From an uncultured Planctomycetia bacterium (lineage in GTDB: Bacteria > Omnitrophota > Gorgyraeia > Tantalellales > Tantalellaceae): a stretch of DNA of 64,000 bases. Where the stretch lies: the NCBI GenBank assembly GCA_964409365.1, contig CAYPCX010000004.1, forward strand, positions 21,015 to 85,014, read 5' to 3'. This document shows, piece by piece, positions 1 to 64,000 of this stretch. Under the pieces are notes generated by a model, which saw only the letters and a list, made by a program, of their open reading frames with translations, did not search any database and had not been told where the DNA came from. The translations under genes and the position numbers were made by a program. How positions within the stretch are numbered: position 1 is the first letter of the stretch; every line of letters starts with the position of its first letter.

Positions 1-16
1 AAAAAATACCGACTGG

Positions 17-1402
17 ATGAAGAGGATAAGAAAACTGGACGATCTTGACGGTTACCTGGACGAATTGCACGCCCGTAAGCCGGGGGGGAGCTTTAAAAAG
101 AAGATCTCTTTTCTCGCTCTCCGCGACGAGGTGAGGAATTTAGCGCTTAAAGGCGGCGAAAAGCCCCTCTCGACGGATATCTACCAGCTGGTGATAATCC
201 CGGTAATGAAAGAGACGAAAGAGGTCATTGAACCCGGGATAAGGAGCCTTTACGAAGGCACGTTCCCGTCGAAGCAGATAATAGTGGCGCTCGCGCTGGA
301 AGAAAGGGCGAAAGATGAGGTCAAAAAAGGCGTAGAAGAAGTTTGCGCCTCTTACAGGGAGAGGTTCTTCGACATGTTCATAGTGGTGCATCCGGACGGG
401 ATAGCCGGCGAGGCGAAGGCCAAGGGGGCGAATACCACTTTTGCCGCAAAAAAAGCGGCGGAATACCTGACGGGAAAAGACATCCCTTACGGGAACGTCA
501 TATCTTCCTGTTTTGATTCGGATACTGTCGTTACGCCGGATTATTTCGCGGCTCTTACATATTATTACCTGACCTCTCCGGAAAGGGACCGCGCCAGTTT
601 CCAGCCGGTCCCGGTGTACAATAATAATATCTGGGATGCGCCGGGTATCACGCGTGTTCTTGAGACGGGCTCTTCTTTTTTCCAGCTCATCGAGGCCACC
701 AACCCGGAAAAATTAGTGACTTTTTCAAGTCATAGCATGAGCTTCAAGGCTCTTGTGGATGTCGGGTACTGGCCGGTGGACATGATCTCCGACGACTCGG
801 CCATATTCTGGAAAGCGTTCGTTCATTTCGACGGCCGGTACCACGTGGTACCGATGTACGCGACGCTTTCCATGGACGCGGTGGTGGCGGGCACGTGGTG
901 GCAGACCGTCATCAACGTTTATAAGCAGAAAAGGCGGTGGGCCTGGGGAGTGGAGAATTATCCTATAATAATGAGGGCTTTCCTGAAGGACAAACAAATA
1001 TCCTTTTTTGCCAAGCTGAAGCACTCTTTCAAGATGTTCGAGGGGCACATCTCATGGACCACCTGGGCGTTCCTTCTTACCATCATTGGATGGCTTCCGG
1101 CCATATTCGCGGGCAGGGCGTTCTCTCATTCTGTTTTTTATTATAGCGCGCCGCGCATAGCGGGAACGATATTTAACCTTGCTTCGTTCTCGCTTATAAC
1201 CAGCATAGTCCTCAGTTTGCTCCTTTTGCCGAAAAAGAAAGAGAGGCACCACATGTTGAAAAGGGCGGTATTCGCCTGCCAGTGGCTCCTGGTCCCGCTT
1301 ACGATAGTTTTTTTGAGCGCCCTGCCGGCCCTGGACGCGCAGACCAGGCTGATGCTGGGCAAATACATGACGTTCTGGGTGACGGATAAAGGAAGGAAAT
1401 GA
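17..1402 (+). CDS. Processive family-2 glycosyltransferase (cellulose/chitin-synthase-like); reading frame is open to window edge so may be 5'-partial
   Basis: GT-A core (LVIIPVMKE, DSD) and QKRRW (QxxRW) processivity motif followed by C-terminal TM helices; no in-frame stop between pos 2 and 17. Confidence 0.7.
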   Translation: MKRIRKLDDLDGYLDELHARKPGGSFKKKISFLALRDEVRNLALKGGEKPLSTDIYQLVIIPVMKETKEVIEPGIRSLYEGTFPSKQIIVALALEERAKDEVKKGVEEVCASYRERFFDMFIVVHPDGIAGEAKAKGANTTFAAKKAAEYLTGKDIPYGNVISSCFDSDTVVTPDYFAALTYYYLTSPERDRASFQPVPVYNNNIWDAPGITRVLETGSSFFQLIEATNPEKLVTFSSHSMSFKALVDVGYWPVDMISDDSAIFWKAFVHFDGRYHVVPMYATLSMDAVVAGTWWQTVINVYKQKRRWAWGVENYPIIMRAFLKDKQISFFAKLKHSFKMFEGHISWTTWAFLLTIIGWLPAIFAGRAFSHSVFYYSAPRIAGTIFNLASFSLITSIVLSLLLLPKKKERHHMLKRAVFACQWLLVPLTIVFLSALPALDAQTRLMLGKYMTFWVTDKGRK

Positions 1403-2511
1403 TCCAGGTTACAGGTTACAGGTTACAGGTTACAGGGGTGTGGCGGCGCAGGGTTTTTATATCTCTTGTTACCGCCGGGCTTGTATTTTTTCAGTCCGGA
1501 ACGGCGCATGCCAAGCCGCTGCGTATAGGCACGACTTTCAGCCCGCGCCAGTGCGTGTACCTGGGTATAAGCTGGAAAAAGGTCTACCTCGAGACGCTCG
1601 ATTACGGGTTCGATCTTATCCGGCTCGGCGCCTACTGGAGCGAGATAGAGAGAGCCGAAGGCGTTTATGATTTCACCATTCTGGACTGGCAGATCAAAAA
1701 GGCGAGAGAAAAAAGGATACCGGTAGTGCTTACGCTGGGAATGAAAGCGCCGCGCTGGCCCGAATATTATATACCGGACTGGGTACTGGAAAAAGTCACC
1801 CTTCCTTTGGGCATGGATGTGGCAAAAGACCCTTACCTGAGGGAGCGGACGCTCAAGTTCATCGAAAAGGTCGTGACCCGGTATAGAACGGAGAGGATCA
1901 TACTCTACTGGCAGGTGGAGAACGAGGCGCGCAACCATATCGGGACCAGATACTGGTATATCGGCAGTCATTTTCTCGGGCAGGAAGTCAGGCTGGTGCG
2001 CTCTCTCGACGGCAGAAAAAGGCCGATCATACTGACCGCGGCGACGTATCCCAACAAGATCATGCGTTTCATAGCGCGTATTTTCGTATGGCGGGACCCG
2101 TTCAAGGAATACGCGGAAATAGGCGATATTATCGGCCTGAATGTATATCCTGTAATAGGCCAGAAGATATGGCATATGGAGCGTTATTTCTTCTCCGGCG
2201 TGAAACAGCGAGAGAGTTACTACAAAGGCATTATTGATTATATAAAGGATATGGGCAAGGACGTATGGATAACGGAACTGCAGGCGGAGCCCTGGGAGCC
2301 GGGACAGTTGGTGTACAGGGCGCACGCGGTGCCGCCCACCGGGTGGCCCGAGATGACGAAGGAGTATTTCAGGGAGTTCCGCGAACTTGGGGTCGATACC
2401 ATACTTTTGTGGGGATGCGAATACTGGGCTTTCAGGAAGAAGGTGTTCGGATATGAGAAGTGGCCGGATACCGTACGCGGATTTTTGAAACAAAGGGAAG
2501 AAGTCGAATAA
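1399..2511 (+). CDS. Secreted TIM-barrel glycoside hydrolase (clan GH-A-like, GH5/GH42-type NE(A/P) acid-base motif)
   Basis: RBS ggaagga before ATG overlapping upstream stop (ATGA); signal-peptide-like RRRVFISLVTAGLVFFQSGTAHA; YWSEIE..G.YDF and WQVENEA motifs; alternative GTG start at 1438. Confidence 0.55.
   Translation: MIQVTGYRLQVTGVWRRRVFISLVTAGLVFFQSGTAHAKPLRIGTTFSPRQCVYLGISWKKVYLETLDYGFDLIRLGAYWSEIERAEGVYDFTILDWQIKKAREKRIPVVLTLGMKAPRWPEYYIPDWVLEKVTLPLGMDVAKDPYLRERTLKFIEKVVTRYRTERIILYWQVENEARNHIGTRYWYIGSHFLGQEVRLVRSLDGRKRPIILTAATYPNKIMRFIARIFVWRDPFKEYAEIGDIIGLNVYPVIGQKIWHMERYFFSGVKQRESYYKGIIDYIKDMGKDVWITELQAEPWEPGQLVYRAHAVPPTGWPEMTKEYFREFRELGVDTILLWGCEYWAFRKKVFGYEKWPDTVRGFLKQREEVE
1405..1432. 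repeat. (CAGGTTA)x4 heptanucleotide tandem array at 5' end of hydrolase gene
   Basis: perfect 7-nt period read directly; encodes VTGYRLQVTG if ATG 1399 is used. Confidence 0.9.
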
Positions 2512-2628
2512 GGGGGCGTGAAGGCGCCGCGCACCTTGCCAAAACAGTTTTTACATGATAATATTGGGGCGACTTTCAACGGCCCCCGATCGTTTCTAAA
2601 AAGTCCATATCAAAAGAAAGGAATCACA

Positions 2629-3669
2629 ATGAGAATAGGAATTATGGCCGCCTGGAACACCAACAGCGGGGTGGCCATGCATGCCGAACCCGTGGGGAAG
2701 GCCCTTATCGAGATGGGCCATAAAGTGACGGTGTTCACCTTCCACAAGAACGACTATCACGGGGAGTGGATAACAGCGAAAGATGAAAAATTCGTGAAAA
2801 GGTGTTTCGGCACAAGGACCGGCACGAACGCGCTCGATCCGCGCCCTTTCATGGAACATAAGTACGATATATTGGTGATAGAGGATATAGGCATGTTGCC
2901 GGTCGATAAGCTTAACAATATAATGTCGGTGGTCAAGAAAAAGGCGAAAGTGATACACGTGGTCCACGAGAACAAGATGTGCGATCACTCCTGGTTCTAT
3001 AAAGTAAACTTCGACCGCGTGGTCTATTTCGATCACAGGCAGGATTTCCTTAAAAAGGTTTACTCCGACGCGGTCTATATACCTTTCCCGTGCTATAAGC
3101 TGAGAAAGGGCAACAAAAAGACCGCCAGGAAAAGGCTCAACCTTCCCCTGGACAAGAAAATAATTTATTCTTTCGGACTGAGGGGATACCACTCGTATTA
3201 CCGGGACCTGCCTCCGAAACTTAAAAAAAAGGCGATCCTTTTACATGTCATTCCCAGGGGATACCAGATGCTCGAATCGCTCACACCGGAACCCTGGCGG
3301 ATCATAAGAACAGTGGGTTCCCTTTCTACGCGGGAGTTTGACGATTATCTTTTCGCTTCGGACGCCGCCATTTTTCACAAGTTCCAAAGCCGTTTTCACG
3401 CTGTGCTGTCATCCACCGTCTACCAGTCTCTCGGCACGGGGTGCCCTCTCTTCGTGCCGCAACAGTCGGATTTCTTCCACAATTTCAAGAACGAAGTGGT
3501 ACATTACAGGGATATAACCGCCCTGAACAAAAAGCTGAGCGATTACCTGGGGAGCACGCAAAAAAGGGATCGCCTTTACAAGGAGGCGGAGAAGTTCGTC
3601 ATAGCCCATTCCCCGAGGGCTATCGCCTGGGAGTTCACGAGGTTGTTCGAAGAGCTTTTAGGGCAGTAA
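2629..3669 (+). CDS. Putative GT-B fold glycosyltransferase (GT4-like)
   Basis: RBS aaagga before ATG 2629; N-terminal MRIGIMAAWNTNSGVAMH and C-terminal AS.AAIF...YQSLGTGCPLFVP resemble GT4 architecture; weak. Confidence 0.4.
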   Translation: MRIGIMAAWNTNSGVAMHAEPVGKALIEMGHKVTVFTFHKNDYHGEWITAKDEKFVKRCFGTRTGTNALDPRPFMEHKYDILVIEDIGMLPVDKLNNIMSVVKKKAKVIHVVHENKMCDHSWFYKVNFDRVVYFDHRQDFLKKVYSDAVYIPFPCYKLRKGNKKTARKRLNLPLDKKIIYSFGLRGYHSYYRDLPPKLKKKAILLHVIPRGYQMLESLTPEPWRIIRTVGSLSTREFDDYLFASDAAIFHKFQSRFHAVLSSTVYQSLGTGCPLFVPQQSDFFHNFKNEVVHYRDITALNKKLSDYLGSTQKRDRLYKEAEKFVIAHSPRAIAWEFTRLFEELLGQ

Positions 3670-3691
3670 GGGCGCAAGGTCAGCAAAAGAC

Positions 3692-4711
3692 ATGAAGATC
3701 CTCATCACCGGAGGGGCCGGGTTCATCGGGTGTAATGTCGGCAAGTTCTACCTCGAGAGGGGGGACGAGGTCATCATTCTGGACAATCTTTCCAGGAAAG
3801 GAGCTCCGTCCAATCTCGAATGGTTGAGATCCCTGGGAGACGTTCGGTTCATCAAGCAGGATATCCGTGATTTTGATGGGTTGAGGAACGCCGTGAAGGA
3901 ATGCGGCGAGGTCGACATCCTTTTCCACCTGGCCGCGCAGGTAGCGGTGACCACGTCCGTTGTAGAGCCGCGCGAAGATTTTGAAATAAACGCCCTTGGC
4001 ACGTTCAATCTACTTGAATCCGTCAGACAGAACGGCATGGACCCGGTCATCATATTCGCTTCGACTAACAAAGTCTACGGGGAAATGACGGACCTTGTCG
4101 TGGTGGAAGATGAAGGAAAATACCGCTATGCGGATATGCCTGAAGGGATACCCGAATCCAGGCAGCTCGATTTCCATTCGCCGTACGGATGCTCTAAGGG
4201 GTGCGCCGATCAGTATGCCGTGGATTATGCCAGGATATACGGCTTGAGGACCGTTTGCATGCGGCAATCATGCATTTACGGACCGAGGCAGTTCGGCGTG
4301 GAAGACCAGGGTTGGGTCGCCTGGTTCATTATAGCCACTGTGCTGGGGCATGCGCTGACCATTTACGGCGACGGAAAGCAGGTAAGGGATATACTCCATG
4401 TGCAGGACCTTGTGGAGCTTTTTCATCTCGTGTACGAGAACATAGACAGGGTCAAAGGCATGGCTTTCAACGTGGGCGGCGGAGCCGCGAACCAGATGTC
4501 GCTCCTGGAGCTGGTGGACTTTCTTGGGGAATGGTCCGGTGCAAGGTTGAACCCCGCGTTCGATGACTGGAGGCCCGGTGACCAGAAGATATATGTGAGT
4601 GACATCAACAGGGTTAAGGAATATCTCGGGTGGGAGCCCCGGATAGGAAAAGAGGAGGGCGTCCGGGCGCTATGGGACTGGGTAAAAGCAAACAGGACAT
4701 TATTTAAGTAA
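3692..4711 (+). CDS. NAD-dependent epimerase/dehydratase (SDR; CDP-paratose 2-epimerase / UDP-glucose 4-epimerase family)
   Basis: TGGAGFIG Rossmann motif, YGCSK (YxxxK) catalytic motif. Confidence 0.8.
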   Translation: MKILITGGAGFIGCNVGKFYLERGDEVIILDNLSRKGAPSNLEWLRSLGDVRFIKQDIRDFDGLRNAVKECGEVDILFHLAAQVAVTTSVVEPREDFEINALGTFNLLESVRQNGMDPVIIFASTNKVYGEMTDLVVVEDEGKYRYADMPEGIPESRQLDFHSPYGCSKGCADQYAVDYARIYGLRTVCMRQSCIYGPRQFGVEDQGWVAWFIIATVLGHALTIYGDGKQVRDILHVQDLVELFHLVYENIDRVKGMAFNVGGGAANQMSLLELVDFLGEWSGARLNPAFDDWRPGDQKIYVSDINRVKEYLGWEPRIGKEEGVRALWDWVKANRTLFK

Positions 4712-4760
4712 TTATAAACAATCCAGTTGCGCAATATTCTAACTTTTTATAAATTTTATT

Positions 4761-4788
4761 TTACAGGTTTCACGTTCTGTGATATAAT
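4761..4788 (+). promoter_or_regulatory. sigma70-like promoter (TTACAG-16-TATAAT, TG-extended) upstream of PilZ gene
   Basis: ttacag..tgtgatataat read in sequence 10 nt before ATG 4798. Confidence 0.4.
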
Positions 4789-4797
4789 ACAGGCACG

Positions 4798-5199
4798 ATG
4801 ACTGAAAGAAGGAAATGGAAAAGATACCCGATCGCCTACCCGATCGAGTGTGGGAGGGGGTGTAAGGACCCTTCTATTACATTGCGCGATATAAGTAAAG
4901 GGGGCGTCGCTTTTACTTCCGGTGAAGGTGTGCGTGAGGACGATAAGTTGGACCTGCGCATTTTCCTGAAGAACAGGATGTTCATCCTGAAAGCGATAGT
5001 GGTATACACCAAGAAGATAAAAGAGAAGATCTATAATACAGGCGTGAAGTTCTGTAACGCCCCGAAAGAGTTCCTTGCCATGCTAGAGAAAGAGATCGGA
5101 GAAATAACCGAGATCCACAGAGAAAGCAACCTTTACGAACATAAGGACATTTCTTTCAAAAAAGCTTCTGACGAATATCTTAAGAAGCCCTCCATTTAA
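4798..5199 (+). CDS. PilZ-domain c-di-GMP receptor
   Basis: RKWKR (RxxxR) and DISKGGVAF (DxSxGG) PilZ signature motifs. Confidence 0.75.
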   Translation: MTERRKWKRYPIAYPIECGRGCKDPSITLRDISKGGVAFTSGEGVREDDKLDLRIFLKNRMFILKAIVVYTKKIKEKIYNTGVKFCNAPKEFLAMLEKEIGEITEIHRESNLYEHKDISFKKASDEYLKKPSI

Positions 5200-5261
5200 G
5201 TCTTGCCGTTTTGACCGACGCTTATTTTATGGTATACTACTTCCTTGTAGGGGAGGTAATA

Positions 5262-7517
5262 GTGCCGTTTTCGGAACACGAAATAAAGCTTTTCGACCAG
5301 ATAATAAGAGACCTGGGGCTTGCCATAAAGAACAGCGTGCTGTATTCCACCGACCACCCCGTGTGCGCGCTTGCCATCAATAACCTCAAATCTTCGCTTG
5401 ACAAGTGGTTCCTGGGCAAGGACGGTTTTAATCTCGGGATATCCCAGGATGAACTTTTCCTCGATGGAGAGAACGTAAAAGAAAAGACCGAACGCTATAC
5501 CGAGATCGCGGAATATCTGCACCAGCGGGGGATAGTGTCCCTCGTTTTCCGGACGGGGCTGGACGAGAAAGGGTTAGAGGAATTTTTCGGCTTTATCAAG
5601 CAGGGCGGAAAGGAGATACGGAAAAAAGGGGGAATACGGAAGAACCTGAAAGCCATACCGCATCTTGAGATCAAAGAAGTGGATTACAGCGCGCTCTTGA
5701 CAAGCGCCAAAGGCGGCGGTAAGACCGACGAAGAAAAGATCTGGAAATTCCTTTTCGACGTGACGCAGGAAACCAAGGGAGGCGATATTCCCGAGTCGAA
5801 AGTGGAATTCATGGTGAACTTTTTCGAAAATACCGGCAACGCGGCGAAGGTCCTTAACAGGGTGTACAAGGAAGCGGTAAAGAACCTCCAGGACGAAGAG
5901 ACAGCGGAAGAGATACGCCATACGGTCGCGGAGATATGCAAGTATTTCGAAAAACGCTCCAAGCCCGAGGCGAAAAACCTCAAGGTCAAGCTTATGCATG
6001 TCGTTTCCCAGCTCCATCCGGACCTCATCAATACGCTCTTCGAGCAGACGGTGGTGGACGGCGAGACTTTCGACCTGGTGGAAGATATAACCAGGGATTT
6101 TTCGGACAGTTATATAGCCGGTTTTATCGAGACCCTTATAAGCGGGGAGGACACTTTCAACGAGAACCTGCTGAAGGTATTCGACAAGCTGGCTCCGGAC
6201 GCGCACAAGGCGGACAACGTCGTCGGGATGGTCGCGGACAAGCTTTTCCAGAAAAGGATCCTGAACCCCGACACCCTCTCCAAGCTTCAGATGTCCATCA
6301 AGGAGATATTCAGGGGCCATCCCGAAAGCAGTTTCATGACAGAGCTTTACAAAATAACGGTAGATGCCGTCGTCAACAAGAAGGTCGACACCCTCGTCTA
6401 TGTCGCGAGGCTTTCCCCTATCATAAACAAATTCGTTCAATCCATGGAGGAAGGCAAGCTGAAAAAGGAGGAGATATGGCTGCTCCTCAATATCCTCTGG
6501 CTCGAGAACGATTTTTCCGAGTTCGATAGATTCGGGCGCAAGATAGTGGATGTCCTCCCCGAGCTTCTCGACGGCCGGGAGATAGACAGGATAAAGGACA
6601 TACTGGAGTTTTTCACAGATAAGATGCGTCCCGAACAGAAAGAGGATGAAAAGATCTCGAAAGAAACACAGGAGGTGATGGAACAGATAACCACCAGGGA
6701 GATGAAGGACAGTGTTATCTCTTTCATACCTGACGCCACGCATACAGAGCTGGACGATATTACCGATATACTTAAAAGGTCCGGAGCCGGTTCGGCGAAA
6801 CAGCTTATAGACGCGTTCATTCAGGAAAAGAACCCGGCGCTCAGAAATAAATTCAGGACGGTGCTCTCCAGGATGAAAAAAGAGGTCTCGGAAGAGGTTA
6901 TAGACCGTCTGGAATACAGTGAACCGTACGTGATAAGGGACTTGTTCGGGATACTCAAGGAATACGCGCCCGAGAAGGCGCATCTGGTGGCCCTGAAACT
7001 CATAGTCCATAAGAACCCGCAGGTGCGCTGGGAAGGGCTGGAAGGATTTGAACCCGGGGATGGGGAAGAACTTGAGGCCGTTTTCAGGATGTTCAAGAGA
7101 GAAAGGGACAGGGAGGTCCAGAAAAAGGCGGCCGCGGTACTCTTGAAGACAAGGGATCCCGTTATAATCGAAAGGGTTTTCCGTTACGCGGAGAGGAGCT
7201 TCTTCAGGCCGGGGCTGCTTTTGCGGCTTGTCGAGCTTTGCGGGTATATCCGGTCACAGGAATCGTTCCCGCATCTTAAGAGGATATTCGTCAAGAGGCC
7301 GCTTATCAGCACGAAAAGAAGGGATGAGATCAGGGCGGCGGCGGTGACAAGTCTGGGCCGCCTTCACACGACACAGGCCATGGACCTCATAAAGCACGGT
7401 CTCAGGGATAAGCGGGAAAGGGTAAAAAAGATGTGCGAGATAATCCTTCTTCTCGATGAGAGGGGAGAAATAGAACAAGAGAGTAAAGAAGGTGGTGGCG
7501 ATGCCGGGAGAAGATAA
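5262..7517 (+). CDS. Large HEAT-repeat protein with N-terminal domain paralogous to the HD-GYP protein downstream (function unknown)
   Basis: GGGGAGG RBS 5 nt before GTG 5262 (ORF track begins at TTG 5211; ATG 5229 alternative); C-terminal HEAT-like repeats (NPQVRWEGLEG, DREVQKKAAAVLL, DEIRAAAVTSLGRL); overlaps next gene by 17 nt. Confidence 0.5.
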   Translation: MPFSEHEIKLFDQIIRDLGLAIKNSVLYSTDHPVCALAINNLKSSLDKWFLGKDGFNLGISQDELFLDGENVKEKTERYTEIAEYLHQRGIVSLVFRTGLDEKGLEEFFGFIKQGGKEIRKKGGIRKNLKAIPHLEIKEVDYSALLTSAKGGGKTDEEKIWKFLFDVTQETKGGDIPESKVEFMVNFFENTGNAAKVLNRVYKEAVKNLQDEETAEEIRHTVAEICKYFEKRSKPEAKNLKVKLMHVVSQLHPDLINTLFEQTVVDGETFDLVEDITRDFSDSYIAGFIETLISGEDTFNENLLKVFDKLAPDAHKADNVVGMVADKLFQKRILNPDTLSKLQMSIKEIFRGHPESSFMTELYKITVDAVVNKKVDTLVYVARLSPIINKFVQSMEEGKLKKEEIWLLLNILWLENDFSEFDRFGRKIVDVLPELLDGREIDRIKDILEFFTDKMRPEQKEDEKISKETQEVMEQITTREMKDSVISFIPDATHTELDDITDILKRSGAGSAKQLIDAFIQEKNPALRNKFRTVLSRMKKEVSEEVIDRLEYSEPYVIRDLFGILKEYAPEKAHLVALKLIVHKNPQVRWEGLEGFEPGDGEELEAVFRMFKRERDREVQKKAAAVLLKTRDPVIIERVFRYAERSFFRPGLLLRLVELCGYIRSQESFPHLKRIFVKRPLISTKRRDEIRAAAVTSLGRLHTTQAMDLIKHGLRDKRERVKKMCEIILLLDERGEIEQESKEGGGDAGRR

Positions 7518-8964
7518 AAGGCCGGAAGATACAAGACCTGACGATCTGAGAAGCCATGTGGAGGAAGCGATAGTGGCGTTTTCACGCGTCATGCAAGTGA
7601 GCGCCATGTACGGCGAAGCGCACCGGCTCACGGGAGAAGCCATAAACGACCTGTTCGTGAAGCTCGCGAGGGTCTTCATTGAAAGGGACGAGATGACAAT
7701 AGGGGTCATCGGCGACGAGATCGCTTTTGAAAAGGAACCTTTCTATGACGTAAGCGAAAGGATAAAGGGTTTTATCGACCACTTGAAGGAGATAGGGGTC
7801 AAAAAGATAAGTTTCGCCAGGGGGCTCAGCAAGGGGGAGCTTGCGGAGTTCAGCAAGGTGCTTACGATGAAGGCCGAGTTCCTCGAGAAGATGGGGGGCG
7901 TGGAAAAACTTTTCGAGCTGACGAATATACGTAATATAACGATAGGGGAACTGGGTTTTCGCAAAGGCGTGGGGGGTGAAGGACCGGAAGGAGGGCGTCC
8001 CGGCGGCGAAGCCGCGGCAATGGCCGCTATGGACGACGCGACCAAAAAGCAGTACCAGGAAGGCGTTGAGTACCTGTCGAAGACCTATAAGGAGATCAAG
8101 GGGAACCAGCCGATGAACGTCCAGTCCGCGCGGCAGATCGTGGACGGGATGATAAACAACCTCCTCAAGAACAAAAGCATGCTTCTTATGCTTACCTCTC
8201 TCCGGAGTCATGATGAAGGGGGGTTCGTTCACGGTGTCAATGTGACGATATTCACGCTTCTGCAGGCTGAGGTCCTCGGTATCGACAAGAAGTATCTTGC
8301 CGATATAGGCATGGCTTCGCTCCTGCATGACATAGGTAAGATCTCCGCTGCCGGCGAACAGGCAGGGCCGAAAGAAGAGGAGATGACGGAGGACGAAAAG
8401 TATGAAAGGTCCCAGCAGGACGTGCAGGGCGCGAAAATACTTCTCGAGATGGAAGGCATAGGCGTCCTGCCGGCGATAGCTGCCTTTGAGCATGGTATAT
8501 CGTACGACATGTCGGGGCACCCGAAGAAGCTTTACGGTAAGGACGAGCTCAACCTTGTCAGCATGATGATAGCCATATCCGAATACTACGATAAGTTGCG
8601 GACAAGCCCCGAATACCACGAAGAAGGCGGTCCCGAAAAGGCGTACGAGGATATGATGAAGCATTCCGGGACGAAATTTCACCCGGATCTTGTTAAGAAC
8701 TTCTTTTCCCTGATAGGGGTCTATCCTCCCGGAACGCTGGTCGAACTGGACACGGGAGAGATCGCGCTTGTCATCCAGGCCAGCATGCTCGATATCAAAC
8801 GCCCGCAGGTCGAAATACTCTATGACAAGAAAGGGGACAAGCTGGAAGAACCGCGCATTGTCAATCTTCTCGAGAAAGACCAGAAAGGGAAGTATAAGTG
8901 GAGCATAGTAAGATCGATATCGCCTGTAGATAAATTCAACCTTCCGGAGAAATATACCAAATGA
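7501..8964 (+). CDS. HD-GYP-family phosphohydrolase-like protein with degenerate GYP motif (GHP)
   Basis: RSHDEGGFVHGVNV...LLHDIGKI HD motifs; FEHGISYDMSGHPKKL in place of HHExxDGxGYP; RBS aaggtgg before ATG 7501. Confidence 0.7.
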   Translation: MPGEDKRPEDTRPDDLRSHVEEAIVAFSRVMQVSAMYGEAHRLTGEAINDLFVKLARVFIERDEMTIGVIGDEIAFEKEPFYDVSERIKGFIDHLKEIGVKKISFARGLSKGELAEFSKVLTMKAEFLEKMGGVEKLFELTNIRNITIGELGFRKGVGGEGPEGGRPGGEAAAMAAMDDATKKQYQEGVEYLSKTYKEIKGNQPMNVQSARQIVDGMINNLLKNKSMLLMLTSLRSHDEGGFVHGVNVTIFTLLQAEVLGIDKKYLADIGMASLLHDIGKISAAGEQAGPKEEEMTEDEKYERSQQDVQGAKILLEMEGIGVLPAIAAFEHGISYDMSGHPKKLYGKDELNLVSMMIAISEYYDKLRTSPEYHEEGGPEKAYEDMMKHSGTKFHPDLVKNFFSLIGVYPPGTLVELDTGEIALVIQASMLDIKRPQVEILYDKKGDKLEEPRIVNLLEKDQKGKYKWSIVRSISPVDKFNLPEKYTK

Positions 8965-10727
8965 AAATGCGTTTAAAGATCACCATATCTTTCTTTGCGG
9001 CCGGGTTTGTCCTTGCGGGGATAGGGTGGCTGGTCATAGTGCTGGGGCAGCCTGCCTTGGTGATGTTTGTGGCCATTCCGCTGGCGGCTCTTATTGTCGG
9101 GCTTTTTACGGGCGGGGTGGTCTTCAGGAACCTCGCGGGAGTGGCGAAAGGGGCCAGTATCGTGCGTTCTGGCAGTCTGGAGTACAAGATCGGCACGAAG
9201 GCCAACGACGAGGTCGGCCAGATCTCGAGGGATATTGACGGTATCGCGGAAGACCTGAAAAAAGCGCGTTTTTCGATCGACGTGCTTAACATGGAAAGGA
9301 CCAGGTTCGACAAGACCGAGAAAGAGCTCTCGGCAAGAGAGGAACACTTCAGGAATCTTTTTGAACATTCTAACGACGCGGTCTTTATACATGATCTTGA
9401 CGGAAAGCTCATAGACGTGAACAACAAGGCATGCGAGATGCTGGGTTACGATAAAGAAACGCTCCTGGGGATACCCTTCATGGATCTGCAGACAGAGGAA
9501 GAGCTTACCAGCTCCAAAGAGGCGCGCAGGATAGGCGATGAAAAGTGCGCGGTGCGTTTCGAATCCAAACTCAGGAAGGTCGACGGGGTGCCTATTAACG
9601 TCGAGATCAGTTCCAGCGTGGTGGACCTTAAGAAGGGGATAATGCAGGCGATAGTCCGCGATATAACCGAACGAAAAAAGCTGGAAGAGGCGCTGAAGGA
9701 GTCCGAGGAAAAATTCCGCACGTTCATGGAAACGGCCAGCGATCTGATGTACATAACAAGCAAATACGGCGAGCTGAAATACGTGAACCAGACCATGGCG
9801 AGCGCGCTCGGCTATACGGTTCAAGAGATGCAGGGAGGCATGCACATCACCGATATCATGGAGGACAAGACAAAAGAGGCCTTTAAGGGGCAGCACAGGC
9901 AGCTGGTCACGAACGGGGAAGTAATGTATGAGCCTGTCTGGGAGACCAAGAACCGGAGGAAGATCTACGGGGAAGTCAAAGAAAGCTCCATTTATGATAT
10001 GCAAGGCAGGTTTGCCGGGAGCAGGGGGGTCTTTCGTGATATAACCGAACGCAAGAAGATCGAAGAAGCCCAGCGGCTGGCGCAGCTGGGGAAACTGGCC
10101 GCTGACGTGGCGCATGAGGTGAACAACCCGGTGACAGTTATCTCGGCAAGGGCCCAGCTTTACCTGCGGGATGAAAAGGTTGACGAAAAGATCAAGAAGA
10201 ACCTTGAAATAATAGTCCAGCAGTGCGAGCAGGCCCAGAGCATCGTGCACAGGCTGCTCAAATTTTCCAAGCCCAGCAGAGGCGAGATAAAGGAGATAGA
10301 TATAAACGATACGATCAAAAGCGTGATAAACCTGGTAGAACCGCACTTCCGCGGTTCCGCGGTACGCCTGGCCACGGAACTCATGCCGTCACCTTCCCGC
10401 GTAAAGGCGGATGAAAAACATATGCAGGAAGTTTTCATGAACCTTCTCAGGAACGCCGCCGAAGCTATGCCGGACGGAGGCACGGTCACGGTGAAGACAT
10501 CGCTGGACGGTGATAATGTCCGCATAGATTTTATTGATACCGGCAGCGGGATCGCGGAAGAGGACCTGAAAAGGATATTCGACCCGTTCTTCACTACAAA
10601 AGAGAACGGGACCGGCCTGGGCCTTTCTGTTTGTTACGGCATACTCAAGAGCCACGGCGGCGACCTGAAGTATAAGTCCAGGCCGGGCGAAGGCACTACC
10701 GCCACTGTTCTTCTCCCCGCCGGGTAG
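8961..10727 (+). CDS. Membrane PAS/PAS sensor histidine kinase (HAMP, 2x PAS, HisKA, HATPase)
   Basis: N-terminal 2 TM; PAS signatures (NDAVFIHDLDGKLIDVNNKACEMLGY); H-box AHEVNNPVT; G-box GTGLGLSV; ATGA overlap with upstream gene. Confidence 0.85.
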   Translation: MKMRLKITISFFAAGFVLAGIGWLVIVLGQPALVMFVAIPLAALIVGLFTGGVVFRNLAGVAKGASIVRSGSLEYKIGTKANDEVGQISRDIDGIAEDLKKARFSIDVLNMERTRFDKTEKELSAREEHFRNLFEHSNDAVFIHDLDGKLIDVNNKACEMLGYDKETLLGIPFMDLQTEEELTSSKEARRIGDEKCAVRFESKLRKVDGVPINVEISSSVVDLKKGIMQAIVRDITERKKLEEALKESEEKFRTFMETASDLMYITSKYGELKYVNQTMASALGYTVQEMQGGMHITDIMEDKTKEAFKGQHRQLVTNGEVMYEPVWETKNRRKIYGEVKESSIYDMQGRFAGSRGVFRDITERKKIEEAQRLAQLGKLAADVAHEVNNPVTVISARAQLYLRDEKVDEKIKKNLEIIVQQCEQAQSIVHRLLKFSKPSRGEIKEIDINDTIKSVINLVEPHFRGSAVRLATELMPSPSRVKADEKHMQEVFMNLLRNAAEAMPDGGTVTVKTSLDGDNVRIDFIDTGSGIAEEDLKRIFDPFFTTKENGTGLGLSVCYGILKSHGGDLKYKSRPGEGTTATVLLPAG

Positions 10728-10744
10728 AATTTGCCCTTGCCTAA

Positions 10745-10772
10745 ATCATGTGCTATGTTATAATCTTTTTTA
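10745..10772 (+). promoter_or_regulatory. sigma70-like promoter (TTGCCT-16-TATAAT) upstream of tRNA-Phe region
   Basis: ttgcct aaatcatgtgctatgt tataat read in sequence. Confidence 0.4.
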
Positions 10773-10776
10773 ACCG

Positions 10777-10970
10777 GCGCCACGGTAGCTCAGCAGGTTC
10801 CCCGAACCCTTTTAGGGTTCGGGATAAAAGCAACCGGGCAGTCTCATTTTCCCCGAACCCTTTCAGGGTTCGGGATAAATTCGGCCATACAACTTATGTT
10901 CGCTGGCGCTCCATAAGTTGTGGCCTCATTTAGAGCAGGGATTTGGCATATAGAGGACTTGGCATTGTGG
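10777..10970 (+). repeat. Pseudo-tRNA-Phe fragment (5' 22 nt of tRNA-Phe duplicated) interrupted by two 33-bp palindromic direct repeats and a third hairpin
   Basis: ggcgccacggtagctcagcaggt at 10777 is identical to the 5' end of the intact tRNA at 10970; tagagcaggg fragment at 10931; repeats ttccccgaaccctttNagggttcgggataaa at 10798 and 10849. Confidence 0.6.
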
Positions 10971-10971
10971 C

Positions 10972-11047
10972 GCCACGGTAGCTCAGCAGGTAGAGCAGGG
11001 GACTGAAAATCCCTGTGTCGGTGGTTCGATTCCGCCCCGTGGCACCA
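10972..11047 (+). tRNA. tRNA-Phe (GAA)
   Basis: cloverleaf by eye; near-identical to E. coli tRNA-Phe core (AGAGCAGGGGAcTGAAAATCCC...GGTTCGATTCC); CCA encoded. Confidence 0.9.
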
Positions 11048-11054
11048 TTTTATT

Positions 11055-11089
11055 AAAAAACCCGGCTAATATTACAGCCGGGTTTTTTG
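11055..11089 (+). terminator. Rho-independent terminator (cccggct-N8-agccggg + T6), bidirectional-looking
   Basis: A-run, 7-bp GC stem, T-run read in sequence. Confidence 0.7.
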
Positions 11090-11514
11090 TTAATTCGGTT
11101 CTTCATAGGGGGAAACGAGAGTTTCCCCCTCTTGACGGTCGCTTCGCGACCTGTCACCCCCTTCCCATAGGTTTTAAGGAATCATGCCTGCTTTCTGGAT
11201 CAAAGAAGAAGGGGGAAGTATATCCCCCTTCTTCTTTGGAATAATATTCCCCTAAATTTGTGCTTTACTTTATATTATTGCTGGATGGGACAGGCCCCCT
11301 CAAGTTGTCTCTAGGATCGCATGCCACGTGTCGGGACCTTAGCTCGCTATGCTGGCGCTGGGGCGGTTACCGCTCCTTGTCCATGGTATTGCAGGAACGA
11401 CGAGGCGGGATTTTGTTCTGTTTTAAGACAAGATACAATATGTTCGGGTTGAGGGCTAGATCACTCGAAGAAACTTGAAAAAAGCCGAAGAGCCTCGTGT
11501 TCCATCTGTAAACC

Positions 11515-11730
11515 ATACGTAACCAGTTCCCAGTAACCAGTTCCCAGTAACCAGTAACCAGTAACCAGTAACAAGGAAAAAGGAAAAAGGAAAAAGTATC
11601 AAGTGTTGAGTTGTGAGTTGTTAGTCATGAGTTGTACGACTCAATACTAAGAACTAAAAGCTAACAACTAATATCTTCCAGGCATCTACGTTCTTCTGTC
11701 CTCTGTCTTCTGACCTCTGTTTTCTGACAC
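11515..11730. repeat. Composite heptad-array element: (CCAGTAA/CCAGTTC)n-(AGGAAAA)3-120-bp core (IR-L 11596..11715)-(NNCTGNN)5
   Basis: 7-nt periodicity throughout; core is the reverse complement of 18411..18530 (about 94% identity by eye). Confidence 0.85.
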
Positions 11731-11791
11731 CTGCGACCTTTCATCCCCCTCAAGTTGTATCTGGAATAGCAAGCCAGTATACTTACAAGAG

Positions 11792-12547
11792 ATGAAAGGG
11801 CCTTATTTGCTGGTGATCGGTTTTGTGGCGGGGTTTGCGAGCGGCGCGTTCGGGATTGGCGGGGGAGTGGTCATGGTCCCGGCGCTGGTACTCATCTGCA
11901 GGTATGAGATCAAGAAAGCCATTGGTATATCCCTGGCGACGATAGTTCCCACTGCCCTTGTGGGGGCCCTCACGCATTACCTGATATGTAGCAGTAATAT
12001 CGAATTCCCGGTGGTCCTTCTGGTCTCTCCCGGCGCTATTGCCGGCGCCTGGGTCGGGGCCAGGCTGGGGAACAGGCTCAGCAGCAGGCTGCTGTCCGGG
12101 CTGTTCGCCCTGTTTCTGACGTTCGTGGGCCTGAAACTCATGGGTATAGTTAGATTACCGATCAGTGTGCTCTCGAGTACGGCTGTCCACCCCGGGCTGG
12201 TCCTCCTTGGTCTGGCCGCCGGGGTTTGCTCGGCCCTGTTAGGGATAGGAGGAGGCGTCGTGATGGTGCCCTTTCTGAACCTTTTGTTCGGCCTTGGGAT
12301 ACACGAGGCCATAGCGACATCGCTCACGATCGTCGTGCCGACCACTTTTGCCGGGGCCGTGTTCCATAGGAGGCTGAATAACCTGGATGCCGGGCCCTTG
12401 AAATACCTGGTGCCGGCCGCTTTTCTTGGGGTCATCCTGGGAGCCGTTACGGCCAATTGTCTGTCGCAAGAGGTTTTAAAGGTCGCTTTCGGGGTCCTCA
12501 TGGTCCTGTGTTCTGTTAAGCTTTTTCTTGAAAAAAAACACCTTTGA
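11792..12547 (+). CDS. TauE/SafE (DUF81) sulfite/anion exporter family membrane protein
   Basis: two internal repeats each with GxGGGxxxxP motif (FGIGGGVVMVPAL; GIGGGVVMVPFL). Confidence 0.85.
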   Translation: MKGPYLLVIGFVAGFASGAFGIGGGVVMVPALVLICRYEIKKAIGISLATIVPTALVGALTHYLICSSNIEFPVVLLVSPGAIAGAWVGARLGNRLSSRLLSGLFALFLTFVGLKLMGIVRLPISVLSSTAVHPGLVLLGLAAGVCSALLGIGGGVVMVPFLNLLFGLGIHEAIATSLTIVVPTTFAGAVFHRRLNNLDAGPLKYLVPAAFLGVILGAVTANCLSQEVLKVAFGVLMVLCSVKLFLEKKHL

Positions 12548-12573
12548 TTATACAATCTATCGCATGTAGCGGA

Positions 12574-12649
12574 GCCAGCGTAGCTCAGTTGGCAGAGCAA
12601 GGCATTCGTAATGCCTAGGTCGGTGGTTCGAATCCACTCGCTGGCTCCA
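12574..12649 (+). tRNA. tRNA-Thr (CGT)
   Basis: cloverleaf; anticodon loop ATTCGTAAT; closely resembles E. coli tRNA-Thr(CGU); CCA encoded. Confidence 0.85.
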
Positions 12650-12668
12650 CAGTTTTACCATTCCTGAC

Positions 12669-13928
12669 ATGGCTCGTTTTCGAGACGTCCTTTTTAAAAG
12701 GAACTTCTTTTCCCTGTGGTCCGGCCAGATCATATCCGAATTCGGTGACCGTTTGAACCAGATGGCATTGATCTCGCTTGTCTATTCAAAAAGCCCCGGA
12801 TCCGTCATGGCCATGGCCAATCTGCTTTTTTTCATCGTTATACCCGTGTTCGTCATAGGGCCGGTGGCGGGCGTGTATGTCGACAGATGGGACCGCAAAA
12901 GGGTCATGATCATATCCGATATAATCAGGGGACTCCTGGTGCTGGCCGTACCGGTCTTTGTGCGTCTTGACCTGATGTGGCCGGTGTACATAATAGTATT
13001 CCTTATCTTTTCGGCCACGAGATTTTTTCTTCCCTCCAAACTGGCGTTGATCCCGACGATAGTGGCAAAGGATGATCTGGTCGTGGCCAATTCGCTTTCC
13101 AACACCACCCGCATGATCGCCACCATTCTCGGTTTTGCCCTGGCCGGGTTCATAGTAAAGTGGATAGGGTACATGTGGGGTTTTTATCTGGACAGCATGA
13201 GTTATTTTATTTCGGCCGGTTTTATAGCGATCATTACCCCGAAAAGGAAACTCGTCAACGTGCGGGAAGAGATCCAGATGACGGGAGAGATAATATCAAG
13301 ATCCATCAGAAGGAACGTATGGGGCGAGATAGTCGAGGGGATCGGTCATATGATGGGAAAAAGCAAGATGAGGGTGGTTACCAGCTCCTTGTTCCTTTTG
13401 ATGGCCGGCGCCGGATCGATCTTCTGTATCATCATAGTCTTTATCCAGCAGGCGTTCGGGTCTATAACCGAGGATCTGGGTCTTCTCGGGGTGTTCCTTG
13501 GCGCGGGGCTTTTCCTGGGTACCATCGTTTACGGAAAGTATGGCCAGAAGATGTCGAAGATACGCGCGATATTCGTCTGTTTCGGCCTTAGCGGCGTTGC
13601 GATCTCGCTTTTCGCGCTTTATTCAAGCAGGGACCCTGTTTTTCTGGTAGGAGGGCTCTTGATCATGCTTGTCGGGGCGGCGGTCGCCCCCATATTGACC
13701 TGCACCAACGTTTTGATACATACCCTTGTACCCGACGAGGTAAGGGGACGCATATTCAGCTCGATGGAGGCGGTCATGCACCTTGCGTTTATCGTGTTCA
13801 TGTTCATGACGGCGTATCTTTCCAAGCACGTGTCAAACCTGACGATATTACTGGCCAGCGGAACGATGTTCATAATAATCGGTTTTACGGGACAGGCCTT
13901 TTTCTCGGGGGGAAGGGCCGGAGGCTAA
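12669..13928 (+). CDS. MFS transporter (12 TM)
   Basis: hydrophobicity pattern and MFS-type loop motif VDRWDRKRVM between TM2 and TM3. Confidence 0.8.
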   Translation: MARFRDVLFKRNFFSLWSGQIISEFGDRLNQMALISLVYSKSPGSVMAMANLLFFIVIPVFVIGPVAGVYVDRWDRKRVMIISDIIRGLLVLAVPVFVRLDLMWPVYIIVFLIFSATRFFLPSKLALIPTIVAKDDLVVANSLSNTTRMIATILGFALAGFIVKWIGYMWGFYLDSMSYFISAGFIAIITPKRKLVNVREEIQMTGEIISRSIRRNVWGEIVEGIGHMMGKSKMRVVTSSLFLLMAGAGSIFCIIIVFIQQAFGSITEDLGLLGVFLGAGLFLGTIVYGKYGQKMSKIRAIFVCFGLSGVAISLFALYSSRDPVFLVGGLLIMLVGAAVAPILTCTNVLIHTLVPDEVRGRIFSSMEAVMHLAFIVFMFMTAYLSKHVSNLTILLASGTMFIIIGFTGQAFFSGGRAGG

Positions 13929-14116
13929 GATCTGGCCACTTTCTGGCTTTTCTTTTTCAGCGGGCTGGGTGACGGCGACCAGCAAGAGTCATAGAAAGTG
14001 CAAAGAGAACAACAGATGTTCTCCTTGTTATGCTCGCCCCGGTACCATTTGGTCTCACAGGTCCAGTAATATTGGCATTTTTCGCAGCAGTTCAGCTTTT
14101 TACGTCTTCCGGCCAT
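13925..14116 (-). CDS. Hypothetical small cysteine-rich protein (63 aa, 8 Cys, 3 Trp)
   Basis: ORF only; weak RBS; CCEKCQYYWTCETKW...ICCSLCTFYDSC. Confidence 0.2.
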   Translation of the reverse strand: MAGRRKKLNCCEKCQYYWTCETKWYRGEHNKENICCSLCTFYDSCWSPSPSPLKKKSQKVARS

Positions 14117-14206
14117 GGTGGTTTAGTGAGGTAATGATCTAAGCGGTAATATTAAATATCGTGAATTAATTATATAACGAATATGCGTGTATTTCAATAA
14201 AAATAC

Positions 14207-14241
14207 CCCGACACCCGATACCTGAGGCCCGGCACCTGATG
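14207..14241. repeat. (CCYGANN)x5 heptad array immediately upstream of rnf promoter
   Basis: cccgaca cccgata cctgagg cccggca cctgatg. Confidence 0.8.
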
Positions 14242-14244
14242 TGA

Positions 14245-14272
14245 TTGACAAACCCATTCCAATATGTATAAT
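14245..14272 (+). promoter_or_regulatory. sigma70-like promoter TTGACA-16-TATAAT (TG-extended) for rnf operon
   Basis: consensus hexamers read in sequence, about 40 nt before rnfC ATG. Confidence 0.55.
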
Positions 14273-14313
14273 GGGAATTCACCCTGATTTCTGGCAGTTA
14301 ACGGCATAAAAAC

Positions 14314-15651
14314 ATGAAGATATTGACGTTTCCCGGGGGAGTACATCCCGAATATTTCAAGGATATCAGCATACGGGAGCCGCTTAGAGAAGCCCCCCTT
14401 CCGCGTGTCGCCGTAGTACCCCTTTCGCAGCATATAGGCGCGCCCAACCAACCCGTTGTGGCAAAGGGAGATACGGTCGAAGAAGGGCAGCTTTTGGCGA
14501 GGACCGACAGTTATGTCTCCAGTCCGGTTCATGCTCCTGTATTCGGGAAAGTAGCGGAGATAAAAAAGGCGTTCCACCCCTCATTAGGATATACTCCATG
14601 CGTGTTCATAGAACGTGACGGAACAAAAAAACCCAAAAAATACGCCGAGCAGGACGTAGAAAACCTTACTCCGCAAGACCTTGTAGAAAAGATCAAGGAT
14701 GCCGGCATCGTGGGTATGGGCGGCGCCGCGTTCCCCACTCATGTGAAGCTTAACGTCCCGGAAGGCAGGAAAATAGAGACCCTGGTGGTCAACGGCGCGG
14801 AATGCGAGCCGTATCTTACCTGTGACCACGTACTGATGACCCGTAAGACAGGGGAGATACTTAAGGGCATCGCTATCGTGATGAAGATACTCCAGCCGAA
14901 AAAGACCATTATCGCGGTAGAGGATAATAAAAAAGCGGCTATCTTCGCTTTCCAGAAACTTATAAAGGATTCCACACATAAGGCTATATCCCAGATAGAG
15001 ATAGCGTGTCTGAAGACAAAATATCCCCAGGGCGGGGAAAAGCAGCTGATAAAAGCGGTAGCGAACAGGGAAGTGCCCCCGGGGGGGTTGCCGCTTGACA
15101 TAGGGTTCCTGGTGCATAACGTGGGGACGATCAATGCCATATATGAAGCGGTTTACCTGAATAAGCCCCTCATAGAACGGGTGGTCACCATCTCGGGCGA
15201 CTGCATGAACAGGCCGGGGAATTATGTGATAAGAGTAGGCGCGACCATAAAGGATATCATCGAACAGTACGGCATAGAACTTTACAAAGAACCGAAAAAG
15301 ATAATCGTAGGCGGCCCCATGATGGGGTTCGCCCAGCCGCAGACGGAAGTCTCCGTGCTCAAAAGCACTTCCGGCGTGCTTTTCCTTTCAGAACAGCTTG
15401 CCGGGACCTGTGAAGAAGGGCAGTGCATAAGGTGCGCCAAGTGCGTCGACGTGTGTCCGGTCAATCTGATCCCTACGGATATCATGAGGAACGTGGATAA
15501 GGACAAGTGGGACGCGGTGGAAGAGCTGAACGCCGGTGACTGCATGGAATGCGGAGCGTGCGCTTATATCTGCCCGGCGCGGATACCGCTCGTCCATTAC
15601 ATCAAGGAAGGGAAGGCCGTGCTGGCCCGGAATAACAGGGGGAAAAAGTAG
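14314..15651 (+). CDS. rnfC: Rnf electron transport complex subunit C
   Basis: GMGGAAFPTHVKL NADH/FMN site; two 4Fe-4S CxxCxxCxxxCP motifs. Confidence 0.9.
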   Translation: MKILTFPGGVHPEYFKDISIREPLREAPLPRVAVVPLSQHIGAPNQPVVAKGDTVEEGQLLARTDSYVSSPVHAPVFGKVAEIKKAFHPSLGYTPCVFIERDGTKKPKKYAEQDVENLTPQDLVEKIKDAGIVGMGGAAFPTHVKLNVPEGRKIETLVVNGAECEPYLTCDHVLMTRKTGEILKGIAIVMKILQPKKTIIAVEDNKKAAIFAFQKLIKDSTHKAISQIEIACLKTKYPQGGEKQLIKAVANREVPPGGLPLDIGFLVHNVGTINAIYEAVYLNKPLIERVVTISGDCMNRPGNYVIRVGATIKDIIEQYGIELYKEPKKIIVGGPMMGFAQPQTEVSVLKSTSGVLFLSEQLAGTCEEGQCIRCAKCVDVCPVNLIPTDIMRNVDKDKWDAVEELNAGDCMECGACAYICPARIPLVHYIKEGKAVLARNNRGKK

Positions 15652-15654
15652 CCG

Positions 15655-16599
15655 ATGAACAAGCTGGCGTTGAGCGTTTCACCGCATATAGTTTCACCTA
15701 TGGACACGCGCTTTATGATGAAAGGCGTCGTCAAGGCGCTCATCCCGGCCATCATTGCCAGCTTGTATTTTTTCAGGTGGAAAGCAGCCGGCGTTATGCT
15801 GGTCTCGCTGGCGGGTTGTGTCATTACCGAATATCTGTTCCAGAAGCTTAGGAAGAGGAAGGTAAAGATAAACGATTTCAGCGCTGTGGTAACGGGTCTC
15901 TTGCTGGCGATGGTGCTTCCGCCGGCCATCCCGTTGTGGATGGCGTTCCTCGGAGGCGTTTTCGCCGTCGCTCTCGGGAAAGAGCTTTTCGGCGGCCTGG
16001 GACAGAACGTGTTCAATCCCGCGCTTCTGGCAAGGGCTTTTCTGATGGCGGCATTTCCCGTAGCACTTACTACGTGGACTCATCCCATAACGCTTGATGC
16101 CATGACCGGCGCCACGCCTCTCGGGGTCGCGAAATTCGACCACATAATGACGCCGTATCTTTCGCTTTTTATAGGCAACATTGGGGGCTCTATCGGTGAG
16201 ACGTCCGCGCTGGCCATACTTTTGGGGCTGGTGTATCTTTTATACAATAAGATAATCGACTACAGGATACCCGTGGCTTTTATCGGAACGGTCGCGCTCT
16301 TCGGGACGGTTCTTTACTTAATAGCCCCGCAAAAATATATGTCACCTCTTTTTTACGTACTGGCGGGCGGGCTTTTACTGGGAGCGGTATTCATGGCGAC
16401 CGACCCCGTGACGACTCCGGTCACGGCGAAAGGCCGCTGGATCTTCGGGATAGGCTGCGGGGTAATAACGATGCTCATCCGTCTGTGGGGAGGGCTTCCC
16501 GAGGGCGTGATGTATTCGATACTTTTCATGAACGCGTTCACCCCTCTTATAAACAGGATATCAAGGCCCGGAAGATTTGGAGAGACAAGTGGAAAATAG
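15655..16599 (+). CDS. rnfD: Rnf complex subunit D (NqrB/RnfD family)
   Basis: polytopic membrane protein; TGATPL FMN-attachment-type motif. Confidence 0.85.
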   Translation: MNKLALSVSPHIVSPMDTRFMMKGVVKALIPAIIASLYFFRWKAAGVMLVSLAGCVITEYLFQKLRKRKVKINDFSAVVTGLLLAMVLPPAIPLWMAFLGGVFAVALGKELFGGLGQNVFNPALLARAFLMAAFPVALTTWTHPITLDAMTGATPLGVAKFDHIMTPYLSLFIGNIGGSIGETSALAILLGLVYLLYNKIIDYRIPVAFIGTVALFGTVLYLIAPQKYMSPLFYVLAGGLLLGAVFMATDPVTTPVTAKGRWIFGIGCGVITMLIRLWGGLPEGVMYSILFMNAFTPLINRISRPGRFGETSGK

Positions 16600-17173
16600 T
16601 CCCCTCAGGCGCATATTCGGCAACACGGTCGTGAAGATGATAATCGCGCTGACTCTGGTAGGCGTCGTTTCGGGAGCGACGCTGGTAATGGTCTACAACG
16701 CGACGATAGATAAGATAAAATTCAACGTCAACCAGGCCCAGGACAGGGCCATCAGGGAGATCTTCAAGGATGCCGACAAGATAGAAGAGACGAAGGAAGA
16801 AGGCGTTTTCAAGGTCACCGACAAGGAAGGAAAACTTCTCGGGTACGCGTTCACCGCCGAAGGCAACGGATACCAGGGGATCATAAAGATGATAGCGGGC
16901 GTCGATCCGGAGTTCACGAAACTGAACGGTATGGAGGTCATCGAATCACAGGAAACACCCGGCCTGGGAGCGGAAATAGCCGGGACCCCGTTCCGCAGCC
17001 AGTTCGAGGGGCTTTCGATCACGCATCCCATAGAGTATGTAAAGAACCAGAAACCGGTCGAGCCGTACCAGATAGAGGCCATAACCGGGGCCACGATATC
17101 TTCCCGGGCCGTGGTGAACATCCTGAACATAAGGATAGGCGAGATCAAGAAGGTTTTGAGAGGCGAAGGATGA
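16577..17173 (+). CDS. rnfG: Rnf complex subunit G (FMN-binding)
   Basis: single N-terminal TM; ITGATISS covalent-FMN motif. Confidence 0.85.
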   Translation: MERQVENSPLRRIFGNTVVKMIIALTLVGVVSGATLVMVYNATIDKIKFNVNQAQDRAIREIFKDADKIEETKEEGVFKVTDKEGKLLGYAFTAEGNGYQGIIKMIAGVDPEFTKLNGMEVIESQETPGLGAEIAGTPFRSQFEGLSITHPIEYVKNQKPVEPYQIEAITGATISSRAVVNILNIRIGEIKKVLRGEG

Positions 17174-17781
17174 TAAAAGATCTCATTAAAGGCCTGTGGC
17201 GGGAAAACCCCGTGTTCGTCCAGGTGCTGGGCATGTGCCCCACGCTGGCCGTGACTACAAAAGCCCTTTTCGGGTTTTCGATGGGGATGGCCACGACCTT
17301 TGTAGTGGTGTCTTCCGGCGTGGTCATCTCGGCCATCAGGAGGTTCGTTCCGGAGCAGGTCCGCATACCGATGTTCACGGTCATCATAGCTACGTTCGTT
17401 ACCGCGGCCGACTATTTTCTTAAGGCTAATTTTTACGAGATAAGCAAAGCCCTGGGTCCGTACGTACCGCTCATAGTCGTGAACTGTGTCATACTCGGAC
17501 GGGCGGAAGCGTTCGCTTCCAAGCACAACGTGTGGAGGTCCTTTCTGGACGCGCTGGGCATGGGTATAGGTTTTACCTGCGCGCTGATAGTTCTGGGAGC
17601 GGTAAGGGAACTTCTGGGTTCCGGCACGGTCTTCGGCTACAATGTTATGTGGGAAGGGTTCACGAAATGGGTCGTGATGGTCCTTCCGGCGGGCGCTTTT
17701 ATAACGCTTGGCCTTCTGGTAGGGATCTTCAACGTGATAGATAATAAGGTCAAGGCAAGAGGGGAGGGCAGGCAGAAATGA
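17170..17781 (+). CDS. rnfE: Rnf complex subunit E
   Basis: RnfA/RnfE/NqrDE family 6-TM protein; position in operon. Confidence 0.85.
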   Translation: MIKDLIKGLWRENPVFVQVLGMCPTLAVTTKALFGFSMGMATTFVVVSSGVVISAIRRFVPEQVRIPMFTVIIATFVTAADYFLKANFYEISKALGPYVPLIVVNCVILGRAEAFASKHNVWRSFLDALGMGIGFTCALIVLGAVRELLGSGTVFGYNVMWEGFTKWVVMVLPAGAFITLGLLVGIFNVIDNKVKARGEGRQK

Positions 17782-18368
17782 AGATCATAAATGATCTTAT
17801 CCTTATATTCCTGGCTGCCGTCATCACGAACAACTTCGTGCTGACGTACTTTCTGGGCATATGTCCCTTTATAGGCGTATCGAACAAGATAGACAGCGCG
17901 ATAGGGCTCGGTATGGCCACGACGTTCGTAATGACCATGGCCGCGACGGTCACGTGGATCATATATCATTACATACTTGTTCCGTTCAACCTGGAGTTTT
18001 TGCAGTACGTAACGTTCATCATAGTTATAGCGAGTTTCGTGCAGTTCGTGGAGATGTTTATAAAGAAGGTCTCTCCGCCTCTTTATAAGGCGTTAGGTAT
18101 TTTCCTTCCGCTTATCACCACGAACTGCGCAATTCTGGGTCTTACGCTTTTCATGGTGCTTAAAGATTACGAGTTCCTCGAGTCGGTCATCTTCGGTTTC
18201 GGCGCGGGTGTGGGTTTTACGCTGGCCCTTGTTCTCATGGCCGGGATACGCGAAGAACTCGAGTTCGCCGACATCCCGGGACCCCTTAAAGGGTCGGGCA
18301 TCACCCTGATACTGGCGGGGATGCTTGCCCTGGCGTTCATGGGTTTCGGCGGTATTATAAGCAGGTGA
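17778..18368 (+). CDS. rnfA: Rnf complex subunit A
   Basis: RnfA/NqrE family; position in operon. Confidence 0.85.
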   Translation: MKIINDLILIFLAAVITNNFVLTYFLGICPFIGVSNKIDSAIGLGMATTFVMTMAATVTWIIYHYILVPFNLEFLQYVTFIIVIASFVQFVEMFIKKVSPPLYKALGIFLPLITTNCAILGLTLFMVLKDYEFLESVIFGFGAGVGFTLALVLMAGIREELEFADIPGPLKGSGITLILAGMLALAFMGFGGIISR

Positions 18369-18410
18369 TCCGTTGCGTGAGGATCGAGAGTTTAGATGTC
18401 AGGTCTTAGG

Positions 18411-18572
18411 GGTCAGAAGACAGAGGACAGAAGGACGTAGATGTCTGGAGGATATTAGTTGTTAGCTTTTAGTTCTTAGTTTTTAGTCGTACAACTCATG
18501 ACTAACAACTTACAACTCAACACTTGATACTGGTAACTGGTAACTGGTAACTGGTAACTGGTAACTGGTAAC
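18411..18572. repeat. IR-R core (18411..18530, reverse complement of 11596..11715) followed by (CTGGTAA)x6
   Basis: manual reverse-complement comparison; few mismatches. Confidence 0.85.
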
Positions 18573-18591
18573 AGAACACACAATATGAACC

Positions 18592-19401
18592 ATGGATAAT
18601 CTGATGATAACGGCGATATTGAGCATGGCGGGACTGGCGATAGCGTTCGCGGCGGTCCTTGCGTTCGCCAACACGAAATTAAGGGTAGAGGAAGACCCGA
18701 GGGTGGACGTCATCAACCATCTTCTACCAGGGATCAATTGCGGCGCGTGCGGGTACCTCAGCTGCCACGACCTTGCGGAGCACGTGGTAAGGGAGGGGGA
18801 GGATCCCGCGAAATGCCGTGTAGTGGACGAGGAGACCAGGGAAAAACTTCTTGAGCTGACGGGCAGAGAGGGCGAAACGACTTATCCCTACATACCGCTT
18901 GTGCGGTGCGCGGCCGAATGGGAGCACAAGAAGAAAGAAGGAGTGGAGTATAAAGGCATCAAAACGTGCGCGGCGGCTAACCTCGCCTTCGGCGGGGGCA
19001 TGGACTGTGAATACGGCTGCATGGGGTTCGGCGACTGTGCCGAAGTATGTCCTTTCGACGCGCTCCATATGGAAAATGGCCTTCCCCGGCTCGACCAGGA
19101 GAAATGCACCGGTTGCGGAAAATGCGTCGAGGCATGCCCGCGCAACATCATAGTCCTTCAGGAGAAAAGGTTCGAGAAATTGTTTTACGTCGCTTGCAGC
19201 ACGCATGACGGGGCCTTAAGGGTCAGAGAGATCTGCAAGGTCGGCTGTATAGCCTGCGGGATATGCGAGAAACTTTCCCAGGAAGGGTTTTTCAAGGTAA
19301 CGGACAACCTCTCAAGGGCGGATTACTCCAAACAGGCCGACCCCGAAAAGGTAAGGCCCATAGCCGCCAAATGTCCGACGAAGGTGATAAAGGAAATTTA
19401 G
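18592..19401 (+). CDS. rnfB: Rnf complex subunit B (polyferredoxin)
   Basis: N-terminal TM; CGACGYLSC cluster; CTGCGKCVEACP and additional 4Fe-4S motifs. Confidence 0.85.
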   Translation: MDNLMITAILSMAGLAIAFAAVLAFANTKLRVEEDPRVDVINHLLPGINCGACGYLSCHDLAEHVVREGEDPAKCRVVDEETREKLLELTGREGETTYPYIPLVRCAAEWEHKKKEGVEYKGIKTCAAANLAFGGGMDCEYGCMGFGDCAEVCPFDALHMENGLPRLDQEKCTGCGKCVEACPRNIIVLQEKRFEKLFYVACSTHDGALRVREICKVGCIACGICEKLSQEGFFKVTDNLSRADYSKQADPEKVRPIAAKCPTKVIKEI

Positions 19402-19437
19402 GAAACAGGTGGCAGGAAACAGGTAACAGGGAAAACA

Positions 19438-21601
<2,164 letters not shown>

Positions 21602-21602
<1 letters not shown>

Positions 21603-22105
21603 TGAACATACGCCTTTTCGATGAAAAGTTCCGGGAGAATAAAACCCGGTATGTCGCCCAGGCCGTGTTGGGAAGCATGGCGGTAGGCGCGGCGCTTTTC
21701 TGGTTCGATATTGTCCGTAACCCCGTTGTGATAGCTTCTTTCGGCGCGAGCGGTTTTATCGCGTTCACCGAACCGCGGCAGAAATTCTCCGGCCCGCGGT
21801 ATCTCATAGGAGGGTACATAATAGGCATGGTCGTGGGGGCATCGGCCCATTACCTGACGGTCTTTCCCGTTCACCATTACATGACGCTCAAACTGATCCA
21901 TATTGCCGCCGGTGTCCTGGCGGTGGGATTGGCGATGTTCCTGATGTCGATAACGAACACGGAACATGCCCCAGCTTCCAGCATCGCCCTGGGGCTTGTG
22001 ATAAACGACTGGGATCATATCATCATAGTGAAGATCCTGGTGGGCATAATCATTATTTCCATGTCGCAGAGAGCGCTCAGGCGCTGGATGATCGATCTTG
22101 TCTAA
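21602..22105 (+). CDS. HPP-family-like membrane protein
   Basis: 4 TM; EHAPASSIALG resembles HPP motif; weak. Confidence 0.4.
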
Positions 22106-23046
22106 AGGAATTTTCTTGCCCGCCTGGGGTCTTTCAGGCCTTCGGTAGCGCCTCTGCCGGTGCAGGAGAGGGAGGATAAGGCAGAAGCGTATCGCAGATT
22201 TTCCTTCATTTCTTCCCAGAAAACGTCTTTTCCCGCGGAACAGTACCTGTGAATAAGGCCGGCGGTGAAACTGTCCCCGGCCCCGATCGTGTCCACGACA
22301 CGTACTCTGAAAGCGCTCTGGCGGAGTTTCTTTTTTCCGTCCCAGTAGAAAGATCCCTTTTCGCCCAATGTGACGATAAGTCCGCCTTTAAGATATTGTT
22401 CTATTCTTTTGATGGCGCCGTCCAGGCTTTTAGCCCCGGTAACACAGACCGCGTCTGTCTCACTGAGTTTTAAAAGGTCCACGAAAGGCAGGATCTTTTT
22501 TATCCTGCTCCTGGCGTTTCTCTTATCGGGTATTTTGGGAGCGCGCCAGTTAGGGTCATAAGTGACGAATACGTCTTCTTCTTTGGCGAGTTTCAGGAGG
22601 TCCCGGATAAGAGGGAAGAAGCGGTCGCTGTAGGAGAAAAAGGATCCCGTGTGCAGCACCGCCGTATCCCTGAAAAGGGCCTTGAGTTTTGTTTTGCCCG
22701 GTTTTTTATAAGGAGCGTCATATTCATAGAACTGGTATGTGGAGTTGCCTTTTTTGTCTACATGGGCGAAAGCAAGAGGGGCGTGTACTCTTTTATCCCT
22801 TATTATATGGCTTGTTTCTACACCTTGTTTGCTGAGTATTTCCACAAGGGCTGAGCTCATGGAGCCCACACCCAAACGTGATATCAGGACCGAAGGCAGC
22901 CCGAGGTGGGCAAGGATGATGGCGGTGTTGGTGGCCGATCCCCCTGCGTGGGCTTCAAGAACGAGATCGCCGGTCTTTTCATTCTTCTTAACTATAAGGT
23001 CAAAAAGCGATTCCCCGCAGCATATTATATGTTTCTTCTTTTTCAT
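22102..23046 (-). CDS. PfkB-family carbohydrate kinase (ribokinase/fructokinase-like)
   Basis: N-terminal GG motif region; DTIGAGDSF ATP-binding signature. Confidence 0.8.
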   Translation of the reverse strand: MKKKKHIICCGESLFDLIVKKNEKTGDLVLEAHAGGSATNTAIILAHLGLPSVLISRLGVGSMSSALVEILSKQGVETSHIIRDKRVHAPLAFAHVDKKGNSTYQFYEYDAPYKKPGKTKLKALFRDTAVLHTGSFFSYSDRFFPLIRDLLKLAKEEDVFVTYDPNWRAPKIPDKRNARSRIKKILPFVDLLKLSETDAVCVTGAKSLDGAIKRIEQYLKGGLIVTLGEKGSFYWDGKKKLRQSAFRVRVVDTIGAGDSFTAGLIHRYCSAGKDVFWEEMKENLRYASALSSLSCTGRGATEGLKDPRRARKFL

Positions 23047-23249
23047 GTCTGAACAATATTACCACGTCACCCCTGGCCTGACAAGTCCTATCCCGGATGG
23101 GAACCATTCTAAAACACCACCCGGATGAGGTCAGGCTGAAGAGGGGGACAAGGCAAGGGCTATTAGCTAATAAACCATTGTTAATAAATCACTTGTGTCA
23201 AAATCACAATAATTATTAAAGAATTAAGGCCATAAAAGCTGGATTTTTA

Positions 23250-23279
23250 TTGACATAACTAACTATTTTATGTTATAAT
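23250..23279 (+). promoter_or_regulatory. sigma70-like promoter TTGACA-18-TATAAT in AT-rich region upstream of giant ORF
   Basis: ttgacataactaactattttatgttataat read in sequence. Confidence 0.5.
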
Positions 23280-23344
23280 GCCGCTACTTAAATTTATTAA
23301 ATTAACAACTATGTCCAATATGACTGAAGTTTAGCGGCTAATAT

Positions 23345-26300
23345 ATGAATAATTACTTTAACATACATAGATTGTGGTTCAAAACAGTTGCGACAGGCGT
23401 AGTATGCCTGTTCCTTCTGAATAATTTCTCCTTCGCGCTGGAACCGACCACGGGTCAAAGATCCTGTCATACCCTTTCTCCGCAGTCACGATTCCCATTC
23501 GTGATCAAAGATAGAGTAAATGAAACGGAACTCACGCAGAGGCTCCAGAATGACGCGGGGCTGATATACGTGAGCCTGCTGATAGGAAAGGTCCTGGCTG
23601 CCAACGGTAGCGTGATCAGCGACAGAGGCTTAAGAACGCTGATCGAAAGACACATTCTGCATATAGAACCTGTAAGTTTTGATTGGGAAAACCTCAGGAA
23701 AGAAGGGAAGACCTTTTGTCTTCCTTATACCGAAAAGGGCGGCAACCGGACAAGGATCCTTCGTTATTATTTACCGGAGGATAAACCTGAAGAGGCAATA
23801 GGGAAACGGTCCATACCTCTCGGAACGGGAAATGCCAGGGTTATTTTAGAGGATACCCGGGTAGACGTATCGGAATCTGTGTTTATTTTTAACGTTGGCA
23901 CCGATGATATAAAGGGAGGAACAGGAAGAGAACTGTACGAGACAAATAGAATAGCTCAGGGAATTTATGATAGAGCGGCAGAGGCCCTGGGGTGCGATGT
24001 TTCCATGTTGTTTTTAGAGGAAAAGAACAGGGGTATAACCGAACGGTGGGCTGTCGGCAACATTTTGTATGGGGTAGCCCTGTATGCGGCATTTTCCGGC
24101 AGAATGGAGACGAATGATGCTCCGATCGCGCTGGCCGGTAACAGTATGGGTGAGATAGGAGCCCTTATCGTGAGCGGCGCCGTGTCTTTGGAGGACGGTG
24201 TCAGGCTTGCCCGGTTTTGTGGACATTTTTTTGAGACGGTCGTAGATAAGGTCGATTATGGCGTCGTCATACTGGAAGGCATTGAGAGTGATGCTATCAA
24301 GGGTTTTCTTGATCCCGGAAAGGTCGAGCTGTTCCAGGATGTTTCTCCCAGCAGCATTTCCCTGGCTGTAAGCAGGGATGTCGACCATGAAGAACTGGTC
24401 AACCGGTTAAAAGAGGCCGGAGCGAGAAGAGCGCAATATTTCGAAAAGCCTTTGGTCAAAGGGTCTCATGTAAGCTGGTACAGTCGTTATGGGCAGGGCC
24501 TTGTAGATCAGATCAGGGAAATGAAGATAAGCGATCCGGAGATCCCCGTTATCTCGCCCGCGACAGGGGAGATCCTCACGACCGCTGACCAGGTAAGGGA
24601 AGATATCCAGACGCAGTTTTTTAGGCCGATCGCATGGCGCGGTGTGGTAGATAAGGCCGTGGAAAGCGGCGCAAGATCGATGCTGGCCTTCGGGCCGGGA
24701 TGGCGGATCATAAAAAGAACAGAATCGATGGGTTCCGGTATTGAGATTATCCCGGCGACGGATCTTGCGGAGCTTGAATCCTTGAAACATAAGGTCAGGG
24801 GGTTCGGTTCCGAGAATTTAAGGCCGGATATCGGTACTGTGGTGAAAGGGCAGGATGGGCATACTTATGAAATCAAAGAGATAATAACGACCGGGGGAAC
24901 AGCCATTATTTTCGGGGCCAGGGATATGGAAACGAGCAAGAACGTCGCGATAAAATTCCTGGATTTTTCTATTGTGCCGGAACCGGAAGAATTTATAAAG
25001 CTGTTCAAACGGGAAGTGGATGTTTTGAAAAAAGGGTTCACGTTCGCGCCTGGTTTTTATGACTGGAATATCGTCGATGATCCCAAAGGTTATGGTTGGA
25101 TAGCTATGGAAAAGCTCGAAGGCGTTGAATTGTGGAAATGGGCAGCGGATAAATATCAGGATCAGACGATAGGTGTGCAGGAGAAGGTGAGAGATATAGT
25201 AGAAATAGTGCAGAAAGTCCTCAACCATATGAGTGCCTTATATGAAAACGGCATTCAGTATCGCGAAGTGAACCGGAAAAATATTATCGTTACTCCGGAG
25301 AGCGAACCGAAGCTAGTAGATTTCGTCGGCGCGTGCGTTCCCGGGCATGACCCAATACCATTGAATAAACTTCCGTGCACCCCGAACTATTTACCGCCTG
25401 ATAGACACCGTGAAATAAAACTCAAAGGTCCGGGGGTCCTTGACGATGTGACAACTCCGCAGTACGACGTTTTTCAGATGGGCGTGTTGCTGTTCCACCT
25501 GGCTCGCATGACAGGCCCACCTGATGACGGTTCTTATTGGGATGTCTCATTCACATACGAGACATATACCCGGGAAAAGATCGAAGATATGTTGCCGCCT
25601 GCTTGGAAAAGGTTTGCCGGTGTTATTTTTAAAGCCACCGCTCGGGAGCTTGAAGACCGCTACGAGAGCGCGGAAGAAATGAAACGCGCCATTGAGGAGC
25701 AGGAAGATGCACCAGGTTCCGAAGGATTTGGTGATGGGACTCATGGCCCGGATTTCGGAAAATCAAACCGAAAAAAGTTCTGTTTAGTCGCAATGGGCGC
25801 GGTATCTCCCTGGGTGGTGCTGATTCTATTAGCTGGCATGGTCATATGTGATATGGTCTACGGCGTAATAAACCACGAAAGGTTCTACCAGGTGATCCTC
25901 AACAAACACCCGAAGCTTACCCTCGCGCTTAAAAACCTCTTCTACCGCCAGTACTTGCCTGATCTTATCTCAAAACCCCTCCAGAGGTGGGCTGTTTCAG
26001 CGCTGGGCCGTTTGATGGACAAGATAAAAGAATTCACCGATAAACTCCCGGGAATAAGATTTAGGGATCCAGTTGTTGTCATGGAGGCCGAACTTGCGGG
26101 GACGGGAGACAAAGTAATCAGTGACATCGGCTTCCAGGTGCCGATCGTATTCGAGATGTCCAAGTCCGGCAGAAAGGGCAGAGGAAGGGGATCCAATAAA
26201 AGAAGGAAACAGATGTCCAAACGGCCCCCGGCCGCAGAGGAGCCCAAACCATACGATGACCTGATCTCCTGCGCGGGATATGCTTTAAATAACCTGGTGA

Positions 26301-29300
26301 TCGTCAGGGAACAACCTGAGATGCTACAAGCGGCAAAAGATTTTTACGCTTATTTATCTGAAGCAGGGAAAGACATCTTGGACCAGTTGAATATAGATGA
26401 GAACAAACTACAGGATATAAGATCGATTTTGGAAGGAAGGGGTTTGTCTCCGGACATGGTCCGGTGTTTGAGGCAGGATGCGGAGATCATAACCGGCAGA
26501 ACGAAGGGTAAAGGTACGGTCAAAGCCTCCCCGAAAAGATTTTCGGACGATTATGAAATAGTCGAGGTCGCCGATGTAAAAACACTTGTTCCCGTTATTA
26601 TGTATGTTCAGGAAATGAAAGCGCGTGAAGTCACGGATGCGGAACTCTCATTATACGCGGTGACTGATGATGATTTGAGAAAAGGAGTTCGGATGCCGGA
26701 GAAATTACCGGCCGCAAAAGAGATGCTTTACAGGAAAGCGTTGAGAAACCTGAAAGATGTAAATTGGTACAAAAGGGGCTGGCAGGAAGTTCAGGGTTTA
26801 TCCCCGGCGAATAAACGTTTTCTGAAAGAAAAAGCGGAAGAGATATGCGGGGATAAACTTGAAAAGTGCTGGGGTTTTGTAGAAGGCATTTCAAGCGAGC
26901 AGGATTATGCCGAGAAACTAATGAGAACTGAGATTGCCACCGTGAACAGTATGCGTGATTTCACGGAGTTTATAATATTGTTGGCGTGTATTTACGGAGG
27001 CGAGCAGACGCATGATGAGATGCGCGTGGCCTTGGAAAATATAGAAAAAGAGCATGAAAATGCCGCCCTTCTCGGTGATGCGCCTGTTCTCGACAGACTT
27101 GACGAAGATGTATCGGTAAATGTAGGGACTTTCGCAAAGATCGCTTTTTCCTTTCTTGAACATGAAAAGGGCTTGGAAAGAGACAGTAAAGAGTACAGGG
27201 CGATACTGGATGCGGTACGGCGTATAAATTCCTCCGCTAAAGTGCAATGCCGGCCGGAATCGAGCGAGAGATGGATAAGGGACTTTTTGGCATGGATACA
27301 CGCGGGATTCAGGTATTATCTGATGCCGAAAGGCGGCGAGATATACGACGATCGGCATGGGCCGGGTGTGTTGCGTGAAGGCGGGGCCATTGTTCCGGGA
27401 AGGGCGGTAACACCCTTTACACTGGTATCCGGTGCCGTAAAAACTTCGGACGCCGAGCTTTTCTCCGCTGAGGCGGGGAAACTGGGAATATTTACTTATG
27501 TCCTTCCTCCCGGGTTTGTGACATGCCGGATATCTTCTACCGGAAGGAATATAATCCTTAAAACGGGGCACATTGATGTAGTCATGGGTGTTGTTCCGCC
27601 GGAGTTTACAAGCGATGGCAGAGCCAAACTCCTGATGGATCCGAGTTATCACAACCTGGTGAAAGACAACCCCGAATTTCTGCGTCTTTTGGAAGAACAG
27701 GGTTCTAATATGGATGTGGTCCTAATACATCCGGAAGAAACTTACCTTAACCTGGCCAATTTCAGCTCGCTCCTGGATGAAAATGGGCAGGTCAAACTGC
27801 TTTTTAATCACGACAAAGGCCTTACTTTGCCATATTTGAATTTGAAAACGGGTGTTCTTTTCCAGACGGATATGGAAATAACGGGAATGGCGGTTCTTAG
27901 GGGCCTGGTAAGGTGTATGACAAATATGCTTCCCGGGAGCTACGTAAAGGGAGGCGCCTCTACCAGCATCGTGATCCGTGATAGCGGTATGCCACCCGGT
28001 GTGGCGACAGGCCTTCATGCGTTAAGTAAGGACCCGGAACTGAAAAGGGTGTTGCAGGAGCTTTGGATAAATAGATTGACGATAACTGGGACTAAATTTC
28101 GTCCTATGTCCCTGGTCCATTATGATTCGTCAACCCGGAGGATTCTCGTCCAGTTGGGGAATGATCTTGTAAATGATCCCAGCGCCGCCTGCGATTATGT
28201 TATTAATTACTTAGAAGCAACCCGGCAGCGTCTGTGCCAGGATATGGGTATATCTGTCCAGGGGTTTGGTGATACCCGACAGATGGGTGGATCGGCCCCG
28301 GCTCCGGCCGGTATGTTCCCGTGGATGTGGCGCGTCTATGATCCGATAAAAAGAGGTCTTGAGAAGAGGGACTGGCCGGCGCGCCGGATCGCCGGTCTGA
28401 TAGGCGGCCTGGAAGAGCTGGGGATCGCGGGCCTGGTCATGAACGGGGCAGCTTTTGCGTTAAGTTATTTTTGCGGGATGCCTTTTATAACAGCTCTTCT
28501 GGTGACTTCAGCGGTCGCGGTGCCGTTTTTTCCGGCAGGACATATTAGAGGACGGTATTATATTCAAGGAGGGGGATTTGCCCCCGCTTTGCCTTCTAAT
28601 TTCTGGAAGGATATGGGCGTCCTTACAGTTCTTGGACTTACGACAAGATCCCTGCAGCTATTGCCTGTCGCAATGGTATGCGTGTTTAACCTTAATCCTG
28701 CCTTTACGCTGGTCGGCATCCCGCTTGCCGTTATCGCGCATGCTTATTATAACCATTCCGTAGCGCCCGAACGCAACCGCCCTCTCGGCATGCCATGGAA
28801 AGGTAAACCCCACAAGTGGACGCCGGAACGTATATCTGAAGAGCTTCGCATGATGTATTTTGACGGAGTGGATTCAAGAGGTGTGAAGTGCACACGTGAA
28901 GACCTTCGGATCGAAAAAATAAGAGACCATTATCAGGGTCTTGCTGTTGCGGTCCCGAGGACTTGGAAGGAAATGCTGAAGGAACAGGGAGTATCAGAGA
29001 ACAGCCGCCTTTATATTTACATGTCCGGGGAAGGCAGAAATCCCAGGGAAGGTATTAATAAGGCAGGATGGGAGTATTTCTGGGCGACGATCGGAGTGAA
29101 TTACGAAAGAGATATTGAAAAGAAACCGGGTGCTGCAGAAGGGGCTTATATACCGAACGCGACCGATAGCGGCATAGAACACCGTGATTTGAAAAAGTTC
29201 GTTCCGGAAGAAGATGAGCTGTTCGGTATTGTCAGGGAAATGTTGGGCGGGGAAGATCTCACTGAACACGAGATAGCTGATATCATCCTCAACGCGCCCG

Positions 29301-32038
29301 ATGATGTTATTTCAGATGATCAGAGATTCATTTTAAGGGAATATTGCGGACTTAACAAGAGCGGCGTAGCAACGATGGTAAAAGATATCGCTGAGGAAAT
29401 GGGCATCTCCACGACCGCCGTGATCGATTCGAGGAAGAGAGCTTGTGAGAAGATCTATAACTGGCTTAAAGCCCAGCAGAGAACGGAAGGGGCGGAAAGG
29501 CAGGATCTGATCTTGCGGGACGAACCGGATCTTTATTACAGATTACAGGAAATGGGCATTAATACTGTCATCGAGCTTTCGGATCTTACGGAGAACGAGT
29601 TCGCGGAACAGCCGGGAATAAATTCCTGGCACGTTTCTGTTGCTAAGCAAAAGCTTGTTGAAGCTGGCCTGGGAGGATTCCGTTCGCCGTCGTTAGGGAG
29701 GAGCGCCCCTATAGAAAACTTGAGTCTGGCTGTGGAAAACCCGGAAAGGGTTCATGCGCTTTTGAGGAAAAAAGGCGTAAACACCGTTGCGGTGCTTTTG
29801 AAGATCGGGGTAGGGGGGCTTGCGGATAGGCTGGGAAAAGAGGCGTCACGACATATCATTGCCATAAGAAGGGCGGTAGCGCCGCATGGTTGGGAATTAA
29901 GGTTCCCCGCTGCAGTGAGTAACAACGATCCCATAGAATGTCTGCCTTTTCCCGCTTGGCACGAGTACGATACTTGTCAAAGGCTCAGGGAGGTCAATAT
30001 CAAGACTATCGGCCAGCTTCGGGACAAGACCCGAATAGAGCTAAAAAGGGTCGAGGGTATAGGGCAGGCGCGGCTGGAGATCATCACGAGAACTCTTGCT
30101 TATTATGACAAAGAATTAAGGGTTGACAGCGCGTTGAAGGAAGAGGATTCGATAAGAAAGCTTTGGATCTCTGCTTTTAAATCAGAAAATGTTTATAGCG
30201 CCCTTGAAGGGGCTGGTATTATTACTATCGGCCAGCTTTTAGATAAGACAAGAAAGGATCTCTTGCGGATCCCCAAGATCGGCGAACGTGCCGTTGCCGC
30301 TATTGAGGAAAAACTGGCTGTCTACGGCTGGAGATTACGTCAGGAGAGCACGATCGATGGTGTTCCTGCCGATATTCCGGCCGGAAGTATCGAAAACGTG
30401 CTCAGCTATTTTTGTGATCAAGACATAACCGATCCTGGGAAAGCCCTTACGCTGGAGCAGGCAGCAGATCGTTTGGGGCTTTCACCCTGGACAATAGAGC
30501 CGGACATAAGGGCGTTGAGCCTGCACCTGGATCTTTTGGAGGTCGTTCCTCCGGGTGGGACGGGTAAAAAGAAGAGGTATTACGTCCCGGAAAGCGTGAA
30601 GAAGAAACTCGATAGGATACTCCCGGTCCTATCCCAATTCCGCGGTGAGAATCTCCGCCCGAAAGTCGCACTTCTCGATGAAGTCTACGAAAAAGAAATA
30701 TTCCCGATTCTTGCCCCGGAAAAAAGTATTAAGCTTGAGATGATAAGACCGTCACCGGAATTGGAAAACAGAATTGAAAAATTCAGAGGAGTCGTGAAAA
30801 AACTTACCGATGACATACAAGGATCTTATGACGAAGAGCGGGGAACTTATTCATCAAAAGAATACGAAGCCGTGATAGCTGCCTTCGTGAATAGCCATAA
30901 GCCGTCCAGCATAGGCTACTACCATCCTTCTCCTTCATGGGCTATTCCTATTTTTCTCGAACATTTAGGGATAAACGAAAGTGATATAATGCTGGAAGCG
31001 GGAAGCGGAAAAGCTATTGTATCTTTTGAGGCCGCTTGTTTGTTCGGCGCTCGCGCGACGGCGGTGGAATATAGCGAAGCCTTCCACGTGTACGCCGGAC
31101 TGATACAAAAGGGGTTAATAAAAGAGGGTGTGCTGGAAGACAAACATGTGACTTTGTTCAATAAAGATTTTCTGGAGATGGATTTCTCTGAATACTCGCT
31201 GATCTATTACCAGTCACAAGGGACGCGCAAGAAGGAAGAACTGCTTAAGAAGATGTTGCAGATCAAACCGGGTGGCAGGATATTGATCTACGCGGGATAT
31301 GAACCCGAGATAGAGGACGAACTCAATGCGAATCCGGAGTTCGAAGCGAAGAAACTACAGATCGAAGGGCACCCCGGTGCTTTAGAGATGAGGGTCTATA
31401 CCAGGGTCGCCCGAGCGGATGAGGATGAGAAGCCGGTGGTCGATATTGCCAGCGAGGACAAGATCGCTCAGGATTTCATAGATGCGGTTATTCTGACGAT
31501 CGACGCGCTGGGAAGAAGATCCGGCAGGCAGAACAAGAAGATGATGATCGGTATTGACACAAGCTGGATACCGGAAGAGCAGCGGCATTCATCCGCGATG
31601 GTGCAGACCCTACTGGCGGCGATAAAAGATGCGCTTAGGGAGATAGGGCGGGAGGACATCGTTTTACTGGATGATAGTGACCCGGAGGGGTTAGCAGAGC
31701 AGCTCCGGACGGAAAGCGGGAAGACGGGAGTACCGCTTTCAAATATCGCGATAGTAAGTGCCGAAAAGACGTTCGAAGGAACGGACATTTTCGAGGAATT
31801 CAAGGGCGAGAGCAGGGAACAGGGCGCGTTTTTTGCGAAGGTGCCGCTGCCGGAAAAAGGACTTTCAAAGGATCTTGACATCAATATCGTCAAGATGTTG
31901 ACGATATTGATGAAGCATATATCCGACCCGGACAGCCCCCGCGAATTCTATTTGCCGATACCAGACGCGAAAGAGGTAGGGATAGACAAGCTCGGGGATG
32001 TTCATAAAGCCCGCGCCGAGGCGTTGATCAGGGCGTAA
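23345..32038 (+). CDS. Giant multidomain membrane protein (2,897 aa): N-terminal signal/anchor, FabD-like acyltransferase, degenerate protein-kinase-like domain, several TM blocks, sigma-70 region-4-like HTH (x2), four RNAP alpha-CTD-like HhH repeats, class I SAM methyltransferase
   Basis: single uninterrupted ORF; domain motifs identified by eye (see findings). Confidence 0.8.
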   Translation: MNNYFNIHRLWFKTVATGVVCLFLLNNFSFALEPTTGQRSCHTLSPQSRFPFVIKDRVNETELTQRLQNDAGLIYVSLLIGKVLAANGSVISDRGLRTLIERHILHIEPVSFDWENLRKEGKTFCLPYTEKGGNRTRILRYYLPEDKPEEAIGKRSIPLGTGNARVILEDTRVDVSESVFIFNVGTDDIKGGTGRELYETNRIAQGIYDRAAEALGCDVSMLFLEEKNRGITERWAVGNILYGVALYAAFSGRMETNDAPIALAGNSMGEIGALIVSGAVSLEDGVRLARFCGHFFETVVDKVDYGVVILEGIESDAIKGFLDPGKVELFQDVSPSSISLAVSRDVDHEELVNRLKEAGARRAQYFEKPLVKGSHVSWYSRYGQGLVDQIREMKISDPEIPVISPATGEILTTADQVREDIQTQFFRPIAWRGVVDKAVESGARSMLAFGPGWRIIKRTESMGSGIEIIPATDLAELESLKHKVRGFGSENLRPDIGTVVKGQDGHTYEIKEIITTGGTAIIFGARDMETSKNVAIKFLDFSIVPEPEEFIKLFKREVDVLKKGFTFAPGFYDWNIVDDPKGYGWIAMEKLEGVELWKWAADKYQDQTIGVQEKVRDIVEIVQKVLNHMSALYENGIQYREVNRKNIIVTPESEPKLVDFVGACVPGHDPIPLNKLPCTPNYLPPDRHREIKLKGPGVLDDVTTPQYDVFQMGVLLFHLARMTGPPDDGSYWDVSFTYETYTREKIEDMLPPAWKRFAGVIFKATARELEDRYESAEEMKRAIEEQEDAPGSEGFGDGTHGPDFGKSNRKKFCLVAMGAVSPWVVLILLAGMVICDMVYGVINHERFYQVILNKHPKLTLALKNLFYRQYLPDLISKPLQRWAVSALGRLMDKIKEFTDKLPGIRFRDPVVVMEAELAGTGDKVISDIGFQVPIVFEMSKSGRKGRGRGSNKRRKQMSKRPPAAEEPKPYDDLISCAGYALNNLVIVREQPEMLQAAKDFYAYLSEAGKDILDQLNIDENKLQDIRSILEGRGLSPDMVRCLRQDAEIITGRTKGKGTVKASPKRFSDDYEIVEVADVKTLVPVIMYVQEMKAREVTDAELSLYAVTDDDLRKGVRMPEKLPAAKEMLYRKALRNLKDVNWYKRGWQEVQGLSPANKRFLKEKAEEICGDKLEKCWGFVEGISSEQDYAEKLMRTEIATVNSMRDFTEFIILLACIYGGEQTHDEMRVALENIEKEHENAALLGDAPVLDRLDEDVSVNVGTFAKIAFSFLEHEKGLERDSKEYRAILDAVRRINSSAKVQCRPESSERWIRDFLAWIHAGFRYYLMPKGGEIYDDRHGPGVLREGGAIVPGRAVTPFTLVSGAVKTSDAELFSAEAGKLGIFTYVLPPGFVTCRISSTGRNIILKTGHIDVVMGVVPPEFTSDGRAKLLMDPSYHNLVKDNPEFLRLLEEQGSNMDVVLIHPEETYLNLANFSSLLDENGQVKLLFNHDKGLTLPYLNLKTGVLFQTDMEITGMAVLRGLVRCMTNMLPGSYVKGGASTSIVIRDSGMPPGVATGLHALSKDPELKRVLQELWINRLTITGTKFRPMSLVHYDSSTRRILVQLGNDLVNDPSAACDYVINYLEATRQRLCQDMGISVQGFGDTRQMGGSAPAPAGMFPWMWRVYDPIKRGLEKRDWPARRIAGLIGGLEELGIAGLVMNGAAFALSYFCGMPFITALLVTSAVAVPFFPAGHIRGRYYIQGGGFAPALPSNFWKDMGVLTVLGLTTRSLQLLPVAMVCVFNLNPAFTLVGIPLAVIAHAYYNHSVAPERNRPLGMPWKGKPHKWTPERISEELRMMYFDGVDSRGVKCTREDLRIEKIRDHYQGLAVAVPRTWKEMLKEQGVSENSRLYIYMSGEGRNPREGINKAGWEYFWATIGVNYERDIEKKPGAAEGAYIPNATDSGIEHRDLKKFVPEEDELFGIVREMLGGEDLTEHEIADIILNAPDDVISDDQRFILREYCGLNKSGVATMVKDIAEEMGISTTAVIDSRKRACEKIYNWLKAQQRTEGAERQDLILRDEPDLYYRLQEMGINTVIELSDLTENEFAEQPGINSWHVSVAKQKLVEAGLGGFRSPSLGRSAPIENLSLAVENPERVHALLRKKGVNTVAVLLKIGVGGLADRLGKEASRHIIAIRRAVAPHGWELRFPAAVSNNDPIECLPFPAWHEYDTCQRLREVNIKTIGQLRDKTRIELKRVEGIGQARLEIITRTLAYYDKELRVDSALKEEDSIRKLWISAFKSENVYSALEGAGIITIGQLLDKTRKDLLRIPKIGERAVAAIEEKLAVYGWRLRQESTIDGVPADIPAGSIENVLSYFCDQDITDPGKALTLEQAADRLGLSPWTIEPDIRALSLHLDLLEVVPPGGTGKKKRYYVPESVKKKLDRILPVLSQFRGENLRPKVALLDEVYEKEIFPILAPEKSIKLEMIRPSPELENRIEKFRGVVKKLTDDIQGSYDEERGTYSSKEYEAVIAAFVNSHKPSSIGYYHPSPSWAIPIFLEHLGINESDIMLEAGSGKAIVSFEAACLFGARATAVEYSEAFHVYAGLIQKGLIKEGVLEDKHVTLFNKDFLEMDFSEYSLIYYQSQGTRKKEELLKKMLQIKPGGRILIYAGYEPEIEDELNANPEFEAKKLQIEGHPGALEMRVYTRVARADEDEKPVVDIASEDKIAQDFIDAVILTIDALGRRSGRQNKKMMIGIDTSWIPEEQRHSSAMVQTLLAAIKDALREIGREDIVLLDDSDPEGLAEQLRTESGKTGVPLSNIAIVSAEKTFEGTDIFEEFKGESREQGAFFAKVPLPEKGLSKDLDINIVKMLTILMKHISDPDSPREFYLPIPDAKEVGIDKLGDVHKARAEALIRA

Positions 32039-32040
32039 TA

Positions 32041-32077
32041 CAGGTCTCAGGTCACAGGTTTCAGGTAGCAGGTCACA
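32041..32077. repeat. (CAGGTNN)x5 heptad array just after giant ORF stop
   Basis: caggtct caggtca caggttt caggtag caggtca. Confidence 0.8.
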
Positions 32078-32142
32078 CAGCATAAAACCCTTGCGCATGA
32101 GTTCTATATTTGCTATAATTTGACACTCTGAACGAGATTTGA

Positions 32143-32217
32143 CGCGGGGTGGAGCAGAGGTAGCTCGTGAGGCTCATAACCTCAAGGTCGGCGGTTCGAT
32201 TCCGCCCCCCGCAACCA
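32143..32217 (+). tRNA. tRNA-Met (CAT), initiator-like (C1:A72 mismatch, close to E. coli tRNA-fMet)
   Basis: CGCGGGGTGGAGCAG...GCTCATAACC...GGTTCGATTCC...CCCCCGCAACCA. Confidence 0.85.
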
Positions 32218-32221
32218 ATAT

Positions 32222-32253
32222 AAAAACCCGGCTGATTTTTAGCCGGGTTTTTC
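32222..32253 (+). terminator. Rho-independent terminator (cccggct-N7-agccggg + T5), same stem as terminator at 11055
   Basis: read in sequence. Confidence 0.7.
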
Positions 32254-32262
32254 TTACCCCGG

Positions 32263-32300
32263 TACCTGAAACCCGACACCCGACACCTGATACCTAACCC
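32263..32300. repeat. (ACCYGAN)x5 heptad array upstream of purB promoter
   Basis: acctgaa acccgac acccgac acctgat acctaac. Confidence 0.8.
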
Positions 32301-32301
32301 A

Positions 32302-32330
32302 TTGACACCGCTAATTATATATGCTATAAG
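32302..32330 (+). promoter_or_regulatory. sigma70-like promoter TTGACA-17-TATAAG for purB
   Basis: read in sequence; RBS gggaggg before ATG 32383. Confidence 0.5.
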
Positions 32331-32382
32331 AAATATTCCGATTTAGTTTTTTATTCCCCTTTATTTACGGGAGGGAGCGAAA

Positions 32383-33675
32383 ATGATAGAAAGATATACG
32401 CGCCCCGGAATGGGCAGGATCTGGGCGGACGAGAACAGGTTCCGCAAGATGCTGGACATAGAGATACTGGCCTGCGAAGCGTTCGCGAAACAGGGGCTTA
32501 TACCCAAAGACGCCCTGAAGAACATCAAGGAAAAAGCCGATTTCGATGTCGATCGCATCAAGGAGATAGAAGCCAGGACCCACCACGACGTCGTTGCCTT
32601 CATAAAGAGCATTTCGGAATATGTCGGTGAAGACGCCAAGTATATACATTTCGGCCTCACCTCGAGCGATGTGTTGGACACGGCCCTTTCGGTGCAGATG
32701 GTCGAAGCGATGGACCTTCTTCTGGAAGGGGCAAAGGCCCTCCGGGAAGCGCTGAAAGACAAAGCGCACAGGTACAAGAAGACCCCCATGATGGGCCGTT
32801 CGCACGGCGTGCATGCCGAGCCCATATCTTTCGGCCTGAAGATGGCGCTTTTTTGTAAAGAGATGGACCGTAATATCCACAGGTTGGAGGACGCCAGGGA
32901 AACGATAGCGGCGGGGAAGATATCGGGTTCGGTGGGGACTTTCGCTAACGTAGACCCCGTTGTGGAAGAATATGTATGCAAGCGGCTCGGGCTTAAACCG
33001 GCGGGTGTATCCAGCCAGGTCCTTCAGAGGGACAGGCATGCACAGTACCTGAACGCCATCGCCATCGTGGGAGCGACCCTGGAAAAAATAGCCCTTGAAG
33101 TGCGCGGTCTCCAGAAGACCGAGATCGGCGAAGTGCAGGAGTTTTTCGCCTCGGGCCAGACGGGTTCTTCGAGCATGCCGCACAAGAAGAATCCCATCAT
33201 CTGCGAGCGCATAACGGGACTTGCGAGGGTCTTGAGAGGTAACGCCATGGCGGCCATAGAGAACGTCGCCCTGTGGCACGAGCGGGACATATCGCATTCT
33301 TCGGTCGAACGCATAATAATACCGGATTCCGCTATCCTTCTTGATTATATGCTGGATAAAGCTACGAAACTGGTGGAAAAGCTCGTCGTGAACGAGGACA
33401 GGATGCTGGAGAACATGGGCGCGACAAAAGGCCTTGTGTATTCACAGCACGTGCTTCTCGAGCTTATAAAAAAAGGGGCGACACGCGTCGACGCTTATGA
33501 CATCGTCCAGGAGTTGTCGCTGAAGAGCCACGAACACGGTAGAGAGTTCAAGGACCTTCTTCTTGAGAGCGAGAAAATAAAAAAGTACCTTTCGGAAAAA
33601 GAGATCGAGGATTGCTTCAGCCTTGATTATCATCTCCGGCATATTGACAGCATCTTCAAGAAGATCGGTCTATAG
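32383..33675 (+). CDS. purB: Adenylosuccinate lyase
   Basis: MIERYTRPGMGRIW N-terminus; GSSSMPHKKNP fumarate-lyase signature. Confidence 0.95.
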   Translation: MIERYTRPGMGRIWADENRFRKMLDIEILACEAFAKQGLIPKDALKNIKEKADFDVDRIKEIEARTHHDVVAFIKSISEYVGEDAKYIHFGLTSSDVLDTALSVQMVEAMDLLLEGAKALREALKDKAHRYKKTPMMGRSHGVHAEPISFGLKMALFCKEMDRNIHRLEDARETIAAGKISGSVGTFANVDPVVEEYVCKRLGLKPAGVSSQVLQRDRHAQYLNAIAIVGATLEKIALEVRGLQKTEIGEVQEFFASGQTGSSSMPHKKNPIICERITGLARVLRGNAMAAIENVALWHERDISHSSVERIIIPDSAILLDYMLDKATKLVEKLVVNEDRMLENMGATKGLVYSQHVLLELIKKGATRVDAYDIVQELSLKSHEHGREFKDLLLESEKIKKYLSEKEIEDCFSLDYHLRHIDSIFKKIGL

Positions 33676-33696
33676 TTCCCGATAAATTCACCATTT

Positions 33697-34698
33697 ATGA
33701 AAAAGATATCCTATAAAAGCGCCGGTGTCGATATCGACAGGGCCGACCGCCTTATCCGGGACGTGAAGAAACTCGTTAATACCACGAGAGTCAGGGGAAG
33801 CATGGATACGGTCGGGGGGTTCGGGGGCTTTTTTGACCCTTCCGCCGCAGGGATAAAGGATCCTGTACTTGTCGCCTCTACCGACGGGGTGGGAACGAAG
33901 CTCAAGATAGCTCAACTGGCCGGGAAACACGATACCGTGGGAATAGACCTTGTGGCGATGTGCGTGAACGATATCCTTTGCTCGGGCGCGCGCCCGCTGT
34001 TTTTCCTGGATTATTTCGCTACGGGGAAACTCGAAGAAAAGGTCTGGAGCGATGTGATCAAGGGCGTAGTCATAGGTTGTCACGAGGCCAGGTGCGCTCT
34101 TCTGGGGGGTGAAACGGCCGAGATGCCCGGCATGTACGCGAAGGGTGAATATGACCTTGCCGGGTTCGCCGTCGGAGCGGTAAGCAGGAAAAAGGTCATC
34201 GACGGGAAAAAGATCAGGCCGGGGGACGTGCTTCTGGGTCTGGCTTCCAACGGGCTGCATTCCAACGGTTATTCGCTCCTCAGGAAGGTTTTTCCGAAAA
34301 GATACCTGAAAAAGAACCATAGTCTTTTTCTTAAACCCACTGTTATATATGTGCGGCCTTTTCTCGGGCTTGCGCGGAACGTTACGATAAAAGGAGCTGC
34401 CAATATAACGGGCGGCGGTTTCTATGACAATATCCCGAGGATGCTTCCCGCCGGAGTGAAAGCTGTCATCAGCAAGGGAAGCTGGAACGTGCATAAAGTG
34501 TTCAAGCTTATACGGGAAAGGGTGAAGATAAGCGAAAAAGAACTTTACCGGACGTTCAACATGGGGATCGGGATGGTACTTGCCCTTTCTCCGCAGGACG
34601 CCGAAAAAGCGCGAAAGATGCTTGCTAAAAAATTCAAACTGAAAAGCTGGGTCATCGGCAAGATCGTTAAAGGTAAAAAACGCGTCGAGCTCGTATAA
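33697..34698 (+). CDS. purM: Phosphoribosylformylglycinamidine cyclo-ligase (AIR synthetase)
   Basis: YKSAGVDIDRAD N-terminus; PurM-family glycine-rich motifs. Confidence 0.9.
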   Translation: MKKISYKSAGVDIDRADRLIRDVKKLVNTTRVRGSMDTVGGFGGFFDPSAAGIKDPVLVASTDGVGTKLKIAQLAGKHDTVGIDLVAMCVNDILCSGARPLFFLDYFATGKLEEKVWSDVIKGVVIGCHEARCALLGGETAEMPGMYAKGEYDLAGFAVGAVSRKKVIDGKKIRPGDVLLGLASNGLHSNGYSLLRKVFPKRYLKKNHSLFLKPTVIYVRPFLGLARNVTIKGAANITGGGFYDNIPRMLPAGVKAVISKGSWNVHKVFKLIRERVKISEKELYRTFNMGIGMVLALSPQDAEKARKMLAKKFKLKSWVIGKIVKGKKRVELV

Positions 34699-34733
34699 CT
34701 CAATACTCGACACTCAATACTTGATACTTGATA
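34698..34733. repeat. (CTYRANA)x5 heptad array between purM and purD
   Basis: ctcaata ctcgaca ctcaata cttgata cttgata. Confidence 0.8.
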
Positions 34734-34748
34734 AGAAGGAATAAACAC

Positions 34749-36029
34749 ATGAACATACTTGTTATAGGTTCCGGGGGCAGGGAGCACGCCCTGTGCTGGA
34801 AGATAAGGCAAAGCCCGAAGGTAAAGGAACTTTACTGCTCGCCCGGTAACGGGGGTACGGCGGCGGAAGCGATAAACGTGAAACTGAACGTTGACGAGCA
34901 CCACGCGGTGGTGGATTTCTGCAAAGCGAAGGATGTATCCCTAGTGGTCGTGGGGCCTGAAGCGCCCCTGGCGGTGGGATTAGCGGACGATCTGGAAAGG
35001 GCAGGGATAAAGGTGTTCGGGCCTTCTTATGCCGCGGCCAGGATGGAGTCCAGCAAGATATTCGCGAAGGAACTGATGGGACGTTATGGCATCCCGACGG
35101 CGCGTTTCAGGATATTCGACGAGCTCGAAAAGGCGGAAGAATATATCCGCTCGGAGGGCGCTCCCATAGTGGTGAAAGCGTACGGCCTGGCAGCCGGTAA
35201 GGGCGTGGTCGTGACCGAGGACGTCGAAGAAGCGGTGCTGGCCGCCCGCGCGTGCCTGATAGACAATAAGTTCGGCGCGGCAGGCAGCAGTATTATCGTG
35301 GAAGAGTGCTTGATAGGGGAAGAAGCCTCGATACTGGTCGTAACGGACGGGAGGAACGTGATACCCCTGGCCTCGAGCCAGGACCACAAGCGTGTCTTTG
35401 ACGGCGACACCGGCCCTAATACCGGGGGGATGGGCGCATATTCGCCGGCGCCCGTCATAGACGAGGCGCTTTTTGAAAACATAATGAAAGAAATAATCGC
35501 TCCGACGATAGAAGGTCTGCAGGAGGAGGGCATCGTTTACAGGGGCGTACTTTACGCCGGGATCATGGTGACGGATTCGGGCCCGAAGACGCTGGAATAC
35601 AACGTGCGTTTCGGCGATCCCGAGGCCGAGGCGATACTTCCGCGCCTTAAGTCGGACCTGGTGGAACTTCTGGAAGCGACGGCGGACGGGGACATTTCCG
35701 GGGTAAAGCTTAACTGGGACGAGCGGGAATGTGTCAGTGTGGTGATGGCCTCGGGCGGGTATCCGGGAGGCTACGAGAAAGGCAAGGAGATAACCGGCCT
35801 TAAGGACGCGGCCGATGAAGGCGCCATAGTCTTCCATGCCGGGACGCGTCTCGAGGACGACAAGCTGGTGACTTCCGGCGGAAGGGTCCTCAACGTCGTG
35901 GGTATGGGCTCGGGTATCAAGGAAGCAGTGGCGAATACCTACAGGGCGGTAGAGAAAGTGCGTTTTGACAATATGCATTATCGCAGGGATATAGGTTTCA
36001 GGGCCATTGAGAGGGCCGGGAATGAATGA
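34749..36029 (+). CDS. purD: Phosphoribosylamine-glycine ligase
   Basis: MNILVIGSGGREHAL; ATP-grasp motifs; ORF track start 34728 likely too long. Confidence 0.9.
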   Translation: MNILVIGSGGREHALCWKIRQSPKVKELYCSPGNGGTAAEAINVKLNVDEHHAVVDFCKAKDVSLVVVGPEAPLAVGLADDLERAGIKVFGPSYAAARMESSKIFAKELMGRYGIPTARFRIFDELEKAEEYIRSEGAPIVVKAYGLAAGKGVVVTEDVEEAVLAARACLIDNKFGAAGSSIIVEECLIGEEASILVVTDGRNVIPLASSQDHKRVFDGDTGPNTGGMGAYSPAPVIDEALFENIMKEIIAPTIEGLQEEGIVYRGVLYAGIMVTDSGPKTLEYNVRFGDPEAEAILPRLKSDLVELLEATADGDISGVKLNWDERECVSVVMASGGYPGGYEKGKEITGLKDAADEGAIVFHAGTRLEDDKLVTSGGRVLNVVGMGSGIKEAVANTYRAVEKVRFDNMHYRRDIGFRAIERAGNE

Positions 36030-36071
36030 CAAATGTCGAAATTCAAAAGGCAAAATGTCCGGGAGAATGAT

Positions 36072-36563
36072 ATGAAAAAGAAACCTCAGGTCAGTATAGT
36101 CATGGGAAGCGATTCGGACCTTCCCGTCATGAAAGAGGCAAGCGCTGTTCTCAGGGAGTTCAGCATACCCCATGAAGTGAGGATACTTTCGGCGCACCGT
36201 TCGCCGGACATGACGTCGGTCTTCGCGAAAGGCGCCAGGAAGAAGGGCATAAAGGTCATAATCGCCGGCGCGGGCGGAGCGGCCCACCTGGCGGGGGTGA
36301 TAGCGTCGCATACTACGCTCCCGGTCATAGGCGTTCCCATGGAGACGAAGCTGGACGGCATAGATTCGCTTCTTTCGACCGTGCAGATGCCGTCGGGGGT
36401 GCCGGTAGCGACAGTATCCATAGGGAAGGCGGGCGCGGTAAACGCCGCGATACTGGCGGCGCAGATAATCGGGGCGAACAATGCCGCGATCGGCAAAAAG
36501 GTGGGAACTTATAAGAAAAAGCTCGTCCGGAAGATCCGGGAGAAGAACCGGAAGCTGAAATAG
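36072..36563 (+). CDS. purE: N5-carboxyaminoimidazole ribonucleotide mutase
   Basis: GSDSDLPVMKEA and SAHRSP signatures; GGGAGA RBS before ATG 36072. Confidence 0.9.
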   Translation: MKKKPQVSIVMGSDSDLPVMKEASAVLREFSIPHEVRILSAHRSPDMTSVFAKGARKKGIKVIIAGAGGAAHLAGVIASHTTLPVIGVPMETKLDGIDSLLSTVQMPSGVPVATVSIGKAGAVNAAILAAQIIGANNAAIGKKVGTYKKKLVRKIREKNRKLK

Positions 36564-36565
36564 GG

Positions 36566-37027
36566 ATGAAAGACGTAAAGGCTATACTATTTGTTTGCAC
36601 GGGTAACAGCTGCAGAAGTATAATGGCTGAGGCTTACCTGAAGAAAAGGCTTGCCGAGGAAGATATGCCGATCGAGGTCAGGTCTGCCGGGACGCTGGGG
36701 ATAGACGGGATGACGCCCACGAAAGAAACGGTCATGGTCCTTGAAAAAGAAGAGATAGACGCGGCTGTTTATGAGTCTAAAGAACTGACGGAGGAACTTG
36801 TAGATTGGGCCGACCTTGTGCTCGTCATGGAACCTTCCCATAAGAACAGGGTCATAGAGATGGTGCGGGGGTCGGAGAACAAGATCCTTTACCTCGGACA
36901 GTTCGACGCAGATGGGGGAGATATCGTCATACCTGACCCCATAGGCAGGCAGCTTGCCTTTTACAGGGCGTCCTTCGGGAAAATAAAACGATCGATAGAG
37001 GGGTTGATAGAATGGCTAAAAGAATAG
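36566..37027 (+). CDS. Low-molecular-weight protein-tyrosine phosphatase family (LMW-PTP/ArsC-like)
   Basis: CTGNSCRS (CX5R) P-loop and DP general-acid motif. Confidence 0.8.
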   Translation: MKDVKAILFVCTGNSCRSIMAEAYLKKRLAEEDMPIEVRSAGTLGIDGMTPTKETVMVLEKEEIDAAVYESKELTEELVDWADLVLVMEPSHKNRVIEMVRGSENKILYLGQFDADGGDIVIPDPIGRQLAFYRASFGKIKRSIEGLIEWLKE

Positions 37028-37476
37028 TTATCGGGGCCGATCACGGGGGGTTCCCGCTCAAGGAGAAGTTGAAGAAAGCGCTTAAAAAAGCGCGGTACAG
37101 GATCGACGACGTGGGTACGGGTTCCGGGGAATCGTGCGACTATCCGGAGTACGGGTTTGCCGTGGCCGAAGAAGTATCGAAAAAGAAAGCGGCAAGGGGC
37201 ATCATCATATGTAAAACAGGTATAGGCATGGCTGTCGTAGCGAACAAAGTGCCCGGGGTAAGGGCGGGCGTCTGCAATTCCGTGAAAGACGCGGTTTCTT
37301 CCCGTGAACATAATGATACTAACGTGCTGGTCCTGGCGGCCACGAAGGTCGGCCCCGGGAAAGCCCTTGATATCACTAAGGCCTGGCTTAGGACGAAAGC
37401 GGAAGGCGGTCGGCACGCCAGGCGCGTAAGGCAGATCAAGGAGTACGAGAAGAAAGTATTCAAGAAGGCCAGATGA
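37012..37476 (+). CDS. rpiB: Ribose-5-phosphate isomerase B
   Basis: RIVIGADHGGFPLKEKL N-terminus; RpiB/LacAB family length. Confidence 0.85.
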   Translation: MAKRIVIGADHGGFPLKEKLKKALKKARYRIDDVGTGSGESCDYPEYGFAVAEEVSKKKAARGIIICKTGIGMAVVANKVPGVRAGVCNSVKDAVSSREHNDTNVLVLAATKVGPGKALDITKAWLRTKAEGGRHARRVRQIKEYEKKVFKKAR

Positions 37477-37482
37477 TAGAAT

Positions 37483-37545
37483 GCAGAAGGCAGAGGACAG
37501 ATTGTTCATTTCTTTTATCTGTTTTCTGACTTCTGATTTCTGAAA
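37483..37545. repeat. Forward (CAGANGG)x3 and reverse-complement (TCTGNNN)x4 heptad arrays forming imperfect long hairpin between rpiB and glyA
   Basis: read in sequence. Confidence 0.7.
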
Positions 37546-37568
37546 CGCATAGTATACGGAGGCACAAC

Positions 37569-38831
37569 ATGAGGCATTTACATAAGGCCGATCCTAAGAT
37601 ATTCCAGGCCGTGCTCGGGGAGACGAAAAGGCAGAACGAAGGGATAGAACTCATAGCGAGCGAGAATTTCGCGAGCCGCGCCGTCATGGAAGCGGTCTCT
37701 TCCGCGATGACCAATAAGTATGCCGAAGGGTACGCGCACAAACGCTATTACGGCGGGTGCGAGTTTGTCGATATCGCCGAAGATATCGCGATAGCGAGGG
37801 CGAAAGAGCTTTTCGGGGCGGAACACGTTAACGTACAGCCGCATTCCGGTTCTCAGGCCAACCAGGCGGTGTTCTTTTCGACGGTGGACATAGGCGATAC
37901 TGTTCTGGCCATGGACCTCGCTTGCGGGGGGCACCTTACTCATGGGCACAAGAAGAACTATTCCGGTAAGTATTTCAACATGGTCTTCTACGGGGTGAAC
38001 AGACAGACGGAGAAGCTGGACTTCGATGAGATACGCAAAAAGGCAAAAGAGGCGAGGCCCAAGATGATAATAGCCGGGGCATCGGCTTACCCGCGGCAGA
38101 TCGACTTCCCGAAATTCCGTGAGGTCTGCGATGAAGTAGGGGCGGTGCTCATGGTGGACATGGCGCACATAGCCGGGATTGTGGCGGCGAAACTGCACCC
38201 CGATCCCGTCGCGGTGGCGGAATTCGTGACGACAACGACGCATAAAACGCTCAGAGGGCCCCGCGCCGGCATGATACTTTGCAGGGAGGAGTTCGCGAAG
38301 AAAATAGATTCGGAGGTATTTCCCGGCATGCAGGGCGGGCCCCTCATGCACGTCATAGCCGGAAAGGCGGTCGCTTTCCAGGAAGCCCTCAAACCCGAGT
38401 TCAAGGAATATCAGAAGAGAGTAGTGGGTAACGGGAAGCGGCTTGCCGATGAACTGGCCGCCAGGGGATACAGGATAGTGTCCGGCGGGACGGATAATCA
38501 TCTGATGCTTGTGGACCTGAGCGGTAACGGTCTTACGGGAAAGATCGCGGAGGCGTGTCTGGACAAGGCTGGTATAACGGTGAACAAGAACCTCATCCCC
38601 TTCGATAAGGAAAAACCCTTTGTCACCAGCGGTATAAGGATCGGCACGCCCGCGGCGACGACCAGGGGCATGGGCGAGGGAGAGATGACGAAAATAGCGG
38701 GGTTCATCGACTCGGCCCTGAAAGCGTGCGGGGATGATAAGCGGCTCGCCGTGATACGCGAAGAGGTGAGAGAGTTCCTGAAGGATTTCCCGCTGTACAG
38801 GGAATGGATAGACGAGATGGAGAGGATGTAA
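37569..38831 (+). CDS. glyA: Serine hydroxymethyltransferase
   Basis: canonical SHMT motifs incl. [15 protein letters not shown]-lysine region. Confidence 0.95.
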
Positions 38832-38910
38832 AGAAGGATAAAGGATAAGGGAAAAAGGGTGAAGGGTAAAGGAAAAAGGATAAAGGAACAAAGAAAAAGG
38901 GAAAGAATAA
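38832..38910. repeat. (AAGGNNA)x11 heptad array spanning glyA-stop to dCMP-deaminase N-terminus
   Basis: aaggata aaggata agggaaa aagggtg aagggta aaggaaa ... Confidence 0.8.
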
Positions 38911-39353
38911 ACAGGCCGAGCTGGGATGATTATTTCATGAATATAGCCCGGCTTGTCGCGACACGATCGACCTGCCTGCGCAGACAGGTAGGCGCTGTTG
39001 TCGTCAAGGATAAGCAGATATTGGCCACCGGGTACAACGGCGCTCCTTCGGGGCTGACCCACTGCGACCAGGTCGGGTGCCTCAGGGAAGAGCTCGGGAT
39101 CCCTTCGGGCCAGCGGCACGAGCTTTGCCGCGCCTTGCACGCGGAGCAGAACGCCTTTTTGCAGGCGGCCAGGCACGGCGCCAGTCTTGCCGGCGGTACG
39201 CTGTACATAACGACGCAGCCCTGCAGTATCTGCGCGAAGATGCTGATAAATGTCGGCATAAAAAAGATCGTTATCGAGGGGGACTACCCCGATGACTTCG
39301 CCCTTCAATTCCTCAAGGAGTCCAAAATAGAAACGGTGGTGCTTGGGTCATGA
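38859..39353 (+). CDS. Deoxycytidylate (dCMP) deaminase, ComEB-type; start uncertain (GTG 38859 inside heptad array)
   Basis: RPSWDDYFM...RSTC N-terminus, HAEQNA and PCSICA zinc-binding motifs. Confidence 0.8.
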
Positions 39354-39799
39354 GATGTCCTTTCTGCGGAAGCGTGGAAGATAAGGTTATAGATTCCCGC
39401 ATGAGCGGCGAGGGCATGAGCATCAGGCGCCGCCGTGAGTGCCTGGGCTGCGCGAAAAGGTTCACGACCTACGAATACGTGGAACAGGCTCCGCTCATGG
39501 TCGTCAAAAGGGATGGCGCGCGCAAGAGGTTCGACAGGGAAAAGATAAAAACGGGTATCATGAAGGCCTGCGAGAAGCGGCCGGTAAGCATGGAACAGGT
39601 CGACCAGATCGTCGAGGAGATCGAAAGGGAGATCCAGAAAAAAGCCGACAGGGAGATCAAATCGACGGATATAGGCAATATGGTGATGGATAAACTGTTC
39701 AAGCTCGATGAAGTAGCCTACGTCCGTTTTGCCTCGGTATACAGGCGTTTCAAGGACGTCTCACACTTCATGAAAGAGCTCAGGAAATTCCTCGAGTAG
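39350..39799 (+). CDS. nrdR: Transcriptional repressor NrdR
   Basis: MRCPFCG...CLGC zinc ribbon + ATP-cone. Confidence 0.9.
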
Positions 39800-39804
39800 A
39801 CTTC

Positions 39805-41262
39805 TTATATCTCATCCAGCTTGGCCTTCAGTTCGACGTCGGAGGTGTTTTCTTTCAGCCACACGTCAAGGAACATCATCTGTTTCTGCATGAGGATATT
39901 GGCGCGGATAGCGTCTTTTTGCTCTTCATAGACGGTTTCGTCCGCTTCTATTATGGTATCGACCCTCGCCAGGATAACACCGTTCTGGGTAGTGATGGGC
40001 CTGATCACCTCGCCCTTGCCCGCGGTTACCGCGTTAAAGACGATATTTTTGGCGGGCCCCACGTTCTCGATATAACCACCGGCCGCGAGCGGGCCTATGT
40101 TCATGACCGGGATATCCATGAGGTTGGACGCTTCTTCCAGCGTTATGCCCTCGTCCGTGATCTTCGCGAAATATTCGTTCGCTTTCTGTTCGGCGTTCTT
40201 CAGGCGTTTCTGGTCCGTAAGAAGCTGGATAAGGTCGTCGTGGATCTCTTCGTAGCTTACGGGTTTTGTCGGGATATGACCGGTCTTGCGGAACACGTAT
40301 ACCGCTCCTTTTTGCGGCGATGAAAAGAGCGGCCGGCTGATATCGCCTTCCTCCATGTCAAAGGCCATTTCCTGCAGGCCGCGCGTATAGTTTACGCCGG
40401 GGATAACGCCCTCGCGCGAAAAAGGTTCGGTCTTGCCGTAACGCAGGCCGTGTTTTTCCGCGTATTCCCTGAACTTTTCGGGAGAGGTCTTGAGGTCCGG
40501 GTAGATCTCCTCGATCTTTTTTCCCGCCAGGTCGCGCTGGTCGACGCCGTCGTATTCCATTTCTATGTACTCGACCTCCACCTTTTCCGGCGAATAGAAC
40601 CTGTCTTTATTGTCTTCATATAACTTTTTCGCTTCTTCTTCGGTAACGGTCGTATCGCCGAGGGGGAGTGTCTTGCTTATGAATATATAAGAGAGTTCGA
40701 CCTGGTCGTTGGTTTTGTGGAAGGTGTCCCGTATGTTCTCGTCCGGGACGTCCAGGTCTTCTATGATGCTCTGGCGGAACTTCTGTATCTGTATGTTCTC
40801 CCTGATGAGTTCTTCGAACGTTCGCGGGGTCATCGAGAGGTTGTTCCTCAGGATGTTCGTGTACAGTTCCGTGTTGAAGCTGCCGCTTCTCTGAAAGAGG
40901 GGATGCGTGGATATGGCGGTCACGACCTCGTTATTAGTGGCCTTGAGGCCCTTTTCCCGGGCTTTTTCCAGGAATATAAGCCGTTCCCAGGCCATCTGGT
41001 TGATCACCGGGCGGTTCTGGAACAGTTTTGAGAGCATCTCATAATTGTTGAAATACGTGAGCAGGATCTGTACTTTGGTCGCCTGCCGGCTCTTGGCGAA
41101 ATCCTCCATGGATATCTTCCTGTCCCCGATCGTGCCGACCGGTGCGGGGCTCCTGGTGACGTTGCCTACTCCCCAGAGGACGAAAGCTGGAATAATGAGG
41201 ATGAGCAGGCCCCAAAGGACCCGCTTCGCGAACTTTTTACTTCTCAGGACGCTCATTACCAT
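39805..41262 (-). CDS. Periplasmic chaperone PpiD/SurA-like (N-terminal TM, SurA-N domain, parvulin-like domain)
   Basis: AAGGAG RBS before ATG 41262; N-terminal TM; overall architecture ~490 aa. Confidence 0.6.
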   Translation of the reverse strand: MVMSVLRSKKFAKRVLWGLLILIIPAFVLWGVGNVTRSPAPVGTIGDRKISMEDFAKSRQATKVQILLTYFNNYEMLSKLFQNRPVINQMAWERLIFLEKAREKGLKATNNEVVTAISTHPLFQRSGSFNTELYTNILRNNLSMTPRTFEELIRENIQIQKFRQSIIEDLDVPDENIRDTFHKTNDQVELSYIFISKTLPLGDTTVTEEEAKKLYEDNKDRFYSPEKVEVEYIEMEYDGVDQRDLAGKKIEEIYPDLKTSPEKFREYAEKHGLRYGKTEPFSREGVIPGVNYTRGLQEMAFDMEEGDISRPLFSSPQKGAVYVFRKTGHIPTKPVSYEEIHDDLIQLLTDQKRLKNAEQKANEYFAKITDEGITLEEASNLMDIPVMNIGPLAAGGYIENVGPAKNIVFNAVTAGKGEVIRPITTQNGVILARVDTIIEADETVYEEQKDAIRANILMQKQMMFLDVWLKENTSDVELKAKLDEI

Positions 41263-41419
41263 ATCTATCAACTCCTTGATATTGTGAGATTGTCGCAGGA
41301 GTATATTATAAGCCATTTTTTCCCGGAGACAAGCCTAAATTGTTCGAGCCGCCTGTTGAATGTAAAGGGGTTATATGTTAGACTAACCCGTAAACCCGTA
41401 AAATAAGGAGGTACGCAAA

Positions 41420-42226
41420 ATGGACTGGGGAATGAAGAACAGACTGAGCCAGCTTATCCAACCCGATGGTCATTGTTTCTTTCTGCCTATAGATCATGGA
41501 TATTTTCAGGGGCCTACCAGTTGCCTGGAGAGGCCCGGTGAGACTATCGAACCACTTCTCTCGTATTGTGATGCTCTCTTCGTCACCAGGGGCGTGTTGC
41601 GCTCGGCCGTGAAAGCGGCGGGCAGCAAACCGATCATTTTGAGGGTATCGGGAGGGACCAGCATGGTGGGGAAGGACCTGGCCAATGAAGGGATCACTAC
41701 GTCCATCCAGGAGATCATCCGGCTTAACGCGGCCGCCGTGGGCGTTTCTGTTTTTGTGGGGAGCGATCATGAGCGCCAGACACTGCTGAACCTCGCGAGA
41801 CTTGTCAATGAATGTGAAGATTACGGTATACCCGTGATGGCCGTTACGGCTGTCGGTAAGGAAACGGAGAAAATGGAAGCCCGCTACCTCGCTTTAAGCT
41901 GCCGTATCGCCGCCGAACTGGGCGCGAAAGTGGTAAAGACCTACTGGTGCGCGAAGGATTTTGACAAGGTCGTGAACGGCTGTCCTGTCCCGGTGGTAAT
42001 GGCGGGCGGACCCAGATGCAAAACAGAACTTGAGGTATTGGAATTTGTCCATGACGGCATGCAAAAAGGCGCGATCGGTATAAATCTCGGGAGGAACGTC
42101 TGGCAGAACGCTCAACCGGTAGCCATGGCCAGGGCCCTAAGGGCCATTATCCACGAGAACGCCACGGCCAGAGAAGCCCATGAGCTGTTCAACGAAGCCA
42201 AGGGTAAGGAGAGATCTTGCGTGTAG
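41420..42226 (+). CDS. DhnA/FbaB-type class I aldolase family protein
   Basis: AAGGAGG RBS; Schiff-base lysine context VVKTYW; family-typical length. Confidence 0.65.
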   Translation: MDWGMKNRLSQLIQPDGHCFFLPIDHGYFQGPTSCLERPGETIEPLLSYCDALFVTRGVLRSAVKAAGSKPIILRVSGGTSMVGKDLANEGITTSIQEIIRLNAAAVGVSVFVGSDHERQTLLNLARLVNECEDYGIPVMAVTAVGKETEKMEARYLALSCRIAAELGAKVVKTYWCAKDFDKVVNGCPVPVVMAGGPRCKTELEVLEFVHDGMQKGAIGINLGRNVWQNAQPVAMARALRAIIHENATAREAHELFNEAKGKERSCV

Positions 42227-43242
42227 CGATGTATTATAACAACCGGGATGTGCGGTTGGAGGAGATGCCGGACCCGCGGATCGAGCCGGGAGAGCTGTTG
42301 GTGAAGGTCATGGCCAGCGGTATCTGCGGCAGTGACGTGATGGAATGGTATCGTATCAAAAAGGCGCCCCTGGTGCTGGGACATGAGATCACGGGCCGGA
42401 TCGTCGAAGTGGGTAAGGGTGTAAAACAGTACAAGCCCGGTGACAGGGTTTTCGTGGCCCACCATGTACCCTGTAATACCTGTCGCTATTGCCTGAGAGG
42501 TCATCATACCGTTTGTGAAACACTGCATACCACGAACTATATCCCCGGCGGGTTCGCGGAATACTTACGGGTGCCCCGGATTAACGTGGACCGCGGAGTG
42601 TTTCTCCTGCCTGAAGAGGTCTCCTACGAGGATGGGACGTTCATCGAGCCGTTGGCCTGTGTTGTGCGCGGGCAGAGATTGGCGCGTTTTGAACCGGGGC
42701 AAAGCGTGCTTATCATCGGAAGCGGTATTTCCGGGCTTTTGCATCTGCTTTTGGCCCGCGCCTGCGGGGCCGGCCGGGTGACAGCGACGGATATCAACGA
42801 GTATCGCCTTAAGACGGCGCTTGAGTTCGGCGCGGACGCGGTGATAGACGCCCGCGAATATACCGCTGAGTATTTGCTGCAGGTCAATGACAACAGGCTT
42901 GCCGACCTGGTGATCGTGTGCGCAGGCGCGTTATCCGCTTTCACTCAGGCATTGAAGTCCGTGGATCGCGGAGGGACCGTTCTGTTCTTCGCGCCGACGG
43001 AACCGGGAGTGGATCTCCCTGTCCCGGTCAATGAATTCTGGCGTAACGGCATAACGTTAATGCCTTCGTATGGCAGCAGCCCGTCTGATACCGCCGAAGC
43101 TATAGAATTGCTCCAAACCGGTCGCATTCCCGTGAACAAAATGATCACGCACCGGTTGCCTCTGTCGGAGACAGGCCTGGGGTTCAAGCTTGTCGCTGAA
43201 GCCGGGGAATCCATTAAAGTGGTCGTTGAACCGCAAAAATGA
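42217..43242 (+). CDS. Zinc-dependent alcohol dehydrogenase family (threonine/sorbitol dehydrogenase-like)
   Basis: GICGSDV and GHE motifs, second Cys cluster CNTCRYC; TTG start with GGAG RBS; overlaps aldolase gene. Confidence 0.8.
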   Translation: MRVAMYYNNRDVRLEEMPDPRIEPGELLVKVMASGICGSDVMEWYRIKKAPLVLGHEITGRIVEVGKGVKQYKPGDRVFVAHHVPCNTCRYCLRGHHTVCETLHTTNYIPGGFAEYLRVPRINVDRGVFLLPEEVSYEDGTFIEPLACVVRGQRLARFEPGQSVLIIGSGISGLLHLLLARACGAGRVTATDINEYRLKTALEFGADAVIDAREYTAEYLLQVNDNRLADLVIVCAGALSAFTQALKSVDRGGTVLFFAPTEPGVDLPVPVNEFWRNGITLMPSYGSSPSDTAEAIELLQTGRIPVNKMITHRLPLSETGLGFKLVAEAGESIKVVVEPQK

Positions 43243-43412
43243 ACCCTCGTCCGCAAATACTTATACGCCTTGACTATATATTAAGTTTGGTATACAATTG
43301 ACACGAAAATTTTATTTATTATATACTGACGCTTCCGGTCAGAAAGGGTGAGCCCTGCCCGGCGTCAGCAAGAGGATTATTTTTTCTGTTCTTTTGCCGA
43401 AAAGAGGTAGAA

Positions 43413-44291
43413 ATGAGCGAGAACAAATTGAGATTAGGCATTCCCAAGGGTAGTCTGCAGGACACGACCGTCAGGCTTTTTGGGAAAGCCGGGTATAAGA
43501 TAAAGGTCTCAACGAGATCATATTTTCCCGATATTGATGACGAGGAAATAGAAGTGATACTGTTCCGCGCCCAGGAGATGTCCAGGTATGTGGAGGACGG
43601 GCTCATCGACTGCGGCATAACCGGTAATGACTGGATAGAGGAGAATTCGTCCACGGTCGAGCGGGTAGCGGAACTGGTATACGCCAAAAGGAGCATGAAG
43701 CCGGTAAAATGGGTGCTTGCCGTGCCGAGCTCATCCGCCGTGAAATGCGCAAAAGACCTGCAGGGCAAGAGAATAGCGACGGAGCTGGTAAAGGTCACGA
43801 GCAAGTACCTTGAAAAAAAAGGCGTGAAGGCCGACGTGGAATTCAGCTGGGGGGCTACCGAAGTGAAGCCCAAGATGGGGATAGACGCGATAGTCGAAGT
43901 GACCGAAACCGGTGCCAGCCTCCGGGCCAACGACCTCCGGATAGTGGAAACGATATGCGAATCCACCACGCAGTTCATAGCCAACACCGGCGCATGGAAG
44001 GATCCCTGGAAAAAGGAAAAAATGGAAAGAATAGTCATGCTTCTCCAGGGAGCGATACTCGCCGAAGGTAAAGTAGGGCTGAAGATGAACGCCAAAAAAG
44101 AAGACGTGGAAAAGATAGTAGGGATACTTCCCGCCATGAAAATGCCCACCGTTTCCCCGCTGTTCGGGGGGGAATGGGTGGACATCGACACGGTCATAGA
44201 CGAGGAAGATGTGAAACGGTTGATACCCGAGCTCAGAAAAGCCGGGGCTCAGGGCATCATAGAGTATCCGTTGAACAAGGTGATAGACTAG
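43413..44291 (+). CDS. hisG: ATP phosphoribosyltransferase, long form
   Basis: [11 protein letters not shown]-terminus; C-terminal regulatory domain present. Confidence 0.9.
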
Positions 44292-44336
44292 AACACCGGG
44301 CCATGCCCGGAAAAATCGGAAAGGGACACCGAAAAC

Positions 44337-44432
44337 ATGCCTTGCGGAAAGAAAAGGAAGATAAAAAAGGTCAAGCGGCATAAGCGCAAAAAGCGCATGA
44401 AGAGAGATAGGCATAAGAAGAAAAAGAGCTAA
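44337..44432 (+). CDS. Hypothetical 31-aa hyper-basic peptide (MPCGKKRKIKKVKRHKRKKRMKRDRHKKKKS)
   Basis: manual translation; below ORF-track threshold; ends 3 nt before next gene. Confidence 0.25.
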   Translation: MPCGKKRKIKKVKRHKRKKRMKRDRHKKKKS

Positions 44433-44435
44433 AGC

Positions 44436-45884
44436 ATGGCTTTGAAGAGAAAAGTCGCACTTTCCGTCGCATTTTCTTTTTCTGTTCTTTCATTTGCCGG
44501 TGTTTCGGGAGCATTCACTTTTGTCGGTTTCGGAGGGACGCTTGTAGACGAGACCCGCGTGGAAGATGCCGCTATCAGGACCTTTTCGAACGCACTTGCC
44601 CATTATCTGATGGGGCAGCTCTATGACAATAACGGTGACGTAAAGTCAGCTGTTGCCGAGTATGAGAAAGCCCTTGTTTACAGGGATGACATAGCCGACA
44701 TCTACCTGCGGCTCGGTTCCGACCTTCTTCTTTTGGGCAGGATGGACGAGGCGACAGGTGTGCTCAAGAAGGCTCTCCAGGTTGAACCCAAGACGGTGCG
44801 GGCGTATATGCTCTTGGCTATCGTCCACACCGCGAAAGGCGAGTTCGATCAGGCGCAGGCCCGCTATGAAGAAGCCCTGGGGCATGAGCCGGAAAATATC
44901 AAGGTGCTGACGTTCCTGTCCGACCTTTTTGTCATCCAGAAGAAACTCGACAAGGCGGCCGAGGTCTACCAGAGGATCATCGAGGTAAGAGGGGACGATG
45001 CCTTTCTATATTTCAACCTCGGTATCATTTACAGCAAGCTGGAGCAGATGGAAAAGGCGAAGGCGAACCTCAGGAAGGCCATCGAAAAAAATAAGGATTA
45101 TCTTGAGGCGCACCTCGTGCTCGGTTTTATCTGCGAGATAGAGGCAGATCCGAAAGAGGCCATAAAGCAGTATAGAGCGGTCACCGAAATAGATCCGAAG
45201 AACAGGGAAGCCCGGGTCAGGATAGCGCACCTTTATTACACTTTGGGCGAGACAGAGAAGGCCGTGCAGGAGAACCGGGAGCTGATCGCTTTAGGTGTTC
45301 GTTCTCCCGAACCGTACCTGCAGATCTTCGGCATATATGTTTCCGGGAAGAAATACGACCGCGCGGAGAATATACTGCGCGAAGCATTGAATGACGGCGT
45401 AACGAGCGCCGTGATCTACGCCAATTTCGGATATCTGGCCGGCCTTAAGGAAGATTACGCACAGGCGGCGCGTTATTACAGGGAAGCCATAGAAAAAGCT
45501 CCCGGGAACGAGAAATACCGGTTTTCACTCGCCGTCGTAACGGACCGTTCGGGAGAGAGGGACGAAGCGGTAGAGATGCTCGAGGATCTGGTCTCGAAGG
45601 AACCCGACCTTCCCGAAGCTTATAATTATCTCGGCTATTTGTATGCCGAAGAAGGCGTTAAGCTCGACCGCGCGATCGAGCTGATAAAAAAAGCCCTGGA
45701 GTATGATCCGGATAACGGCGCTTATCTGGACAGTCTCGGCTGGGCTTATTACAAGAAAGGTATGCTGGATGAAGCGCTGGGGGAGCTTTCCCGGGCGGCG
45801 GAGTTCATGCCGGACGATCCGGTGATAGAAGATCATCTGAAAGCGGCAAAAGAGAGACTTAAGGTCTTGAAAAGGTCGAGATAA
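44436..45884 (+). CDS. Secreted tetratricopeptide-repeat (TPR) protein
   Basis: signal peptide then ~10 TPR-like 34-aa repeats. Confidence 0.8.
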   Translation: MALKRKVALSVAFSFSVLSFAGVSGAFTFVGFGGTLVDETRVEDAAIRTFSNALAHYLMGQLYDNNGDVKSAVAEYEKALVYRDDIADIYLRLGSDLLLLGRMDEATGVLKKALQVEPKTVRAYMLLAIVHTAKGEFDQAQARYEEALGHEPENIKVLTFLSDLFVIQKKLDKAAEVYQRIIEVRGDDAFLYFNLGIIYSKLEQMEKAKANLRKAIEKNKDYLEAHLVLGFICEIEADPKEAIKQYRAVTEIDPKNREARVRIAHLYYTLGETEKAVQENRELIALGVRSPEPYLQIFGIYVSGKKYDRAENILREALNDGVTSAVIYANFGYLAGLKEDYAQAARYYREAIEKAPGNEKYRFSLAVVTDRSGERDEAVEMLEDLVSKEPDLPEAYNYLGYLYAEEGVKLDRAIELIKKALEYDPDNGAYLDSLGWAYYKKGMLDEALGELSRAAEFMPDDPVIEDHLKAAKERLKVLKRSR

Positions 45885-45898
45885 AAGAAAAGAGGGAC

Positions 45899-46735
45899 AT
45901 GAACAGGATAGAAGACATCACGGGTCTGAAGAAAAAAGCCATAGATCTCCGCCGGGATATACTGCGCATGCTGGAGAAAGCCGGCAGCGGCCATACCGGG
46001 GGGTCGTTGTCGATGGTCGAGATACTCGTCGAATTATATTACCGGAAGATGAACTTTGACCCGAGAAAACCCGACTGGAAAGGACGCGACAAGTTCGTGC
46101 TTTCCAAGGGGCACGGGTGCCCGGCGTTGTACGCGGTGCTCGCTGACCTGGAGTTCTTCCCGAAAAAAGAACTGTTGACCCTGCGCGAACTGGGATCACG
46201 GCTTCAGGGGCATCCCCAGCTGGGCCTGCCGGGACTTGAGATCTCGAGTGGTTCCCTCGGGCAGGGGCTTTCCATCGCGGTGGGTTTCGCGCTTGCCGAT
46301 AAGATGGACGGGGTGAATGCCAGGGTGTACTGCCTGATGGGCGATGGGGAGACCAACGAAGGCCAGATATGGGAAGCGGCCATGACAGGGTCGCATTATG
46401 GACTGGACAACCTGTGCGGGATAATAGATTTCAACAAGCTGCAGATAGACGGCCTTTGCTGCGATGTAAAGTCTCTCGGCCAGTATAAAGAAAAATGGGC
46501 ACATTTCGGATGGCATGCGATCGAAATAGACGGACACGATTTTGACCAGCTCGACAAGGCGTTCGAAGAGGCCGCTTCGGTAAAGGGCAAGCCGCAGGTC
46601 ATAATAGCTCACACGGTGAAGGGCAAGGGCGTATCGTTCGTGGAGAACAAGGTCAACTGGCACGGCATCGCCCCGAAAAAGGACGAGCTGGAAAAGGCCC
46701 TTGCCGAATTGGACGAGCAGGAAAAACAGCTTTAA
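45899..46735 (+). CDS. Transketolase, N-terminal (TPP-binding) subunit of split enzyme
   Basis: GHTGGSLSMVEIL and GDGE TPP-binding motifs; ~278 aa. Confidence 0.9.
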   Translation: MNRIEDITGLKKKAIDLRRDILRMLEKAGSGHTGGSLSMVEILVELYYRKMNFDPRKPDWKGRDKFVLSKGHGCPALYAVLADLEFFPKKELLTLRELGSRLQGHPQLGLPGLEISSGSLGQGLSIAVGFALADKMDGVNARVYCLMGDGETNEGQIWEAAMTGSHYGLDNLCGIIDFNKLQIDGLCCDVKSLGQYKEKWAHFGWHAIEIDGHDFDQLDKAFEEAASVKGKPQVIIAHTVKGKGVSFVENKVNWHGIAPKKDELEKALAELDEQEKQL

Positions 46736-46750
46736 CAAGGAGACATTGTT

Positions 46751-48403
46751 ATGCTTAGCAGAAAAATGAAAATGTATTTAAGACAATACAGGACGATCAT
46801 CATCCTCGTCACAGTAGTGGTCATCCTGCTGATACTCGCGGTTATAGGGATGATGTCGCTGGAATCGTTCTACCGGAAGATGACCCTGGCCACGATGCCC
46901 GTACAGTTCATAATGGCTGGCATACACGCCGGCATATTCGTCTTTATGTACCTTACCTTCCTGCGGGGCGGGTTCGCCAAGCTGGACAAGGCCCCGATAA
47001 AAGGGAGGGACGTGTCGATCAGCTGGGAAGACGTTATCGGGATGCAGGATGCGAAGCAGGAAGCCGCCGAGGTAGTCTCGCTCATAAAAGACAGGGCCGG
47101 CGTCCAGAAGATGGGCGGCAGCGTTGTGAAAGGCCTTTTGATGCTCGGCCCCCCGGGATGCGGTAAGACCTACCTGGCCAAGGCCATGGCCACCGAGGCC
47201 AACCTGCCTTTTCTCTCGATGTCGGGAAGCGAGTTTGTGGAGGTGTTCGTCGGCGTGGGCGCTTCGCGCGTCCGCAAACTTTTCAAAAAGGCGCGTGACC
47301 TTGCCTACGGGTACGGCGGGTGCATCATCTTCATCGACGAGATAGACGCGATAGGAAGGTCCAGGACGTTCAGTTTCATGGGCGGGCAGGAGACTAACTC
47401 GACGCTTAACCAGGTCCTTGCCGAGATGGACGGGCTCAAGGGCAAAGAGGAGAACATCGTGGTCATCGGTGCCACGAACGCTCCTGAAGAGCACCTGGAT
47501 CAGGCGCTCCTGAGGCCCGGCCGGTTCGACAGGAAGATAATGATCACCAAGCCCTCCCAGGACGACAGGGCGGACCTTTTTAAATTTTATCTCAACAAGG
47601 TCAAGGCGGAAGAGGATCTTGACGTTGGTCGCCTGGCGCGGCGTGCCGTGGGGAAGAGCCCGGCCGATATCGCCAATATAGTCAAGGAATCCGCGCTAAT
47701 CGCCACCAGGAACAAGAAGACAGCCATAGGGCAGAAGGAGATAAGCGAGGCGTTCGAAAGGGTCGACCTCGGTATAAAATACCGTCTCACGGTGACGCCC
47801 AGGGAAAAGGAGATGACGGCTTATCACGAGTCGGGCCACTTAATAGTGACATATTTGAAAGCGCCTCAAAAAAGCGTTTTTAAGGCCAGCATCATCCCCA
47901 GGAGGGGTGCGCTGGGAGTGGTATGGTCGCCGGAGAAGGAAGAGCTGCATTCAAGAAGCAAGGAACAGCTGCTTTCGGAGATCATGATAGCCCTCGGCGG
48001 ATACGTCGCCGAGAAGATCAAATACGGCACGTCGACGACCGGGGTAAGCAGCGATTTCAAGAAGGCCACGCTGATCGCCCATTCAATGACATGGATGCTG
48101 GGCATGGGAGCTTCGGGTTATGTCGGCGACTATTCGGCGATCCCTAAAGAAGAACTTTCCGAGGAAATAAAACTGGCGCTTAATAAAGATACGAACGCGA
48201 TAGTCACCGGCTGCGTTGAAGAAACGAAAAAGACGCTCGAAGAGAACAAGAAGCTCCTTGACAGGTTCGCCAAGGAACTCCTGGAGAGGGAAGAGCTGGA
48301 ATACGACGAGATAATAGCGATCTTCGAGGAATACGGCTTCAAGGAAACCCCTTATGACGGGGATATGCCGCCGCAGGATCGGAACTGGGATGAAAAAGCG
48401 TAA
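46751..48403 (+). CDS. FtsH-family AAA+ zinc metalloprotease with minimal extracytoplasmic domain
   Basis: 2 TM with short loop; Walker A GPPGCGKT; HESGH zinc motif. Confidence 0.8.
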
Positions 48404-49421
48404 AACAAGGATAGAACACGTAACGGTGCTGACCGCCGCGGTGACGTTTTTGGCGGTCGCCGTGCTTTTTCTCCCGGCGTGTGTGCCCACTTATCCCAAA
48501 GAGAAACTCGCCGGTGCCGTCCAATCCGTCTGCAAGACAGAATACAATATGGACGTGGACGTCATCGTGGTGGATTCCACAATGGGCATCTATTACCCCA
48601 TGAAAGGCCTTCTGGACGTGGGTCTGGGCATAAGCGAAAGCGCCTGGGACGAGATAAGCAATCTTATCCTCGTCGCTTCGCGTGTTGTTTTGAGTACGGA
48701 TGCTGATATCAAATTCTACTGTGTGATAACGCAGGACGCAAGACTGCCGGAACTCCAGGTGGTCATAATAAAGTACGTAGAGGACGTGAAACGCGGGATG
48801 TACCGCAACATTTCGAGGAACGAATCGTTCAAGAGAACGCTTTTCAGCATCAACCTCACGCCCCAGGCGAAGAAAGAACGTTCCATAGAGAAGGTCTTCG
48901 ACAAGCTGGGAGTTGAGGATGAGACCCGCCAGAAGGTGCTGAACGAGTTCTTCAGGACCACCCCCACCAAACTAAGCGACATAGGCTACTGGCGCGACAG
49001 GTTCTACCTCAAGGATATTACGATGCCGGAATTCCTGGCGTCGCAGATAGCCAACAGGGTAAAGATAGATTTCAGGGGCGAAAATAAACTGAAAGAGAAC
49101 TTTAATTTTAAATCTTCCGAAGGCACTTATATCTCCGGCGCGGAAGGCGGATTTTTCATGATCAAGTTCAAGATAGCCGACCAGGTGAGCGACGCGGAAC
49201 TGACGAACCCTAAGGTCAAAAAAGTGCAGGAGATATTACATGTAGCCAACGTAGTGTTGACCGGGTACAAGTTCAAGGATTTTGAATACCTGGTCATGGA
49301 TGACCAGCTTGAGAACGCCAGGCTCACGGTCAAAGGCGAGGACGTCTATGATTTCAACCGGAAAAAGCTGGCGGTCAAAGATATCGTGACAGCCCCGGAG
49401 GGTTATTTTTCCAGCATGTAA
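48390..49421 (+). CDS. Hypothetical lipoprotein
   Basis: lipobox LPAC after N-terminal hydrophobic region; no recognisable domain. Confidence 0.5.
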   Translation: MKKRKTRIEHVTVLTAAVTFLAVAVLFLPACVPTYPKEKLAGAVQSVCKTEYNMDVDVIVVDSTMGIYYPMKGLLDVGLGISESAWDEISNLILVASRVVLSTDADIKFYCVITQDARLPELQVVIIKYVEDVKRGMYRNISRNESFKRTLFSINLTPQAKKERSIEKVFDKLGVEDETRQKVLNEFFRTTPTKLSDIGYWRDRFYLKDITMPEFLASQIANRVKIDFRGENKLKENFNFKSSEGTYISGAEGGFFMIKFKIADQVSDAELTNPKVKKVQEILHVANVVLTGYKFKDFEYLVMDDQLENARLTVKGEDVYDFNRKKLAVKDIVTAPEGYFSSM

Positions 49422-49451
49422 ATACTGAAGACAATCGAAGGAGATCATTCG

Positions 49452-50405
49452 ATGGGTGAGGAGAAAGTGGTTAAAAAAGAAGCTACGAGAGACGGTTTCG
49501 GAAAGGGACTGTTGGAACTCGGCCAGACCAATAAAAACGTGGTGGTATTGTCAGCCGACCTTACCGAATCATGCAGGGCTCACTGGTTCAAGGATAAGTA
49601 TCCCGAGAGGTTCGTCAGCCACGGGGTCGCGGAACAGGATATGATAGGGACGGCCGCGGGCCTTGCCCTTTCCGGAAAGATCCCTTTTGCCTGCACGTTC
49701 GGCGCTTTCGCGAGCGGACGGGCATGGGACCAGGTGAGGGTCTCCGTGGCATACATGAACCTTAACGTCAACATAGCGGGCAGCCACGGCGGGATCTCGG
49801 TCGGGGGGGACGGGGCCACGCATCAGGCCATCGAGGAGATATCCCTGATGAGGATACTTCCCAACATGACGGTCGTCGTCCCGGCTGACTCGGACGAAGC
49901 TTGCCAGGCTACCAAGCAGGCCACAGAGATACAGGGGCCCGTTTATCTCAGGTTGGGCCGGGCTCCCGTGCCTTTTCTTGAAAAGAAGGCTCCTTTCAGG
50001 ATAGGCAAGGCGGAGGTTCTGACAGAAGGAATGGACCTTACCATAATCGCATGCGGACATATGGTCTTCAAGGCGGTCGAGGCGGCGGAACGGCTGAAGT
50101 CAAAGAACATAAACGCAAGGGTAATAAATCTCCATACCCCCAAACCCATAGATGAAGAAACCATTGTGAAAGCTGCCGAGGAAACGGGCGCTGTCCTGAC
50201 CGTAGAAGAGCACACTGTCTATGGCGGTATGGGAAGCGCCGTTGCCGAGGTCCTTGTGGAAAGAAAGCCCGTTCCGATGAGGTTCATGGGGATAAGGGAC
50301 CAGTTCGGCGTAAGCGGTAAACCGGACGAGCTTTTCAAACACTTTGGATTGACCACGGATGATATAGCGCGCGAAGCGGAAGAACTCCTGAAGAAAAAAA
50401 CATGA
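49452..50405 (+). CDS. Transketolase, C-terminal (pyrimidine-binding) subunit
   Basis: transketolase Pyr and C-terminal domain motifs; ~317 aa. Confidence 0.9.
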   Translation: MGEEKVVKKEATRDGFGKGLLELGQTNKNVVVLSADLTESCRAHWFKDKYPERFVSHGVAEQDMIGTAAGLALSGKIPFACTFGAFASGRAWDQVRVSVAYMNLNVNIAGSHGGISVGGDGATHQAIEEISLMRILPNMTVVVPADSDEACQATKQATEIQGPVYLRLGRAPVPFLEKKAPFRIGKAEVLTEGMDLTIIACGHMVFKAVEAAERLKSKNINARVINLHTPKPIDEETIVKAAEETGAVLTVEEHTVYGGMGSAVAEVLVERKPVPMRFMGIRDQFGVSGKPDELFKHFGLTTDDIAREAEELLKKKT

Positions 50406-51262
50406 TCCTGACCGCACCCGCCAAGGTAAATCTTTACCTTAGAGTCATCTCGCGCAGAGAAGATGGTTATCACGAGATAGAGACCCTGTTCGAAAGGGTC
50501 TCCCTTTTTGACCGCGTTTCGATCGAGCCTGCAGAGGACAGAACAATAATATCCTGCGATGACGAAAAGGTCCCTACGGACGGCGACAGCCTGATGGCAC
50601 GGACGGTGGACGCTTTCAGGGACCGGACCGGCGAGAAAGGCCATTTCCGGATCGGTTTGGAGAAAAATATACCCGTGAGCGCCGGCCTGGGAGGAGGGTC
50701 AAGCGATGCCGCGGCGCTGCTTAAAGGGCTTAACGAGCTGACCGGTTCGCCTCTCGAAGATAATAGCCTGCGGGATATCGGGGCCGTCCTGGGAGCGGAT
50801 ATACCGTTTTTCCTGAGTGATTGCAGTTTTGCCCTGGGGACGGGCCGCGGCGACGTGATCAGCGTAGTGGATACAGAGACCAGTATCCGGCATATCATCG
50901 TCACTCCCCCCTTTGGGGTATCCACAAAGGATATATATGATAAGGCGTCCGCTTTTGACTTGACAGAAGAAAGGGGCGTTGATAGAATAATCACCGCTTT
51001 TCTGAAAGAAAATGACGCAAAGAACATAGCCGAAAATCTTCGTAACGATTTACAACAAATAGTATTACGAGATTTCCCGGTGCTTGAAGAGGTTATTTCC
51101 GAATTGAGGGAAGCGGGGGCGCAAGGGGTGCTTTTGTCCGGAAGCGGCCCCACTGTTTTCGGTATATTCGGCCGAACGGAAGCCATTCAAGCGGAAAAGC
51201 TCATCAGACAGGCGTTCAGGGCAGAAGAAGGCTGGCGCATTTTTGCAGCTAAGACGTGCTGA
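50402..51262 (+). CDS. ispE: 4-diphosphocytidyl-2-C-methyl-D-erythritol kinase
   Basis: APAKVNLYLRV N-terminus; GHMP kinase motif PVSAGLGGGSSDAAA. Confidence 0.9.
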   Translation: MILTAPAKVNLYLRVISRREDGYHEIETLFERVSLFDRVSIEPAEDRTIISCDDEKVPTDGDSLMARTVDAFRDRTGEKGHFRIGLEKNIPVSAGLGGGSSDAAALLKGLNELTGSPLEDNSLRDIGAVLGADIPFFLSDCSFALGTGRGDVISVVDTETSIRHIIVTPPFGVSTKDIYDKASAFDLTEERGVDRIITAFLKENDAKNIAENLRNDLQQIVLRDFPVLEEVISELREAGAQGVLLSGSGPTVFGIFGRTEAIQAEKLIRQAFRAEEGWRIFAAKTC

Positions 51263-51298
51263 TAGCGGATCATACGCATCCACAGAAAGGAGAATGAT

Positions 51299-51820
51299 AT
51301 GCAGATCACGGAAGTCAGGATATTCCCCACGGAGAGCAAGGACGGCAAGCTGAAGGCGTTCGCTACCATGACCTTCGACGACTGGTTTGTTGTCCGGAAC
51401 GTCAAGATCATACAGGGGAACAACGGGCTTTTTGTGGCGATGCCTTCCAGAAAGGCCATGGACCCCTGTCCCAAGTGCAGGTTCAAGAACGCAAGAGGGA
51501 GCAAATACTGCAACCAGTGCGGCGGGCCCTTGCCCCAGCAGGAGGCGCAGGAAGACAGGGGAAAAAAGGGGCAGGGCGCTCATATGGACGTGGCCCATCC
51601 CGTAACTCAGGACTGCAGGGTGTATATACAGGAAAAGATACTTGCGGCTTACAACAGCGAGAAAGACAGGCAAAAGGCGGAAGGAAGCGCGTATAGGCCC
51701 GCGAGCGAAGCGGACCTTGACGCGGTGGTCGATAAGCTTTCCACCGACGGTAAGGTTGCCCCCGGAGGCGAAGGCATCGGGCCCGGCGATGTGGACGAGG
51801 CGCAAGATATAGAATTGTGA
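51299..51820 (+). CDS. spoVG: SpoVG-family protein with C-terminal zinc-ribbon extension
   Basis: MQITEVRIFP...FVVRNVKIIQGNNGLFVAMPS matches SpoVG; extra CPKC...CNQC tail. Confidence 0.85.
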   Translation: MQITEVRIFPTESKDGKLKAFATMTFDDWFVVRNVKIIQGNNGLFVAMPSRKAMDPCPKCRFKNARGSKYCNQCGGPLPQQEAQEDRGKKGQGAHMDVAHPVTQDCRVYIQEKILAAYNSEKDRQKAEGSAYRPASEADLDAVVDKLSTDGKVAPGGEGIGPGDVDEAQDIEL

Positions 51821-51844
51821 TTTTTGAGAATGCTGATCCCGCGG

Positions 51845-51918
51845 TGGCGGGTAGTGTAACGGTAGCACAGCAGCTTTTGGAGCTGCGCGTCAAGGTTCGA
51901 ATCCTTGCCCGCCAGCCA
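51845..51918 (+). tRNA. tRNA-Gln (TTG)
   Basis: cloverleaf; anticodon loop CTTTTGGAG; GGTTCGAATCC T-loop; CCA encoded. Confidence 0.85.
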
Positions 51919-52116
51919 GCGTGATGAGGTTTTAACGAGTATCGGCATGGAATTGTGCAGCGAGGATTCGAAGGGAGCTGCCGAGCCGAAAATAGGGAGC
52001 CGCGACGAGCAGGAGCGGCGACAACAACCGAGGCAGCGGGTGGCCGACCGGAGGGCGAAAATGTTTTCTGGCACGAGCGGTAGTGAGGGACGGTAAGAGA
52101 AGAAAAGCCCGCAGGC

Positions 52117-52139
52117 GCCGAATCCTTGCCCGCCAGCCA
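52117..52139 (+). repeat. 23-nt direct repeat of tRNA-Gln 3' end (att-like)
   Basis: cgaatccttgcccgccagccagc identical to 51896..51918(+gc). Confidence 0.8.
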
Positions 52140-52306
52140 GCAAATTGCGCTGTGCGCAATTTGCAGAGTATTCGAGATTCGAAAGTCGACAGTCGGAGAG
52201 AATAGAGAATCAAGAATACGGTCGAATTTCGATTATCGATTTCTCGGGAAACAATATCAAAGAACACAACAGAGCTTTTCGGCAGGTTCGATTCTAGAGA
52301 GGCATT

Positions 52307-53563
52307 ATGGAGAACATGACAGTTGTAATACTCGCGGCTGGATTGGGTACCAGGATGAAGACGGATATCCCCAAGGCGCTTCATCCGCTGTCGTCCGGGA
52401 CTATTATGGGAAAAATAGTCTCGAACCTGAAAAATGCCGGCGCGACCGACATGGTCGCGGTCGTAGGTTACAAGGCGGATCAGGTGGAAGAACGTTTCAA
52501 GGGAGAAATGAGGTTCGTCAGGCAGAAAGAGCTCCTCGGCAGCGGCGACGCTCTTGCGGCCGCCCTTAAATCCGTGCCTGAAGACAGGGGAGATGTCCTC
52601 GTCACGTGCGGGGATACACCGCTGATAACGGATACCACGTACAAGTTCCTTGTGAAGTCTCACCTGGGCGAGGAAGCGTCGTGCACTCTTTTGACCTGCA
52701 GGACGAGCGATCCTTATTCATACGGCAGGATAGTGAGAGATGATAGCGGCAAGGTGCTTAAGATAGTCGAGGAAAAGGACGCCTCCGAGGATGAAAAGAA
52801 GATCACGGAGATCAACGTCGGCACTTATTGTTTCCGCGTGTCCGATCTGAAAGAGTATATCCGTGGAATAGAGATGAACCAGAAGAAGAAAGAGTTCTAT
52901 CTCACGGATATCGTGGATATCCTTACTAAAAATGGGAAAAGGATAGTTACGCACAGCTGTGACCCGGAGGAAGCCATCGGGGTGAACTCGAGGAAAGACC
53001 TGGCCGAGGCCAACAAAGCGGTGAACAGACGGACGCTGGAAAAACTCATGGATTCCGGCGTGACCATCATGGATCCGGAGACCACTTACATAGACGATTC
53101 CGTTGCGATCGGGAAGGACACGGTCATATTCCCGTGCACGGTCATAGAAAATGACGTGGTAATAGCCGGCAGGTGCAAGATAGGCCCTTTTGCGCGCCTC
53201 AGGCCCGGCACGAAATTGTCCGAAGGCGTGGAAGTGGGCAATTACGCGGAACTCTGCCGGACAGAGGTCGGCAAGAACACGAAAATAAAGCACCAGTCAT
53301 ACCTGGGCGATACGGTGGTCGGCTCGGGCGTGAACATAGGGGCCGGGGTCATTACGGCCAATTATGACGGGAAGAATAAACACCGCACGGTGATCGAAGA
53401 TGCCGCTTTCATCGGGGTAGGCGTGATGCTGGTCGCCCCCGTGAAGATAGGAAAAGGCGCTGTTGTCGGGGCGGGCAGTGTCGTTACCAAGAATAAGGAC
53501 GTTCCCCCGGGAGTGACGGTCATAGGGATACCGGCGAGACCCCTTGTTTCCAGCAAAAAATAA
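52307..53563 (+). CDS. glmU: Bifunctional UDP-GlcNAc pyrophosphorylase / GlcN-1-P acetyltransferase
   Basis: VVILAAGLGTRMK nucleotidyltransferase motif + C-terminal left-handed beta-helix hexapeptide repeats. Confidence 0.85.
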   Translation: MENMTVVILAAGLGTRMKTDIPKALHPLSSGTIMGKIVSNLKNAGATDMVAVVGYKADQVEERFKGEMRFVRQKELLGSGDALAAALKSVPEDRGDVLVTCGDTPLITDTTYKFLVKSHLGEEASCTLLTCRTSDPYSYGRIVRDDSGKVLKIVEEKDASEDEKKITEINVGTYCFRVSDLKEYIRGIEMNQKKKEFYLTDIVDILTKNGKRIVTHSCDPEEAIGVNSRKDLAEANKAVNRRTLEKLMDSGVTIMDPETTYIDDSVAIGKDTVIFPCTVIENDVVIAGRCKIGPFARLRPGTKLSEGVEVGNYAELCRTEVGKNTKIKHQSYLGDTVVGSGVNIGAGVITANYDGKNKHRTVIEDAAFIGVGVMLVAPVKIGKGAVVGAGSVVTKNKDVPPGVTVIGIPARPLVSSKK

Positions 53564-53574
53564 GGAGATGTGCC

Positions 53575-54510
53575 ATGGATAAACTGACGATTTTCAGCGG
53601 GAACGCCAATCCCGCCCTGGCGAGGAAGATATGCGAGAACATGGGCGTGGAACCGGGAGATATAGAAGTGGCGAGGTTCCGCGACGGTGAAACGCGGGTC
53701 AAGATAAGAGAGAACGTCAGAGGCAAGGATGTGTTCGTGGTACAGTCTACGTGCTTTCCCGCGAACGAGAACCTGATGGAACTGCTGATAATGCTGGATG
53801 CCATAAAACGCGCTTCCGCGCAGAGGATAACGGCTGTCCTGCCTTATTTCGGGTACGCCCGGCAGGACCGCAAGGACCAGCCGAGAGTGCCGATAACGGC
53901 AAAACTCGTGGCTAACCTGTTGAGCAGGGCGGGAGCGAACAGGATATTGACCATAGACCTCCATGCCGGTCAGATACAGGGCTTCTTCGACATGCCCATG
54001 GACCATCTGTACGCCGTGAGCATATTTCAGCAATACTTCGAGCGGAAAAAATTGAAGGACATAGTGATCGTTTCTCCGGATGTAGGAGGCATAAAGATGG
54101 CCAGGGCCTATGCTAAAAGGTTCAGGGCGGGGCTGGCTATCGTGGATAAACGCCGGATAAACGACGAAGCCGCCGAGGTCATGCATATAATGGGCGACGT
54201 GGAAGGGAAGAACGTGCTTCTGGTGGATGATATGGTGGCTACGGCGGGGAGCCTCGTGGAGGCCACCGGCGCGCTAAAGAAAAACGGCGCGAGAGATATC
54301 TACGCCGCGATAACGCACCCGGTGCTGTGCGGTCCGGCCCTGGAAAGATTGGGATCTTCCCAGGTAAAGGAACTGGTCGTGACTGATACTATACCGATGG
54401 ACAAGGATAAGTTCCTGAAGAACATAAAACAGCTTTCGGTGGCGGAGCTTCTGGCGGAGGCTATAAGAAGGATACACAACGAGGAATCCATAAGCGCCTT
54501 GTTTGAATAA
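53575..54510 (+). CDS. prs: Ribose-phosphate pyrophosphokinase
   Basis: canonical PRPP synthetase motifs (DLHAGQIQGFFD, VLLVDDMVATAGS). Confidence 0.95.
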   Translation: MDKLTIFSGNANPALARKICENMGVEPGDIEVARFRDGETRVKIRENVRGKDVFVVQSTCFPANENLMELLIMLDAIKRASAQRITAVLPYFGYARQDRKDQPRVPITAKLVANLLSRAGANRILTIDLHAGQIQGFFDMPMDHLYAVSIFQQYFERKKLKDIVIVSPDVGGIKMARAYAKRFRAGLAIVDKRRINDEAAEVMHIMGDVEGKNVLLVDDMVATAGSLVEATGALKKNGARDIYAAITHPVLCGPALERLGSSQVKELVVTDTIPMDKDKFLKNIKQLSVAELLAEAIRRIHNEESISALFE

Positions 54511-54630
54511 CAGAAGACAGAGGACAGAGAACAGAAGACAGATAACAGAAAACAGATCATAGTATCTTTTAACATCAAACACCTAATATCTGACTTCTGA
54601 ATTCTGACATCTGACGTCTGATTTCTGAAA
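54511..54630. repeat. (CAGANNA)x6 and inverted (TCTGANN)x6 heptad arrays between prs and rplY
   Basis: read in sequence; arrays are mutual reverse complements. Confidence 0.85.
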
Positions 54631-54649
54631 AAGAGGGAAGGTGGTATAG

Positions 54650-55366
54650 ATGGAAAAGGTGGTATTGAAAGCGTTAGTTAGAGAAGGCGTGGGGAAAAGC
54701 GCCTGTAAGCACCTGAGGAAAGACGGCAGGATACCGGCGGTGGTGTATAAGGACGGCAAGCGCGGCCTCGGCATCCAGGTCGACAACAAAGACCTGTGGC
54801 ACGCACTGCATACCGAAGCCGGGGAGAACGTCATCATCACGATGAACATCTCGGGCGGCGACAAACCGGCCAAAAAAACGGTGATAGTGAAGGATATCCA
54901 GGTAGACCCGATCAATGAAAAATTCCTCCATGTGGATTTCAAGGAGATCTCTCTGAAAGATAAACTGAAGGTAAAAGTACCTGTTATCGTCAAGGGTGAA
55001 GCCGCAGGCGTGAAGGAAGAAGAAGGCGTTTTAAGCCAGATCCTGTGGGAGATCGAGGTAGAGTGTCTGCCGACCGAGATACCCGAACATATCGAGGTTC
55101 ACGTGGAAGACCTGCACATTAACGACTCTATCCATGTCAGGGACATAAAGATCGAGGGAAATATCCAGGTCCTTGATGACCCGGAACAGCCGGTAGTGAC
55201 CGTTTCCCCGCCGATGAAAGAAGAGGAAGAGGTTGTGGCCGAAGTACCGGGAGAAGAGGCGGAAGAGCCGGAAGTTATCAAGAAAGGCAAGAAAGAGGAA
55301 GAAGAAGCTCCCGAAGAGGAAGCAGCCGGTGGTGCCGGTGGCGGCAGGGAAGAGGCAGAAAGCTGA
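54650..55366 (+). CDS. rplY: Ribosomal protein bL25 / general stress protein Ctc with acidic C-terminal tail
   Basis: L25/Ctc N-terminal motif RKDGRIPAVVY; long E/K-rich tail. Confidence 0.9.
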   Translation: MEKVVLKALVREGVGKSACKHLRKDGRIPAVVYKDGKRGLGIQVDNKDLWHALHTEAGENVIITMNISGGDKPAKKTVIVKDIQVDPINEKFLHVDFKEISLKDKLKVKVPVIVKGEAAGVKEEEGVLSQILWEIEVECLPTEIPEHIEVHVEDLHINDSIHVRDIKIEGNIQVLDDPEQPVVTVSPPMKEEEEVVAEVPGEEAEEPEVIKKGKKEEEEAPEEEAAGGAGGGREEAES

Positions 55367-55368
55367 TA

Positions 55369-55926
55369 ATGAAGATCATCATAGGGCTCGGCAACCCGGG
55401 CCTGAGGTACAGGAACACCCGGCACAACGTCGGTTTTTTTGTCATAAGAACGCTTGCTAAAAGGCACGGGATAAACATCAGGAAAAAGGGCTTCGGAGGC
55501 CGCCGCGGCACGGGACGTATCGGGGGCCGGGAGGTCATGTTGTTCGAGCCTTTGACGTATATGAACCTTTCCGGGGAAGCGGTGAAAGCCGTCTGTTCCT
55601 CCCGCCTGGGCGACCGTGAAGATCTTCTGGTCATCAGTGACGATGTGAACCTGCCGCTGGGGAGTATACGGCTGAGGCAGAAAGGGTCCGCAGGCGGACA
55701 TAACGGGCTCCAGTCCATTATAGATCTCTGGGGCCCCGATTTCGCCAGATTGAGGGTCGGAATAGGACGGGAAGGCGCAATGGCGGACATGACCGGTTAT
55801 GTGCTTTCCTCTTTCCCGCGCGGGGAAAGGGCGGCCCTTGAAAAAGCGGTACAGGCCGCGTCAGATTGCGCGGAAATATGGCTGAAAGAGGGCGTGAAAA
55901 CGGCCATGAGCAGCTGTAATAGTTAG
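55369..55926 (+). CDS. pth: Peptidyl-tRNA hydrolase
   Basis: IIGLGNPG...RHNVGF signature. Confidence 0.95.
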   Translation: MKIIIGLGNPGLRYRNTRHNVGFFVIRTLAKRHGINIRKKGFGGRRGTGRIGGREVMLFEPLTYMNLSGEAVKAVCSSRLGDREDLLVISDDVNLPLGSIRLRQKGSAGGHNGLQSIIDLWGPDFARLRVGIGREGAMADMTGYVLSSFPRGERAALEKAVQAASDCAEIWLKEGVKTAMSSCNS

Positions 55927-55997
55927 CGTATATATAATAGTTGAATAAACAAAAGGGTTGTGTTATCATCTAACAAACAAATTCGATAGGTAAAAAC

Positions 55998-56288
55998 ATG
56001 GATGAGGCCAGATCGTATTTAGGAGTGTTTATAATCGCTCCCGAGAAGGAAGAGTCGATAGACGAGGTGCGAAAGAGCATAAGTTCTGTTATCGGCGACA
56101 ATTCCGGGAACGTGACGGAAGAGACCCTTAAGGGTAAGAGAAGACTGTCTTACCCCGTCAAGAAGAAGGCGGAGGGTATCTACTACGAGGTGGTCTTCAG
56201 CGCGGATCCCGGTGTCATAGCCAAGATAAAACGCCAGTGTGAGATCAAAGCGGACATTCTGAGAGTGCTGATAGACAGCAAAAAATAG
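55998..56288 (+). CDS. rpsF: Ribosomal protein bS6
   Basis: S6 fold motifs; conserved S6-ssb-S18-L9 gene order. Confidence 0.85.
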   Translation: MDEARSYLGVFIIAPEKEESIDEVRKSISSVIGDNSGNVTEETLKGKRRLSYPVKKKAEGIYYEVVFSADPGVIAKIKRQCEIKADILRVLIDSKK

Positions 56289-56299
56289 GAGGAGCCGTC

Positions 56300-56749
56300 A
56301 TGGCTGCCAGTCTGAACAAGGTCTTCTTGATGGGAAATCTGACCAGGGACCCGGAGCTGAGGTATGTGCCCAGCGGGACCGCTGTCGCCAACTTTACTAT
56401 TGCCGTTAACCGGCCTTACAAGGATTCTTCCGGCGAGAAGAAGGAAGAGGTCTCCTTTATAAGGGTGGTCGTTTGGGGCAAGATGGCGGAAGTCTGCGGT
56501 GAGTATCTTGCAAAAGGCAGGCCGGTGCTGGTGGAAGGGCGCCTTAAGACAAGATCATGGGAAGGGCAGGACGGCCAGAAACGGAGCACCATGGAAGTGG
56601 TGGCGACCAGCGTACAGTTCATAGGCGCCAGGGCGAGGGGCGAAGCGCAGCAAAGGCCCGCTGCCGGGGCGGCCGTGAACGAAACGTACGGAGAAGTAGA
56701 GTCGATAGATATGGACCAGCAAACCGGGGGAGAAGAGATCCCGTTTTAA
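56300..56749 (+). CDS. ssb: Single-stranded DNA-binding protein
   Basis: LNKVFLMGNLTRDPELRY OB-fold start; C-terminal acidic EEIPF tail. Confidence 0.95.
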   Translation: MAASLNKVFLMGNLTRDPELRYVPSGTAVANFTIAVNRPYKDSSGEKKEEVSFIRVVVWGKMAEVCGEYLAKGRPVLVEGRLKTRSWEGQDGQKRSTMEVVATSVQFIGARARGEAQQRPAAGAAVNETYGEVESIDMDQQTGGEEIPF

Positions 56750-56761
56750 GTAATGAGGTGA

Positions 56762-57076
56762 GTGAAAGAGATGGCTAAAAAAAAGCAGGTAAAGAAGACC
56801 AGGAGAATATTCAAAAAAAGGCCCTGCCGTCTGTGCAAGGAGAAACTGGAGTCTATTGATTACATCAAAGACGTCGATCTTTTGGGCAGGTTCGTTTCGG
56901 ACAGGGGCAAGATCATACCTTCGCGTGTTTCGGGCAACTGCGCCAAACATCAACGCATGGTGTCCAAAGGCATCAAAAAGGCGAGAGTAGCCGCCCTTCT
57001 GCCGTTCGTAAAGATCAAACCCGGGCTCAGCAGGAGAGGCGACAGGGGCGACAGGGGCGACAGGGGGGACAGATGA
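56762..57076 (+). CDS. rpsR: Ribosomal protein bS18 with repeat-encoded C-terminal (RGD)4 tail
   Basis: CRLC...IDYKDVDLL...KHQR S18 motifs; 3' end runs through (GGCGACAGG) 9-mer array. Confidence 0.85.
57038..57072. repeat. (GGCGACAGG)x3 + degenerate copy, 9-nt tandem array at rpsR/rplI junction
   Basis: read in sequence. Confidence 0.9.
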
Positions 57077-57516
57077 AGGTCATCCTCCTGAAGGAAGTGG
57101 GCGGCTTAGGCGATATAGGTGATGAAGTGGAGGTCAAGGACGGGTACGCCAGGAACTACCTGATACCCCGGAAGCTCGTGATAGCGTCTACAAAGGGCGC
57201 TCTTAAGATACTGGAGCAGAAGAGGCACCAAAGGGAACGTAAAGAAAAGCAGCTTAAGGAAGAAGCCGAGCGAATAGCCGAGAAACTGGCGAACGTTTCC
57301 TGTACGATCTCCATGGAAGCCGGCGAAGAAGAGAAGCTCTTCGGTTCCGTGACCTCTGAGATGATAGCCGAGAGCCTGCACGGTGAAGGGTTCGAAATAG
57401 ACAAGAAGAACGTTCGGCTGGAAGAACCTATAAAGTCATTAGGCGTGTATAATGTTGACGTTTGGTTGCATTCGGAAGTCAAGGCCCAGATACGTATCTG
57501 GGTCGTTAAAAAATAG
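57073..57516 (+). CDS. rplI: Ribosomal protein bL9
   Basis: MKVILLKEV...[17 protein letters not shown]. Confidence 0.95.
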
Positions 57517-57560
57517 ATTTTCCTTCCTTGAGATTTAACTCGACAAAGTAGGGTCGTAAA

Positions 57561-58919
57561 ATGGGCACAAAGGCTCTGATCGAGAAAGTACCTCCTCACA
57601 ATATAGAGGCGGAAAGCGAAGTCCTGGGGGCGATGCTGCTTGACAGGGATGCTATAGCCCGTGCGATCGAACTGCGTCTGGAAGATAAGGCTTTTTACAA
57701 CGAAGCCAACAAGGAGATCTTCCGCAGCATACTCAAGCTTTACGACAACAACGAAGTAGTGGATATCGTCACCCTTGCCGAAGAGCTGAAGAAAAGGAGC
57801 GCCCTGGACAAGGTAGGGGGGTATCCTTATGTCACCGAACTCACGAAAAAGGTCCCCACTTCGACGGCTATCGAACACTACGTTAAGATCGTAAGGGAGA
57901 AGTACCTGTTAAGGAACCTTATCAATACGGCCAACCAGATAATATCAGAGAGTTTTGAGCCTTCGAGCGAGGTCGAGGAGCTTCTGGATAAGGCCGAACA
58001 GCTGATATTCGACATAACTTCCGACAAGAGACGGGAAATGAGCGTCTCCGAGATGAAGGACATAGTCAAGGACAGCATAGAGACCATAGACCGCCTTTAC
58101 CAGAGGAAGGAGAACATAACAGGTATCGCCACCGGGTTCCACGATCTTGACGTGATGACGGCGGGTTTGCAGAAAGCGGATTTTATCGTTCTCGCGGGAC
58201 GGCCGTCCATGGGAAAAAGCGCGCTCGCCGCTTCCATCACCGAGTACGCGGGGTTGGTGGAAAAGATCCCCTGCGCGTTCTTCAGTCTCGAGATGTCAAA
58301 AGAACAGCTGGTACAGAGAATGCTCTGTTCGGTGGCCGGGGTCAACGCCCACAAGGTAAGGACCGGGTTCTTTTCGCAATCGGACTGGCCCAAGCTGGTC
58401 AGCGCGGCCGGTAAGCTTTCGGAATCGCCTATTTATATCGACGACACGCCGGCGATATCGGTGCTGGAACTGAGGGCGAAGGCAAGGAGGTTGAAAGCCA
58501 GGTACGACATACGGCTTCTGATCCTGGATTATCTCCAGTTGATGAAAGGGCCTTCGGGCGCGGAAAACCGCCAGCAGGAAATATCGGAGATATCACGTTC
58601 GATGAAAGCCCTTGCGCGTGAGCTCAACGTGCCGGTCATAGCCATAAGCCAGCTTTCCAGAGCGGTCGAGCAAAGGGCCGACCACAGGCCTCAACTTTCC
58701 GATCTCAGGGAATCGGGGGCGATTGAACAGGACGCGGACCTGGTCGTTCTGCTTCTCAGGGAAGAATATTACAATCCCTCGGAGGAGAACAAAGGCCTCG
58801 CGGACGTGATCATCGCGAAACAAAGGCACGGTCCTGTCGGAACGATCAAGCTCGCGTTCCTTTCCGAATATACCAAATTCAGCAATCTTTCAAGGACAGA
58901 CGAAGAAGAGGGCTTTTGA
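57561..58919 (+). CDS. dnaB: Replicative DNA helicase
   Basis: N-terminal PHNIEAE...GAML, Walker A GRPSMGKS, no intein. Confidence 0.95.
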   Translation: MGTKALIEKVPPHNIEAESEVLGAMLLDRDAIARAIELRLEDKAFYNEANKEIFRSILKLYDNNEVVDIVTLAEELKKRSALDKVGGYPYVTELTKKVPTSTAIEHYVKIVREKYLLRNLINTANQIISESFEPSSEVEELLDKAEQLIFDITSDKRREMSVSEMKDIVKDSIETIDRLYQRKENITGIATGFHDLDVMTAGLQKADFIVLAGRPSMGKSALAASITEYAGLVEKIPCAFFSLEMSKEQLVQRMLCSVAGVNAHKVRTGFFSQSDWPKLVSAAGKLSESPIYIDDTPAISVLELRAKARRLKARYDIRLLILDYLQLMKGPSGAENRQQEISEISRSMKALARELNVPVIAISQLSRAVEQRADHRPQLSDLRESGAIEQDADLVVLLLREEYYNPSEENKGLADVIIAKQRHGPVGTIKLAFLSEYTKFSNLSRTDEEEGF

Positions 58920-61240
58920 TGAGAGGTAAAGCTTTTTTGACAGTAATGGTCCTTGTCCTCTTCATTGTGTTTTCATGCGTTCCTTCATGGGCGCAGTATC
59001 CTTCATCCCGAGACTCAAAGCGCATCAGTGACATCAAAATAAAAGGCAACTATTCCGTAAGTACTATCACGATACTGAACAAGCTGAAGATGAAGACCGG
59101 CGATGTGTTCGAAGAAAGCGCGCTCAATAAGGAGCTGAGGCGTCTTTACGCCACCGGTTTTTTCAGCGACGTTTTCGTGGAGACCGAGGACCGGCCGGAA
59201 GGGGTCGTTGTTATCTTCACCGTGGTCGAAAAACCCATTGTAAGCAAGATCGAGTTCCAGGGCAATACCAAGGCCCGGACCGGGCGCCTTATGAAGAAGA
59301 TATCGGTCAAGGAAGGGGATATCCTGGATTTCAGTGTGCTTTCCCGCGACGTGGCCGCGATCAGAAATTATTATATAGAAGAGGGTTACAGCAACGTGAG
59401 GGTCGATTACAGGATCGACACCGACAGGGATACAGGCAGATCCACGCTCGTTTTCGAGATAAACGAGGGAGTCCCTCTGAAGATCAGGTCCATAGCCATA
59501 GAGGGGAACAAGCACATCCCGAACGCCGAGATACTGAAATACATGTCCACTAAGACCGCCTGGTGGTTCATCAGAAAAGGCGCTTATGATCCGGAAAAAC
59601 TACAGGCCGATCTTGACAGGATAAGGTCCCTTTACAGGAGCAAGGGGTTCCTGGATGCCCGTGTTACGAGTAAGACCGATCTTGGCAAGGAGGACAATGA
59701 TATATTGCTCACCGTGATCATCGAGGAGGGCAACCAGTATCAGATAGGTGATATCACCATAAATGGACAGCTGGCGTTCCCGGAACACCAGATACGGGCT
59801 ATGATCAAGTCAAGGCCGGGCGACCCGTTCGATTATCAGAGGATAAAGGAGGATATGGAGGATGTCCGCGCGTTCTACTACGACCGTGGTTATATGAACG
59901 CGGAAATAAACCTCGAGCGCAAATACGACCATGCCACGGGCAGGATGAACCTTATTTATGATATCACGGCCCACGAAGAGGTCTACGTGGGCAAGGTCAA
60001 TATCCTGGGTAACACCAAGACCAGGGACAAGGTCATCCGCAGGGAGCTCAGGGTCTACCCAGGCGACAAATATAACGGTGAAAAGCTCAAGGTCAGTAAG
60101 GAACGCATCTATAACCTGGGCTTCTTCGAGGACGTCTACTTCGAGACCATACCGACCGGCCAGAAGAACGTCAAGGATCTCCACGTGACCGTCAAGGAAA
60201 CAAAGACCGGGGAATTCTCCTTCGGCGGCGGTTACAGTTCTATAGACGCTTTCCTGGGTTTTGTCCAGGTGAACCAGAAGAATTTCGATATATTGAATTT
60301 CCCGACGTTCACCGGCGGCGGCCAGAACCTTACGATAAGAGGCGAAATGGGAAGCGCGAGGACCAATTACCTCCTGAGCTGGACAGACCCGTGGATATTC
60401 GATTACCCGTATCTTTTCGGGTTCGATGTCTACCGGCAGGAACATAAGAGGTACGGTAAGACCGGATACGGGTACGATGAGACCCGTACCGGCGGCGCCC
60501 TGAGGTTCGGCAAGGAAATAACGGATCAGTTAAGCACCGGTCTCATATACAACCTCGAAGAGGTCGATATAGGCAATATCCCGGATAACGCGACGAACGA
60601 TCTTAAAAAAGAAGAAGGCAAGAACTGGATAAGCCGCGTCACATGGAACCTGGGGTATGACTCCAGGGACAATAAGTATTCACCGACACACGGCTGGGTC
60701 GGGAACATCTCACTTGAGAACGCGGGAGGTTTTATAGGCGGGGATAAGGATTTCGTGAAGGGGTTCCTGGATGTCACTTTCTATCACGGTTTCTGGGAGG
60801 ACAATATCGTGCTTTCGCTCAGGGGACGTCTGGGGCTTGGCGACAGTTACGGAGACTCGAACGAAATACCTATTTATGAACGCTTTTTTACCGGCGGCGC
60901 TACGACGCTGCGCGGATATAAACAAAGAGGTGTAGGGCCGCGGGATCTCGGCACCAATACGGCGTTGGGAGGAGAAGCTGTTGTTGTCGGTAACGCAGAG
61001 GTGACATTCCCGATATGGAAGGGCCTTATAAAAGGAGCGGTGTTCTACGATGTAGGTAACCTCTGGGGAAAGATAGAGGACGCTTTCACCACAACGGATT
61101 ACAAGAACGACGTTGGCATCGGGGTGCGCGTAAAAACGCCTATAGGCCCGGTAAAACTGGATTATGGATACCCGCTCAACGATAACCATGACGACAAGAA
61201 GGAAGGCCAATTCTGGTTCAGTGTGAGCCACGGATTCTAA
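58916..61240 (+). CDS. bamA: Outer membrane protein assembly factor BamA (POTRA repeats + Omp85 barrel)
   Basis: signal peptide, 5 POTRA-like modules, C-terminal barrel ending ...WFSVSHGF. Confidence 0.9.
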   Translation: MMRGKAFLTVMVLVLFIVFSCVPSWAQYPSSRDSKRISDIKIKGNYSVSTITILNKLKMKTGDVFEESALNKELRRLYATGFFSDVFVETEDRPEGVVVIFTVVEKPIVSKIEFQGNTKARTGRLMKKISVKEGDILDFSVLSRDVAAIRNYYIEEGYSNVRVDYRIDTDRDTGRSTLVFEINEGVPLKIRSIAIEGNKHIPNAEILKYMSTKTAWWFIRKGAYDPEKLQADLDRIRSLYRSKGFLDARVTSKTDLGKEDNDILLTVIIEEGNQYQIGDITINGQLAFPEHQIRAMIKSRPGDPFDYQRIKEDMEDVRAFYYDRGYMNAEINLERKYDHATGRMNLIYDITAHEEVYVGKVNILGNTKTRDKVIRRELRVYPGDKYNGEKLKVSKERIYNLGFFEDVYFETIPTGQKNVKDLHVTVKETKTGEFSFGGGYSSIDAFLGFVQVNQKNFDILNFPTFTGGGQNLTIRGEMGSARTNYLLSWTDPWIFDYPYLFGFDVYRQEHKRYGKTGYGYDETRTGGALRFGKEITDQLSTGLIYNLEEVDIGNIPDNATNDLKKEEGKNWISRVTWNLGYDSRDNKYSPTHGWVGNISLENAGGFIGGDKDFVKGFLDVTFYHGFWEDNIVLSLRGRLGLGDSYGDSNEIPIYERFFTGGATTLRGYKQRGVGPRDLGTNTALGGEAVVVGNAEVTFPIWKGLIKGAVFYDVGNLWGKIEDAFTTTDYKNDVGIGVRVKTPIGPVKLDYGYPLNDNHDDKKEGQFWFSVSHGF

Positions 61241-61250
61241 CTCGAGGAGG

Positions 61251-61766
61251 ATGAAGATGTGTAGAAACTTTAGAAAAATATTCGTCGGCCTGGTGGCTAT
61301 GTTCATAGCGTTCGGCATGCTGGTGCCTGCGGCATATTCGGCTGAAAAGATCGGTTACGTGGACCTCAGACGCGCATTCTATGACTATGAAAGGACGAAA
61401 ACCTTCGAAGAAGAGCTTAACGCTCTTACCGAGGAGCGCCAGAGCGCCCGCACCAAGAAGATAGAGGTGATCACCAAGATGAGGGACGAGGCCGAACTTC
61501 TCAAAGATAAAGCCAAACAGCAGAAACAGGCAGAGATAGACGCGAAGATAAACGAGCTGCAGGAGTTCGACAGGGAGACCAGGCAGCAGCTTCTTAACAA
61601 GAAGAACGATATGTTCCGGCAGGTCATAGACGACATACAAAAGGTCGTCGAGGACCTCGGTAAAAAGGACAATTACGATTACATCCTTGATTCCCGGAAT
61701 ATCATGTACGGGAAGGAAGAATTCGACCTGACGGACCAGGTGGTCACGCGGCTTAACAAGAAGTAA
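61251..61766 (+). CDS. skp: Periplasmic chaperone Skp (OmpH)
   Basis: signal peptide, coiled-coil rich 170 aa, immediately after bamA. Confidence 0.85.
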   Translation: MKMCRNFRKIFVGLVAMFIAFGMLVPAAYSAEKIGYVDLRRAFYDYERTKTFEEELNALTEERQSARTKKIEVITKMRDEAELLKDKAKQQKQAEIDAKINELQEFDRETRQQLLNKKNDMFRQVIDDIQKVVEDLGKKDNYDYILDSRNIMYGKEEFDLTDQVVTRLNKK

Positions 61767-61780
61767 ACCCTCGCCTTGCC

Positions 61781-62629
61781 ATGTCCGAGAAACAAAAGAC
61801 TATCAGCCGGGAAGCGAACTTTTCGGGGAAAGCCCTCCAGACCGGGCGCGCGGTCAACGTTGTGTGTAAACCTTCCGGTCCGGATTCGGGTATAATTTTT
61901 AAAAGGATGGACCTTGACGGGCAGCCTTCGATACGTGTGGGAGGCCAGATGTTGTCCGAAGGCCCCTCGAGGAGGAGCACCATAGGGCTGGGTGAGGCCG
62001 AGATACAGACCGTTGAACACTTCCTGGCGGCTCTCTGGGGGGTCGGGGTCGACAACGTTCTTGTGGAGATAGACGGGGAGGAACTCCCCGCGTTCGACGG
62101 CAGCGCGCTCACGTTCCTCAAGGGACTGAAAGAAGCTGGATCGGAAGATCAGCCGGCCGAGCGGCGTACGATAAAGGTCCTCGAACCGCAACGGGTGGAG
62201 GAGGGCGGATCGTCACTGGCCGTTTTTCCTGATGGGGGCTTCAGCATAGATTATCTTATCGATTACGATGTAGCTTCAATAGGCCGCGAGAATTTTCATA
62301 TAGAATTGAATAGCGAGTCCTTCGAGAGAGAAATAGCCCCGGCAAGGACTTTTTGCCTCAGGAAAGAGGCGGAGGCGCTTCTCCGTGCGGGCCTGGGACA
62401 GGGGGCCAACCTGGACAACACTCTTGTCATGGATGAGGAAGGCCCTATAGGCACGACATTACGTTTTCCCGATGAACCCGTGCGGCACAAGGTGCTGGAC
62501 CTTGTAGGGGACCTTTATATGCTGGGGCGGCCTGTCGCGGGCAGGTTCGTGGCAGAGAAGTCCGGACACGCGGTCAATGCCCGGATGGTGCGAATTATAT
62601 ATGAAAAGTATATAGTTGGAAGGAGTTAG
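61781..62629 (+). CDS. lpxC: UDP-3-O-acyl-N-acetylglucosamine deacetylase
   Basis: LpxC motifs incl. HKVLDL-type zinc ligand region (RHKVLDLVGDLY). Confidence 0.9.
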   Translation: MSEKQKTISREANFSGKALQTGRAVNVVCKPSGPDSGIIFKRMDLDGQPSIRVGGQMLSEGPSRRSTIGLGEAEIQTVEHFLAALWGVGVDNVLVEIDGEELPAFDGSALTFLKGLKEAGSEDQPAERRTIKVLEPQRVEEGGSSLAVFPDGGFSIDYLIDYDVASIGRENFHIELNSESFEREIAPARTFCLRKEAEALLRAGLGQGANLDNTLVMDEEGPIGTTLRFPDEPVRHKVLDLVGDLYMLGRPVAGRFVAEKSGHAVNARMVRIIYEKYIVGRS

Positions 62630-63090
62630 TGATGAGCGGCAAGACATTAGACATAAAAAAGATCATGGAAAAGATACCGCACAGGTATCCTTTTCTCCTG
62701 GTGGACAGGGTCGTGGATTACGAAGAAGGGAAATGGATAAAGGCGATCAAGAACGTTACCATGAACGAACCCTTTTTCCAGGGGCATTTCCCCGGTGAAC
62801 CGATAATGCCGGGTGTTCTTCAGATCGAGGCGCTGGCACAGGTAGGCGGGATCCTTGCCATGATGGATGATCACACCAAAGGCAAACTGGCCTTTTTCAT
62901 GACCATAGATAACGCGAAGTTCAGGAAACCAGTTACTCCGGGGGACCAACTGCTTTTTCACGTGGAAGTAAAAAAGGTGGTTCGCGGGAGGATCATACAG
63001 ACCCATGGAAAAGCCAGCGTGGACGGTAAAGTAGTGTGCGAAGCGGATCTCATGTTCAGTTTGATCGACAGGGAAGGGCCGGCGGCTTAG
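62629..63090 (+). CDS. fabZ: 3-hydroxyacyl-ACP dehydratase
   Basis: HFPGEPIMPGVLQIEALAQ hot-dog active site. Confidence 0.95.
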   Translation: MMSGKTLDIKKIMEKIPHRYPFLLVDRVVDYEEGKWIKAIKNVTMNEPFFQGHFPGEPIMPGVLQIEALAQVGGILAMMDDHTKGKLAFFMTIDNAKFRKPVTPGDQLLFHVEVKKVVRGRIIQTHGKASVDGKVVCEADLMFSLIDREGPAA

Positions 63091-63092
63091 AC

Positions 63093-63893
63093 ATGAGGAA
63101 GGTGGGATTGATCGCCGGGGAAGGGATATTGCCCCTGGAATTCATCCGGGCGGCCAGGGAACGGGGCGAAAGGGTAATAGTGTTCGGCCTGGAAGGAATG
63201 GCTGACCCCTCGGTCGAAAAGGCAGCGGACAGGGTATACTGGGTCAACATATGGCAGTACAGGAAATTTGTTTTTCTGCTCTTGAAGGAAAGGATCCGCC
63301 GGTTGGCCTTTCTCGGTAAAGTGAAGAAGAACGTGATCTATGACGATAAGAGCAACAATACAGCGGGAAAGACGGAACTGAACCGTTTGCGCGACAGAAA
63401 AGACAGTTCAATATTCAACGAGATCACAAAACGCCTCAAGAAGATAGGGATAGAAGTGATCGAGGGCACGCAGTATCTTTCGCACCTTCTGCCGGAGAAA
63501 GGGGTGTTGAGCCGCACGGTCCCGGACGCCCGCGTGGGGGAAGATATAAAGTTCGGGTATGAGATGGCCAAGAAGCTCGCCGGCATGGATATCGGGCAAA
63601 CGGTGGTCATAAAGGATAAAAGCGTCGTGGCCATAGAGGCTATGGAAGGGACTGACGCCACGATCGAAAGGGCCGGGCGTCTGGCGGGGGAAGGATGCGT
63701 CATGATAAAAGTGAGCCGCCCCGATCAGGACCTGAGATGGGACGTACCTACCGTGGGGCCGAAGACGATGGCAAAACTCGTCGAACAGGGCTTTAGCGCC
63801 CTGGCGATAGAAAGCGGCAGGATGTTCCTGGTAGAGAAAGAAAAAATGGTAGGGATGGCCGACTCGGCTAAAATAGCGGTGAGTGTGATATGA
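63093..63893 (+). CDS. lpxI: UDP-2,3-diacylglucosamine hydrolase LpxI (DUF1009 family)
   Basis: MRKVGLIAGEGILP N-terminus typical of LpxI; located after lpxC-fabZ. Confidence 0.65.
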   Translation: MRKVGLIAGEGILPLEFIRAARERGERVIVFGLEGMADPSVEKAADRVYWVNIWQYRKFVFLLLKERIRRLAFLGKVKKNVIYDDKSNNTAGKTELNRLRDRKDSSIFNEITKRLKKIGIEVIEGTQYLSHLLPEKGVLSRTVPDARVGEDIKFGYEMAKKLAGMDIGQTVVIKDKSVVAIEAMEGTDATIERAGRLAGEGCVMIKVSRPDQDLRWDVPTVGPKTMAKLVEQGFSALAIESGRMFLVEKEKMVGMADSAKIAVSVI

Positions 63894-64000
63894 ACGATTA
63901 TCCGGACCTTCTTAAGATAGACACGGAACAGAAGACGGAAGAACTGGTAAAAAGGCTGAAAGAAGTCTTTCAGGGGAAGGGTTTCTCAAAGGCCGTCATC
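63890..64000 (+). CDS. 3'-truncated ORF (N-terminal 37 aa only; function unresolved)
   Basis: ATGA overlap with lpxI stop; MNDYPDLLKIDTEQKTEELVKRLKEVFQGKGFSKAVI; too short to classify. Confidence 0.25.
   Translation, partial: MNDYPDLLKIDTEQKTEELVKRLKEVFQGKGFSKAVI

Follow-up and report, generated by a model that had tools for sequence, protein, structure and literature searches.

We have analysed the locus of a giant open reading frame in a 64,000-nucleotide stretch of DNA (the window), and we conclude with good confidence that this locus is an ancestral gene slot with a promoter of its own, found in a clade of Omnitrophota, and not an integrated mobile element. The best matches of purB and eno are Candidatus Omnitrophota MAGs, which gives the host phylum. 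The ORF spans 8.7 kb and is uninterrupted over 2897 codons. The parts of the locus are as follows.

22102-23046, minus strand: PfkB-family sugar kinase gene, the divergent left neighbour (NCBIfam and Pfam PfkB matches)
23047-23160, no strand assigned: the half of the divergent intergenic region with normal GC, in which the pfkB promoter and 5' end probably lie (GC 0.553, weak minus-strand promoter-like sites)
23161-23344, plus strand: AT-rich leader with an A/T tract upstream of the -35 element, the promoter and a 5' UTR of about 58-65 nt (GC 0.25)
23250-23279, plus strand: sigma-70-type promoter with extended -10, TTGACA, 18-nt spacer, TGtTATAAT (12/12 match)
23345-32038, plus strand: giant ORF (ORF call), a membrane-anchored mosaic protein of 2897 aa
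32143-32217, plus strand: initiator tRNA-Met (CAT) (ARAGORN, Rfam)
32383-33675, plus strand: purB (TIGR00928, E 1e-159), first gene of the purB-purM-purD-purE... cluster and the conserved right border

The position of the gene is conserved among relatives. In seven of seven related Omnitrophota (enolase 79-85% identical), the order rnf-purN-eno-divIC-pfkB(-) is kept and is followed by a homologous gene on the plus strand, hereafter the slot gene. The fuller frame across the relatives reads rnfCDGEAB-purN-eno-divIC-(HPP)-pfkB(-) and then the slot gene (+), which is divergent from pfkB in every one of the seven. L172 shows the whole interval, namely pfkB, a 735-aa gene of the family, tRNA-fMet and then purB-purM-purD-purE-LMWPc-rpiB-glyA. 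The right junction, in which the slot gene is followed by tRNA-fMet, is read in this one relative only, and the tRNA cassette is inverted there; the 3' end of the slot gene lies outside the sequence covered in L084, L088, L090, L173, L174 and L177, and the contigs of L001-L003 and L092, close relatives reached by purB-anchored scans of genomes and metagenomes, stop 20-190 nt upstream of the tRNA or at purB. The linkage of tRNA-fMet and purB is itself conserved (L001-L003 and L172), and purB synteny is also seen in L081 and L172. In the more distant L176 (enolase 76%), neither pfkB nor the slot gene is found between divIC and purB, and for this reason we consider that the slot was gained or lost once, deeper in the tree. 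In terms of annotation, the locus should be treated as core chromosome with a phylogenetically footprinted promoter, and it should carry no mobile or tRNA-linked island flag.

The promoter of the giant gene (-35 TTGACA at 23250-23255, -10 TATAAT at 23274-23279, TG at 23271-23272) ends 65 nt before the ATG. The first-pass annotation had described it as a consensus TTGACA-18-TATAAT promoter, and this is exact, with the TG extension in addition. Two sites with a 12/12 match occur in the whole 64 kb, against 0.017 expected from composition-preserving block shuffles, and the second of them is located upstream of rnfC. Both hexamers and the spacer, TAACTAACTnTTT, are kept near base for base at the orthologous position in six of the seven relatives; L088 keeps the spacer and the -10 element, but its -35 element has diverged. 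The consensus TTGAC(A/T)TAACTA(A/G)CTnTTT(T/G)(A/G)TGnTATA(A/C)T is common to L084, L090, L172, L173, L174 and L177. The alignment over seven genomes has 19 invariant positions while its flanks diverge, and L177 is the eighth genome with the motif.

The GC content of 23047-23344 is 0.366, below that of the window (0.520) and below that of intergenic DNA as a whole (0.445). About 300 bp upstream of the ORF had been called AT-rich; on the one hand, this holds for 23161-23344 (GC 0.25), and on the other hand, it does not hold for 23047-23160 (GC 0.55), for which no conservation was found in the sequences of the relatives. No other 184-nt stretch in the window is as poor in GC as 23177-23360 (0.239, against 0.359 for the next lowest), and almost all of it falls inside the leader. 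In the six relatives examined, the leader is likewise AT-rich (GC 0.28-0.33), although its sequence flanking the promoter is not conserved between them. Considering that the AT-richness is conserved, the leader looks like regulatory DNA and not like the scar of foreign DNA. The translation start region TAGCGGCT-AATATATGAATAA is also present in L088, and the fold of the 5' UTR is no better than that of shuffled sequence (z 0.08). The giant gene as a separately promoted unit is supported by these sequence features. A separately regulated unit had been the weaker of the earlier proposals, and it gains from the consensus promoter, its conservation in the relatives and a nearest terminator that lies after the tRNA.

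The encoded protein is a mosaic, and the following segments were recognized in it.

23345-23872, plus strand: N-terminal family domain, aa 1-176 (31-49% identity with the relatives' slot genes)
23915-24700, plus strand: FabD-like acyltransferase domain, aa 191-452 (TIGR00128 fabD, E 3e-29, below the curated cut-off)
24863-25708, plus strand: Ser/Thr protein kinase domain, aa 507-788 (Pfam Pkinase E 5e-13; NF033483 E 5e-19)
26528-28264, plus strand: module of about 570 aa, aa ~1062-1640 (HMMER matches at 32-38% identity, E down to 3e-70)
29522-30346, plus strand: RNA polymerase alpha-CTD-like helix-hairpin-helix repeats (PF03118 E 2e-14, two stretches; rpoA models)
30914-31360, plus strand: methyltransferase-like region, aa 2524-2672 (BLASTP to L084a 1653-1799)
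31361-32035, plus strand: C-terminal family module carrying the motif (M/I)IGIDTxWxP, aa 2673-2897 (about 32% identity with the C-terminal ends of the L084 and L172 slot genes)

The N-terminal domain consists of a signal-anchor-like helix, an HTLSPxSRF motif and a conserved region of about 130 aa. Its profile matches the slot genes of the relatives with E-values from 1e-35 to 1e-81, and a profile search gave no match in Pfam or PDB. The Pfam Acyl_transf_1 match of the acyltransferase domain is weak, as are the RrnaAD and mad2 matches of the methyltransferase-like region. Homologues of the 570-aa module occur as stand-alone proteins and also inside other very long proteins, and they have no Pfam match. 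A sigma-70 region-4-like HTH (aa 1968-2039, TIGR02937) precedes the alpha-CTD-like repeats, which number two by Pfam and about four by eye and contain an internal 219-nt repeat. The profile of the C-terminal module also matches the ORF after P0002 in L175 and has no PDB match; an AF2 single-sequence model of the module reached a pLDDT of 52, which is too low for a fold search. Hydrophobic segments lie at aa 14-32, 824-842 and ~1692-1790, as read from a Kyte-Doolittle scan alone. Domain profile searches found no recombinase domain in the giant ORF. PADLOC matches were rejected as a sign of a defence system, being generic kinase and methyltransferase matches.

As a whole, the protein is a sequence singleton. 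HMMER found no full-length orthologue among 1.84 billion representatives, and a metagenome scan with the ORF found no relative. A word-based protein search with the whole ORF returned only its own organism, one Omnitrophota protein with the N-terminal domain and PKS acyltransferase noise; the same kind of search with the N-terminal 175 aa returned nothing, though P0002 matches pairwise.

The slot genes of the relatives vary in length from 735 to at least 4712 aa. All of them share the N-terminal domain of about 170 aa, and wherever the 3' end is known they share the C-terminal module of about 225 aa. The middles, of about 300 to more than 4000 residues, are unrelated, and matches of the giant protein to relatives are limited to the N-terminal domain and some scattered modules apart from the shared C-terminus. 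One candidate, the 2841-aa ORF directly upstream of purB in L006, was rejected as a family member, since neither BLASTP nor the N-domain profile detects it. Because of the wide range in length, we consider that the slot gene probably keeps its two ends fixed while modules inside it are gained, lost and exchanged. Going further, we tentatively suggest, at rather less than an even chance, an 'expandable gene' locus, in which the fixed promoter, N-terminal domain and C-terminal module anchor the recombinational insertion, deletion and exchange of modules. If this is true, the graded series of 735, 2113, 2897, ~3700 and at least 4712 aa, together with tandem copies, would show how giant genes are built in Omnitrophota. 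The phylum is noted for its extremely long, mosaic, sequence-unique proteins. The slot offers one positionally orthologous gene that can be traced over eight genomes, with the promoter and N-terminal domain in all of them and the C-terminal module where the 3' end is known. Accordingly, it is a tractable case for the growth, shrinkage and module exchange of giant genes, with a defined promoter to test.

The codon usage of the giant ORF sets it apart from the other genes of the window. Its GC3s of 0.517 is the lowest of 53 genes (0.652 +/- 0.040 for the other 52; z -3.4), and none of the other genes diverges as far from the pool in its synonymous codons. The impression that it uses more A/T-ending codons than purB (0.667) or glyA (0.702) was therefore correct. 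The neighbouring pfkB (GC3s 0.558) is also compositionally atypical in the host genome, and its mean identity to six relatives (45.5%) ranks last among seven genomes; the core genes are not outliers in this respect. The slot gene differs from the core genes in GC3 by -0.13 here and by -0.12 in L172, but by 0 to -0.04 in five other relatives. In codon usage, the giant ORF agrees least well with the genome that carries it (KL 0.104) and better with other genomes (0.039-0.074), whereas in five relatives the slot gene agrees best with the genome in which it lies. The GC3 deficit is genuine, but lineage-specific. Two positions inside the ORF bear on its history.

29411-29598, plus strand: 188-bp segment absent from one otherwise identical assembly (L081 comparison)
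31193, plus strand: compositional change point after codon ~2616 (likelihood-ratio, permutation p = 0.002)

GC3 is 0.522 upstream and 0.655 downstream of the change point. The low GC3 thus extends over pfkB and codons 1-2616 of the giant ORF and then steps up to the genome norm, at which the C-terminal module stands (0.653).

In the first-pass annotation, such features were taken as signs of an island beside a tRNA, acquired by horizontal transfer. GC3 and codon usage are indeed atypical, the left border is extremely AT-rich, the tRNA is adjacent and several assemblies break at the borders; nevertheless, a classical island, in which a foreign 9-kb segment integrated next to tRNA-Met, is very improbable. 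The giant gene lies 5' of the tRNA and not at the tRNA 3' end, the 23-nt tRNA 3' end has no second copy in the 64 kb with up to three mismatches allowed, and direct repeats do not flank the locus. Neither an integrase nor another mobility gene is present, and the neighbours (rnf, purN, eno, divIC, HPP, pfkB, purB, purM, purD and purE) are housekeeping genes. In the seven relatives the same site is filled by a homologous gene with the same promoter, no empty site is seen, and the AT-rich leader is conserved. Given the conservation in seven relatives, with neither an integrase nor an att-like repeat, the island proposal is abandoned. That annotation had named flank-like GC3 together with conserved presence as the outcome that would speak against it: presence proved to be conserved, but the codon usage is clearly distinguishable. 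The contig breaks and odd composition could also be artefactual, if the giant ORF were an assembly or binning chimera of co-occurring Omnitrophota reads. Two assemblies break at 23256-23262, inside the promoter that is near-exactly common to related species, and one assembly lacks the 188 bp: L081 is 100% identical apart from this gap, and the resulting frameshift splits the gene into 2037 and 768 aa. However, L081 shows 100% identity all the way from the promoter to past purB, and L082, assembled independently from a different run (SRR14699969), shows 100% identity over 12.8 kb (pfkB, leader and 8.0 kb of the ORF). L082 contains the 188-bp segment, and its ORF is intact and identical to the end of that locus (window 31348). 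The ORF is also uninterrupted for 2897 codons. We regard a chimera as very improbable, too.

What remains to be explained in the ancestral gene slot is the composition of this allele. The most likely cause, to which we give a little less than an even chance, is that most of the allele was rebuilt or replaced by recombination with DNA of a related lineage of lower GC3. In this case, the horizontal component may be limited to the gene body, as an allelic replacement. A somewhat less probable account, though a serious one, is vertical descent with no replacement, in which weak or relaxed synonymous selection and AT-biased mutation acted on a fast-evolving, weakly expressed gene and on pfkB. Intergenic GC is 0.445, so that mutation pressure is probably towards AT, and GC3 is uniformly low along 2600 codons. 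Vertical descent with accelerated change also fits the finding that pfkB and the N-terminal domain have their closest counterparts in L174 and L172, just like the core genes. No donor of the putative replaced block was found, none of the six relatives compared being unusually close in pfkB or the N-terminal domain. The gene is dispensable enough for a frameshifted 188-bp deletion variant to exist (one assembly), and in L084 and L090, too, the GC3 of the slot gene is slightly lower than that of the core genes. Against this, five of seven lineages have a slot gene with approximately core GC3 and the best codon-usage fit to their own genome, which indicates that length or family membership alone does not lower GC3. 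Moreover, GC3 steps sharply to the norm over the final ~280 codons of one and the same transcript (p = 0.002); since selection on expression level acts on the whole gene, such a step is hard to explain by it. The compositional step inside the ORF thus provides a concrete hypothesis of recombinational replacement. Based on the step near codon 2616 and the outlier pfkB, module exchange at the slot could include DNA of other lineages.

The slot can be compared with several known systems. tRNA-linked islands and integrative elements include the selC and leuX islands of Enterobacteriaceae. The slot resembles them in its tRNA adjacency, host-atypical codon usage and one AT-rich border, but the giant gene is 5' of the tRNA, integrase, att duplication and empty site are missing, and close relatives carry the orthologous gene and promoter at the same place. 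A real island was seen elsewhere, in L090, where an integrase and genes of GC 0.25-0.35 adjoin tRNA-Thr.

Rhs/CdiA-type polymorphic toxins are polymorphic loci with conserved ends and exchangeable segments. As in these loci, the N-terminal part and the promoter of the slot gene are conserved while the remainder is lineage-specific, and a compositional step in one ORF is suggestive of recombinational replacement. The slot gene, however, varies in the middle and conserves its C-terminal module, and it has no RHS/YD, PAAR or haemagglutinin repeats, downstream immunity gene or orphan cassettes.

Very long proteins of Omnitrophota have been catalogued at 10,000 aa or more (West-Roberts et al. 2023, 10.1101/2023.11.21.568195; Nielsen & Lui 2026, bioRxiv 10.64898/2026.06.07.730766), and these papers describe them as mostly membrane-anchored, multi-enzyme sequence singletons. 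With these proteins, the giant protein shares its phylum, an N-terminal hydrophobic anchor, internal TM segments, singleton status and a series of enzyme-like domains that are unrelated to one another; among the relatives, the slot proteins have kinase/ATPase, methyltransferase, glycosyltransferase and radical-SAM domains. In contrast to the catalogued proteins, the giant protein is far shorter at 2897 aa, SecA_DEAD, C39 and dockerin domains were undetected in it, and its neighbours are housekeeping genes and not T2SS/pilus or glycoside hydrolase genes. In the parts of 10.1101/2023.11.21.568195 and 10.64898/2026.06.07.730766 covered here, we found no description of the N-terminal domain and C-terminal module, the conserved promoter or the syntenic slot.

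Downstream of the ORF, the following elements were identified in addition to the tRNA.

32041-32074, plus strand: heptad array, (CAGGTnn)x~5, serving as left arm in an inverted pair (TRF, pattern search)
32091-32119, plus strand: putative tRNA promoter, TTGCGC, 17-nt spacer, TGcTATAAT (read from the sequence)
32222-32255, no strand assigned: putative symmetrical intrinsic terminator hairpin with A5 run, 7-bp GC-rich stem and T5 run (sequence scan and reading)
32258-32295, minus strand: right arm of the inverted heptad pair (TRF, pattern search, inverted repeat)
32302-32330, plus strand: purB operon promoter, TTGACA, 17-nt spacer, TGcTATAAG (11/12 match)

The heptad array, initiator-like tRNA-Met and hairpin terminator that had been noted downstream are all present at 32041-32255. 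The tRNA shows initiator traits (C1xA72 mismatch, A11:U24), and its anticodon stem has two of three G:C pairs, with A:U at 29:41. It is near-identical in L001-L003 and L172, which carry the same anticodon-stem variant. An Rfam scan of the window found only four tRNAs. The sequence TTGCTATAAT is also found ahead of the tRNA in L002 and, in inverted orientation, in L172. For the hairpin at 32222-32252, the scan lists the minus strand only; on the plus strand, the stem CCCGGCT/AGCCGGG is followed by TTTTTCTT, and by its sequence the terminator looks bidirectional. L001-L003 and L172 have an equivalent hairpin after the tRNA, and in all four the purB promoter is kept upstream of purB.

From these elements, transcription would start about 7 nt after 23279 (near 23286) and run through the 8.7-kb ORF. 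Because there is no terminator before the tRNA, read-through into the tRNA-fMet cassette is probable, although this cassette has a putative promoter as well. Transcription would then stop at the symmetrical hairpin at 32222-32255, and the purB operon would restart from its own promoter. The product would belong to a family of Omnitrophota long membrane proteins, in which the N-terminal domain and C-terminal module bracket a lineage-specific string of modules; here these are predicted to be the FabD-like acyltransferase, the Ser/Thr kinase, the 570-aa module, a TM cluster, the HTH, the alpha-CTD-like repeats and the methyltransferase-like region.

The left heptad array forms an inverted repeat with 32258-32289 (78% complementary), and the two arms pair in both the MFE and the centroid fold (z -4.9). 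Such arrays are not special to the giant gene, as at least 10 intergenic regions within the window contain them and they are present genome-wide. Intergenic heptanucleotide arrays include the cyanobacterial STRR and the TAACTGA repeats of Beggiatoaceae (PMC4679880), and heptamer enrichment in bacteria has been described (PMC4692102). The arrays of this genome resemble STRR and TAACTGA in their short tandem 7-nt units, exclusively intergenic location and large number per genome, but they have many different unit sequences and are patchy among related Omnitrophota.

We found that the giant gene occupies a conserved slot in the chromosome, and that it is a mosaic gene, evolving fast, of a kind already known from Omnitrophota. 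The genes on both flanks are housekeeping genes: rnfCDGEAB, purN, eno, divIC, an HPP-family membrane protein and a PfkB-family kinase (minus strand) on the left, and purB, purM, purD, purE, a low-molecular-weight phosphatase, rpiB, glyA, dCMP deaminase and nrdR on the right. The best matches of the window purB and enolase are Candidatus Omnitrophota MAGs (identity 71-78% and up to 85%). Between the flanks, the locus has the following layout.

Features of the giant-gene locus
23047-23344: divergent intergenic region
23345-32038, plus strand: giant ORF, 2897 codons
32143-32217: tRNA-Met
32222-32255: hairpin with a T-run
3' of the hairpin, at the right edge of the region studied: purB promoter

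The contigs of relatives were retrieved through enolase homologues. In seven other genomes (enolase identity 79-85%), the order rnf-purN-eno-divIC-(HPP)-pfkB(-) is followed by a long plus-strand gene, which we call the slot gene. The synteny comparison that the first-pass annotation had called for thus located the long gene next to pfkB in all seven.

Slot genes of relatives, by locus
L084-86: 2113 aa, plus a downstream second copy of 4223 aa or more
L088/89: 3780 aa
L090/91: 3732 aa
L172 ('Ca. Makaraimicrobium thalassicum'): 735 aa
L173: 4712 aa
L174: 3704 aa
L177: at least 993 aa, ending at the contig end

The whole interval is seen in L172, as pfkB(-), the 735-aa gene, the initiator tRNA-Met (inverted relative to the window) and purB-purM-purD-purE-LMWPc-rpiB-glyA; the contigs L001-L003 stop 20-190 nt 5' of the tRNA. 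In the more distant L176 (enolase 76%), Band_7, tRNA-Met and two polyamine-pathway genes lie between divIC and purB, and both pfkB and the long gene are absent from that interval. Considering that the slot is present in seven relatives and missing from L176, it is ancestral to a subclade, and its gain or loss lies deeper in the tree. In L084 (12596-19930) the family genes stand in tandem, the second beginning 103 nt past the first. Another Omnitrophota contig, L175 (1-17120), carries an ORF of at least 2399 aa, then the family protein P0002 (2799 aa) and an overlapping 501-aa ORF; the latter two are probably a single split gene.

Judged by sequence, the slot genes are homologous at their ends only. 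All share an N-terminal domain of ~170 residues, made up of a hydrophobic anchor, the motif HTLSPxSRF and a further conserved stretch; in this domain the window protein is 31-49% identical to the relatives' slot genes, and a profile built from six members recovered the remaining members with E = 1e-35 to 1e-81. The last ~225 residues of the window protein are about 32% identical to the C-termini of L084 and L172, and a profile of this C-terminal module also matches the L175 ORF overlapping the end of P0002. The middle of the window protein contains a FabD-like acyltransferase, a Ser/Thr kinase, a 570-aa module and a hydrophobic-helix cluster, and later a sigma-70-region-4-like HTH, alpha-CTD-like helix-hairpin-helix repeats and a methyltransferase-like region, while the relatives' middles carry HATPase_c, glycosyltransferase 1, methyltransferase, acetyltransferase or PEP-utilising domains. 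When residues 790-1989 were searched with HMMER against 1.84 billion representatives, no full-length orthologue was found, and the matches were to single modules only, occurring either as stand-alone proteins or as parts of further very long proteins. In two published reports, the long proteins of Omnitrophota are described as membrane-anchored, multi-enzyme and mostly sequence singletons (bioRxiv 10.64898/2026.06.07.730766; 10.1101/2023.11.21.568195). The window protein agrees with that description in its mosaic, singleton character, but it is far shorter than the giants catalogued there, and its gene lies amid housekeeping genes rather than secretion genes. The context of the locus is ordinary; what is of modest interest is the series of orthologous slot genes, whose ends are fixed while the middle varies.

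All the features noticed around the giant gene were confirmed. The gene had been read as a horizontally acquired, tRNA-adjacent island, or else as a separately promoted unit. The former reading is not supported: the locus lacks the classical hallmarks, and synteny, the decisive test, places a homologous gene at the same position in seven relatives. The giant gene lies 5' of the tRNA, a position unlike that of a classical island. There is no second copy of the tRNA 3' end in the window with three mismatches allowed, no direct repeats were found around the segment, and no integrase or other mobility gene was found among the neighbours. In contrast, a relative does have a true island linked to a tRNA: L090 carries a block of low GC (0.25-0.35) at 644-4055, beside tRNA-Thr, at a place taken by an MFS gene in other relatives. 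The genes of this block code for an ECF sigma factor, an anti-sigma factor, an HTH protein and a tyrosine integrase. The fallback reading is supported by a consensus promoter kept at the same position in relatives.

This promoter, as had been noticed, consists of TTGACA, an 18-nt spacer and TATAAT (12/12 match) plus a TG extension. The window contains two 12/12 sites against 0.017 expected from block shuffles preserving local composition, and seven sites of at least 11/12 against 0.66 expected; six of the seven are on the plus strand, five of them in intergenic DNA immediately 5' of a gene. With so many near-consensus sites 5' of genes, consensus promoters are the usual operon start in this genome, and the giant-ORF promoter is strong, yet unexceptional for this genome. 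The only other perfect site, TTGACA-N16-TATAAT (14245-14272), lies upstream of rnfC; sites with 11/12 matches are also found 5' of the ORF at 4798, of purB and of the gene at 43413.

The AT-rich leader is shorter than the ~300 bp proposed, comprising 23161-23344 (GC 0.25) and not 23047-23160 (GC 0.55). It contains nearly all of the lowest-GC 184-nt stretch of the 64 kb (23177-23360, GC 0.239; runner-up 0.359). In the aligned pfkB-to-slot-gene spacers, the promoter reads TTGAC(A/T)TAACTA(A/G)CTnTTT(T/G)(A/G)TGnTATA(A/C)T, with 19 invariant positions over seven genomes; the -35 has diverged in L088, and the motif is identical in an eighth genome (L177). The leader flanking the promoter does not align among the spacers compared, and the final 150 nt 5' of the start codon have a GC of 0.28-0.33 in 6/6 relatives examined. 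Since the promoter and the low leader GC are kept in relatives, we consider them conserved functional DNA and not the edge of a foreign insert. The conservation of the promoter's spacer sequence suggests an extra, putative binding site.

On the other hand, the compositional anomaly of the slot gene in the window lineage is genuine. The giant ORF does use more A/T-ending codons, having the lowest GC3s (0.517 versus 0.652 ± 0.040 in 52 other genes; z = -3.4), and its synonymous codon usage deviates most from the gene pool. Low GC3 is not a general trait of the slot family: relative to nearby core genes, the GC3 of the slot gene is offset by 0.00 to -0.04 in L173, L174, L084, L088 and L090, by -0.12 in L172 and by -0.13 in the window. 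Codon usage in those five slot genes is best fitted by their own genome; for the window ORF, its own genome is the worst fit (KL 0.104) and other genomes fit better (0.039-0.074). GC3 is low throughout the giant ORF except at its 3' end, with a single change point after codon ~2616 (0.522 to 0.655; permutation p = 0.002), and the value for the C-terminal module (0.653) is exactly the norm of the genome. Low GC3 is shared by the neighbouring pfkB, which is the most divergent pfkB among the seven genomes compared, whereas the core genes of the window genome are no outliers.

Based on the GC3 offset, the codon fit, the change point and the odd pfkB, the block from pfkB to about nt 31193 may have had a history different from that of the chromosome around it. 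Recombination with a related lineage whose GC3 is lower is the most plausible route; a donor of the low-GC3 block was not found. Accelerated local evolution under relaxed selection is a serious alternative, because pfkB and the N-domain are closest to L174 and L172, the same pattern as in core genes, which argues against recombination.

The sequence itself is robust. L082, assembled independently from a different run, matches the window with 100% identity across 18543-31348, and the JGI contig L081 does so from 23256 on, except that it lacks 29411-29598. Through this 188-bp gap the giant gene is frameshifted and split into 2037 + 768 aa. The gap reflects either a variant in the population or an error of assembly; the segment is present in the window and L082, and no microhomology is visible at the L081 junction. 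Given these identities, the intact ORF is real, and a disrupted variant or mis-assembly exists too. Two independent assemblies break within the conserved promoter: L083 ends at 23262 and L081 begins at 23256. The slot borders are recurrent assembly breakpoints, and the breaks in the promoter likely come from a ~45-nt element nearly identical in co-occurring relatives, or from thin coverage of AT-rich DNA. L001-L003 and L092 likewise end just 5' of the tRNA or of purB. The 3' end of the giant ORF contains a perfect inverted repeat (31879-31912), its 15-nt arms separated by 4 nt (CATCAATATCGTCAA / TTGACGATATTGATG).

Downstream of the giant ORF, the heptad array, initiator-like tRNA-Met and hairpin terminator are all present as described. 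With C1 opposite A72, A11:U24 and 2/3 anticodon-stem G:C pairs, the tRNA is an initiator tRNA. It has its own putative promoter (TTGCGC-17-TGcTATAAT), and a terminator scan found no terminator-like site between the giant-ORF stop codon and the tRNA. A transcript from the giant-ORF promoter would probably run on into the tRNA cassette and stop at the symmetrical hairpin. In L172, where the cassette is inverted, the same hairpin lies immediately 3' of the slot gene; L001-L003, the closest by purB, have the same tRNA-fMet, terminator and purB promoter ahead of purB.

Within 32041-32289, the cassette of promoter, tRNA-fMet and terminator lies between 32-nt inverted heptad arms, which are 78% complementary and base-pair in the predicted fold (z -4.9). 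It is oppositely oriented in L172 (15046-15200), and in L005 and L176 the initiator tRNA close to purB likewise lies on the opposite strand. These orientations suggest that the cassette flipped during evolution. In L003 (229-752), three ~199-nt tandem units follow the tRNA-fMet, each opening with a copy of the tRNA 3' end and terminator; the last two are 88% identical, and the first, overlapping the tRNA 3' end, has 64% identity to the reference copy. These units resemble att-like scars, or else a tandem duplication, on the tRNA 3' side, and have no counterpart in the window.

The heptad array 3' of the giant ORF is not peculiar to it: at least 10 intergenic regions of the window contain period-7 arrays, built from many different units. 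Over all intergenic DNA, lag-7 identity is 0.347, compared with a background of about 0.26, and coding DNA gives no signal.

Intergenic heptad arrays
1405-1436
11519-11728
18414-18572
19400-19430
32041-32074
32264-32295
37524-37543
38834-38911
52197-52218
54510-54628

Among relatives, such arrays are absent from L088, L090, L172, L173, L002 and L003 and present in L084 and L006. They resemble the cyanobacterial STRR and Beggiatoaceae TAACTGA repeats (PMC4679880).

Follow-up and report, generated by a model that had tools for sequence, protein, structure and literature searches.

The window, a stretch of 64,000 nucleotides, holds a giant open reading frame at 23345..32038 on the + strand (ATG start, stop codon included), which is one real gene for a protein of 2,897 aa. 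The product is probably, though by no means certainly, a mosaic membrane-embedded 'multi-enzyme' protein of the Omnitrophota SP+TM type, built by module shuffling and lying at the small end of the size range. Its modules are ordered as follows: signal or anchor, leader, FabD fold, kinase fold, transmembrane (TM) helix, pentein domain, a cluster of about four TM helices, helix-turn-helix (HTH) with helix-hairpin-helix (HhH) repeats, methyltransferase (MTase) and tail. All coding features described below lie on the + strand, and positions are those of the window. When each segment was compared with profiles, most of the domain assignments made in the earlier note on this DNA stood, namely those of the acyltransferase (AT), the kinase fold, the alpha-CTD and the MTase.

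The giant ORF is a single gene

The frame runs through 2,897 codons without a stop, for which the chance is about 1e-60, and its codon usage correlates with that of the neighbouring genes solely in frame 1, in all 400-codon blocks. The single uninterrupted frame that had been described is thus confirmed. A sigma-70-type promoter-like site (23250..23279, + strand; TTGACA-18-TATAAT with TG before the -10 element) stops 66 nt short of the ATG; it matches the consensus 12/12, this being a consensus match only, and the region contains 6 such sites versus 1.3 expected from shuffles. A tRNA-Met (CAT) gene (32143..32217, + strand) begins 105 nt past the stop codon and is followed by a bidirectional terminator-like hairpin (32222..32252, no strand assigned) with a 12-bp G+C-rich stem flanked by A5 and T5. 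The nearest flanking genes are Rnf and purine-synthesis genes, enolase and PfkB. The flanks examined, on either side of the gene and in the larger ORFs sampled from the rest of the window, contain no secretion or pilus genes, and the sole glycoside-hydrolase-like ORF among the window ORFs scanned is located 21 kb from the giant gene. The GC3 of the giant gene is below that of its neighbours.

The identical 2,897-aa product is recorded on three contigs (NCBI, JGI, ENA and Logan sources), the longest of 213 kb, and in a Logan assembly the 2,897-aa gene was called independently at the same place. At the same time, a 188-bp segment (29411..29598, no strand assigned) revealed by sequence comparison is missing from the JGI contig Ga0310068_1001289, which is 100% identical to the window over 16.2 kb apart from this gap. 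The loss causes a frameshift, which divides the gene into parts of 2,037 and 768 aa. The frame could accordingly be an artefact or a decaying gene (an assembly chimera, a fusion of adjacent genes or an incipient pseudogene), the true products being those of 2,037 and 768 aa. Frameshifts or stop codons had been named earlier as the sign of several fused genes, and such a break does occur on this one JGI contig, whereas the three contigs and the Logan call are intact. In the window, the recognition helix of the HTH crosses the left junction of the segment and the first HhH repeat crosses the right one; the 188 bp encode this helix and the first half of repeat 1, in frame on both sides. The segment has no flanking repeats to account for a collapse in the window's assembly, the frame-1 codon signal is uniform, and the 768-aa product of the deleted version would start within the repeat array. 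We therefore regard an artefact as very improbable. The open frame with its frame-1 codon signal throughout, the identical product on three contigs with the independent Logan call, the gene's own consensus promoter with a tRNA gene and terminator hairpin downstream, and the coherence of both HTH and HhH repeat 1 when read over the two junctions all lead to the conclusion that the giant ORF is one real gene.

Signal, leader, FabD-like domain and kinase fold

According to hydropathy, aa 1-32 (23345..23440) form a signal peptide or signal anchor, with R9, K13, a core at aa 14-32 and a predicted site between SFA and LEP. The N-terminal hydrophobic signal or anchor noticed earlier is thus present, and its homologues preserve the small-x-small pattern, [AS]-[FY]-[AG], ahead of the predicted cleavage point. 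It is followed by a leader domain (aa 33-170; 23441..23854) with the motifs TLxPxSRF, YxSxLIGKV, KEGKTFCLPY and LRYY, which has 41-50% identity to four loci in Omnitrophota/PVC MAGs and weaker matches in the long proteins P0039 and P0032. Elsewhere the leader was found solely in long proteins, always at the extreme N-terminus, where it tops ORFs with differing cargo (DHQ synthase, ArlX, PrmA-like MTase, Metallophos, PEP-utilizers). An AF2 model of the leader (pLDDT 64) gave no reliable fold match. A second stretch, aa 73-91, is moderately hydrophobic and conserved, and might form a helix leading the chain back into the cytoplasm. This domain of about 140 aa, confined to the extreme N-terminus of long mosaic proteins, is a new and directly testable by-product of the analysis.

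Alignments with TIGR00128, Pfam and PDB sequences place a divergent FabD-like acyltransferase or hydrolase domain at aa 175-477 (23867..24775). It matches TIGR00128 at E=3.4e-29 (102.2 bits, under the curated cut-off of 260.9), PF00698 with 25.9 bits (cut-off 32.7), the MdcH model with 93 bits (cut-off 298) and FabD in the PDB at E=4e-18. Similarly to FabD and the AT domains of PKS/FAS, it can be aligned across the full domain (partners PDB 3hjv and 3ptw) and keeps the dyad: Ser267 (GNSMGE) and His376 (GSHVS) align with GHSLGE and PSHC of 3hjv. Unlike these enzymes, it has Asn in place of the His preceding the nucleophilic Ser (GHS to GNS) and Cys in place of the malonyl-carboxylate-binding Arg (R117 of E. 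coli; LARFCGHF aligned with LVELRGQL), it remains under the family cut-offs, and it has no partner domains. The N-terminal motif of FabD is FPGQGSQ; here the GQGSQ position is VGTDD (reading FNVGTDD). Neither KS, ACP, KR nor DH domains were found in the giant protein with Pfam, nor KS and ACP with NCBIfam. The proposed FabD-like domain and its Ser-His dyad thus hold, but the 'lipid/acyl-transfer' label attached to it was too strong, as the residues that define a malonyl-CoA:ACP transacylase are lost.

A Hanks-type protein-kinase fold occupies aa 505-790 (24857..25714), with 49.5 bits to Pfam Pkinase (PF00069; gathering score 31.7, E=5e-13) and E=3e-14 to PknB (PDB 3f69). The domain described earlier as protein-kinase-like is therefore a genuine kinase fold, although the catalytic Asp is absent. 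As in PknB/StkP, the fold is complete, the VAIK Lys, alpha-C Glu and DFG Asp are kept (VAIKF, FKREV and VDFVG versus VAVKV, FRREA and VDFGI of PknB), and a TM helix follows the kinase as in PknB. In contrast to PknB/StkP, the catalytic loop HRDVKPAN has become YREVNRKN (Asp to Glu, Lys to Asn; pattern YRExNxxN) and DFG has become DFV; Pfam detected no PASTA or other known sensor domains, and a signal-like N-terminus precedes the kinase. The change of HRD to YRE suggests that the domain is probably a pseudokinase.

Membrane segments and a pentein-fold domain

The TM helix expected near aa 815-840 was located by hydropathy at aa 824-842 (TM2; hydropathy 2.55). It belongs to a TM module (aa 805-1010; 25757..26374) whose other parts are a conserved juxtamembrane stretch and a linker rich in Lys, Arg and Gly (about aa 930-960). 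The helix cluster proposed at about aa 1680-1800 was likewise recovered, as a hydrophobic cluster of about four helices (approximately aa 1692-1805) within a TM cluster module (aa 1650-1826; 28292..28822) that has basic residues on both flanks and is homologous to modules of other long proteins. In total, hydropathy indicates about six hydrophobic helices in 2,897 aa, roughly one per 400-500 aa. The topology considered below was deduced from hydropathy and from the charge distribution read off the sequence; West-Roberts et al. (bioRxiv 10.1101/2023.11.21.568195) describe TM-based localisation of such long proteins as often unreliable.

Between the two TM modules lies a Pfam-dark conserved domain of about 580 aa (aa 1064-1640; 26534..28264), which had escaped the earlier note and is the best-conserved part of the giant protein. 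It consists of a helical N-terminal part and a core with the pentein fold, the five-fold beta-beta-alpha-beta propeller of guanidino-group-modifying enzymes. The candidate catalytic residues are conserved among the relatives: C1524 in 44/44, H1409 in 47/49, D1411 in 49/49 and D1313 in 23/23. The corresponding family motifs are GxxRCxTN (the Cys, near the C-terminus), HIDxV (His-x-Asp) and WxRD (the Asp), and we take them to resemble the FxRD, EGG, HxD and Cys motifs of arginine deiminases. No sequence matches in Pfam, NCBIfam or the PDB were obtained with the query segment, with 18 relatives or with a profile against the PDB, and membership in Pfam Amidinotransf, PAD_porph, ADI or other known families was not detected at the sequence level. 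The domain thus shares with the pentein superfamily (DDAH, arginine and agmatine deiminases, PAD, amidinotransferase, AstB, ArgZ) the fold, and its conserved Cys, His-x-Asp and Asp may correspond to the catalytic positions of these enzymes; it differs in its additional N-terminal half, a conserved helical stretch of about 230 aa. Members of the family are found both as stand-alone proteins of 570-750 aa and as parts of long proteins. The approximately 830 aa in which no recognisable motif had been seen are indeed without Pfam or PDB sequence matches; however, they comprise the conserved TM-proximal module and this pentein-fold domain. A Pfam-dark putative enzyme family with conserved Cys, His and Asp is the other new, directly testable by-product.

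HTH, alpha-CTD-like repeats, methyltransferase and tail

A helix-turn-helix of the sigma-4/LuxR type (EEMGISTTAVIDSRKRACEKI) is tentatively assigned to aa 1968-2039 (29246..29461). It matches TIGR02937 at E=4.8e-4 with 19.8 bits (cut-off 42.9, missed) and PF04545 with 14.4 bits (cut-off 24.1, missed); LuxR/GerE and HTH_10 score equally, and several HTH families match at E 0.01-0.05. The second HTH proposed, at about aa 2365, has an E of about 0.2. The sigma-70 region-4-like HTHs of the earlier reading are thus reduced to a generic HTH signal under all cut-offs.

Downstream of it are four tandem units of about 65 aa that form an alpha-CTD-like HhH array (aa 2052-2330; 29498..30334). Over the whole array, RNA_pol_A_CTD (PF03118) scores 55.2 bits in three stretches. 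Taken singly against the cut-off of 23.8 bits, the units R4, R3 and R1 reach 31.5 (E=1.4e-7), 19.0 (E=1.2e-3) and 12.3 bits (E=0.14), respectively, and R2 gives no match. By these profile scores, R4 appears solid and R3 probable, whereas R1 and R2 are put forward by pattern alone; of the four repeats claimed, one therefore passes and one is marginal. R4 aligns over 55 residues with the B. subtilis alpha-CTD (3gfk). At variance with the RNAP alpha subunit, the giant protein lacks an alpha N-terminal domain and has as many as four units in tandem, three of which diverge too far to pass singly. The 'promoter-DNA-binding' label was likewise too strong, as all it has behind it is a generic HTH and a single solid alpha-CTD repeat.

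The class I SAM-methyltransferase-like domain (aa 2508-2691; 30866..31417) has motif I LEAGSGKA, an acidic residue in AVEYSE and then KPGGRILIY. Its profile matched PDB entries 5fa8 (3.9e-8), 5bxy (1.1e-7) and 5jwj (a protein-lysine MTase, 2.4e-7), and also DOT1L; 84 PDB sequences came in at an E of 1 or less, and among the 60 of them listed almost every one is a methyltransferase. A further search gave 5bxy at E=0.0034, and PADLOC gave mad2 at 1.8e-6. No Pfam MTase family exceeded its gathering score, the best being RrnaAD with 14.7 bits versus 24. Judging from these matches, the module is closest to small protein-lysine/DOT1-like enzymes. The similarity to 5fa8/5jwj (crenarchaeal protein-lysine MTase), 5bxy and DOT1 spans YxP(S/T)P, motif I, the beta-2 acidic residue and KPGxR, but the identity is low and the domain, unlike these enzymes, is embedded in a giant membrane protein. 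A class I SAM methyltransferase had been placed at the C-terminus: the profile-level match confirms its class, but about 200 aa follow it. This C-terminal tail (aa 2692-2897; 31418..32035) has no detectable relatives, with no matches in Pfam, in the PDB or among the modules of long proteins.

Relatives and module shuffling

Five modules of the giant protein (leader, TM module, pentein domain, TM cluster and MTase) recur, reordered, in proteins of 2-7.6 kAA. The named relatives are all from Ca. Omnitrophota MAGs, and P0002, P0028, P0032, P0039, L005 and L007 carry Omnitrophota/Omnitrophica names. For example, P0039 (4,114 aa, with GGDEF, PHP and SNF2) contains the leader, the MTase module at aa 736-920 (E=7e-39) and the TM module at aa 1409-1599 (E=2e-35); P0061 (3,328 aa) combines the pentein core with kinase, GNAT and TPR; and the TM cluster matches P0055, P0065, P0069 and P0070 at E=1e-17 to 2e-12. 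An exhaustive HMMER search with aa 840-1830 against 1.84 billion representatives returned only the giant protein itself over the whole stretch, and a word search with the whole protein found itself and one relative of the N-terminal domain, with no full-length relative. The exact combination thus looks like a singleton, in line with the claim that no characterised family combines such modules in one polypeptide.

The fusion had also been called unprecedented, and this was an overstatement. Membrane-punctuated Omnitrophota polypeptides that chain unrelated enzyme domains (kinases, methyltransferases, acetyltransferases, metabolic enzymes), most of them sequence-unique, are a class described in two preprints (bioRxiv 10.1101/2023.11.21.568195; bioRxiv 10.64898/2026.06.07.730766), and the giant protein has its five modules in common with such proteins, though arranged differently. 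The comparison was made with the archaeovorin type of West-Roberts et al. 2023 (bioRxiv 10.1101/2023.11.21.568195) and with class 1, SP+TM, of Nielsen & Lui 2026 (bioRxiv 10.64898/2026.06.07.730766). The giant protein agrees with the class in its N-terminal signal, in TM helices (by hydropathy) that punctuate at least five unrelated domain types, in its methyltransferase and kinase-type content and in being a sequence singleton, and it directly shares modules with Omnitrophota proteins of 4-7.6 kAA. A 5BXY-like MTase fold is reported in one Omnitrophota giant (bioRxiv 10.1101/2023.11.21.568195), and here too 5bxy ranks with the best PDB matches. The class was defined on proteins of at least 10 kAA that have secretion/pilus and glycoside-hydrolase genes in their flanks and often SecA-like domains. 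The giant protein, in contrast, has 2.9 kAA, where the published catalogues set their lower limit at 10 or 30 kAA; Pfam detected in it no SecA_DEAD, C39/S8 peptidase, dockerin or carbohydrate-active domains, and T2SS/T4P, secretion or pilus genes are absent from the examined flanks. Its DNA-binding modules and FabD-like domain are not among the features described for the class in the preprint text at hand.

Discussion

The giant protein establishes neither a new kind of system nor any function. As a tentative model for the mosaic membrane protein, we suggest an envelope-anchored platform in which an outward binding/hydrolase head might be coupled to inward macromolecule-modifying and DNA-binding modules. 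The N-terminal signal would export the first segment, that is, the leader, an acyl-hydrolase without malonyl-binding residues and the pseudokinase. Basic residues, in the linker that follows TM2 and on both sides of the four-helix cluster, could hold the pentein and the DNA-binding/MTase segments in the cytoplasm, the side that would supply them with DNA and SAM, and the inward modules might act by arginine or guanidino modification and by lysine methylation. However, KSNRKKF just before TM2 is also basic, which argues against an outside location of aa 33-815, and a return helix at aa 73-91 would speak against the model too.

Alternatively, the polypeptide or fragments of it could be delivered into a host or prey cell as an exported multi-effector in the style of MARTX or polymorphic toxins, the DNA-binding modules and those that depend on a cofactor (kinase fold, SAM methyltransferase, acyltransferase) having as targets the proteins, chromatin or RNA polymerase partners of the host, and the TM modules inserting in the target membrane. 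The signal-like N-terminus with its conserved cleavage-type motif and a leader common only to other long proteins would fit such delivery, as would enzyme families typical of protein modifiers (pentein, protein-lysine/DOT1-like MTase, kinase fold) and alpha-CTD repeats that could mimic RNAP alpha. Moreover, the low GC3 and the adjacent tRNA gene are compatible with acquired cargo, and Omnitrophota are reported to be predatory or episymbiotic, with giant proteins proposed to act on prey in sources that include bioRxiv 10.1101/2023.11.21.568195. Against this stand the absence of flanking secretion-system, pilus and glycoside-hydrolase genes among the ORFs examined, the lack in Pfam searches of an autoprocessing protease (C39, S8, CPD) and of RTX-type or pore-forming repeats, and a kinase fold without the catalytic Asp, and we consider delivery as a multi-effector unlikely. 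It is decidedly more doubtful still that the leader and TM modules mark a dedicated export/insertion route for shuffled multi-effectors, with the alpha-CTD array and HTH docking on DNA/RNAP partners in the host or prey and the pentein and DOT1/aKMT-like MTase modifying nucleoid or chromatin proteins at their arginines and lysines. If such a reading were true, a bacterial protein would be reprogramming the transcription of its host.

The individual domains also bring to mind two narrower functions. An enzyme of lipid or polyketide biosynthesis that carries regulatory appendages, in which the FabD-like domain loads malonyl or acyl units, would account for the matches to FabD/MdcH models and PKS AT domains, the retained Ser-His dyad and the membrane association seen in hydropathy. 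However, the malonyl-binding Arg, GQGSQ and GHS are all replaced, the scores are far under the FabD and MdcH cut-offs, and neither KS/ACP/KR/DH in the protein nor fatty-acid-synthesis genes among the examined neighbours accompany the domain, which makes this highly improbable. Single-polypeptide anti-phage defence of the kinase-plus-methyltransferase type (MADS- or BREX-like) is suggested by PADLOC/NCBIfam matches of the kinase domain to PD-T4-6, MkoA, mad6 and PglW and of the MTase domain to mad2. These kinase matches are generic Ser/Thr-kinase similarity far under the family cut-offs, the kinase is without its catalytic Asp, the MTase is nearest to protein MTases, not to DNA MTases, and no further MADS/BREX components are present nearby, where the neighbours are housekeeping genes; a defence role is therefore hardly credible.

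Returning to the mosaic membrane protein, Omnitrophota giants of 10-147 kAA are not tractable experimentally, and here the same recipe occurs in 2.9 kAA. Given this and the modules common with larger members, the giant protein could be a tractable model for questions of chain insertion, processing and module roles.

Coding integrity and genomic setting of the giant gene

The earlier note had described a giant ORF encoding 2,897 aa at window positions 23345..32038 (+ strand), and this observation held. The frame starts with ATG and runs for 2,897 codons without a stop, for which the chance expectation is about 1e-60. When the codon usage of each 400-codon block was compared with that of 14 other genes of the window, comprising Rnf, eno, pur and glyA genes plus four additional ORFs, the correlations were r 0.59-0.75 in frame 1 and ≤0.20 in the other frames. 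As the signal was confined to frame 1 in every block, the entire length is coding in one frame.

JGI contig Ga0310068_1001289 matches window 23256-29410 and 29599-39646 at 100% identity; the 188 bp in between (29411-29598) are missing from it (junction at contig position 6155/6156), and its gene calls are 2,037 aa and 768 aa. Neither a tandem nor a direct repeat borders these 188 bp. Three contigs (NCBI, JGI, ENA, Logan), the longest of 213 kb, are nevertheless on record with the exact 2,897-aa product, and in a Logan assembly of SRR14699969, where the gene was located via the neighbouring enolase, a 2,897-aa gene is called after the same PfkB gene. Moreover, the 188 bp encode the recognition helix of the helix-turn-helix (HTH; EEMGIS|TTAVIDSRKRACEKI) and likewise the start of the first helix-hairpin-helix (HhH) unit, both in frame with the two flanks. 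The three-contig record, the Logan call, these in-frame elements and the continuous codon signal favour the intact form, and we read the absence of the 188 bp as either an assembly error or a frame-shifting pseudogene allele present in a minority.

Upstream of the gene, a 298-bp A/T-rich intergenic region contains a site at 23250-23279 (+) resembling a sigma-70 consensus promoter (TTGACA-18-TATAAT with the TG of an extended -10, 12/12 consensus match); the JGI contig starts within this site, at window 23256. On the 3' side, a tRNA-Met (CAT) gene (32143-32217, +) lies 105 nt from the stop codon and is directly followed by a 12-bp hairpin between A5 and T5 (32222-32252), which resembles a strong bidirectional terminator. 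Across the window, tRNAs were the only Rfam elements detected. The GC3 of the giant gene (0.535) is uniformly below that of the 14 reference genes (0.62-0.73). This lower GC3 and the adjoining tRNA gene could mean that the giant gene was inserted beside a tRNA, between purN/eno and purB-purM-purD-purE. The upstream neighbours are rnfCD(G)EAB, purN, eno, an HPP protein and a PfkB kinase, and the downstream ones purB, purM, purD, purE, rpiB, glyA and nrdR, so that the closest genes on both sides are housekeeping genes. The cluster for an Rnf-type ion-translocating ferredoxin:NAD+ oxidoreductase is complete (rnfC, D, G?, E, A, B; window 14314-19401) and is followed by purN and eno. Farther upstream (window 5211-10727), three genes in a row may form a signalling cluster. 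Their products are a 768-aa protein whose sole match is a weak one to HEAT, a protein with an HD_5 domain, and a PAS-PAS histidine kinase.

Domain content of the giant protein

Hydropathy placed the hydrophobic segments at aa 14-32, at aa 824-842 and in a cluster at aa 1692-1805, in agreement with the earlier note. The FabD-like acyltransferase proposed there was upheld in its fold and its Ser-His dyad: TIGR00128 matched with E=3.4e-29 over 262/290 positions, FabD structures in the PDB matched at E ~4e-18, and both catalytic residues, the Ser in GNSMGE and the His in GSHVS, line up with their FabD counterparts. However, the malonyl-carboxylate-binding Arg is replaced by Cys (RFCGH versus ELRGQ), VGTDD stands in place of the N-terminal GQGSQ motif, and the domain scores far under the curated cut-offs. 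Judged by these residues, the domain is by fold a Ser-His acyl-transferase or hydrolase and not a malonyl transacylase. A polyketide or fatty acid synthase (PKS/FAS) reading was rejected on the Pfam content and the FabD alignment.

The protein-kinase-like domain was recovered above the Pfam cut-off and aligned with PknB from end to end. It retains the VAIK Lys, the alpha-C Glu and the DFG Asp, but its catalytic loop reads YREVNRKN versus HRDVKPAN in PknB; with the catalytic Asp gone, the domain is probably a pseudokinase.

The middle of the protein contains a domain that had been overlooked. When aa 840-1830 were searched exhaustively with HMMER against 1.84 billion representatives, 58 relatives besides the protein itself were found, and these delimit a domain of ~580 aa (aa 1064-1640) with sharp alignment motifs (WxRDxxAW, LxEGGNI, HIDTVIN, LFNKDKGxTLPRLNLK and GS[IL]RCxTNMLP). 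The domain is found both on its own, in proteins of 570-750 aa, and within proteins of 1.4-7.6 kAA. Pfam matched none of the relatives and the domain profile matched no PDB sequence; its pentein fold was seen by fold comparison only. The stand-alone relatives (P0016-P0029 and the product of locus L011 6001-7803) carry the full helical-plus-pentein domain at 32-38% identity and are Pfam-negative. They appear to be an undescribed family in the guanidino-modifying-enzyme superfamily. The genes around one stand-alone homologue (GT2, radical SAM, QueF) did not point to a function. This pentein-fold family and the N-terminal leader (aa 33-170) are among the useful new points to emerge from the analysis.

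The proposed sigma-70 region-4-like HTHs were not supported: one is a generic tri-helical HTH under every cut-off, and the second was not significant. The four alpha-CTD-like HhH repeats fared unevenly. The region as a whole scored 55 bits, and when the repeats were taken one by one, repeat 4 passed (E=1.4e-7), repeat 3 was marginal, and repeats 1 and 2 were recognised by pattern only. BLAST self-comparison of aa 1821-2420 gave no significant internal repeats, which indicates that the alpha-CTD units are old and divergent. A profile built from aa 2490-2700 and two homologous modules matched methyltransferases (MTases) in the PDB (5fa8, 3.9e-8; 5bxy, 1.1e-7; 5jwj 'protein-lysine N-methyltransferase', 2.4e-7; also PIMT and DOT1L). 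Thus, the class I SAM methyltransferase is present, but not at the very C-terminus, since ~200 residues of tail without a domain assignment follow it. PADLOC mad2 also matched this module (1.8e-6); an anti-phage defence system was rejected, the matches reflecting generic kinase and MTase similarity and no partner genes lying nearby.

Topology and possible mechanism

The first hydrophobic segment comes after R9 and K13 and before a conserved small-x-small site; this charge pattern and cleavage-type site suggest that aa 33-815 are exported. The linker at aa ~930-960 is highly basic and the roughly 4-helix cluster is basic on both flanks, which suggests a cytoplasmic location for the pentein domain and the HTH/alpha-CTD/MTase segment. 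The protein could then be an envelope-anchored platform. The N-terminal signal would take outside a segment composed of an acyl-transferase without malonyl-binding residues and a kinase fold without its catalytic Asp, and the basic linker and cluster flanks would hold the pentein and HTH/alpha-CTD/MTase parts inside, where DNA and SAM are. A binding or hydrolase head would thus face outward, and macromolecule-modifying and DNA-binding modules inward. Only the anatomy was established directly; the mechanism is drawn from where the charges lie and from which features the domains retain or lack.

Against export, however, KSNRKKF before the second membrane segment is also basic, and the conserved, moderately hydrophobic aa 73-91 could be an extra helix. 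In addition, West-Roberts et al. (bioRxiv 10.1101/2023.11.21.568195) describe topology calls for this protein class as often unreliable. We hold the platform topology and mechanism as a tentative and rather doubtful proposal. In the main alternative, the protein would be a multi-effector delivered to a host or prey cell; this would be of much greater interest if true, but we consider it unlikely, and its full version, with reprogramming of transcription, is very improbable. 

Relatives and place among Omnitrophota giant proteins

No protein matched the query over more than one or two modules, and the domain combination thus appears to be a singleton. The individual modules recur. The signal and leader (aa 1 to ~170) share 41-50% identity with the very start of other long ORFs from Omnitrophota/PVC MAGs, which continue quite differently: one of 2,799 aa has PEP-utilizers, one of >3,515 aa DHQ synthase and ArlX, and one of >1,238 aa a PrmA-like MTase and Metallophos. 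P0039 (4,114 aa; GGDEF, PHP, SNF2) shows a weak leader match and carries the MTase module (aa 736-920, E=7e-39) and the TM/juxtamembrane module (aa 1409-1599, E=2e-35) in reverse order relative to the giant protein. P0061 (3,328 aa) combines the pentein core with kinase, GNAT and TPR, and the 4-helix cluster is found in four other proteins. All relatives carrying a source name are Ca. Omnitrophota. Word-index searches with aa 1-175 and aa 1820-2897 gave no matches; as identical or 44%-identical sequences are in the same collection, these blanks are false negatives rather than absence. No relative turned up when metagenomes were scanned with aa 1-800, and a scan with the leader alignment retrieved two loci only, apparently identical in sequence to L007 and L008 of the genome scan.

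Two papers (West-Roberts et al., bioRxiv 10.1101/2023.11.21.568195; Nielsen & Lui, bioRxiv 10.64898/2026.06.07.730766) describe long Omnitrophota proteins as mostly sequence singletons with signal peptides and many TM helices (~1 per 370 aa). Each tiles dozens of enzyme domains that are divergent and unrelated to one another, with methyltransferases, kinases and acetyltransferases among them; a 5BXY-like MTase fold is reported in one of them. The giant protein has the same build at 2.9 kAA, and larger members have modules in common with it. Unlike them, it is smaller, lacks SecA-like, peptidase and carbohydrate-active domains (Pfam) and carries DNA-binding modules, and its gene is flanked most closely by housekeeping rather than secretion/pilus or glycoside-hydrolase genes. 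On balance, we favour a real single gene whose product is a member of this class. The interpretation offered in the earlier note stands in part. The exact fusion, called unprecedented, is indeed unique, but in a class where uniqueness is the rule. A further useful point is that the protein might serve as a small and tractable model for the giant proteins of Omnitrophota.

In another Omnitrophota MAG (L002 1-15622 / L007 41-15056), two long genes lie head to tail, the first of at least 2,197-2,399 aa with RelA_SpoT and GNAT and the second being the 2,799-aa leader-bearing gene; a few genes downstream there is an ECF sigma factor and zf-HC2 anti-sigma pair.

Follow-up and report, generated by a model that had tools for sequence, protein, structure and literature searches.

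A putative exported FabD-fold acyl hydrolase/transferase beside a pseudokinase-like domain in a membrane-anchored mosaic protein of Omnitrophota type

In the stretch of DNA analyzed here (64,000 nucleotides, referred to as the window), a single ORF encodes a 2,897-aa protein in whose N-terminal part a domain resembling the acyltransferase FabD adjoins a domain resembling a protein kinase, and this raises the question of what such a pair does and on which side of the membrane it does it. An earlier note on this DNA had drawn attention to the two domains between positions 23867 and 25625. All motifs quoted there are present in the translation of 23345..32038 and both domains do lie in that span, but the kinase-like one ends only at approximately residue 790 (~25714), beyond 25625. 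The best reading of our data is that this N-terminal head is neither a fatty-acid enzyme nor a lipid kinase. The features on which this reading draws are collected in Table 1.

Table 1. Features of the 2,897-aa ORF and its flanks (positions in the window; residues of the translated protein).
Feature	Positions	Strand	Residues	Basis or remark
Predicted sigma-70-type promoter, TTGACA-18 nt-TATAAT with TG extension	23250..23279	+		consensus match only, 12/12
Long mosaic membrane protein, single ORF	23345..32038	+	2,897 aa	
Signal-peptide-like or signal-anchor N-terminus	23345..23440	+	1-32	R/K n-region, hydrophobic core, FSFA/LEP
N-terminal region	23441..23866	+	33-174	no Pfam match at E<=10; AlphaFold2 pLDDT <50
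FabD-like acyltransferase/hydrolase-fold domain	23867..24814	+	~175-490	
Hanks-type protein-kinase-like domain	24821..25714	+	~493-790	
Strong TM segment	25778..25870	+	812-842	Kyte-Doolittle 2.55
Central orphan region	25871..28414	+	843-1690	no Pfam match
Membrane cluster interpreted as a pair of helical hairpins	28418..28750	+	1692-1732 and 1757-1802	hydropathy
Weak sigma-70 region-4-like/HTH segment	29297..29464	+	~1985-2040	TIGR02937
Four tandem RNA-polymerase alpha-CTD-like helix-hairpin-helix units	29531..30334	+		PF03118
Weak class-I SAM-methyltransferase-like segment, motif LEAGSGKA	30920..31291	+	~2526-2649	PDB phmmer
C-terminal module	31529..31909	+	~2729-2855	common to C-terminus of relative P0026
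Terminator-like palindromic hairpin	32222..32252	.		12-bp stem, 6 G-C pairs

The predicted promoter lies ~65 nt 5' of the ATG and is the sole perfect site within 22900-32500. The terminator-like hairpin, which is 3' of the stop codon and flanked on both sides by A/T runs, was listed on the minus strand, and its symmetry suggests that it could also serve the plus strand. The GC content of the gene is 3-5% lower than that of its flanks. Its neighbours in the window include Rnf, PurN, enolase, DivIC, PfkB, PurB/M/D, SHMT, BamA and LpxC, and no ACP, KS, fab or PKS genes were found among the annotated ORFs of these 64 kb.

Profile HMMs, phmmer searches of the PDB and Foldseek searches with AlphaFold2 models, built for each domain separately, bore out the assignment of both domains. 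For the acyltransferase part, TIGR00128 (fabD) matched over aa 191-452 with an E-value of 3.4e-29, the PDB search returned FabD 3hjv (E 9.4e-19), and the top Foldseek match was FabD 6u0j (E 3e-19). The model of this part is of moderate confidence only (over aa ~174-451, blocks of 10 residues have a pLDDT of ~65-93, with two short stretches <50). It shows the same two-subdomain fold as FabD (E. coli 1mla/2g2z), the Foldseek match having a target-normalised TM-score of ~0.8, and the resemblance in fold is clear. The scores nevertheless stay below those set for the families: the TIGR00128 equivalog score is 102.2 bits against a curated cutoff of 260.9, and PF00698 (Acyl_transf_1) scores 25.9 bits against a gathering score of 32.7, which the relatives P0023 (35.3) and P0026 (33.5) pass.

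FabD is also the nearest family by sequence, and the motifs shared with it were located at aa 180-188 (FIFNVGTDD), 265-270 (GNSMGE), 371-377 (VKGSHVS), 421-431 (IQTQFFRPIAW) and 448-453 (AFGPGW). Ser267 (24143-24145) of GNSMGE and His375 (24467-24469) of GSHV align with the nucleophile Ser92 and the catalytic His201 of E. coli FabD, so that the Ser-His dyad is kept, as is Gln424, the equivalent of Gln250. Conversely, the domain lacks Gln11, Gln63, His91 and Arg117 of FabD. The replacement of the oxyanion loop GQGSQ (Gln11) by VGTDD, which had been noted earlier, is indeed seen, but the domain is not merely an altered FabD; it belongs to a separate subfamily in which all malonyl-specific residues have all but disappeared. 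The earlier note was silent on the further exchanges, i.e., Cys292 (24218-24220) at the position of Arg117, Asn266 in place of His91 (the His of GHSxG) and VGN in place of TQP(Gln63), and there are two more in the kinase-like domain, the catalytic-loop Lys to Asn643 and APE to PPD. Also unlike FabD, the domain follows a signal-peptide-like leader inside a 2,897-aa membrane protein and has no fab or ACP context in the window.

The subfamily emerged when 1.84 billion representatives were searched exhaustively with HMMER: the matches P0023-P0037, P0066 and P0141 scored 72-217 bits and ordinary ~300-aa FabDs roughly 70-90 bits; a word-index search with the subfamily profile returned only such ordinary FabDs and not one subfamily member. 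At 26-40% identity, the alignment of 14 members has invariant Gly265, Gly269, His375 and Trp431, and the nucleophile is Ser in 12 of them and Cys in 2. GQGSQ, TQP and Arg117 are missing from all 14, and GHS from 13, the exception being P0141, which keeps GHSMGE; elsewhere the nucleophile motif reads GSS, GAS, GVS, GNS, GDS or GTS, with GNSMG in the query. That the Ser/Cys nucleophile, the elbow glycines and the His are kept in every aligned member argues for selection on acyl-enzyme chemistry. By its sequence, the acyltransferase-like domain is a member of a separate branch of the FabD fold that has not been annotated so far, and it also occurs by itself, P0025 consisting of a leader and the FabD-like domain alone (395 aa).

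Arg117 of FabD is joined to the malonyl carboxylate by a salt bridge (PMC11775670). In acyl hydrolases of the PksD type this position holds Gln or another residue and GHSL has become G(A/S/V)SL, and these enzymes cleave non-carboxylated short acyl thioesters and do not transfer malonyl (PMC11775670). The acyl hydrolases of trans-AT PKS systems (PksD, PDB 8avz) resemble the query in the FabD-fold Ser-His arrangement, in lacking a basic residue where FabD has Arg117 and in the replacement of the GHSxG His, and they appear, by analogy, to be the best mechanistic model of the FabD-like domain. The differences are that the oxyanion Gln12 and the Phe of xFHS (Phe200), both conserved in acyl hydrolases, are absent from the query subfamily (the query has no Gln in its beta1-alpha1 loop, and Ser374 precedes His375); that the nucleophile motif of the query has Asn266 where theirs has Ser, Ala or Val; and that the query has no PKS cluster nearby and a predicted extracytoplasmic site without ACP-bound substrates. 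Since FabD (E 1.7e-37) is closer to the subfamily in sequence than PksD is (E 3.2e-19), the analogy is functional and not phylogenetic.

The second domain was recognized by Pkinase PF00069 (49.5 bits, gathering score 31.7), and its nearest structures were PknB 3f69 by phmmer (E 4.5e-14) and PknB 1o6y by Foldseek (E 2.7e-17), the latter with a bilobal AlphaFold2 model of pLDDT 81 and pTM 0.83. The glycine-loop motif TTGGTAIIFGA was located at aa 515-525, VAIKFL at aa 534-539, FKREVDVL around Glu557, YREVNRKN at aa 639-646 and DFVGA at aa 659-663. Retained are beta3 Lys537, alphaC Glu557, Arg640, the catalytic-loop Asn646, Asp659 of DFG, alphaF Asp708 and Arg772. Tyr639-Arg-Glu641 stands in place of HRD, with Glu641 (25265-25267) at the Asp position, and DFG has become DFV (Val661). 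The triad of an active kinase is thus incomplete: Lys537 and Asp659 are present and the HRD Asp is absent. A review of the bacterial forms (PMC12599244) defines a pseudokinase by one or more of beta3-Lys, HRD-Asp and DFG-Asp being missing; the kinase-like domain is a pseudokinase by this sequence definition, and to that extent the earlier description of its catalytic loop as degenerate holds. It falls outside the pseudokinase families named in the passages of the review considered here (ActPs, GLW, DYD and DLHK, among others), where Omnitrophota are likewise not mentioned. PknB-type (Hanks) kinases share with the query the bilobal fold and the single TM helix after the domain, and differ from it in that the query has the YRE(V)N(RK)N loop, DFV, a predicted outside location and the fusion to an acyltransferase fold.

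A canonical HRD/DFG in relatives, proposed earlier as a sign of sequencing error, was looked for, and the outcome was mixed. The nearest relative, P0028 (40% identity), does keep HRD (HRDLKPSS) but has DFN and lacks the loop Asn; P0036 has HRDLSPRH with DFG, P0031 HLD with DFM, and P0033 HLN with DFS and a Gln at the beta3 position. Because the relatives lose their motifs in differing ways, the erosion is real, lineage-wide and no error. The identical 2,897-aa protein is moreover recorded in NCBI, JGI, Logan and ENA assemblies (7 contigs), and since the same sequence comes from four sources, a sequencing or assembly error was ruled out as the origin of YRE/DFV. Two further kinds of kinase were considered and set aside: matches to the anti-phage systems MAD6 and PglW (NCBIfam E 1e-5 and 6e-3) and to the lanthionine synthetases LanL/LanKC were all far under their cutoffs and probably reflect generic similarity of the kinase fold. 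As the nucleotide- and metal-binding residues are all kept and a Glu could serve as general base, residual kinase activity is in principle possible.

No second protein carrying both domains was found among the 150 best matches of the 1.84e9 representatives, which agrees with the earlier remark that the pairing resembles nothing characterized, and a word-index homology search with the domain pair returned only generic kinases and trans-ATs. For the whole 2,897-aa protein, neither homology searches nor scans with peptide patterns found an orthologue; all that the patterns retrieved from GTDB genomes, and likewise from JGI metagenome contigs, was one unrelated kinase. The central region matched only itself among 5.8e9 proteins (word-index homology search), and Pfam, run on six sub-segments at E<=10, gave nothing for aa 1-182 or aa 832-1352. 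Four relatives of the two domains carry names, and all four are proteins of Candidatus Omnitrophota MAGs; the source organism of the window, too, presumably belongs to this group. The architectures of the relatives are mosaics of Metallophos, ARMT1, HATPase_c, NAGPA, GT1, HD, methyltransferase, GNAT, CheR and Pterin_bind domains. The host protein is an Omnitrophota-type mosaic long protein, a class that is already known and in which domain shuffling is normal, so that the unique pairing probably says little. Like the long and giant mosaic proteins of Omnitrophota (West-Roberts et al., 2023, bioRxiv 10.1101/2023.11.21.568195; Seymour et al., 2023, PMC10066038; 2026 preprint 10.64898/2026.06.07.730766), it has a predicted signal peptide and TM architecture, many unrelated and highly divergent enzyme and regulatory domains, and large unannotated stretches; 94% of Omnitrophota long proteins have a signal peptide or TM helices according to published descriptions. 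At 2,897 aa it is well under the 'giant' classes of at least 10,000-30,000 aa (Archaeovorin or dockerin type) and, unlike these, gave no matches to SecA_DEAD, dockerin or peptidase C39. Text searches of the 2023 (10.1101/2023.11.21.568195) and 2026 (10.64898/2026.06.07.730766) preprints turned up no acyltransferase domain.

On which side of the membrane the two domains lie was assessed by Kyte-Doolittle hydropathy and charge counts (positive-inside rule), not by a dedicated signal-peptide or topology predictor. The hydropathy peak of the leader covers aa 14-32, and cleavage would fall between FSFA and LEP; leaders of the same type occur in P0024, P0026, P0027 and P0141, and nearly all full-length relatives have a signal-peptide-like start. 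The TM segment at aa 812-842 is flanked by a net charge of -1 before and +3 after it. In the membrane cluster at aa 1692-1802 the three flanks are all net positive, and four helices, making five predicted TM helices in total, were counted by eye. The earlier note had allowed either compartment for the pair; hydropathy and charge make the outer side of the cytoplasmic membrane the likelier one. The order of kinase, linker and TM helix resembles that of PknB, whose kinase is cytoplasmic, and counts against an outside location. Published studies caution against relying on topology predictions for Omnitrophota long proteins.

Toward the C-terminus, TIGR02937 matched aa 1968-2039 with an E-value of 4.8e-4, under its cutoff, and HTH_10 and HTH_Tnp_ISL3 matched weakly as well. 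The alpha-CTD-like units start at aa 2063, 2136, 2210 and 2283; PF03118 scored 42.8 bits (gathering score 23.8) on two stretches, the other two units being read from the sequence. The methyltransferase-like segment matched 5bxy, an 'RNA methyltransferase', at E 0.0042 in the PDB phmmer search and had no Pfam match, and the C-terminal module matched P0026 at E 8e-9 (local phmmer).

We consider it probable that the protein begins, as the N-terminal head of a membrane-anchored mosaic protein, with an exported Ser-His acyl hydrolase/transferase acting on a non-malonyl substrate, beside a nucleotide-binding pseudokinase. Against this stands a PknB-like arrangement in which the N-terminal segment is no working signal, the acyltransferase-like and kinase-like domains are both cytoplasmic, the kinase is active, and the TM helix leads to an extracytoplasmic central region; a Ser/Thr kinase using Glu641 as base would then regulate, or be regulated by, the adjacent acyltransferase. 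The order of kinase, ~20-aa linker and TM helix known from PknB-family receptor kinases, the basic cluster KSNRKK directly before the helix, the retention of Lys537, Glu557, Asn646 and Asp659, and the published warning on topology predictions all speak for it. We nevertheless regard it as unlikely: the domain has other residues in place of the HRD Asp, the loop Lys and the DFG Gly and relatives erode differently, the leader type (positive n-region, FSFA/L) is common to relatives, the charges around the TM helix run the other way, and an odd number of helices would be needed in aa 1692-1802 to return the HTH and HhH segments to the inside, where the charges fit four. That the domains are non-catalytic relics, whether mere scaffolds or passengers in decay, in a mosaic protein that is shuffled and evolves fast, would account for an orphan protein with a pairing unique among the 150 best matches, variously eroded motifs in the kinase clade and a lowered GC content. 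We give this little credence, as the nucleophile, both elbow glycines and the catalytic His persist in 14/14 acyltransferase-like members at 26-40% identity and the 8.7 kb ORF is intact behind a perfect consensus promoter.

The two remaining explanations both appear very improbable. A bona fide FabD or AT would serve lipid or polyketide synthesis by loading malonyl or another extender unit on a carrier protein, and the kinase-like domain would be appended to it in a regulatory role. The top matches in sequence and fold are indeed FabD and Ser267, His375 and Gln424 are kept, but the family scores miss their cutoffs, Arg117 (the malonyl salt bridge), Gln11, Gln63 and His91 are replaced in the query and almost the whole subfamily, no ACP, KS or fab genes were found among the annotated ORFs of the window, and the predicted location is exported. 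Similarly, the kinase-like domain might be an atypical small-molecule or lipid kinase, as the earlier note had suggested, phosphorylating a product or substrate of the adjacent acyltransferase. That the two domains adjoin, and that relatives have weak secondary Pfam matches to the Kdo/WaaP, APH and ABC1 families, would suit this proposal, but it found no specific support: the best matches are all PknB/Hanks-type protein kinases, the protein-kinase-specific APE-like loop, Asp708 and Arg772 are present, the catalytic base is altered, and the pair does not recur in another protein among the 150 best matches.

In the preferred reading of an exported acyl hydrolase/transferase beside a pseudokinase, the polypeptide would run from a signal peptide through both domains outside the membrane and the TM helix at aa 812-842 to a cytoplasmic remainder with two membrane hairpins and modules resembling DNA/RNAP-binding and methyltransferase domains. 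The acyl-enzyme machinery is kept (Ser267 in a GxS(C)xG elbow, His375 as general base, and Gln424), an acyl-Ser intermediate would still form on a non-carboxylated acyl ester or thioester, and the domain would function in acyl hydrolysis or transacylation, much as the acyl hydrolases of trans-AT PKS systems depart from their AT relatives. Domain 2 would be a pseudokinase, at best a very weak kinase, that serves as a binding or scaffold module; on account of its Lys537, Glu557, Asn646 and Asp659 it is still expected to bind nucleotide and metal. Acyl-CoA, ACP and ATP are lacking outside the cytoplasmic membrane, and such a location would fit the residue losses of both domains. More speculatively, and with a rather poor chance of being right, the subfamily may represent a new class of exported Ser/Cys-His acyl hydrolases or transacylases that Omnitrophota direct at acyl esters, whether lipids of the envelope, of prey or host, or others. 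In the present protein, such an enzyme and its ATP-binding pseudokinase partner would together be the sensing part, outside the cytoplasm, of a trans-membrane regulator made of one polypeptide, whose cytoplasmic sigma-70-region-4-like HTH, four alpha-CTD-like units and methyltransferase-like domain would act on transcription.

If the preferred reading is true, a branch of the FabD fold would work outside the cell without malonyl-CoA or ACP. Its signature would be the retention of GxS/CxG and (K)xxH with the loss of Arg117 and GQGSQ, together with that of GHS in every member except one, and this would warn annotators off the label 'ACP S-malonyltransferase' for these domains. The kinase-like clade, with its variable motif erosion, would add to the few described bacterial pseudokinase lineages. 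The long proteins of Omnitrophota are a recognized knowledge gap, most of their domains being too divergent to annotate, and a ~300-aa domain that also occurs in the stand-alone, predicted secreted P0025 offers an experimentally tractable entry to them.

Both families proposed for the interval 23867-25625 were recovered by profile searches and by matches to solved structures, in agreement with the two-domain observation of the earlier note, and every sequence string quoted there was found in the ORF translation. For the first half, i.e., the FabD-like (AT-like) domain, the TIGR00128 fabD model matched aa 191-452 (E 3.4e-29), Pfam Acyl_transf_1 reached 25.9 bits, under its gathering score of 32.7, and FabD chains were matched among solved structures (3hjv, 9.4e-19; E. 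coli 1mla, 2e-17). For the second half, Pfam Pkinase matched aa 508-724 with 49.5 bits, over its gathering score of 31.7, a PknB-type NCBIfam model matched with E 5e-19, and M. tuberculosis PknB was matched among solved structures (4.5e-14). The sole correction to the interval is that the kinase-like domain runs on to about aa 790 (window ~25714). The two domains were modelled separately from small but clean alignments (A3 and A4). The AT-like model had a pLDDT of roughly 65-93 per 10-residue block across aa ~174-451, where it dipped under 50 in two short stretches (aa 34-171, also below 50, are unmodelled), and its best Foldseek matches were FabD structures (6u0j, E 3e-19, target-normalised TM-score 0.81), with PksD far lower in the list. 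The kinase-like model (pLDDT 81, pTM 0.83) best matched PknB structures (1o6y, E 2.7e-17).

Catalytic residues of the AT-like domain were assigned from alignments to FabD and trans-AT sequences. Ser267 (GNSMGE), His375 (GSHV) and Gln424, the equivalent of Gln250, are kept; VGTDD stands at the GQGSQ loop (Gln11), VGN at TQP (Gln63), Asn266 at the His of GHSxG, and Cys292 at FabD Arg117, the malonyl-carboxylate-binding residue. In FabD, Arg117 forms a salt bridge to the malonyl carboxylate; trans-AT PKS acyl hydrolases have Gln or another residue at this position, and G(A/S/V)SL in place of GHSL (PMC11775670). Residues of the kinase-like domain were assigned from alignments to PknB and eight other kinases. 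It keeps the second G-loop glycine, Lys537 (VAIK), Glu557 (alphaC), Arg640, Asn646, Asp659 (DFG), Asp708 (alphaF) and Arg772; HRD is changed to Tyr639-Arg-Glu641, the catalytic-loop Lys to Asn643, DFG to DFV and APE to PPD. PMC12599244 defines a pseudokinase as a kinase fold that has lost any of the beta3 Lys, the HRD Asp or the DFG Asp, so the domain, having lost the HRD Asp, is predicted to be a pseudokinase by the usual definition, and the earlier suggestion to this effect was reasonable. Its nearest kinase relatives erode differently (HRDLKPSS/DFN, HRDLSPRH/DFG, HLD/DFM, HLN/DFS), and these differing patterns show an apparent relaxation of constraint on phosphotransfer residues across the clade. 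Canonical HRD/DFG orthologues had been named as a possible sign of error; no orthologues were found, and the motifs of the paralogous relatives are not canonical either. Sequencing error behind the altered kinase motifs is ruled out, because the exact 2,897-aa protein is on record in NCBI, JGI, Logan and ENA assemblies (7 contigs) and the YRE codons are unambiguous (TAT CGC GAA).

Relatives were sought by an exhaustive HMMER scan of 1.84e9 cluster representatives, in which the best matches besides P0017, the query's own cluster representative, formed an AT-like and a kinase-like group. Among the matches listed, 13 proteins of 395 to 6,226 aa carry AT-like domains (26-40% identity to the query, 72-217 bits); for FabDs of the ordinary ~300-aa kind the score is about 70-90 bits. 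Kinase-like relatives include P0028 (3,700 aa; 40% identity) and P0036 (36%), with weaker multi-copy matches in proteins of 3,900-7,200 aa. When each domain was re-searched locally, no other protein among the matches listed had both; the fusion thus appears unique at this depth, at which proteins with both weak domains summing to less than ~69 bits may escape. Word-index searches of 5.8e9 proteins returned generic kinases and trans-ATs alone (at most 28% identity), and for the central region (aa 832-1997) nothing beyond its own cluster; pattern scans of GTDB genomes and JGI metagenomes gave nothing related. The domain-pair query did not retrieve P0017 in the word index, the central-region query did, and the subfamily profile brought up ordinary FabDs alone, missing every one of its own members. 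The AT-like subfamily is effectively invisible to the word index, and was found by the HMMER scan alone.

An alignment of 14 AT-like members (A5), with four true FabDs as reference, has as invariant positions both nucleophile-elbow glycines, the catalytic His and one Trp. Twelve members have Ser as the nucleophile and two have Cys; GQGSQ, TQP and Arg117 are present in none of the 14, GHS is kept in P0141 alone, and some conserved positions are subfamily-specific, e.g., a Lys three residues ahead of the catalytic His and H-x-S-(F/Y)-Y. That the acyl-enzyme residues persist at 26-40% identity speaks for Ser/Cys-His chemistry having been kept in this subfamily, and the almost complete family-wide loss of malonyl-binding residues speaks against malonyl transfer. 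Because the subfamily profile is closer to FabD (E 1.7e-37) than to PksD (3.2e-19), the subfamily is best read as a branch derived from FabD that has two hallmark substitutions in common with the trans-AT PKS acyl hydrolases and does not belong to that group.

The 8.7-kb giant gene looks monocistronic (table). Its GC content (0.47-0.51 across window 22001-32000) is 3-5% below that of the flanking housekeeping genes (0.52-0.55). In one JGI assembly the ORF is broken into P0017 (aa 1-2026, then 11 aa out of frame) and P0018 (from aa ~2130); in the NCBI, Logan and ENA records the product is intact at 2,897 aa. This points to an assembly or strain indel at window ~29420-29735 (aa ~2026-2130). The window is an unremarkable piece of diderm chromosome, with an Rnf operon, purN, eno, divIC, pfkB, purB/M/D, glyA, surA, ftsH, dnaB, bamA and lpxC; a series of purine-biosynthesis genes is split by the giant gene, purN lying upstream and purB/purM/purD downstream. 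The annotated ORFs of the 64-kb window include no fab, ACP or PKS gene. Upstream lies a three-ORF run encoding a 768-aa protein with a weak HEAT match only, whose exact sequence is absent from a 15-billion-protein collection, an HD_5 domain protein and a PAS-PAS-HisKA-HATPase_c histidine kinase.

Features of the giant gene, its product and its upstream neighbours
Feature	Window	Residues (aa)	Strand	Basis	Remarks
Three-ORF run	5211-10727				upstream of giant gene
Perfect extended -10 sigma-70 promoter	23250-23279			consensus match, TTGACA-18-TG-TATAAT	~65 nt upstream of ATG
Single ORF, 2,897 aa	23345..32038		+		contains interval 23867-25625
Leader	23345-23500	1-50
N-terminal signal-like segment		14-32		hydropathy
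Single strong TM segment		812-842		hydropathy
Membrane cluster		1692-1802		hydropathy	read as two helical hairpins
Weak sigma-70 region-4-like HTH		~1985-2040			N-terminal to alpha-CTD-like units
Four tandem RNAP-alpha-CTD-like helix-hairpin-helix units	29531-30334			PF03118, 42.8 bits
Another HTH-like stretch		~2368-2380			C-terminal to alpha-CTD-like units
Weak class-I methyltransferase-like segment				5bxy, E 0.004
C-terminal ~130 aa	31529-32035	~2729-2897		P0026 C-terminal domain, E 8e-9
Palindromic, symmetric terminator-like hairpin	32222-32252			A5-stem-loop-stem-T5	~185 nt past stop codon

The stretch ahead of the single TM helix has a net charge of -1 and the stretch behind it +3, and all three flanks counted in the hairpin cluster are net positive. 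Since these counts fit the positive-inside rule, we infer a signal peptide, the AT-like and kinase-like domains outside, the TM helix, and all else inside, for a kind of long protein in which topology calls are unreliable according to the literature. Four alpha-CTD-like units with HTH-like stretches on either side are unusual cargo for a membrane protein. Under the proposed topology these units and the HTH and methyltransferase-like segments would be cytoplasmic, and DNA/RNAP-binding modules belong in the cytoplasm. Almost all full-length relatives start with a signal-peptide-like leader, many of them without a further strong TM segment, and P0025 consists of the leader and an AT-like domain and nothing else. 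The host leader contains KTVATGVVCLFLLNNFSFA|LEP; near-identical leaders stand on Omnitrophota long proteins of differing architecture. Among the relatives compared (P0024, P0026, P0027 and P0141), that of P0024 contains MVVVCLFSINTVAWTA|P and that of P0141 LVLVCLFFLNDISWA|IP, with a TL(A/S)xQ(S/T) motif often next. The shared leader may serve in export or sorting and be specific to the lineage. Tails similar to that of the host end many of P0026, P0024, P0029, P0035 and P0037 (..LIRA, ..LQAA, ..RQAA, ..LVAA, ..KAAA, ..MKFA), which could mean that these proteins have a C-terminal module or sorting tail in common and vary in the interior that it frames.

Most likely, and with somewhat better than even confidence, the pair would be an exported FabD-fold acyl hydrolase or transacylase joined to a nucleotide-binding, phosphotransfer-impaired kinase fold. 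Ser267 would carry the acyl intermediate, with His375 as base, the substrate would be some non-carboxylated acyl ester or thioester, and the kinase fold next along the chain would bind nucleotide and act as a binding or scaffold module. Outside the cytoplasmic membrane there is no malonyl-CoA, no ACP and no ATP, and such a location would explain the losses in both domains. That the protein instead holds a cytoplasmic, active PknB-like kinase, with the PknB-like order of kinase fold, linker and TM helix on one side and the lost HRD Asp and the charge counts on the other, seems unlikely to us, and we give still less credit to non-catalytic relics, for which the eroded kinase motifs speak and against which the conserved acyl-enzyme residues stand. 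A true FabD, for which the profile match speaks, is very improbable; the FabD function implicit in the earlier note is not supported, the malonyl-binding residues being lost here and almost family-wide. Equally hard to credit is a small-molecule kinase, to which the altered catalytic loop had pointed; the lipid-kinase alternative found no support, and the nearest structures are those of PknB.

All four named relatives are Candidatus Omnitrophota MAG proteins (MCK5451074.1, NQT06012.1, MBL7069745.1 and MFH1790755.1), with mosaic architectures that include Metallophos, ARMT1-like phosphatase, HATPase_c, NAGPA, GT1, HD, several methyltransferases, GNAT, CheR, Pterin_bind and Glucosamine_iso. These agree with what has been published on the long and giant proteins of Omnitrophota, which carry many divergent enzyme domains per chain and numerous TM helices, have a signal peptide or TM helices in 94% of cases, and include a 'signal-transduction/regulatory' module of methyltransferase, HATPase, GNAT, HAD and HD; an acyltransferase domain did not come up when the text of the 2023 and 2026 preprints was searched (10.1101/2023.11.21.568195; 10.64898/2026.06.07.730766). 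The one-off fusion to an eroded Hanks-type kinase fold appears to be new, and the pairing alone carries little weight, because unique juxtapositions are expected in a shuffled protein class. Also new would be the FabD-derived subfamily itself, which lacks the malonyl-binding residues, is confined so far to long proteins of the Omnitrophota type, and in many cases stands behind a signal-peptide-like leader.

Follow-up and report, generated by a model that had tools for sequence, protein, structure and literature searches.

Short tandem repeats at gene boundaries of an Omnitrophota genome: the C-terminal tail of ribosomal protein S18 and two further gene junctions

Tandem repeat arrays in the window

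We analysed a stretch of 64,000 nt, here called the window, from an Omnitrophota (Candidatus Omnitrophica) genome; the best homologues of its S18, dCMP deaminase and hydrolase are all labelled as belonging to this group. The window carries the operon of ribosomal proteins S18 and L9 together with a set of short tandem repeats, placed as follows.

55998-58919: operon rpsF-ssb-rpsR-rplI-dnaB
1405, 11519-11728, 18414-18572, 19400, 32041 and 32264: period-7 arrays (Tandem Repeats Finder and period scan)
34703, 37509, 38834, 52168 and 54510-54628: further period-7 arrays, by the same two methods

In a scan of the window over periods 4-15, 11 arrays had period 7 and a single one period 9, all other periods being empty; the same scan of shuffled sequence returned zero arrays. 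Three arrays had been pointed out by the initial annotation, within rpsR and at the starts of a hydrolase gene and a dCMP deaminase gene, and Tandem Repeats Finder (TRF) reports all three there. Repeat units are diverse (CAGGTTA, AAGGNNA, CAGANNN/TCTGNNN, TAACTGG, TAACCAG and more). Period-7 arrays sit in intergenic spacers except where they reach a gene's first codons, which is the case from 38859 onward and possibly from 1399 onward, and the 9-mer of rpsR is both the sole array wholly within a gene and the sole array of period 9. As for distances to start codons, the array at 1405-1436 ends 1 nt before GTG 1438, the array at 54589-54628 ends 21 nt before rplY, and the array from 38834 spans GTG 38859. 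Near relatives (L003, L005 and L009) also carry heptamer arrays, one of which ends at the pth ATG in L003, and none was found in 41 kb of a syntenic relative (L168 and L169) with about 75% protein identity.

Seven and three have no common factor, and any stop codon within a heptamer unit therefore recurs in all three reading frames within 21 nt. Hence, an ORF can absorb only stop-free units, of which CAGGTTA and variants of AAGGNNA are found here.

Several other repeat features of the window were recorded on the way. A 179-nt composite of several heptamer arrays is present as two inverted copies, at 11554-11732 (+) and 18394-18572 (-), which are 84% identical overall and roughly 95% identical over a core of about 125 nt, and which bracket 6.6 kb including tRNA-Thr. 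This element may be a small RNA or else a repeat that is mobile or prone to recombination; it has no Rfam match at E<=1, and the fold of 11510-11740 has a z-score of -0.16. Upstream of rplY, (CAGANNN)7 at 54510-54556 faces (TCTGNNN)6 at 54589-54628 across about 30 nt, and the fold of 54500-54650 is likewise not significant (z-score -1.16). With both z-scores insignificant, we do not call the heptamer elements structured RNAs. A TTCTGAC-type array recurs at three loci (upstream of rplY, 37509-37545 and 11692-11733), each unit conserving just a 4-nt core. Inverted arrays, (CAGGTNN)5 at 32041-32072 and (ACCTGNN)5 at 32258-32289, flank tRNA-Met (32143-32217) and its terminator hairpin; the two arrays pair mutually in predicted MFE and centroid folds, a layout that resembles a processing stem. 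An ORF of 2897 aa (window 23345-32038) ends 2 nt before a heptamer array, and the product at the same place in L169 is longer than 3700 aa with no Pfam match. The Rfam search of the window returned four tRNAs at gathering score and nothing else.

Two 31-nt palindromic units (CCCGAACCCTTT.AGGGTTCGGG), 97% identical and 51 nt apart at 10798-10828 and 10849-10879, lie between a gene end and tRNA-Phe and may be tandem terminator hairpins. The large heptamer block is bracketed by a 32-nt direct repeat (84%) at 11295-11326 and 11745-11776; in the downstream copy, a sigma-70-like TTGTAT-17-TATACT precedes ATG 11792 by only about 12 nt, and the mRNA may be nearly leaderless. In the relatives, an array at 3431-3514 of L003 fills the rpsF-ssb spacer, and a 12-nt tandem repeat (GACAGGAACAGC-like, about 5 copies) at 3894-3955 of L009 is found a short way upstream of rpsR, probably within the 3' end of ssb. 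The weak 9-10-nt repeats that TRF reports at the C-terminus of L25 (rplY, 55253-55305) were set aside as a plain acidic low-complexity tail and not a true array.

The rpsR-rplI junction and the S18 tail

The features of the junction are listed below, with Shine-Dalgarno (SD) energies here and throughout computed against an assumed canonical 16S 3' tail, the 16S gene lying outside the window.

56771-57076, + strand: rpsR (ribosomal protein bS18), 101 aa plus stop; Pfam Ribosomal_S18, E=1.4e-21, residues 27-77
57014-57073, + strand: codons of S18 residues 82-101, clade-typical basic extension plus repeat-derived part
57032-57037, + strand: distal AGGAGA, canonical SD-like, presumed ancestral rplI SD; -7.4 to -7.7 kcal/mol
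57038-57072, + strand: 9-nt tandem array, GGCGACAGG x3.9, final unit GGGGACAG; TRF score 63, 96% match
57061-57068, + strand: proximal SD-like CAGGGGGG in the last repeat unit, with synonymous GGC>GGG; -9.9 kcal/mol, 4 nt from ATG
57073-57516, + strand: rplI (ribosomal protein bL9), ATG overlapping the rpsR stop (ATGA, 57073-57076); Pfam L9_N, residues 1-47, and L9_C, residues 63-145

The rpsR ATG at 56771 has an SD-like GAGGTGAG 8 nt upstream, and S18 homologues begin with MAKKK or MGKKK. At its 3' end the gene reads AGC AGG AGA GGC GAC [AGG GGC GAC]x2 AGG GGG GAC AGA TGA. Just as the initial annotation had read it, the ORF runs through the 9-nt array, which gives a (RGD)4 tail, and overlaps the start of rplI, with its TGA at 57074-57076 and the rplI ATG at 57073. 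That this ATG is the right start follows from the L9 N-terminal Pfam domain, which begins at residue 1. Chance predicts 0.69 occurrences of the unit GGCGACAGG in the window; there are 5, three of them exact copies in tandem, and since the copies differ at only one of 35 bases the expansion is probably recent. The promoter and terminator scan of the operon gave nothing exceeding shuffle level.

Each Arg of the RGD repeat is paired with an Asp, and the repeat itself has no net charge. Thus, the repeat does not fit the class of RGG/RG RNA-binding low-complexity sequences, which is marked by RGG/RG clusters and net positive charge. RGD as an integrin or adhesion motif was also considered and ruled out, S18 being a ribosomal protein of the cytosol.

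In principle, such a tail could also stem from a missed stop codon or from an error in sequencing or assembly. Repeats of this lineage do trouble assemblers: a contig of a separate Logan assembly (SRR6963311, contig L001) starts at window position 54514, inside a heptamer array, suggesting that such repeats fragment metagenome assemblies of the lineage. However, the 35-nt rpsR array is shorter than a read, and the frame contains no stop upstream of it. Moreover, L001 is 100% identical to the window over 54514-59583, the exact 101-aa S18 is encoded on 8 contigs, and relatives carry tails of their own. At the level of assemblies, the identity of an independent one means that the tail is not an error, and an artefact can be given a negligible chance. 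No copy-number variation was seen among the 4-8 contigs or assemblies, possibly of one population, that carry the three genes (4 contigs encode the exact 370-aa hydrolase and 2 plus 4 the deaminase), and the 90% clusters contain no length variants, S18 having no entry in the exact-sequence cluster look-up. There is thus no direct sign of slippage still under way. S18 scans of genome and metagenome contigs returned no sequence of the same species; the best matches were 74% and 70% identical.

We then compared S18 C-termini across relatives, defining the tail as the residues after the conserved LLPF, which could be scored in 112 of the 120 closest homologues. Tails turned out to be common. An Arg-rich C-terminal extension of 12-25 residues is present in 80/112, most often with 15-16 residues, and the remaining 32 homologues are tail-less, ending three residues past LLPF. 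The Arg content of the distal part of the extension is 45%, and a typical sequence is VKIKEGLxRRRPRRxx. With 22 residues after LLPF(V/I)K, namely 10 plus (GDR)4, the window tail is at the long end of the clade range but not unique: P0027 has 25 residues, the maximum, and P0004 (tail RDRDRGRDRGER) and P0020 have 22. On this comparison, the 9-mer appears to have lengthened a pre-existing tail by about 6-9 residues rather than to have made one. No solved bS18 chain aligns past query residues 80-84, with the bacterial chains all ending at 80-81, indicating that the extension is clade-specific and without structural precedent among bacterial ribosomes.

It may be asked whether the longer Arg/Gly/Asp tail was selected at the protein level, for additional contacts with RNA on the platform of the 30S subunit, close to the SD helix and to the 3' tail of 16S rRNA. 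In favour, bS18, bS6 and bS21 together form a groove able to bind the 16S 3' tail (PMC7797042). The ancestral part of the tail is conserved (VKIKEGLxRRRPRR), and long RG/RGG-like tails have appeared in other lineages (P0020, P0027 and P0028). However, little net charge is gained where Arg alternates with Asp, the nearly identical DNA copies indicate a recent event rather than long selection, and no solved bS18 bears such a tail. We regard selection of the added residues as quite improbable, and prefer lengthening by repeat slippage. Conservation of VKIKEGLxRRRPRR nevertheless implies that the ancestral tail is under constraint, so the near-neutrality of the added residues is an assumption of ours.

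The DNA of relatives shows that the tail has a second role. In 15 tail-bearing loci of other Omnitrophota for which DNA was available, rplI starts directly after the end of rpsR (15/15), in most of them by a stop/start overlap (ATGA or GTGA). At nine measured junctions, GGAG or AGGAGG lies 4-8 nt upstream of rplI, inside the final rpsR codons; one reads CCC AGG AGG ACA ACA TGA, translated P-R-R-T-T. Thus, the last rpsR codons CCN AGG AGR, read P-R-R or R-G-D, double as the rplI SD site. Tail-less Omnitrophota S18 genes (L012, L013, L057, L068 and L080) end in LLPYTSV and stop, followed by a separate spacer of roughly 3-31 nt with the SD inside it in most cases. From these two arrangements we infer that the tail arose when rpsR absorbed the rpsR-rplI spacer. 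Judged by sequence, rpsR-rplI fits a translationally coupled pair, with a stop/start overlap and the SD in the upstream coding sequence, and window and relatives share both features with ATGA coupling in general. In contrast to ordinary ATGA coupling, the SD-bearing segment is here tandemly multiplied, and the same DNA sets both the tail and the SD spacing.

The window has two candidate SD sites. The distal AGGAGA is 32-35 nt upstream of the rplI ATG, and the 9-mer adds about 27 nt between them; a one-copy model would put AGGAGA 5-8 nt away. In the mechanism that we propose, a 9-nt unit from the SD-to-start segment expanded to about 4 copies, which would be tolerated in rpsR because a 9-nt unit stays in frame. 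S18 would have gained about 6-9 residues, as (RGD)4, and the old AGGAGA would have been shifted to 35 nt from the ATG. The AGGGG of the repeat, which in the final unit became AGGGGGG through a synonymous substitution, would then act as the proximal SD. The 10-mer at the proximal site has a pairing energy of -11.5 kcal/mol, and the inner repeat units are weaker (-6.4 to -6.9 kcal/mol). The GGC>GGG change probably represents SD repair after insertion. A one-copy ancestor is likewise an inferred state, the available relatives being too distant to display it.

L002 provides a parallel. Its tail, PRGDSRGD, derives from an independent 12-nt duplication (CCAAGAGGAGAT/TCAAGAGGAGAT), the second copy of which is 6 nt from the rplI GTG. 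Since the duplicated 12-mer bears the SD, RGD is what the SD (AGR GGA GAY) spells in one reading frame. Tandem duplications occur in two of the 16 tail-bearing loci, the window and L002, and the duplicated unit adjoins the SD in both.

These data also bear on selection at the RNA level, in which multiple SD-like standby sites, a CCUCC hairpin or a putative G-quadruplex would tune L9 expression and RGD would be a by-product. Every repeat unit does offer an SD-like site, the last being the strongest, L002 duplicated its own SD-bearing 12-mer independently, and CAGGGGGG pairs with UCCUCCUG at 57083-57090 (rplI codons 4-6) in the predicted MFE and centroid folds, enclosing the AUG. However, this fold is no better than those of shuffled sequences (z-score -0.19, not significant), the hairpin partner is not conserved among relatives, and any duplication is confined to the 2/16 loci above. 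RNA-level selection therefore seems unlikely, and we favour slippage at the junction followed by local repair of SD spacing.

Heptamer arrays at two further gene starts

The heptamer arrays that reach or approach coding sequence, and the genes that they adjoin, are these.

1405-1436, + strand: perfect period-7 array, CAGGTTA x4.6; TRF 100% match
1438-2511, + strand: secreted GH42-like glycoside hydrolase, favoured start GTG 1438
38834-38911, + strand: period-7 array of about 11 AAGGNNA units (78 nt), spanning the glyA-deaminase junction and the first 18 deaminase codons; TRF
38859-39353, + strand: dCMP deaminase, 164 aa, GTG start inside the array; Pfam dCMP_cyt_deam_1, E=2.2e-26

The stop codon of glyA is at 38829-38831 and the AAGGATA-type array begins at 38834. 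Its units match each other at 78% (TRF), and its period-7 autocorrelation reaches 0.72, with P<0.0002 whether nucleotides or codons are shuffled. Of possible start codons (ATG, GTG or TTG), the frame offers just one before the conserved RPSWDDYF, namely GTG 38859, within the unit AAGGGTG. As the sole available start, it means that part of the array must be translated, which bears out the earlier suggestion that the deaminase may start within an (AAGGNNA)11 array.

The leader of the window deaminase has 21 residues; in most of 120 Omnitrophota homologues, the closest being P0125, RPSWDEYF is preceded by 14-25 residues of variable, Lys-rich sequence. In four relatives with DNA, the leader starts at the glyA stop or just past it. 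A 7-nt period is significant in the leader DNA of the window, of L165 (its units include ATGACAA and AACACGG) and of L167 (AAAAAAC), with P<=0.001 against both shuffles; TRF confirms the periodicity in L165 and L167, and each lineage has a different unit. No periodicity was found in the leader DNA of L163 or of the syntenic L169. Heptamer arrays thus appear to have entered a leader older than themselves more than once, and the array would have rewritten or overprinted an existing leader rather than invented one. In mechanistic terms, an AAGGNNA array would have overgrown the junction until it held the sole usable start, with about 18 array-derived codons replacing an ancestral Lys-rich leader of equal length.

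At the second junction, the CAGGTTA array is placed between the stop of a glycosyltransferase gene (1400-1402) and GTG 1438. The CAGGTTA unit contains no stop codon in any frame, and hence the ORF from ATG 1399 stays open. This alternative ORF (1399-2511, 370 aa) adds MIQVTGYRLQVTG, read through the array, and the hydrolase had earlier been described as beginning with these residues. The ORF indeed reads so, but ATG 1399 is doubtful as a start. Homologues have 24-30 residues before GTT[FY]SP, forming the signal peptide; GTG 1438 gives 30 (MWRRRVFISLVTAGLVFFQSGTAHA...) and ATG 1399 gives 43. In L168, which is syntenic, a mere 7 nt and no array separate the end of the glycosyltransferase (DKKRK TAA) from the hydrolase ATG, and ATG 1399 of the window is itself part of the AAA TGA of the upstream glycosyltransferase stop. 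Mechanical reading of a stop-free array can mislead in this way: in L003, used as a control, the true pth start (MKIIVGLGNPG) comes directly after an (ATACGAN)5 array and the mechanical ORF begins 23 codons further upstream (2385-2453). On the other side, ATG 1399 has the better SD (-9.8 versus -3.7 kcal/mol for GTG 1438) and an ATGA overlap with the upstream stop, and the copy number of the array keeps the frame, an outcome expected one time in three for a non-coding array. On balance we lean towards GTG 1438. If translated from ATG 1399, the added residues would fall in the signal peptide and be cleaved off. Under the preferred start, a perfect CAGGTTA array would have been inserted into a 7-nt spacer and is probably 5' untranslated sequence.

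Heptamer arrays at gene starts can also be regarded as contingency loci, where changes in 7-mer copy number shift the frame and toggle the secreted hydrolase or the deaminase. The perfect CAGGTTA array just past ATG 1399 would suit phase variation, with the frame kept only at copy numbers of 1 mod 3 and both other frames open for more than 70 codons, and the neighbours of the hydrolase are glycosyltransferases of a polysaccharide gene cluster. However, length variants were not found among the 4 contigs with the same 370-aa hydrolase or in the uniform 90% cluster, the array is non-coding if the hydrolase starts at GTG 1438, and the deaminase array is too degenerate for easy slippage. Switching of this kind is very improbable, and occasional slippage without a switching role remains our preferred account of the heptamer arrays.

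Probable repeat slippage at gene boundaries and its meaning

We consider it likely that slippage of repeats at gene boundaries lengthened the S18 tail and supplied the start of the deaminase, and probably left the hydrolase array untranslated. The genome would be prone to slipped-strand expansion of short tandem repeats at such boundaries, where most expansions stay intergenic and three touch coding sequence. Slippage would be tolerated because the protein ends affected were already disordered, variable extensions. The initial annotation went further and held that repeat expansion generates charged termini on essential proteins. Repeats do lie within the translated sequence of S18 and almost certainly of the dCMP deaminase, but the S18 tail (80/112) and the deaminase leader (most of 120) pre-exist in relatives, and among the proteins concerned S18 alone is clearly essential.

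Repeat slippage of this kind is real but fairly ordinary, and period-7 arrays are a known class of bacterial repeat. Cyanobacterial STRR heptamers are comparable tandem heptamer repeats. Among the long simple sequence repeats of prokaryotes, heptanucleotide units are the most abundant, with a sporadic distribution over lineages, and units that are multiples of three are those within genes (Mrazek et al. 2007, as cited in PMC4679880). The window matches this pattern, sharing head-to-tail copies beyond chance, with its eleven 7-mer arrays placed between genes and its single 9-mer array within one, and the patchy occurrence of arrays among relatives agrees too; it differs in that 7-mer arrays also reach a gene's first codons. 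A second system is formed by the TAACTGA direct repeats of marine Beggiatoaceae, Cyanobacteria and Bacteroidetes (MacGregor 2015, PMC4679880), which occupy many intergenic regions, often a few nt from a start codon, and in occasional ORFs code for the outermost N- or C-terminal residues, a glycosyl hydrolase included. Here, too, arrays are mostly intergenic and often immediately upstream of start codons. In contrast to the TAACTGA system, the window has many units, none of them dominant, as well as inverted pairs and the 179-nt composite element. The TAACTGA unit itself is absent from the window, where the nearest units are TAACTGG (18529-18572) and TAACCAG (11519-11572). No link between Omnitrophota and heptamer repeats is described in the searchable literature.

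Repeat-derived S18 termini also have a precedent. The S18 of grass chloroplasts has an N-terminal heptapeptide repeat, (SKQPFRK)6-7, whose copy number varies among species (Weglohner and Subramanian 1991, as cited in PMC2695775). According to this account, the two cases share the protein family and a basic terminal extension made of in-frame tandem repeats. However, the two are not homologous, and they differ in position (N-terminal in the chloroplast, C-terminal in the window) and in unit length (21 nt against 9 nt). In addition, the window array, unlike that described for grass chloroplasts, extends over the region where translation of the following gene starts.

A broader reading can be put forward as speculation, to which we give only a slight chance. 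In this branch of Omnitrophota, boundary repeats might be a regular source of protein ends and start signals: multiplication of the S18-tail/rplI-SD segment would tune L9 and lengthen a tail that may adjoin the anti-SD, and heptamers would overwrite the deaminase leader (three lineages, three units) and may replace SD sites.

The findings open no new biological question; they are of use for annotation and may serve as a test case for repair of SD spacing after an insertion. Stop-free heptamer arrays may be absorbed into gene starts or mislead gene callers, which is a concern for the annotation of Omnitrophota and of other repeat-rich uncultured genomes. The rpsR-rplI junction is a clean case of one short DNA stretch with two roles, a protein tail and the ribosome-binding site of the next gene. 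Because tail and SD share the same DNA, a small slippage event would alter both at once.
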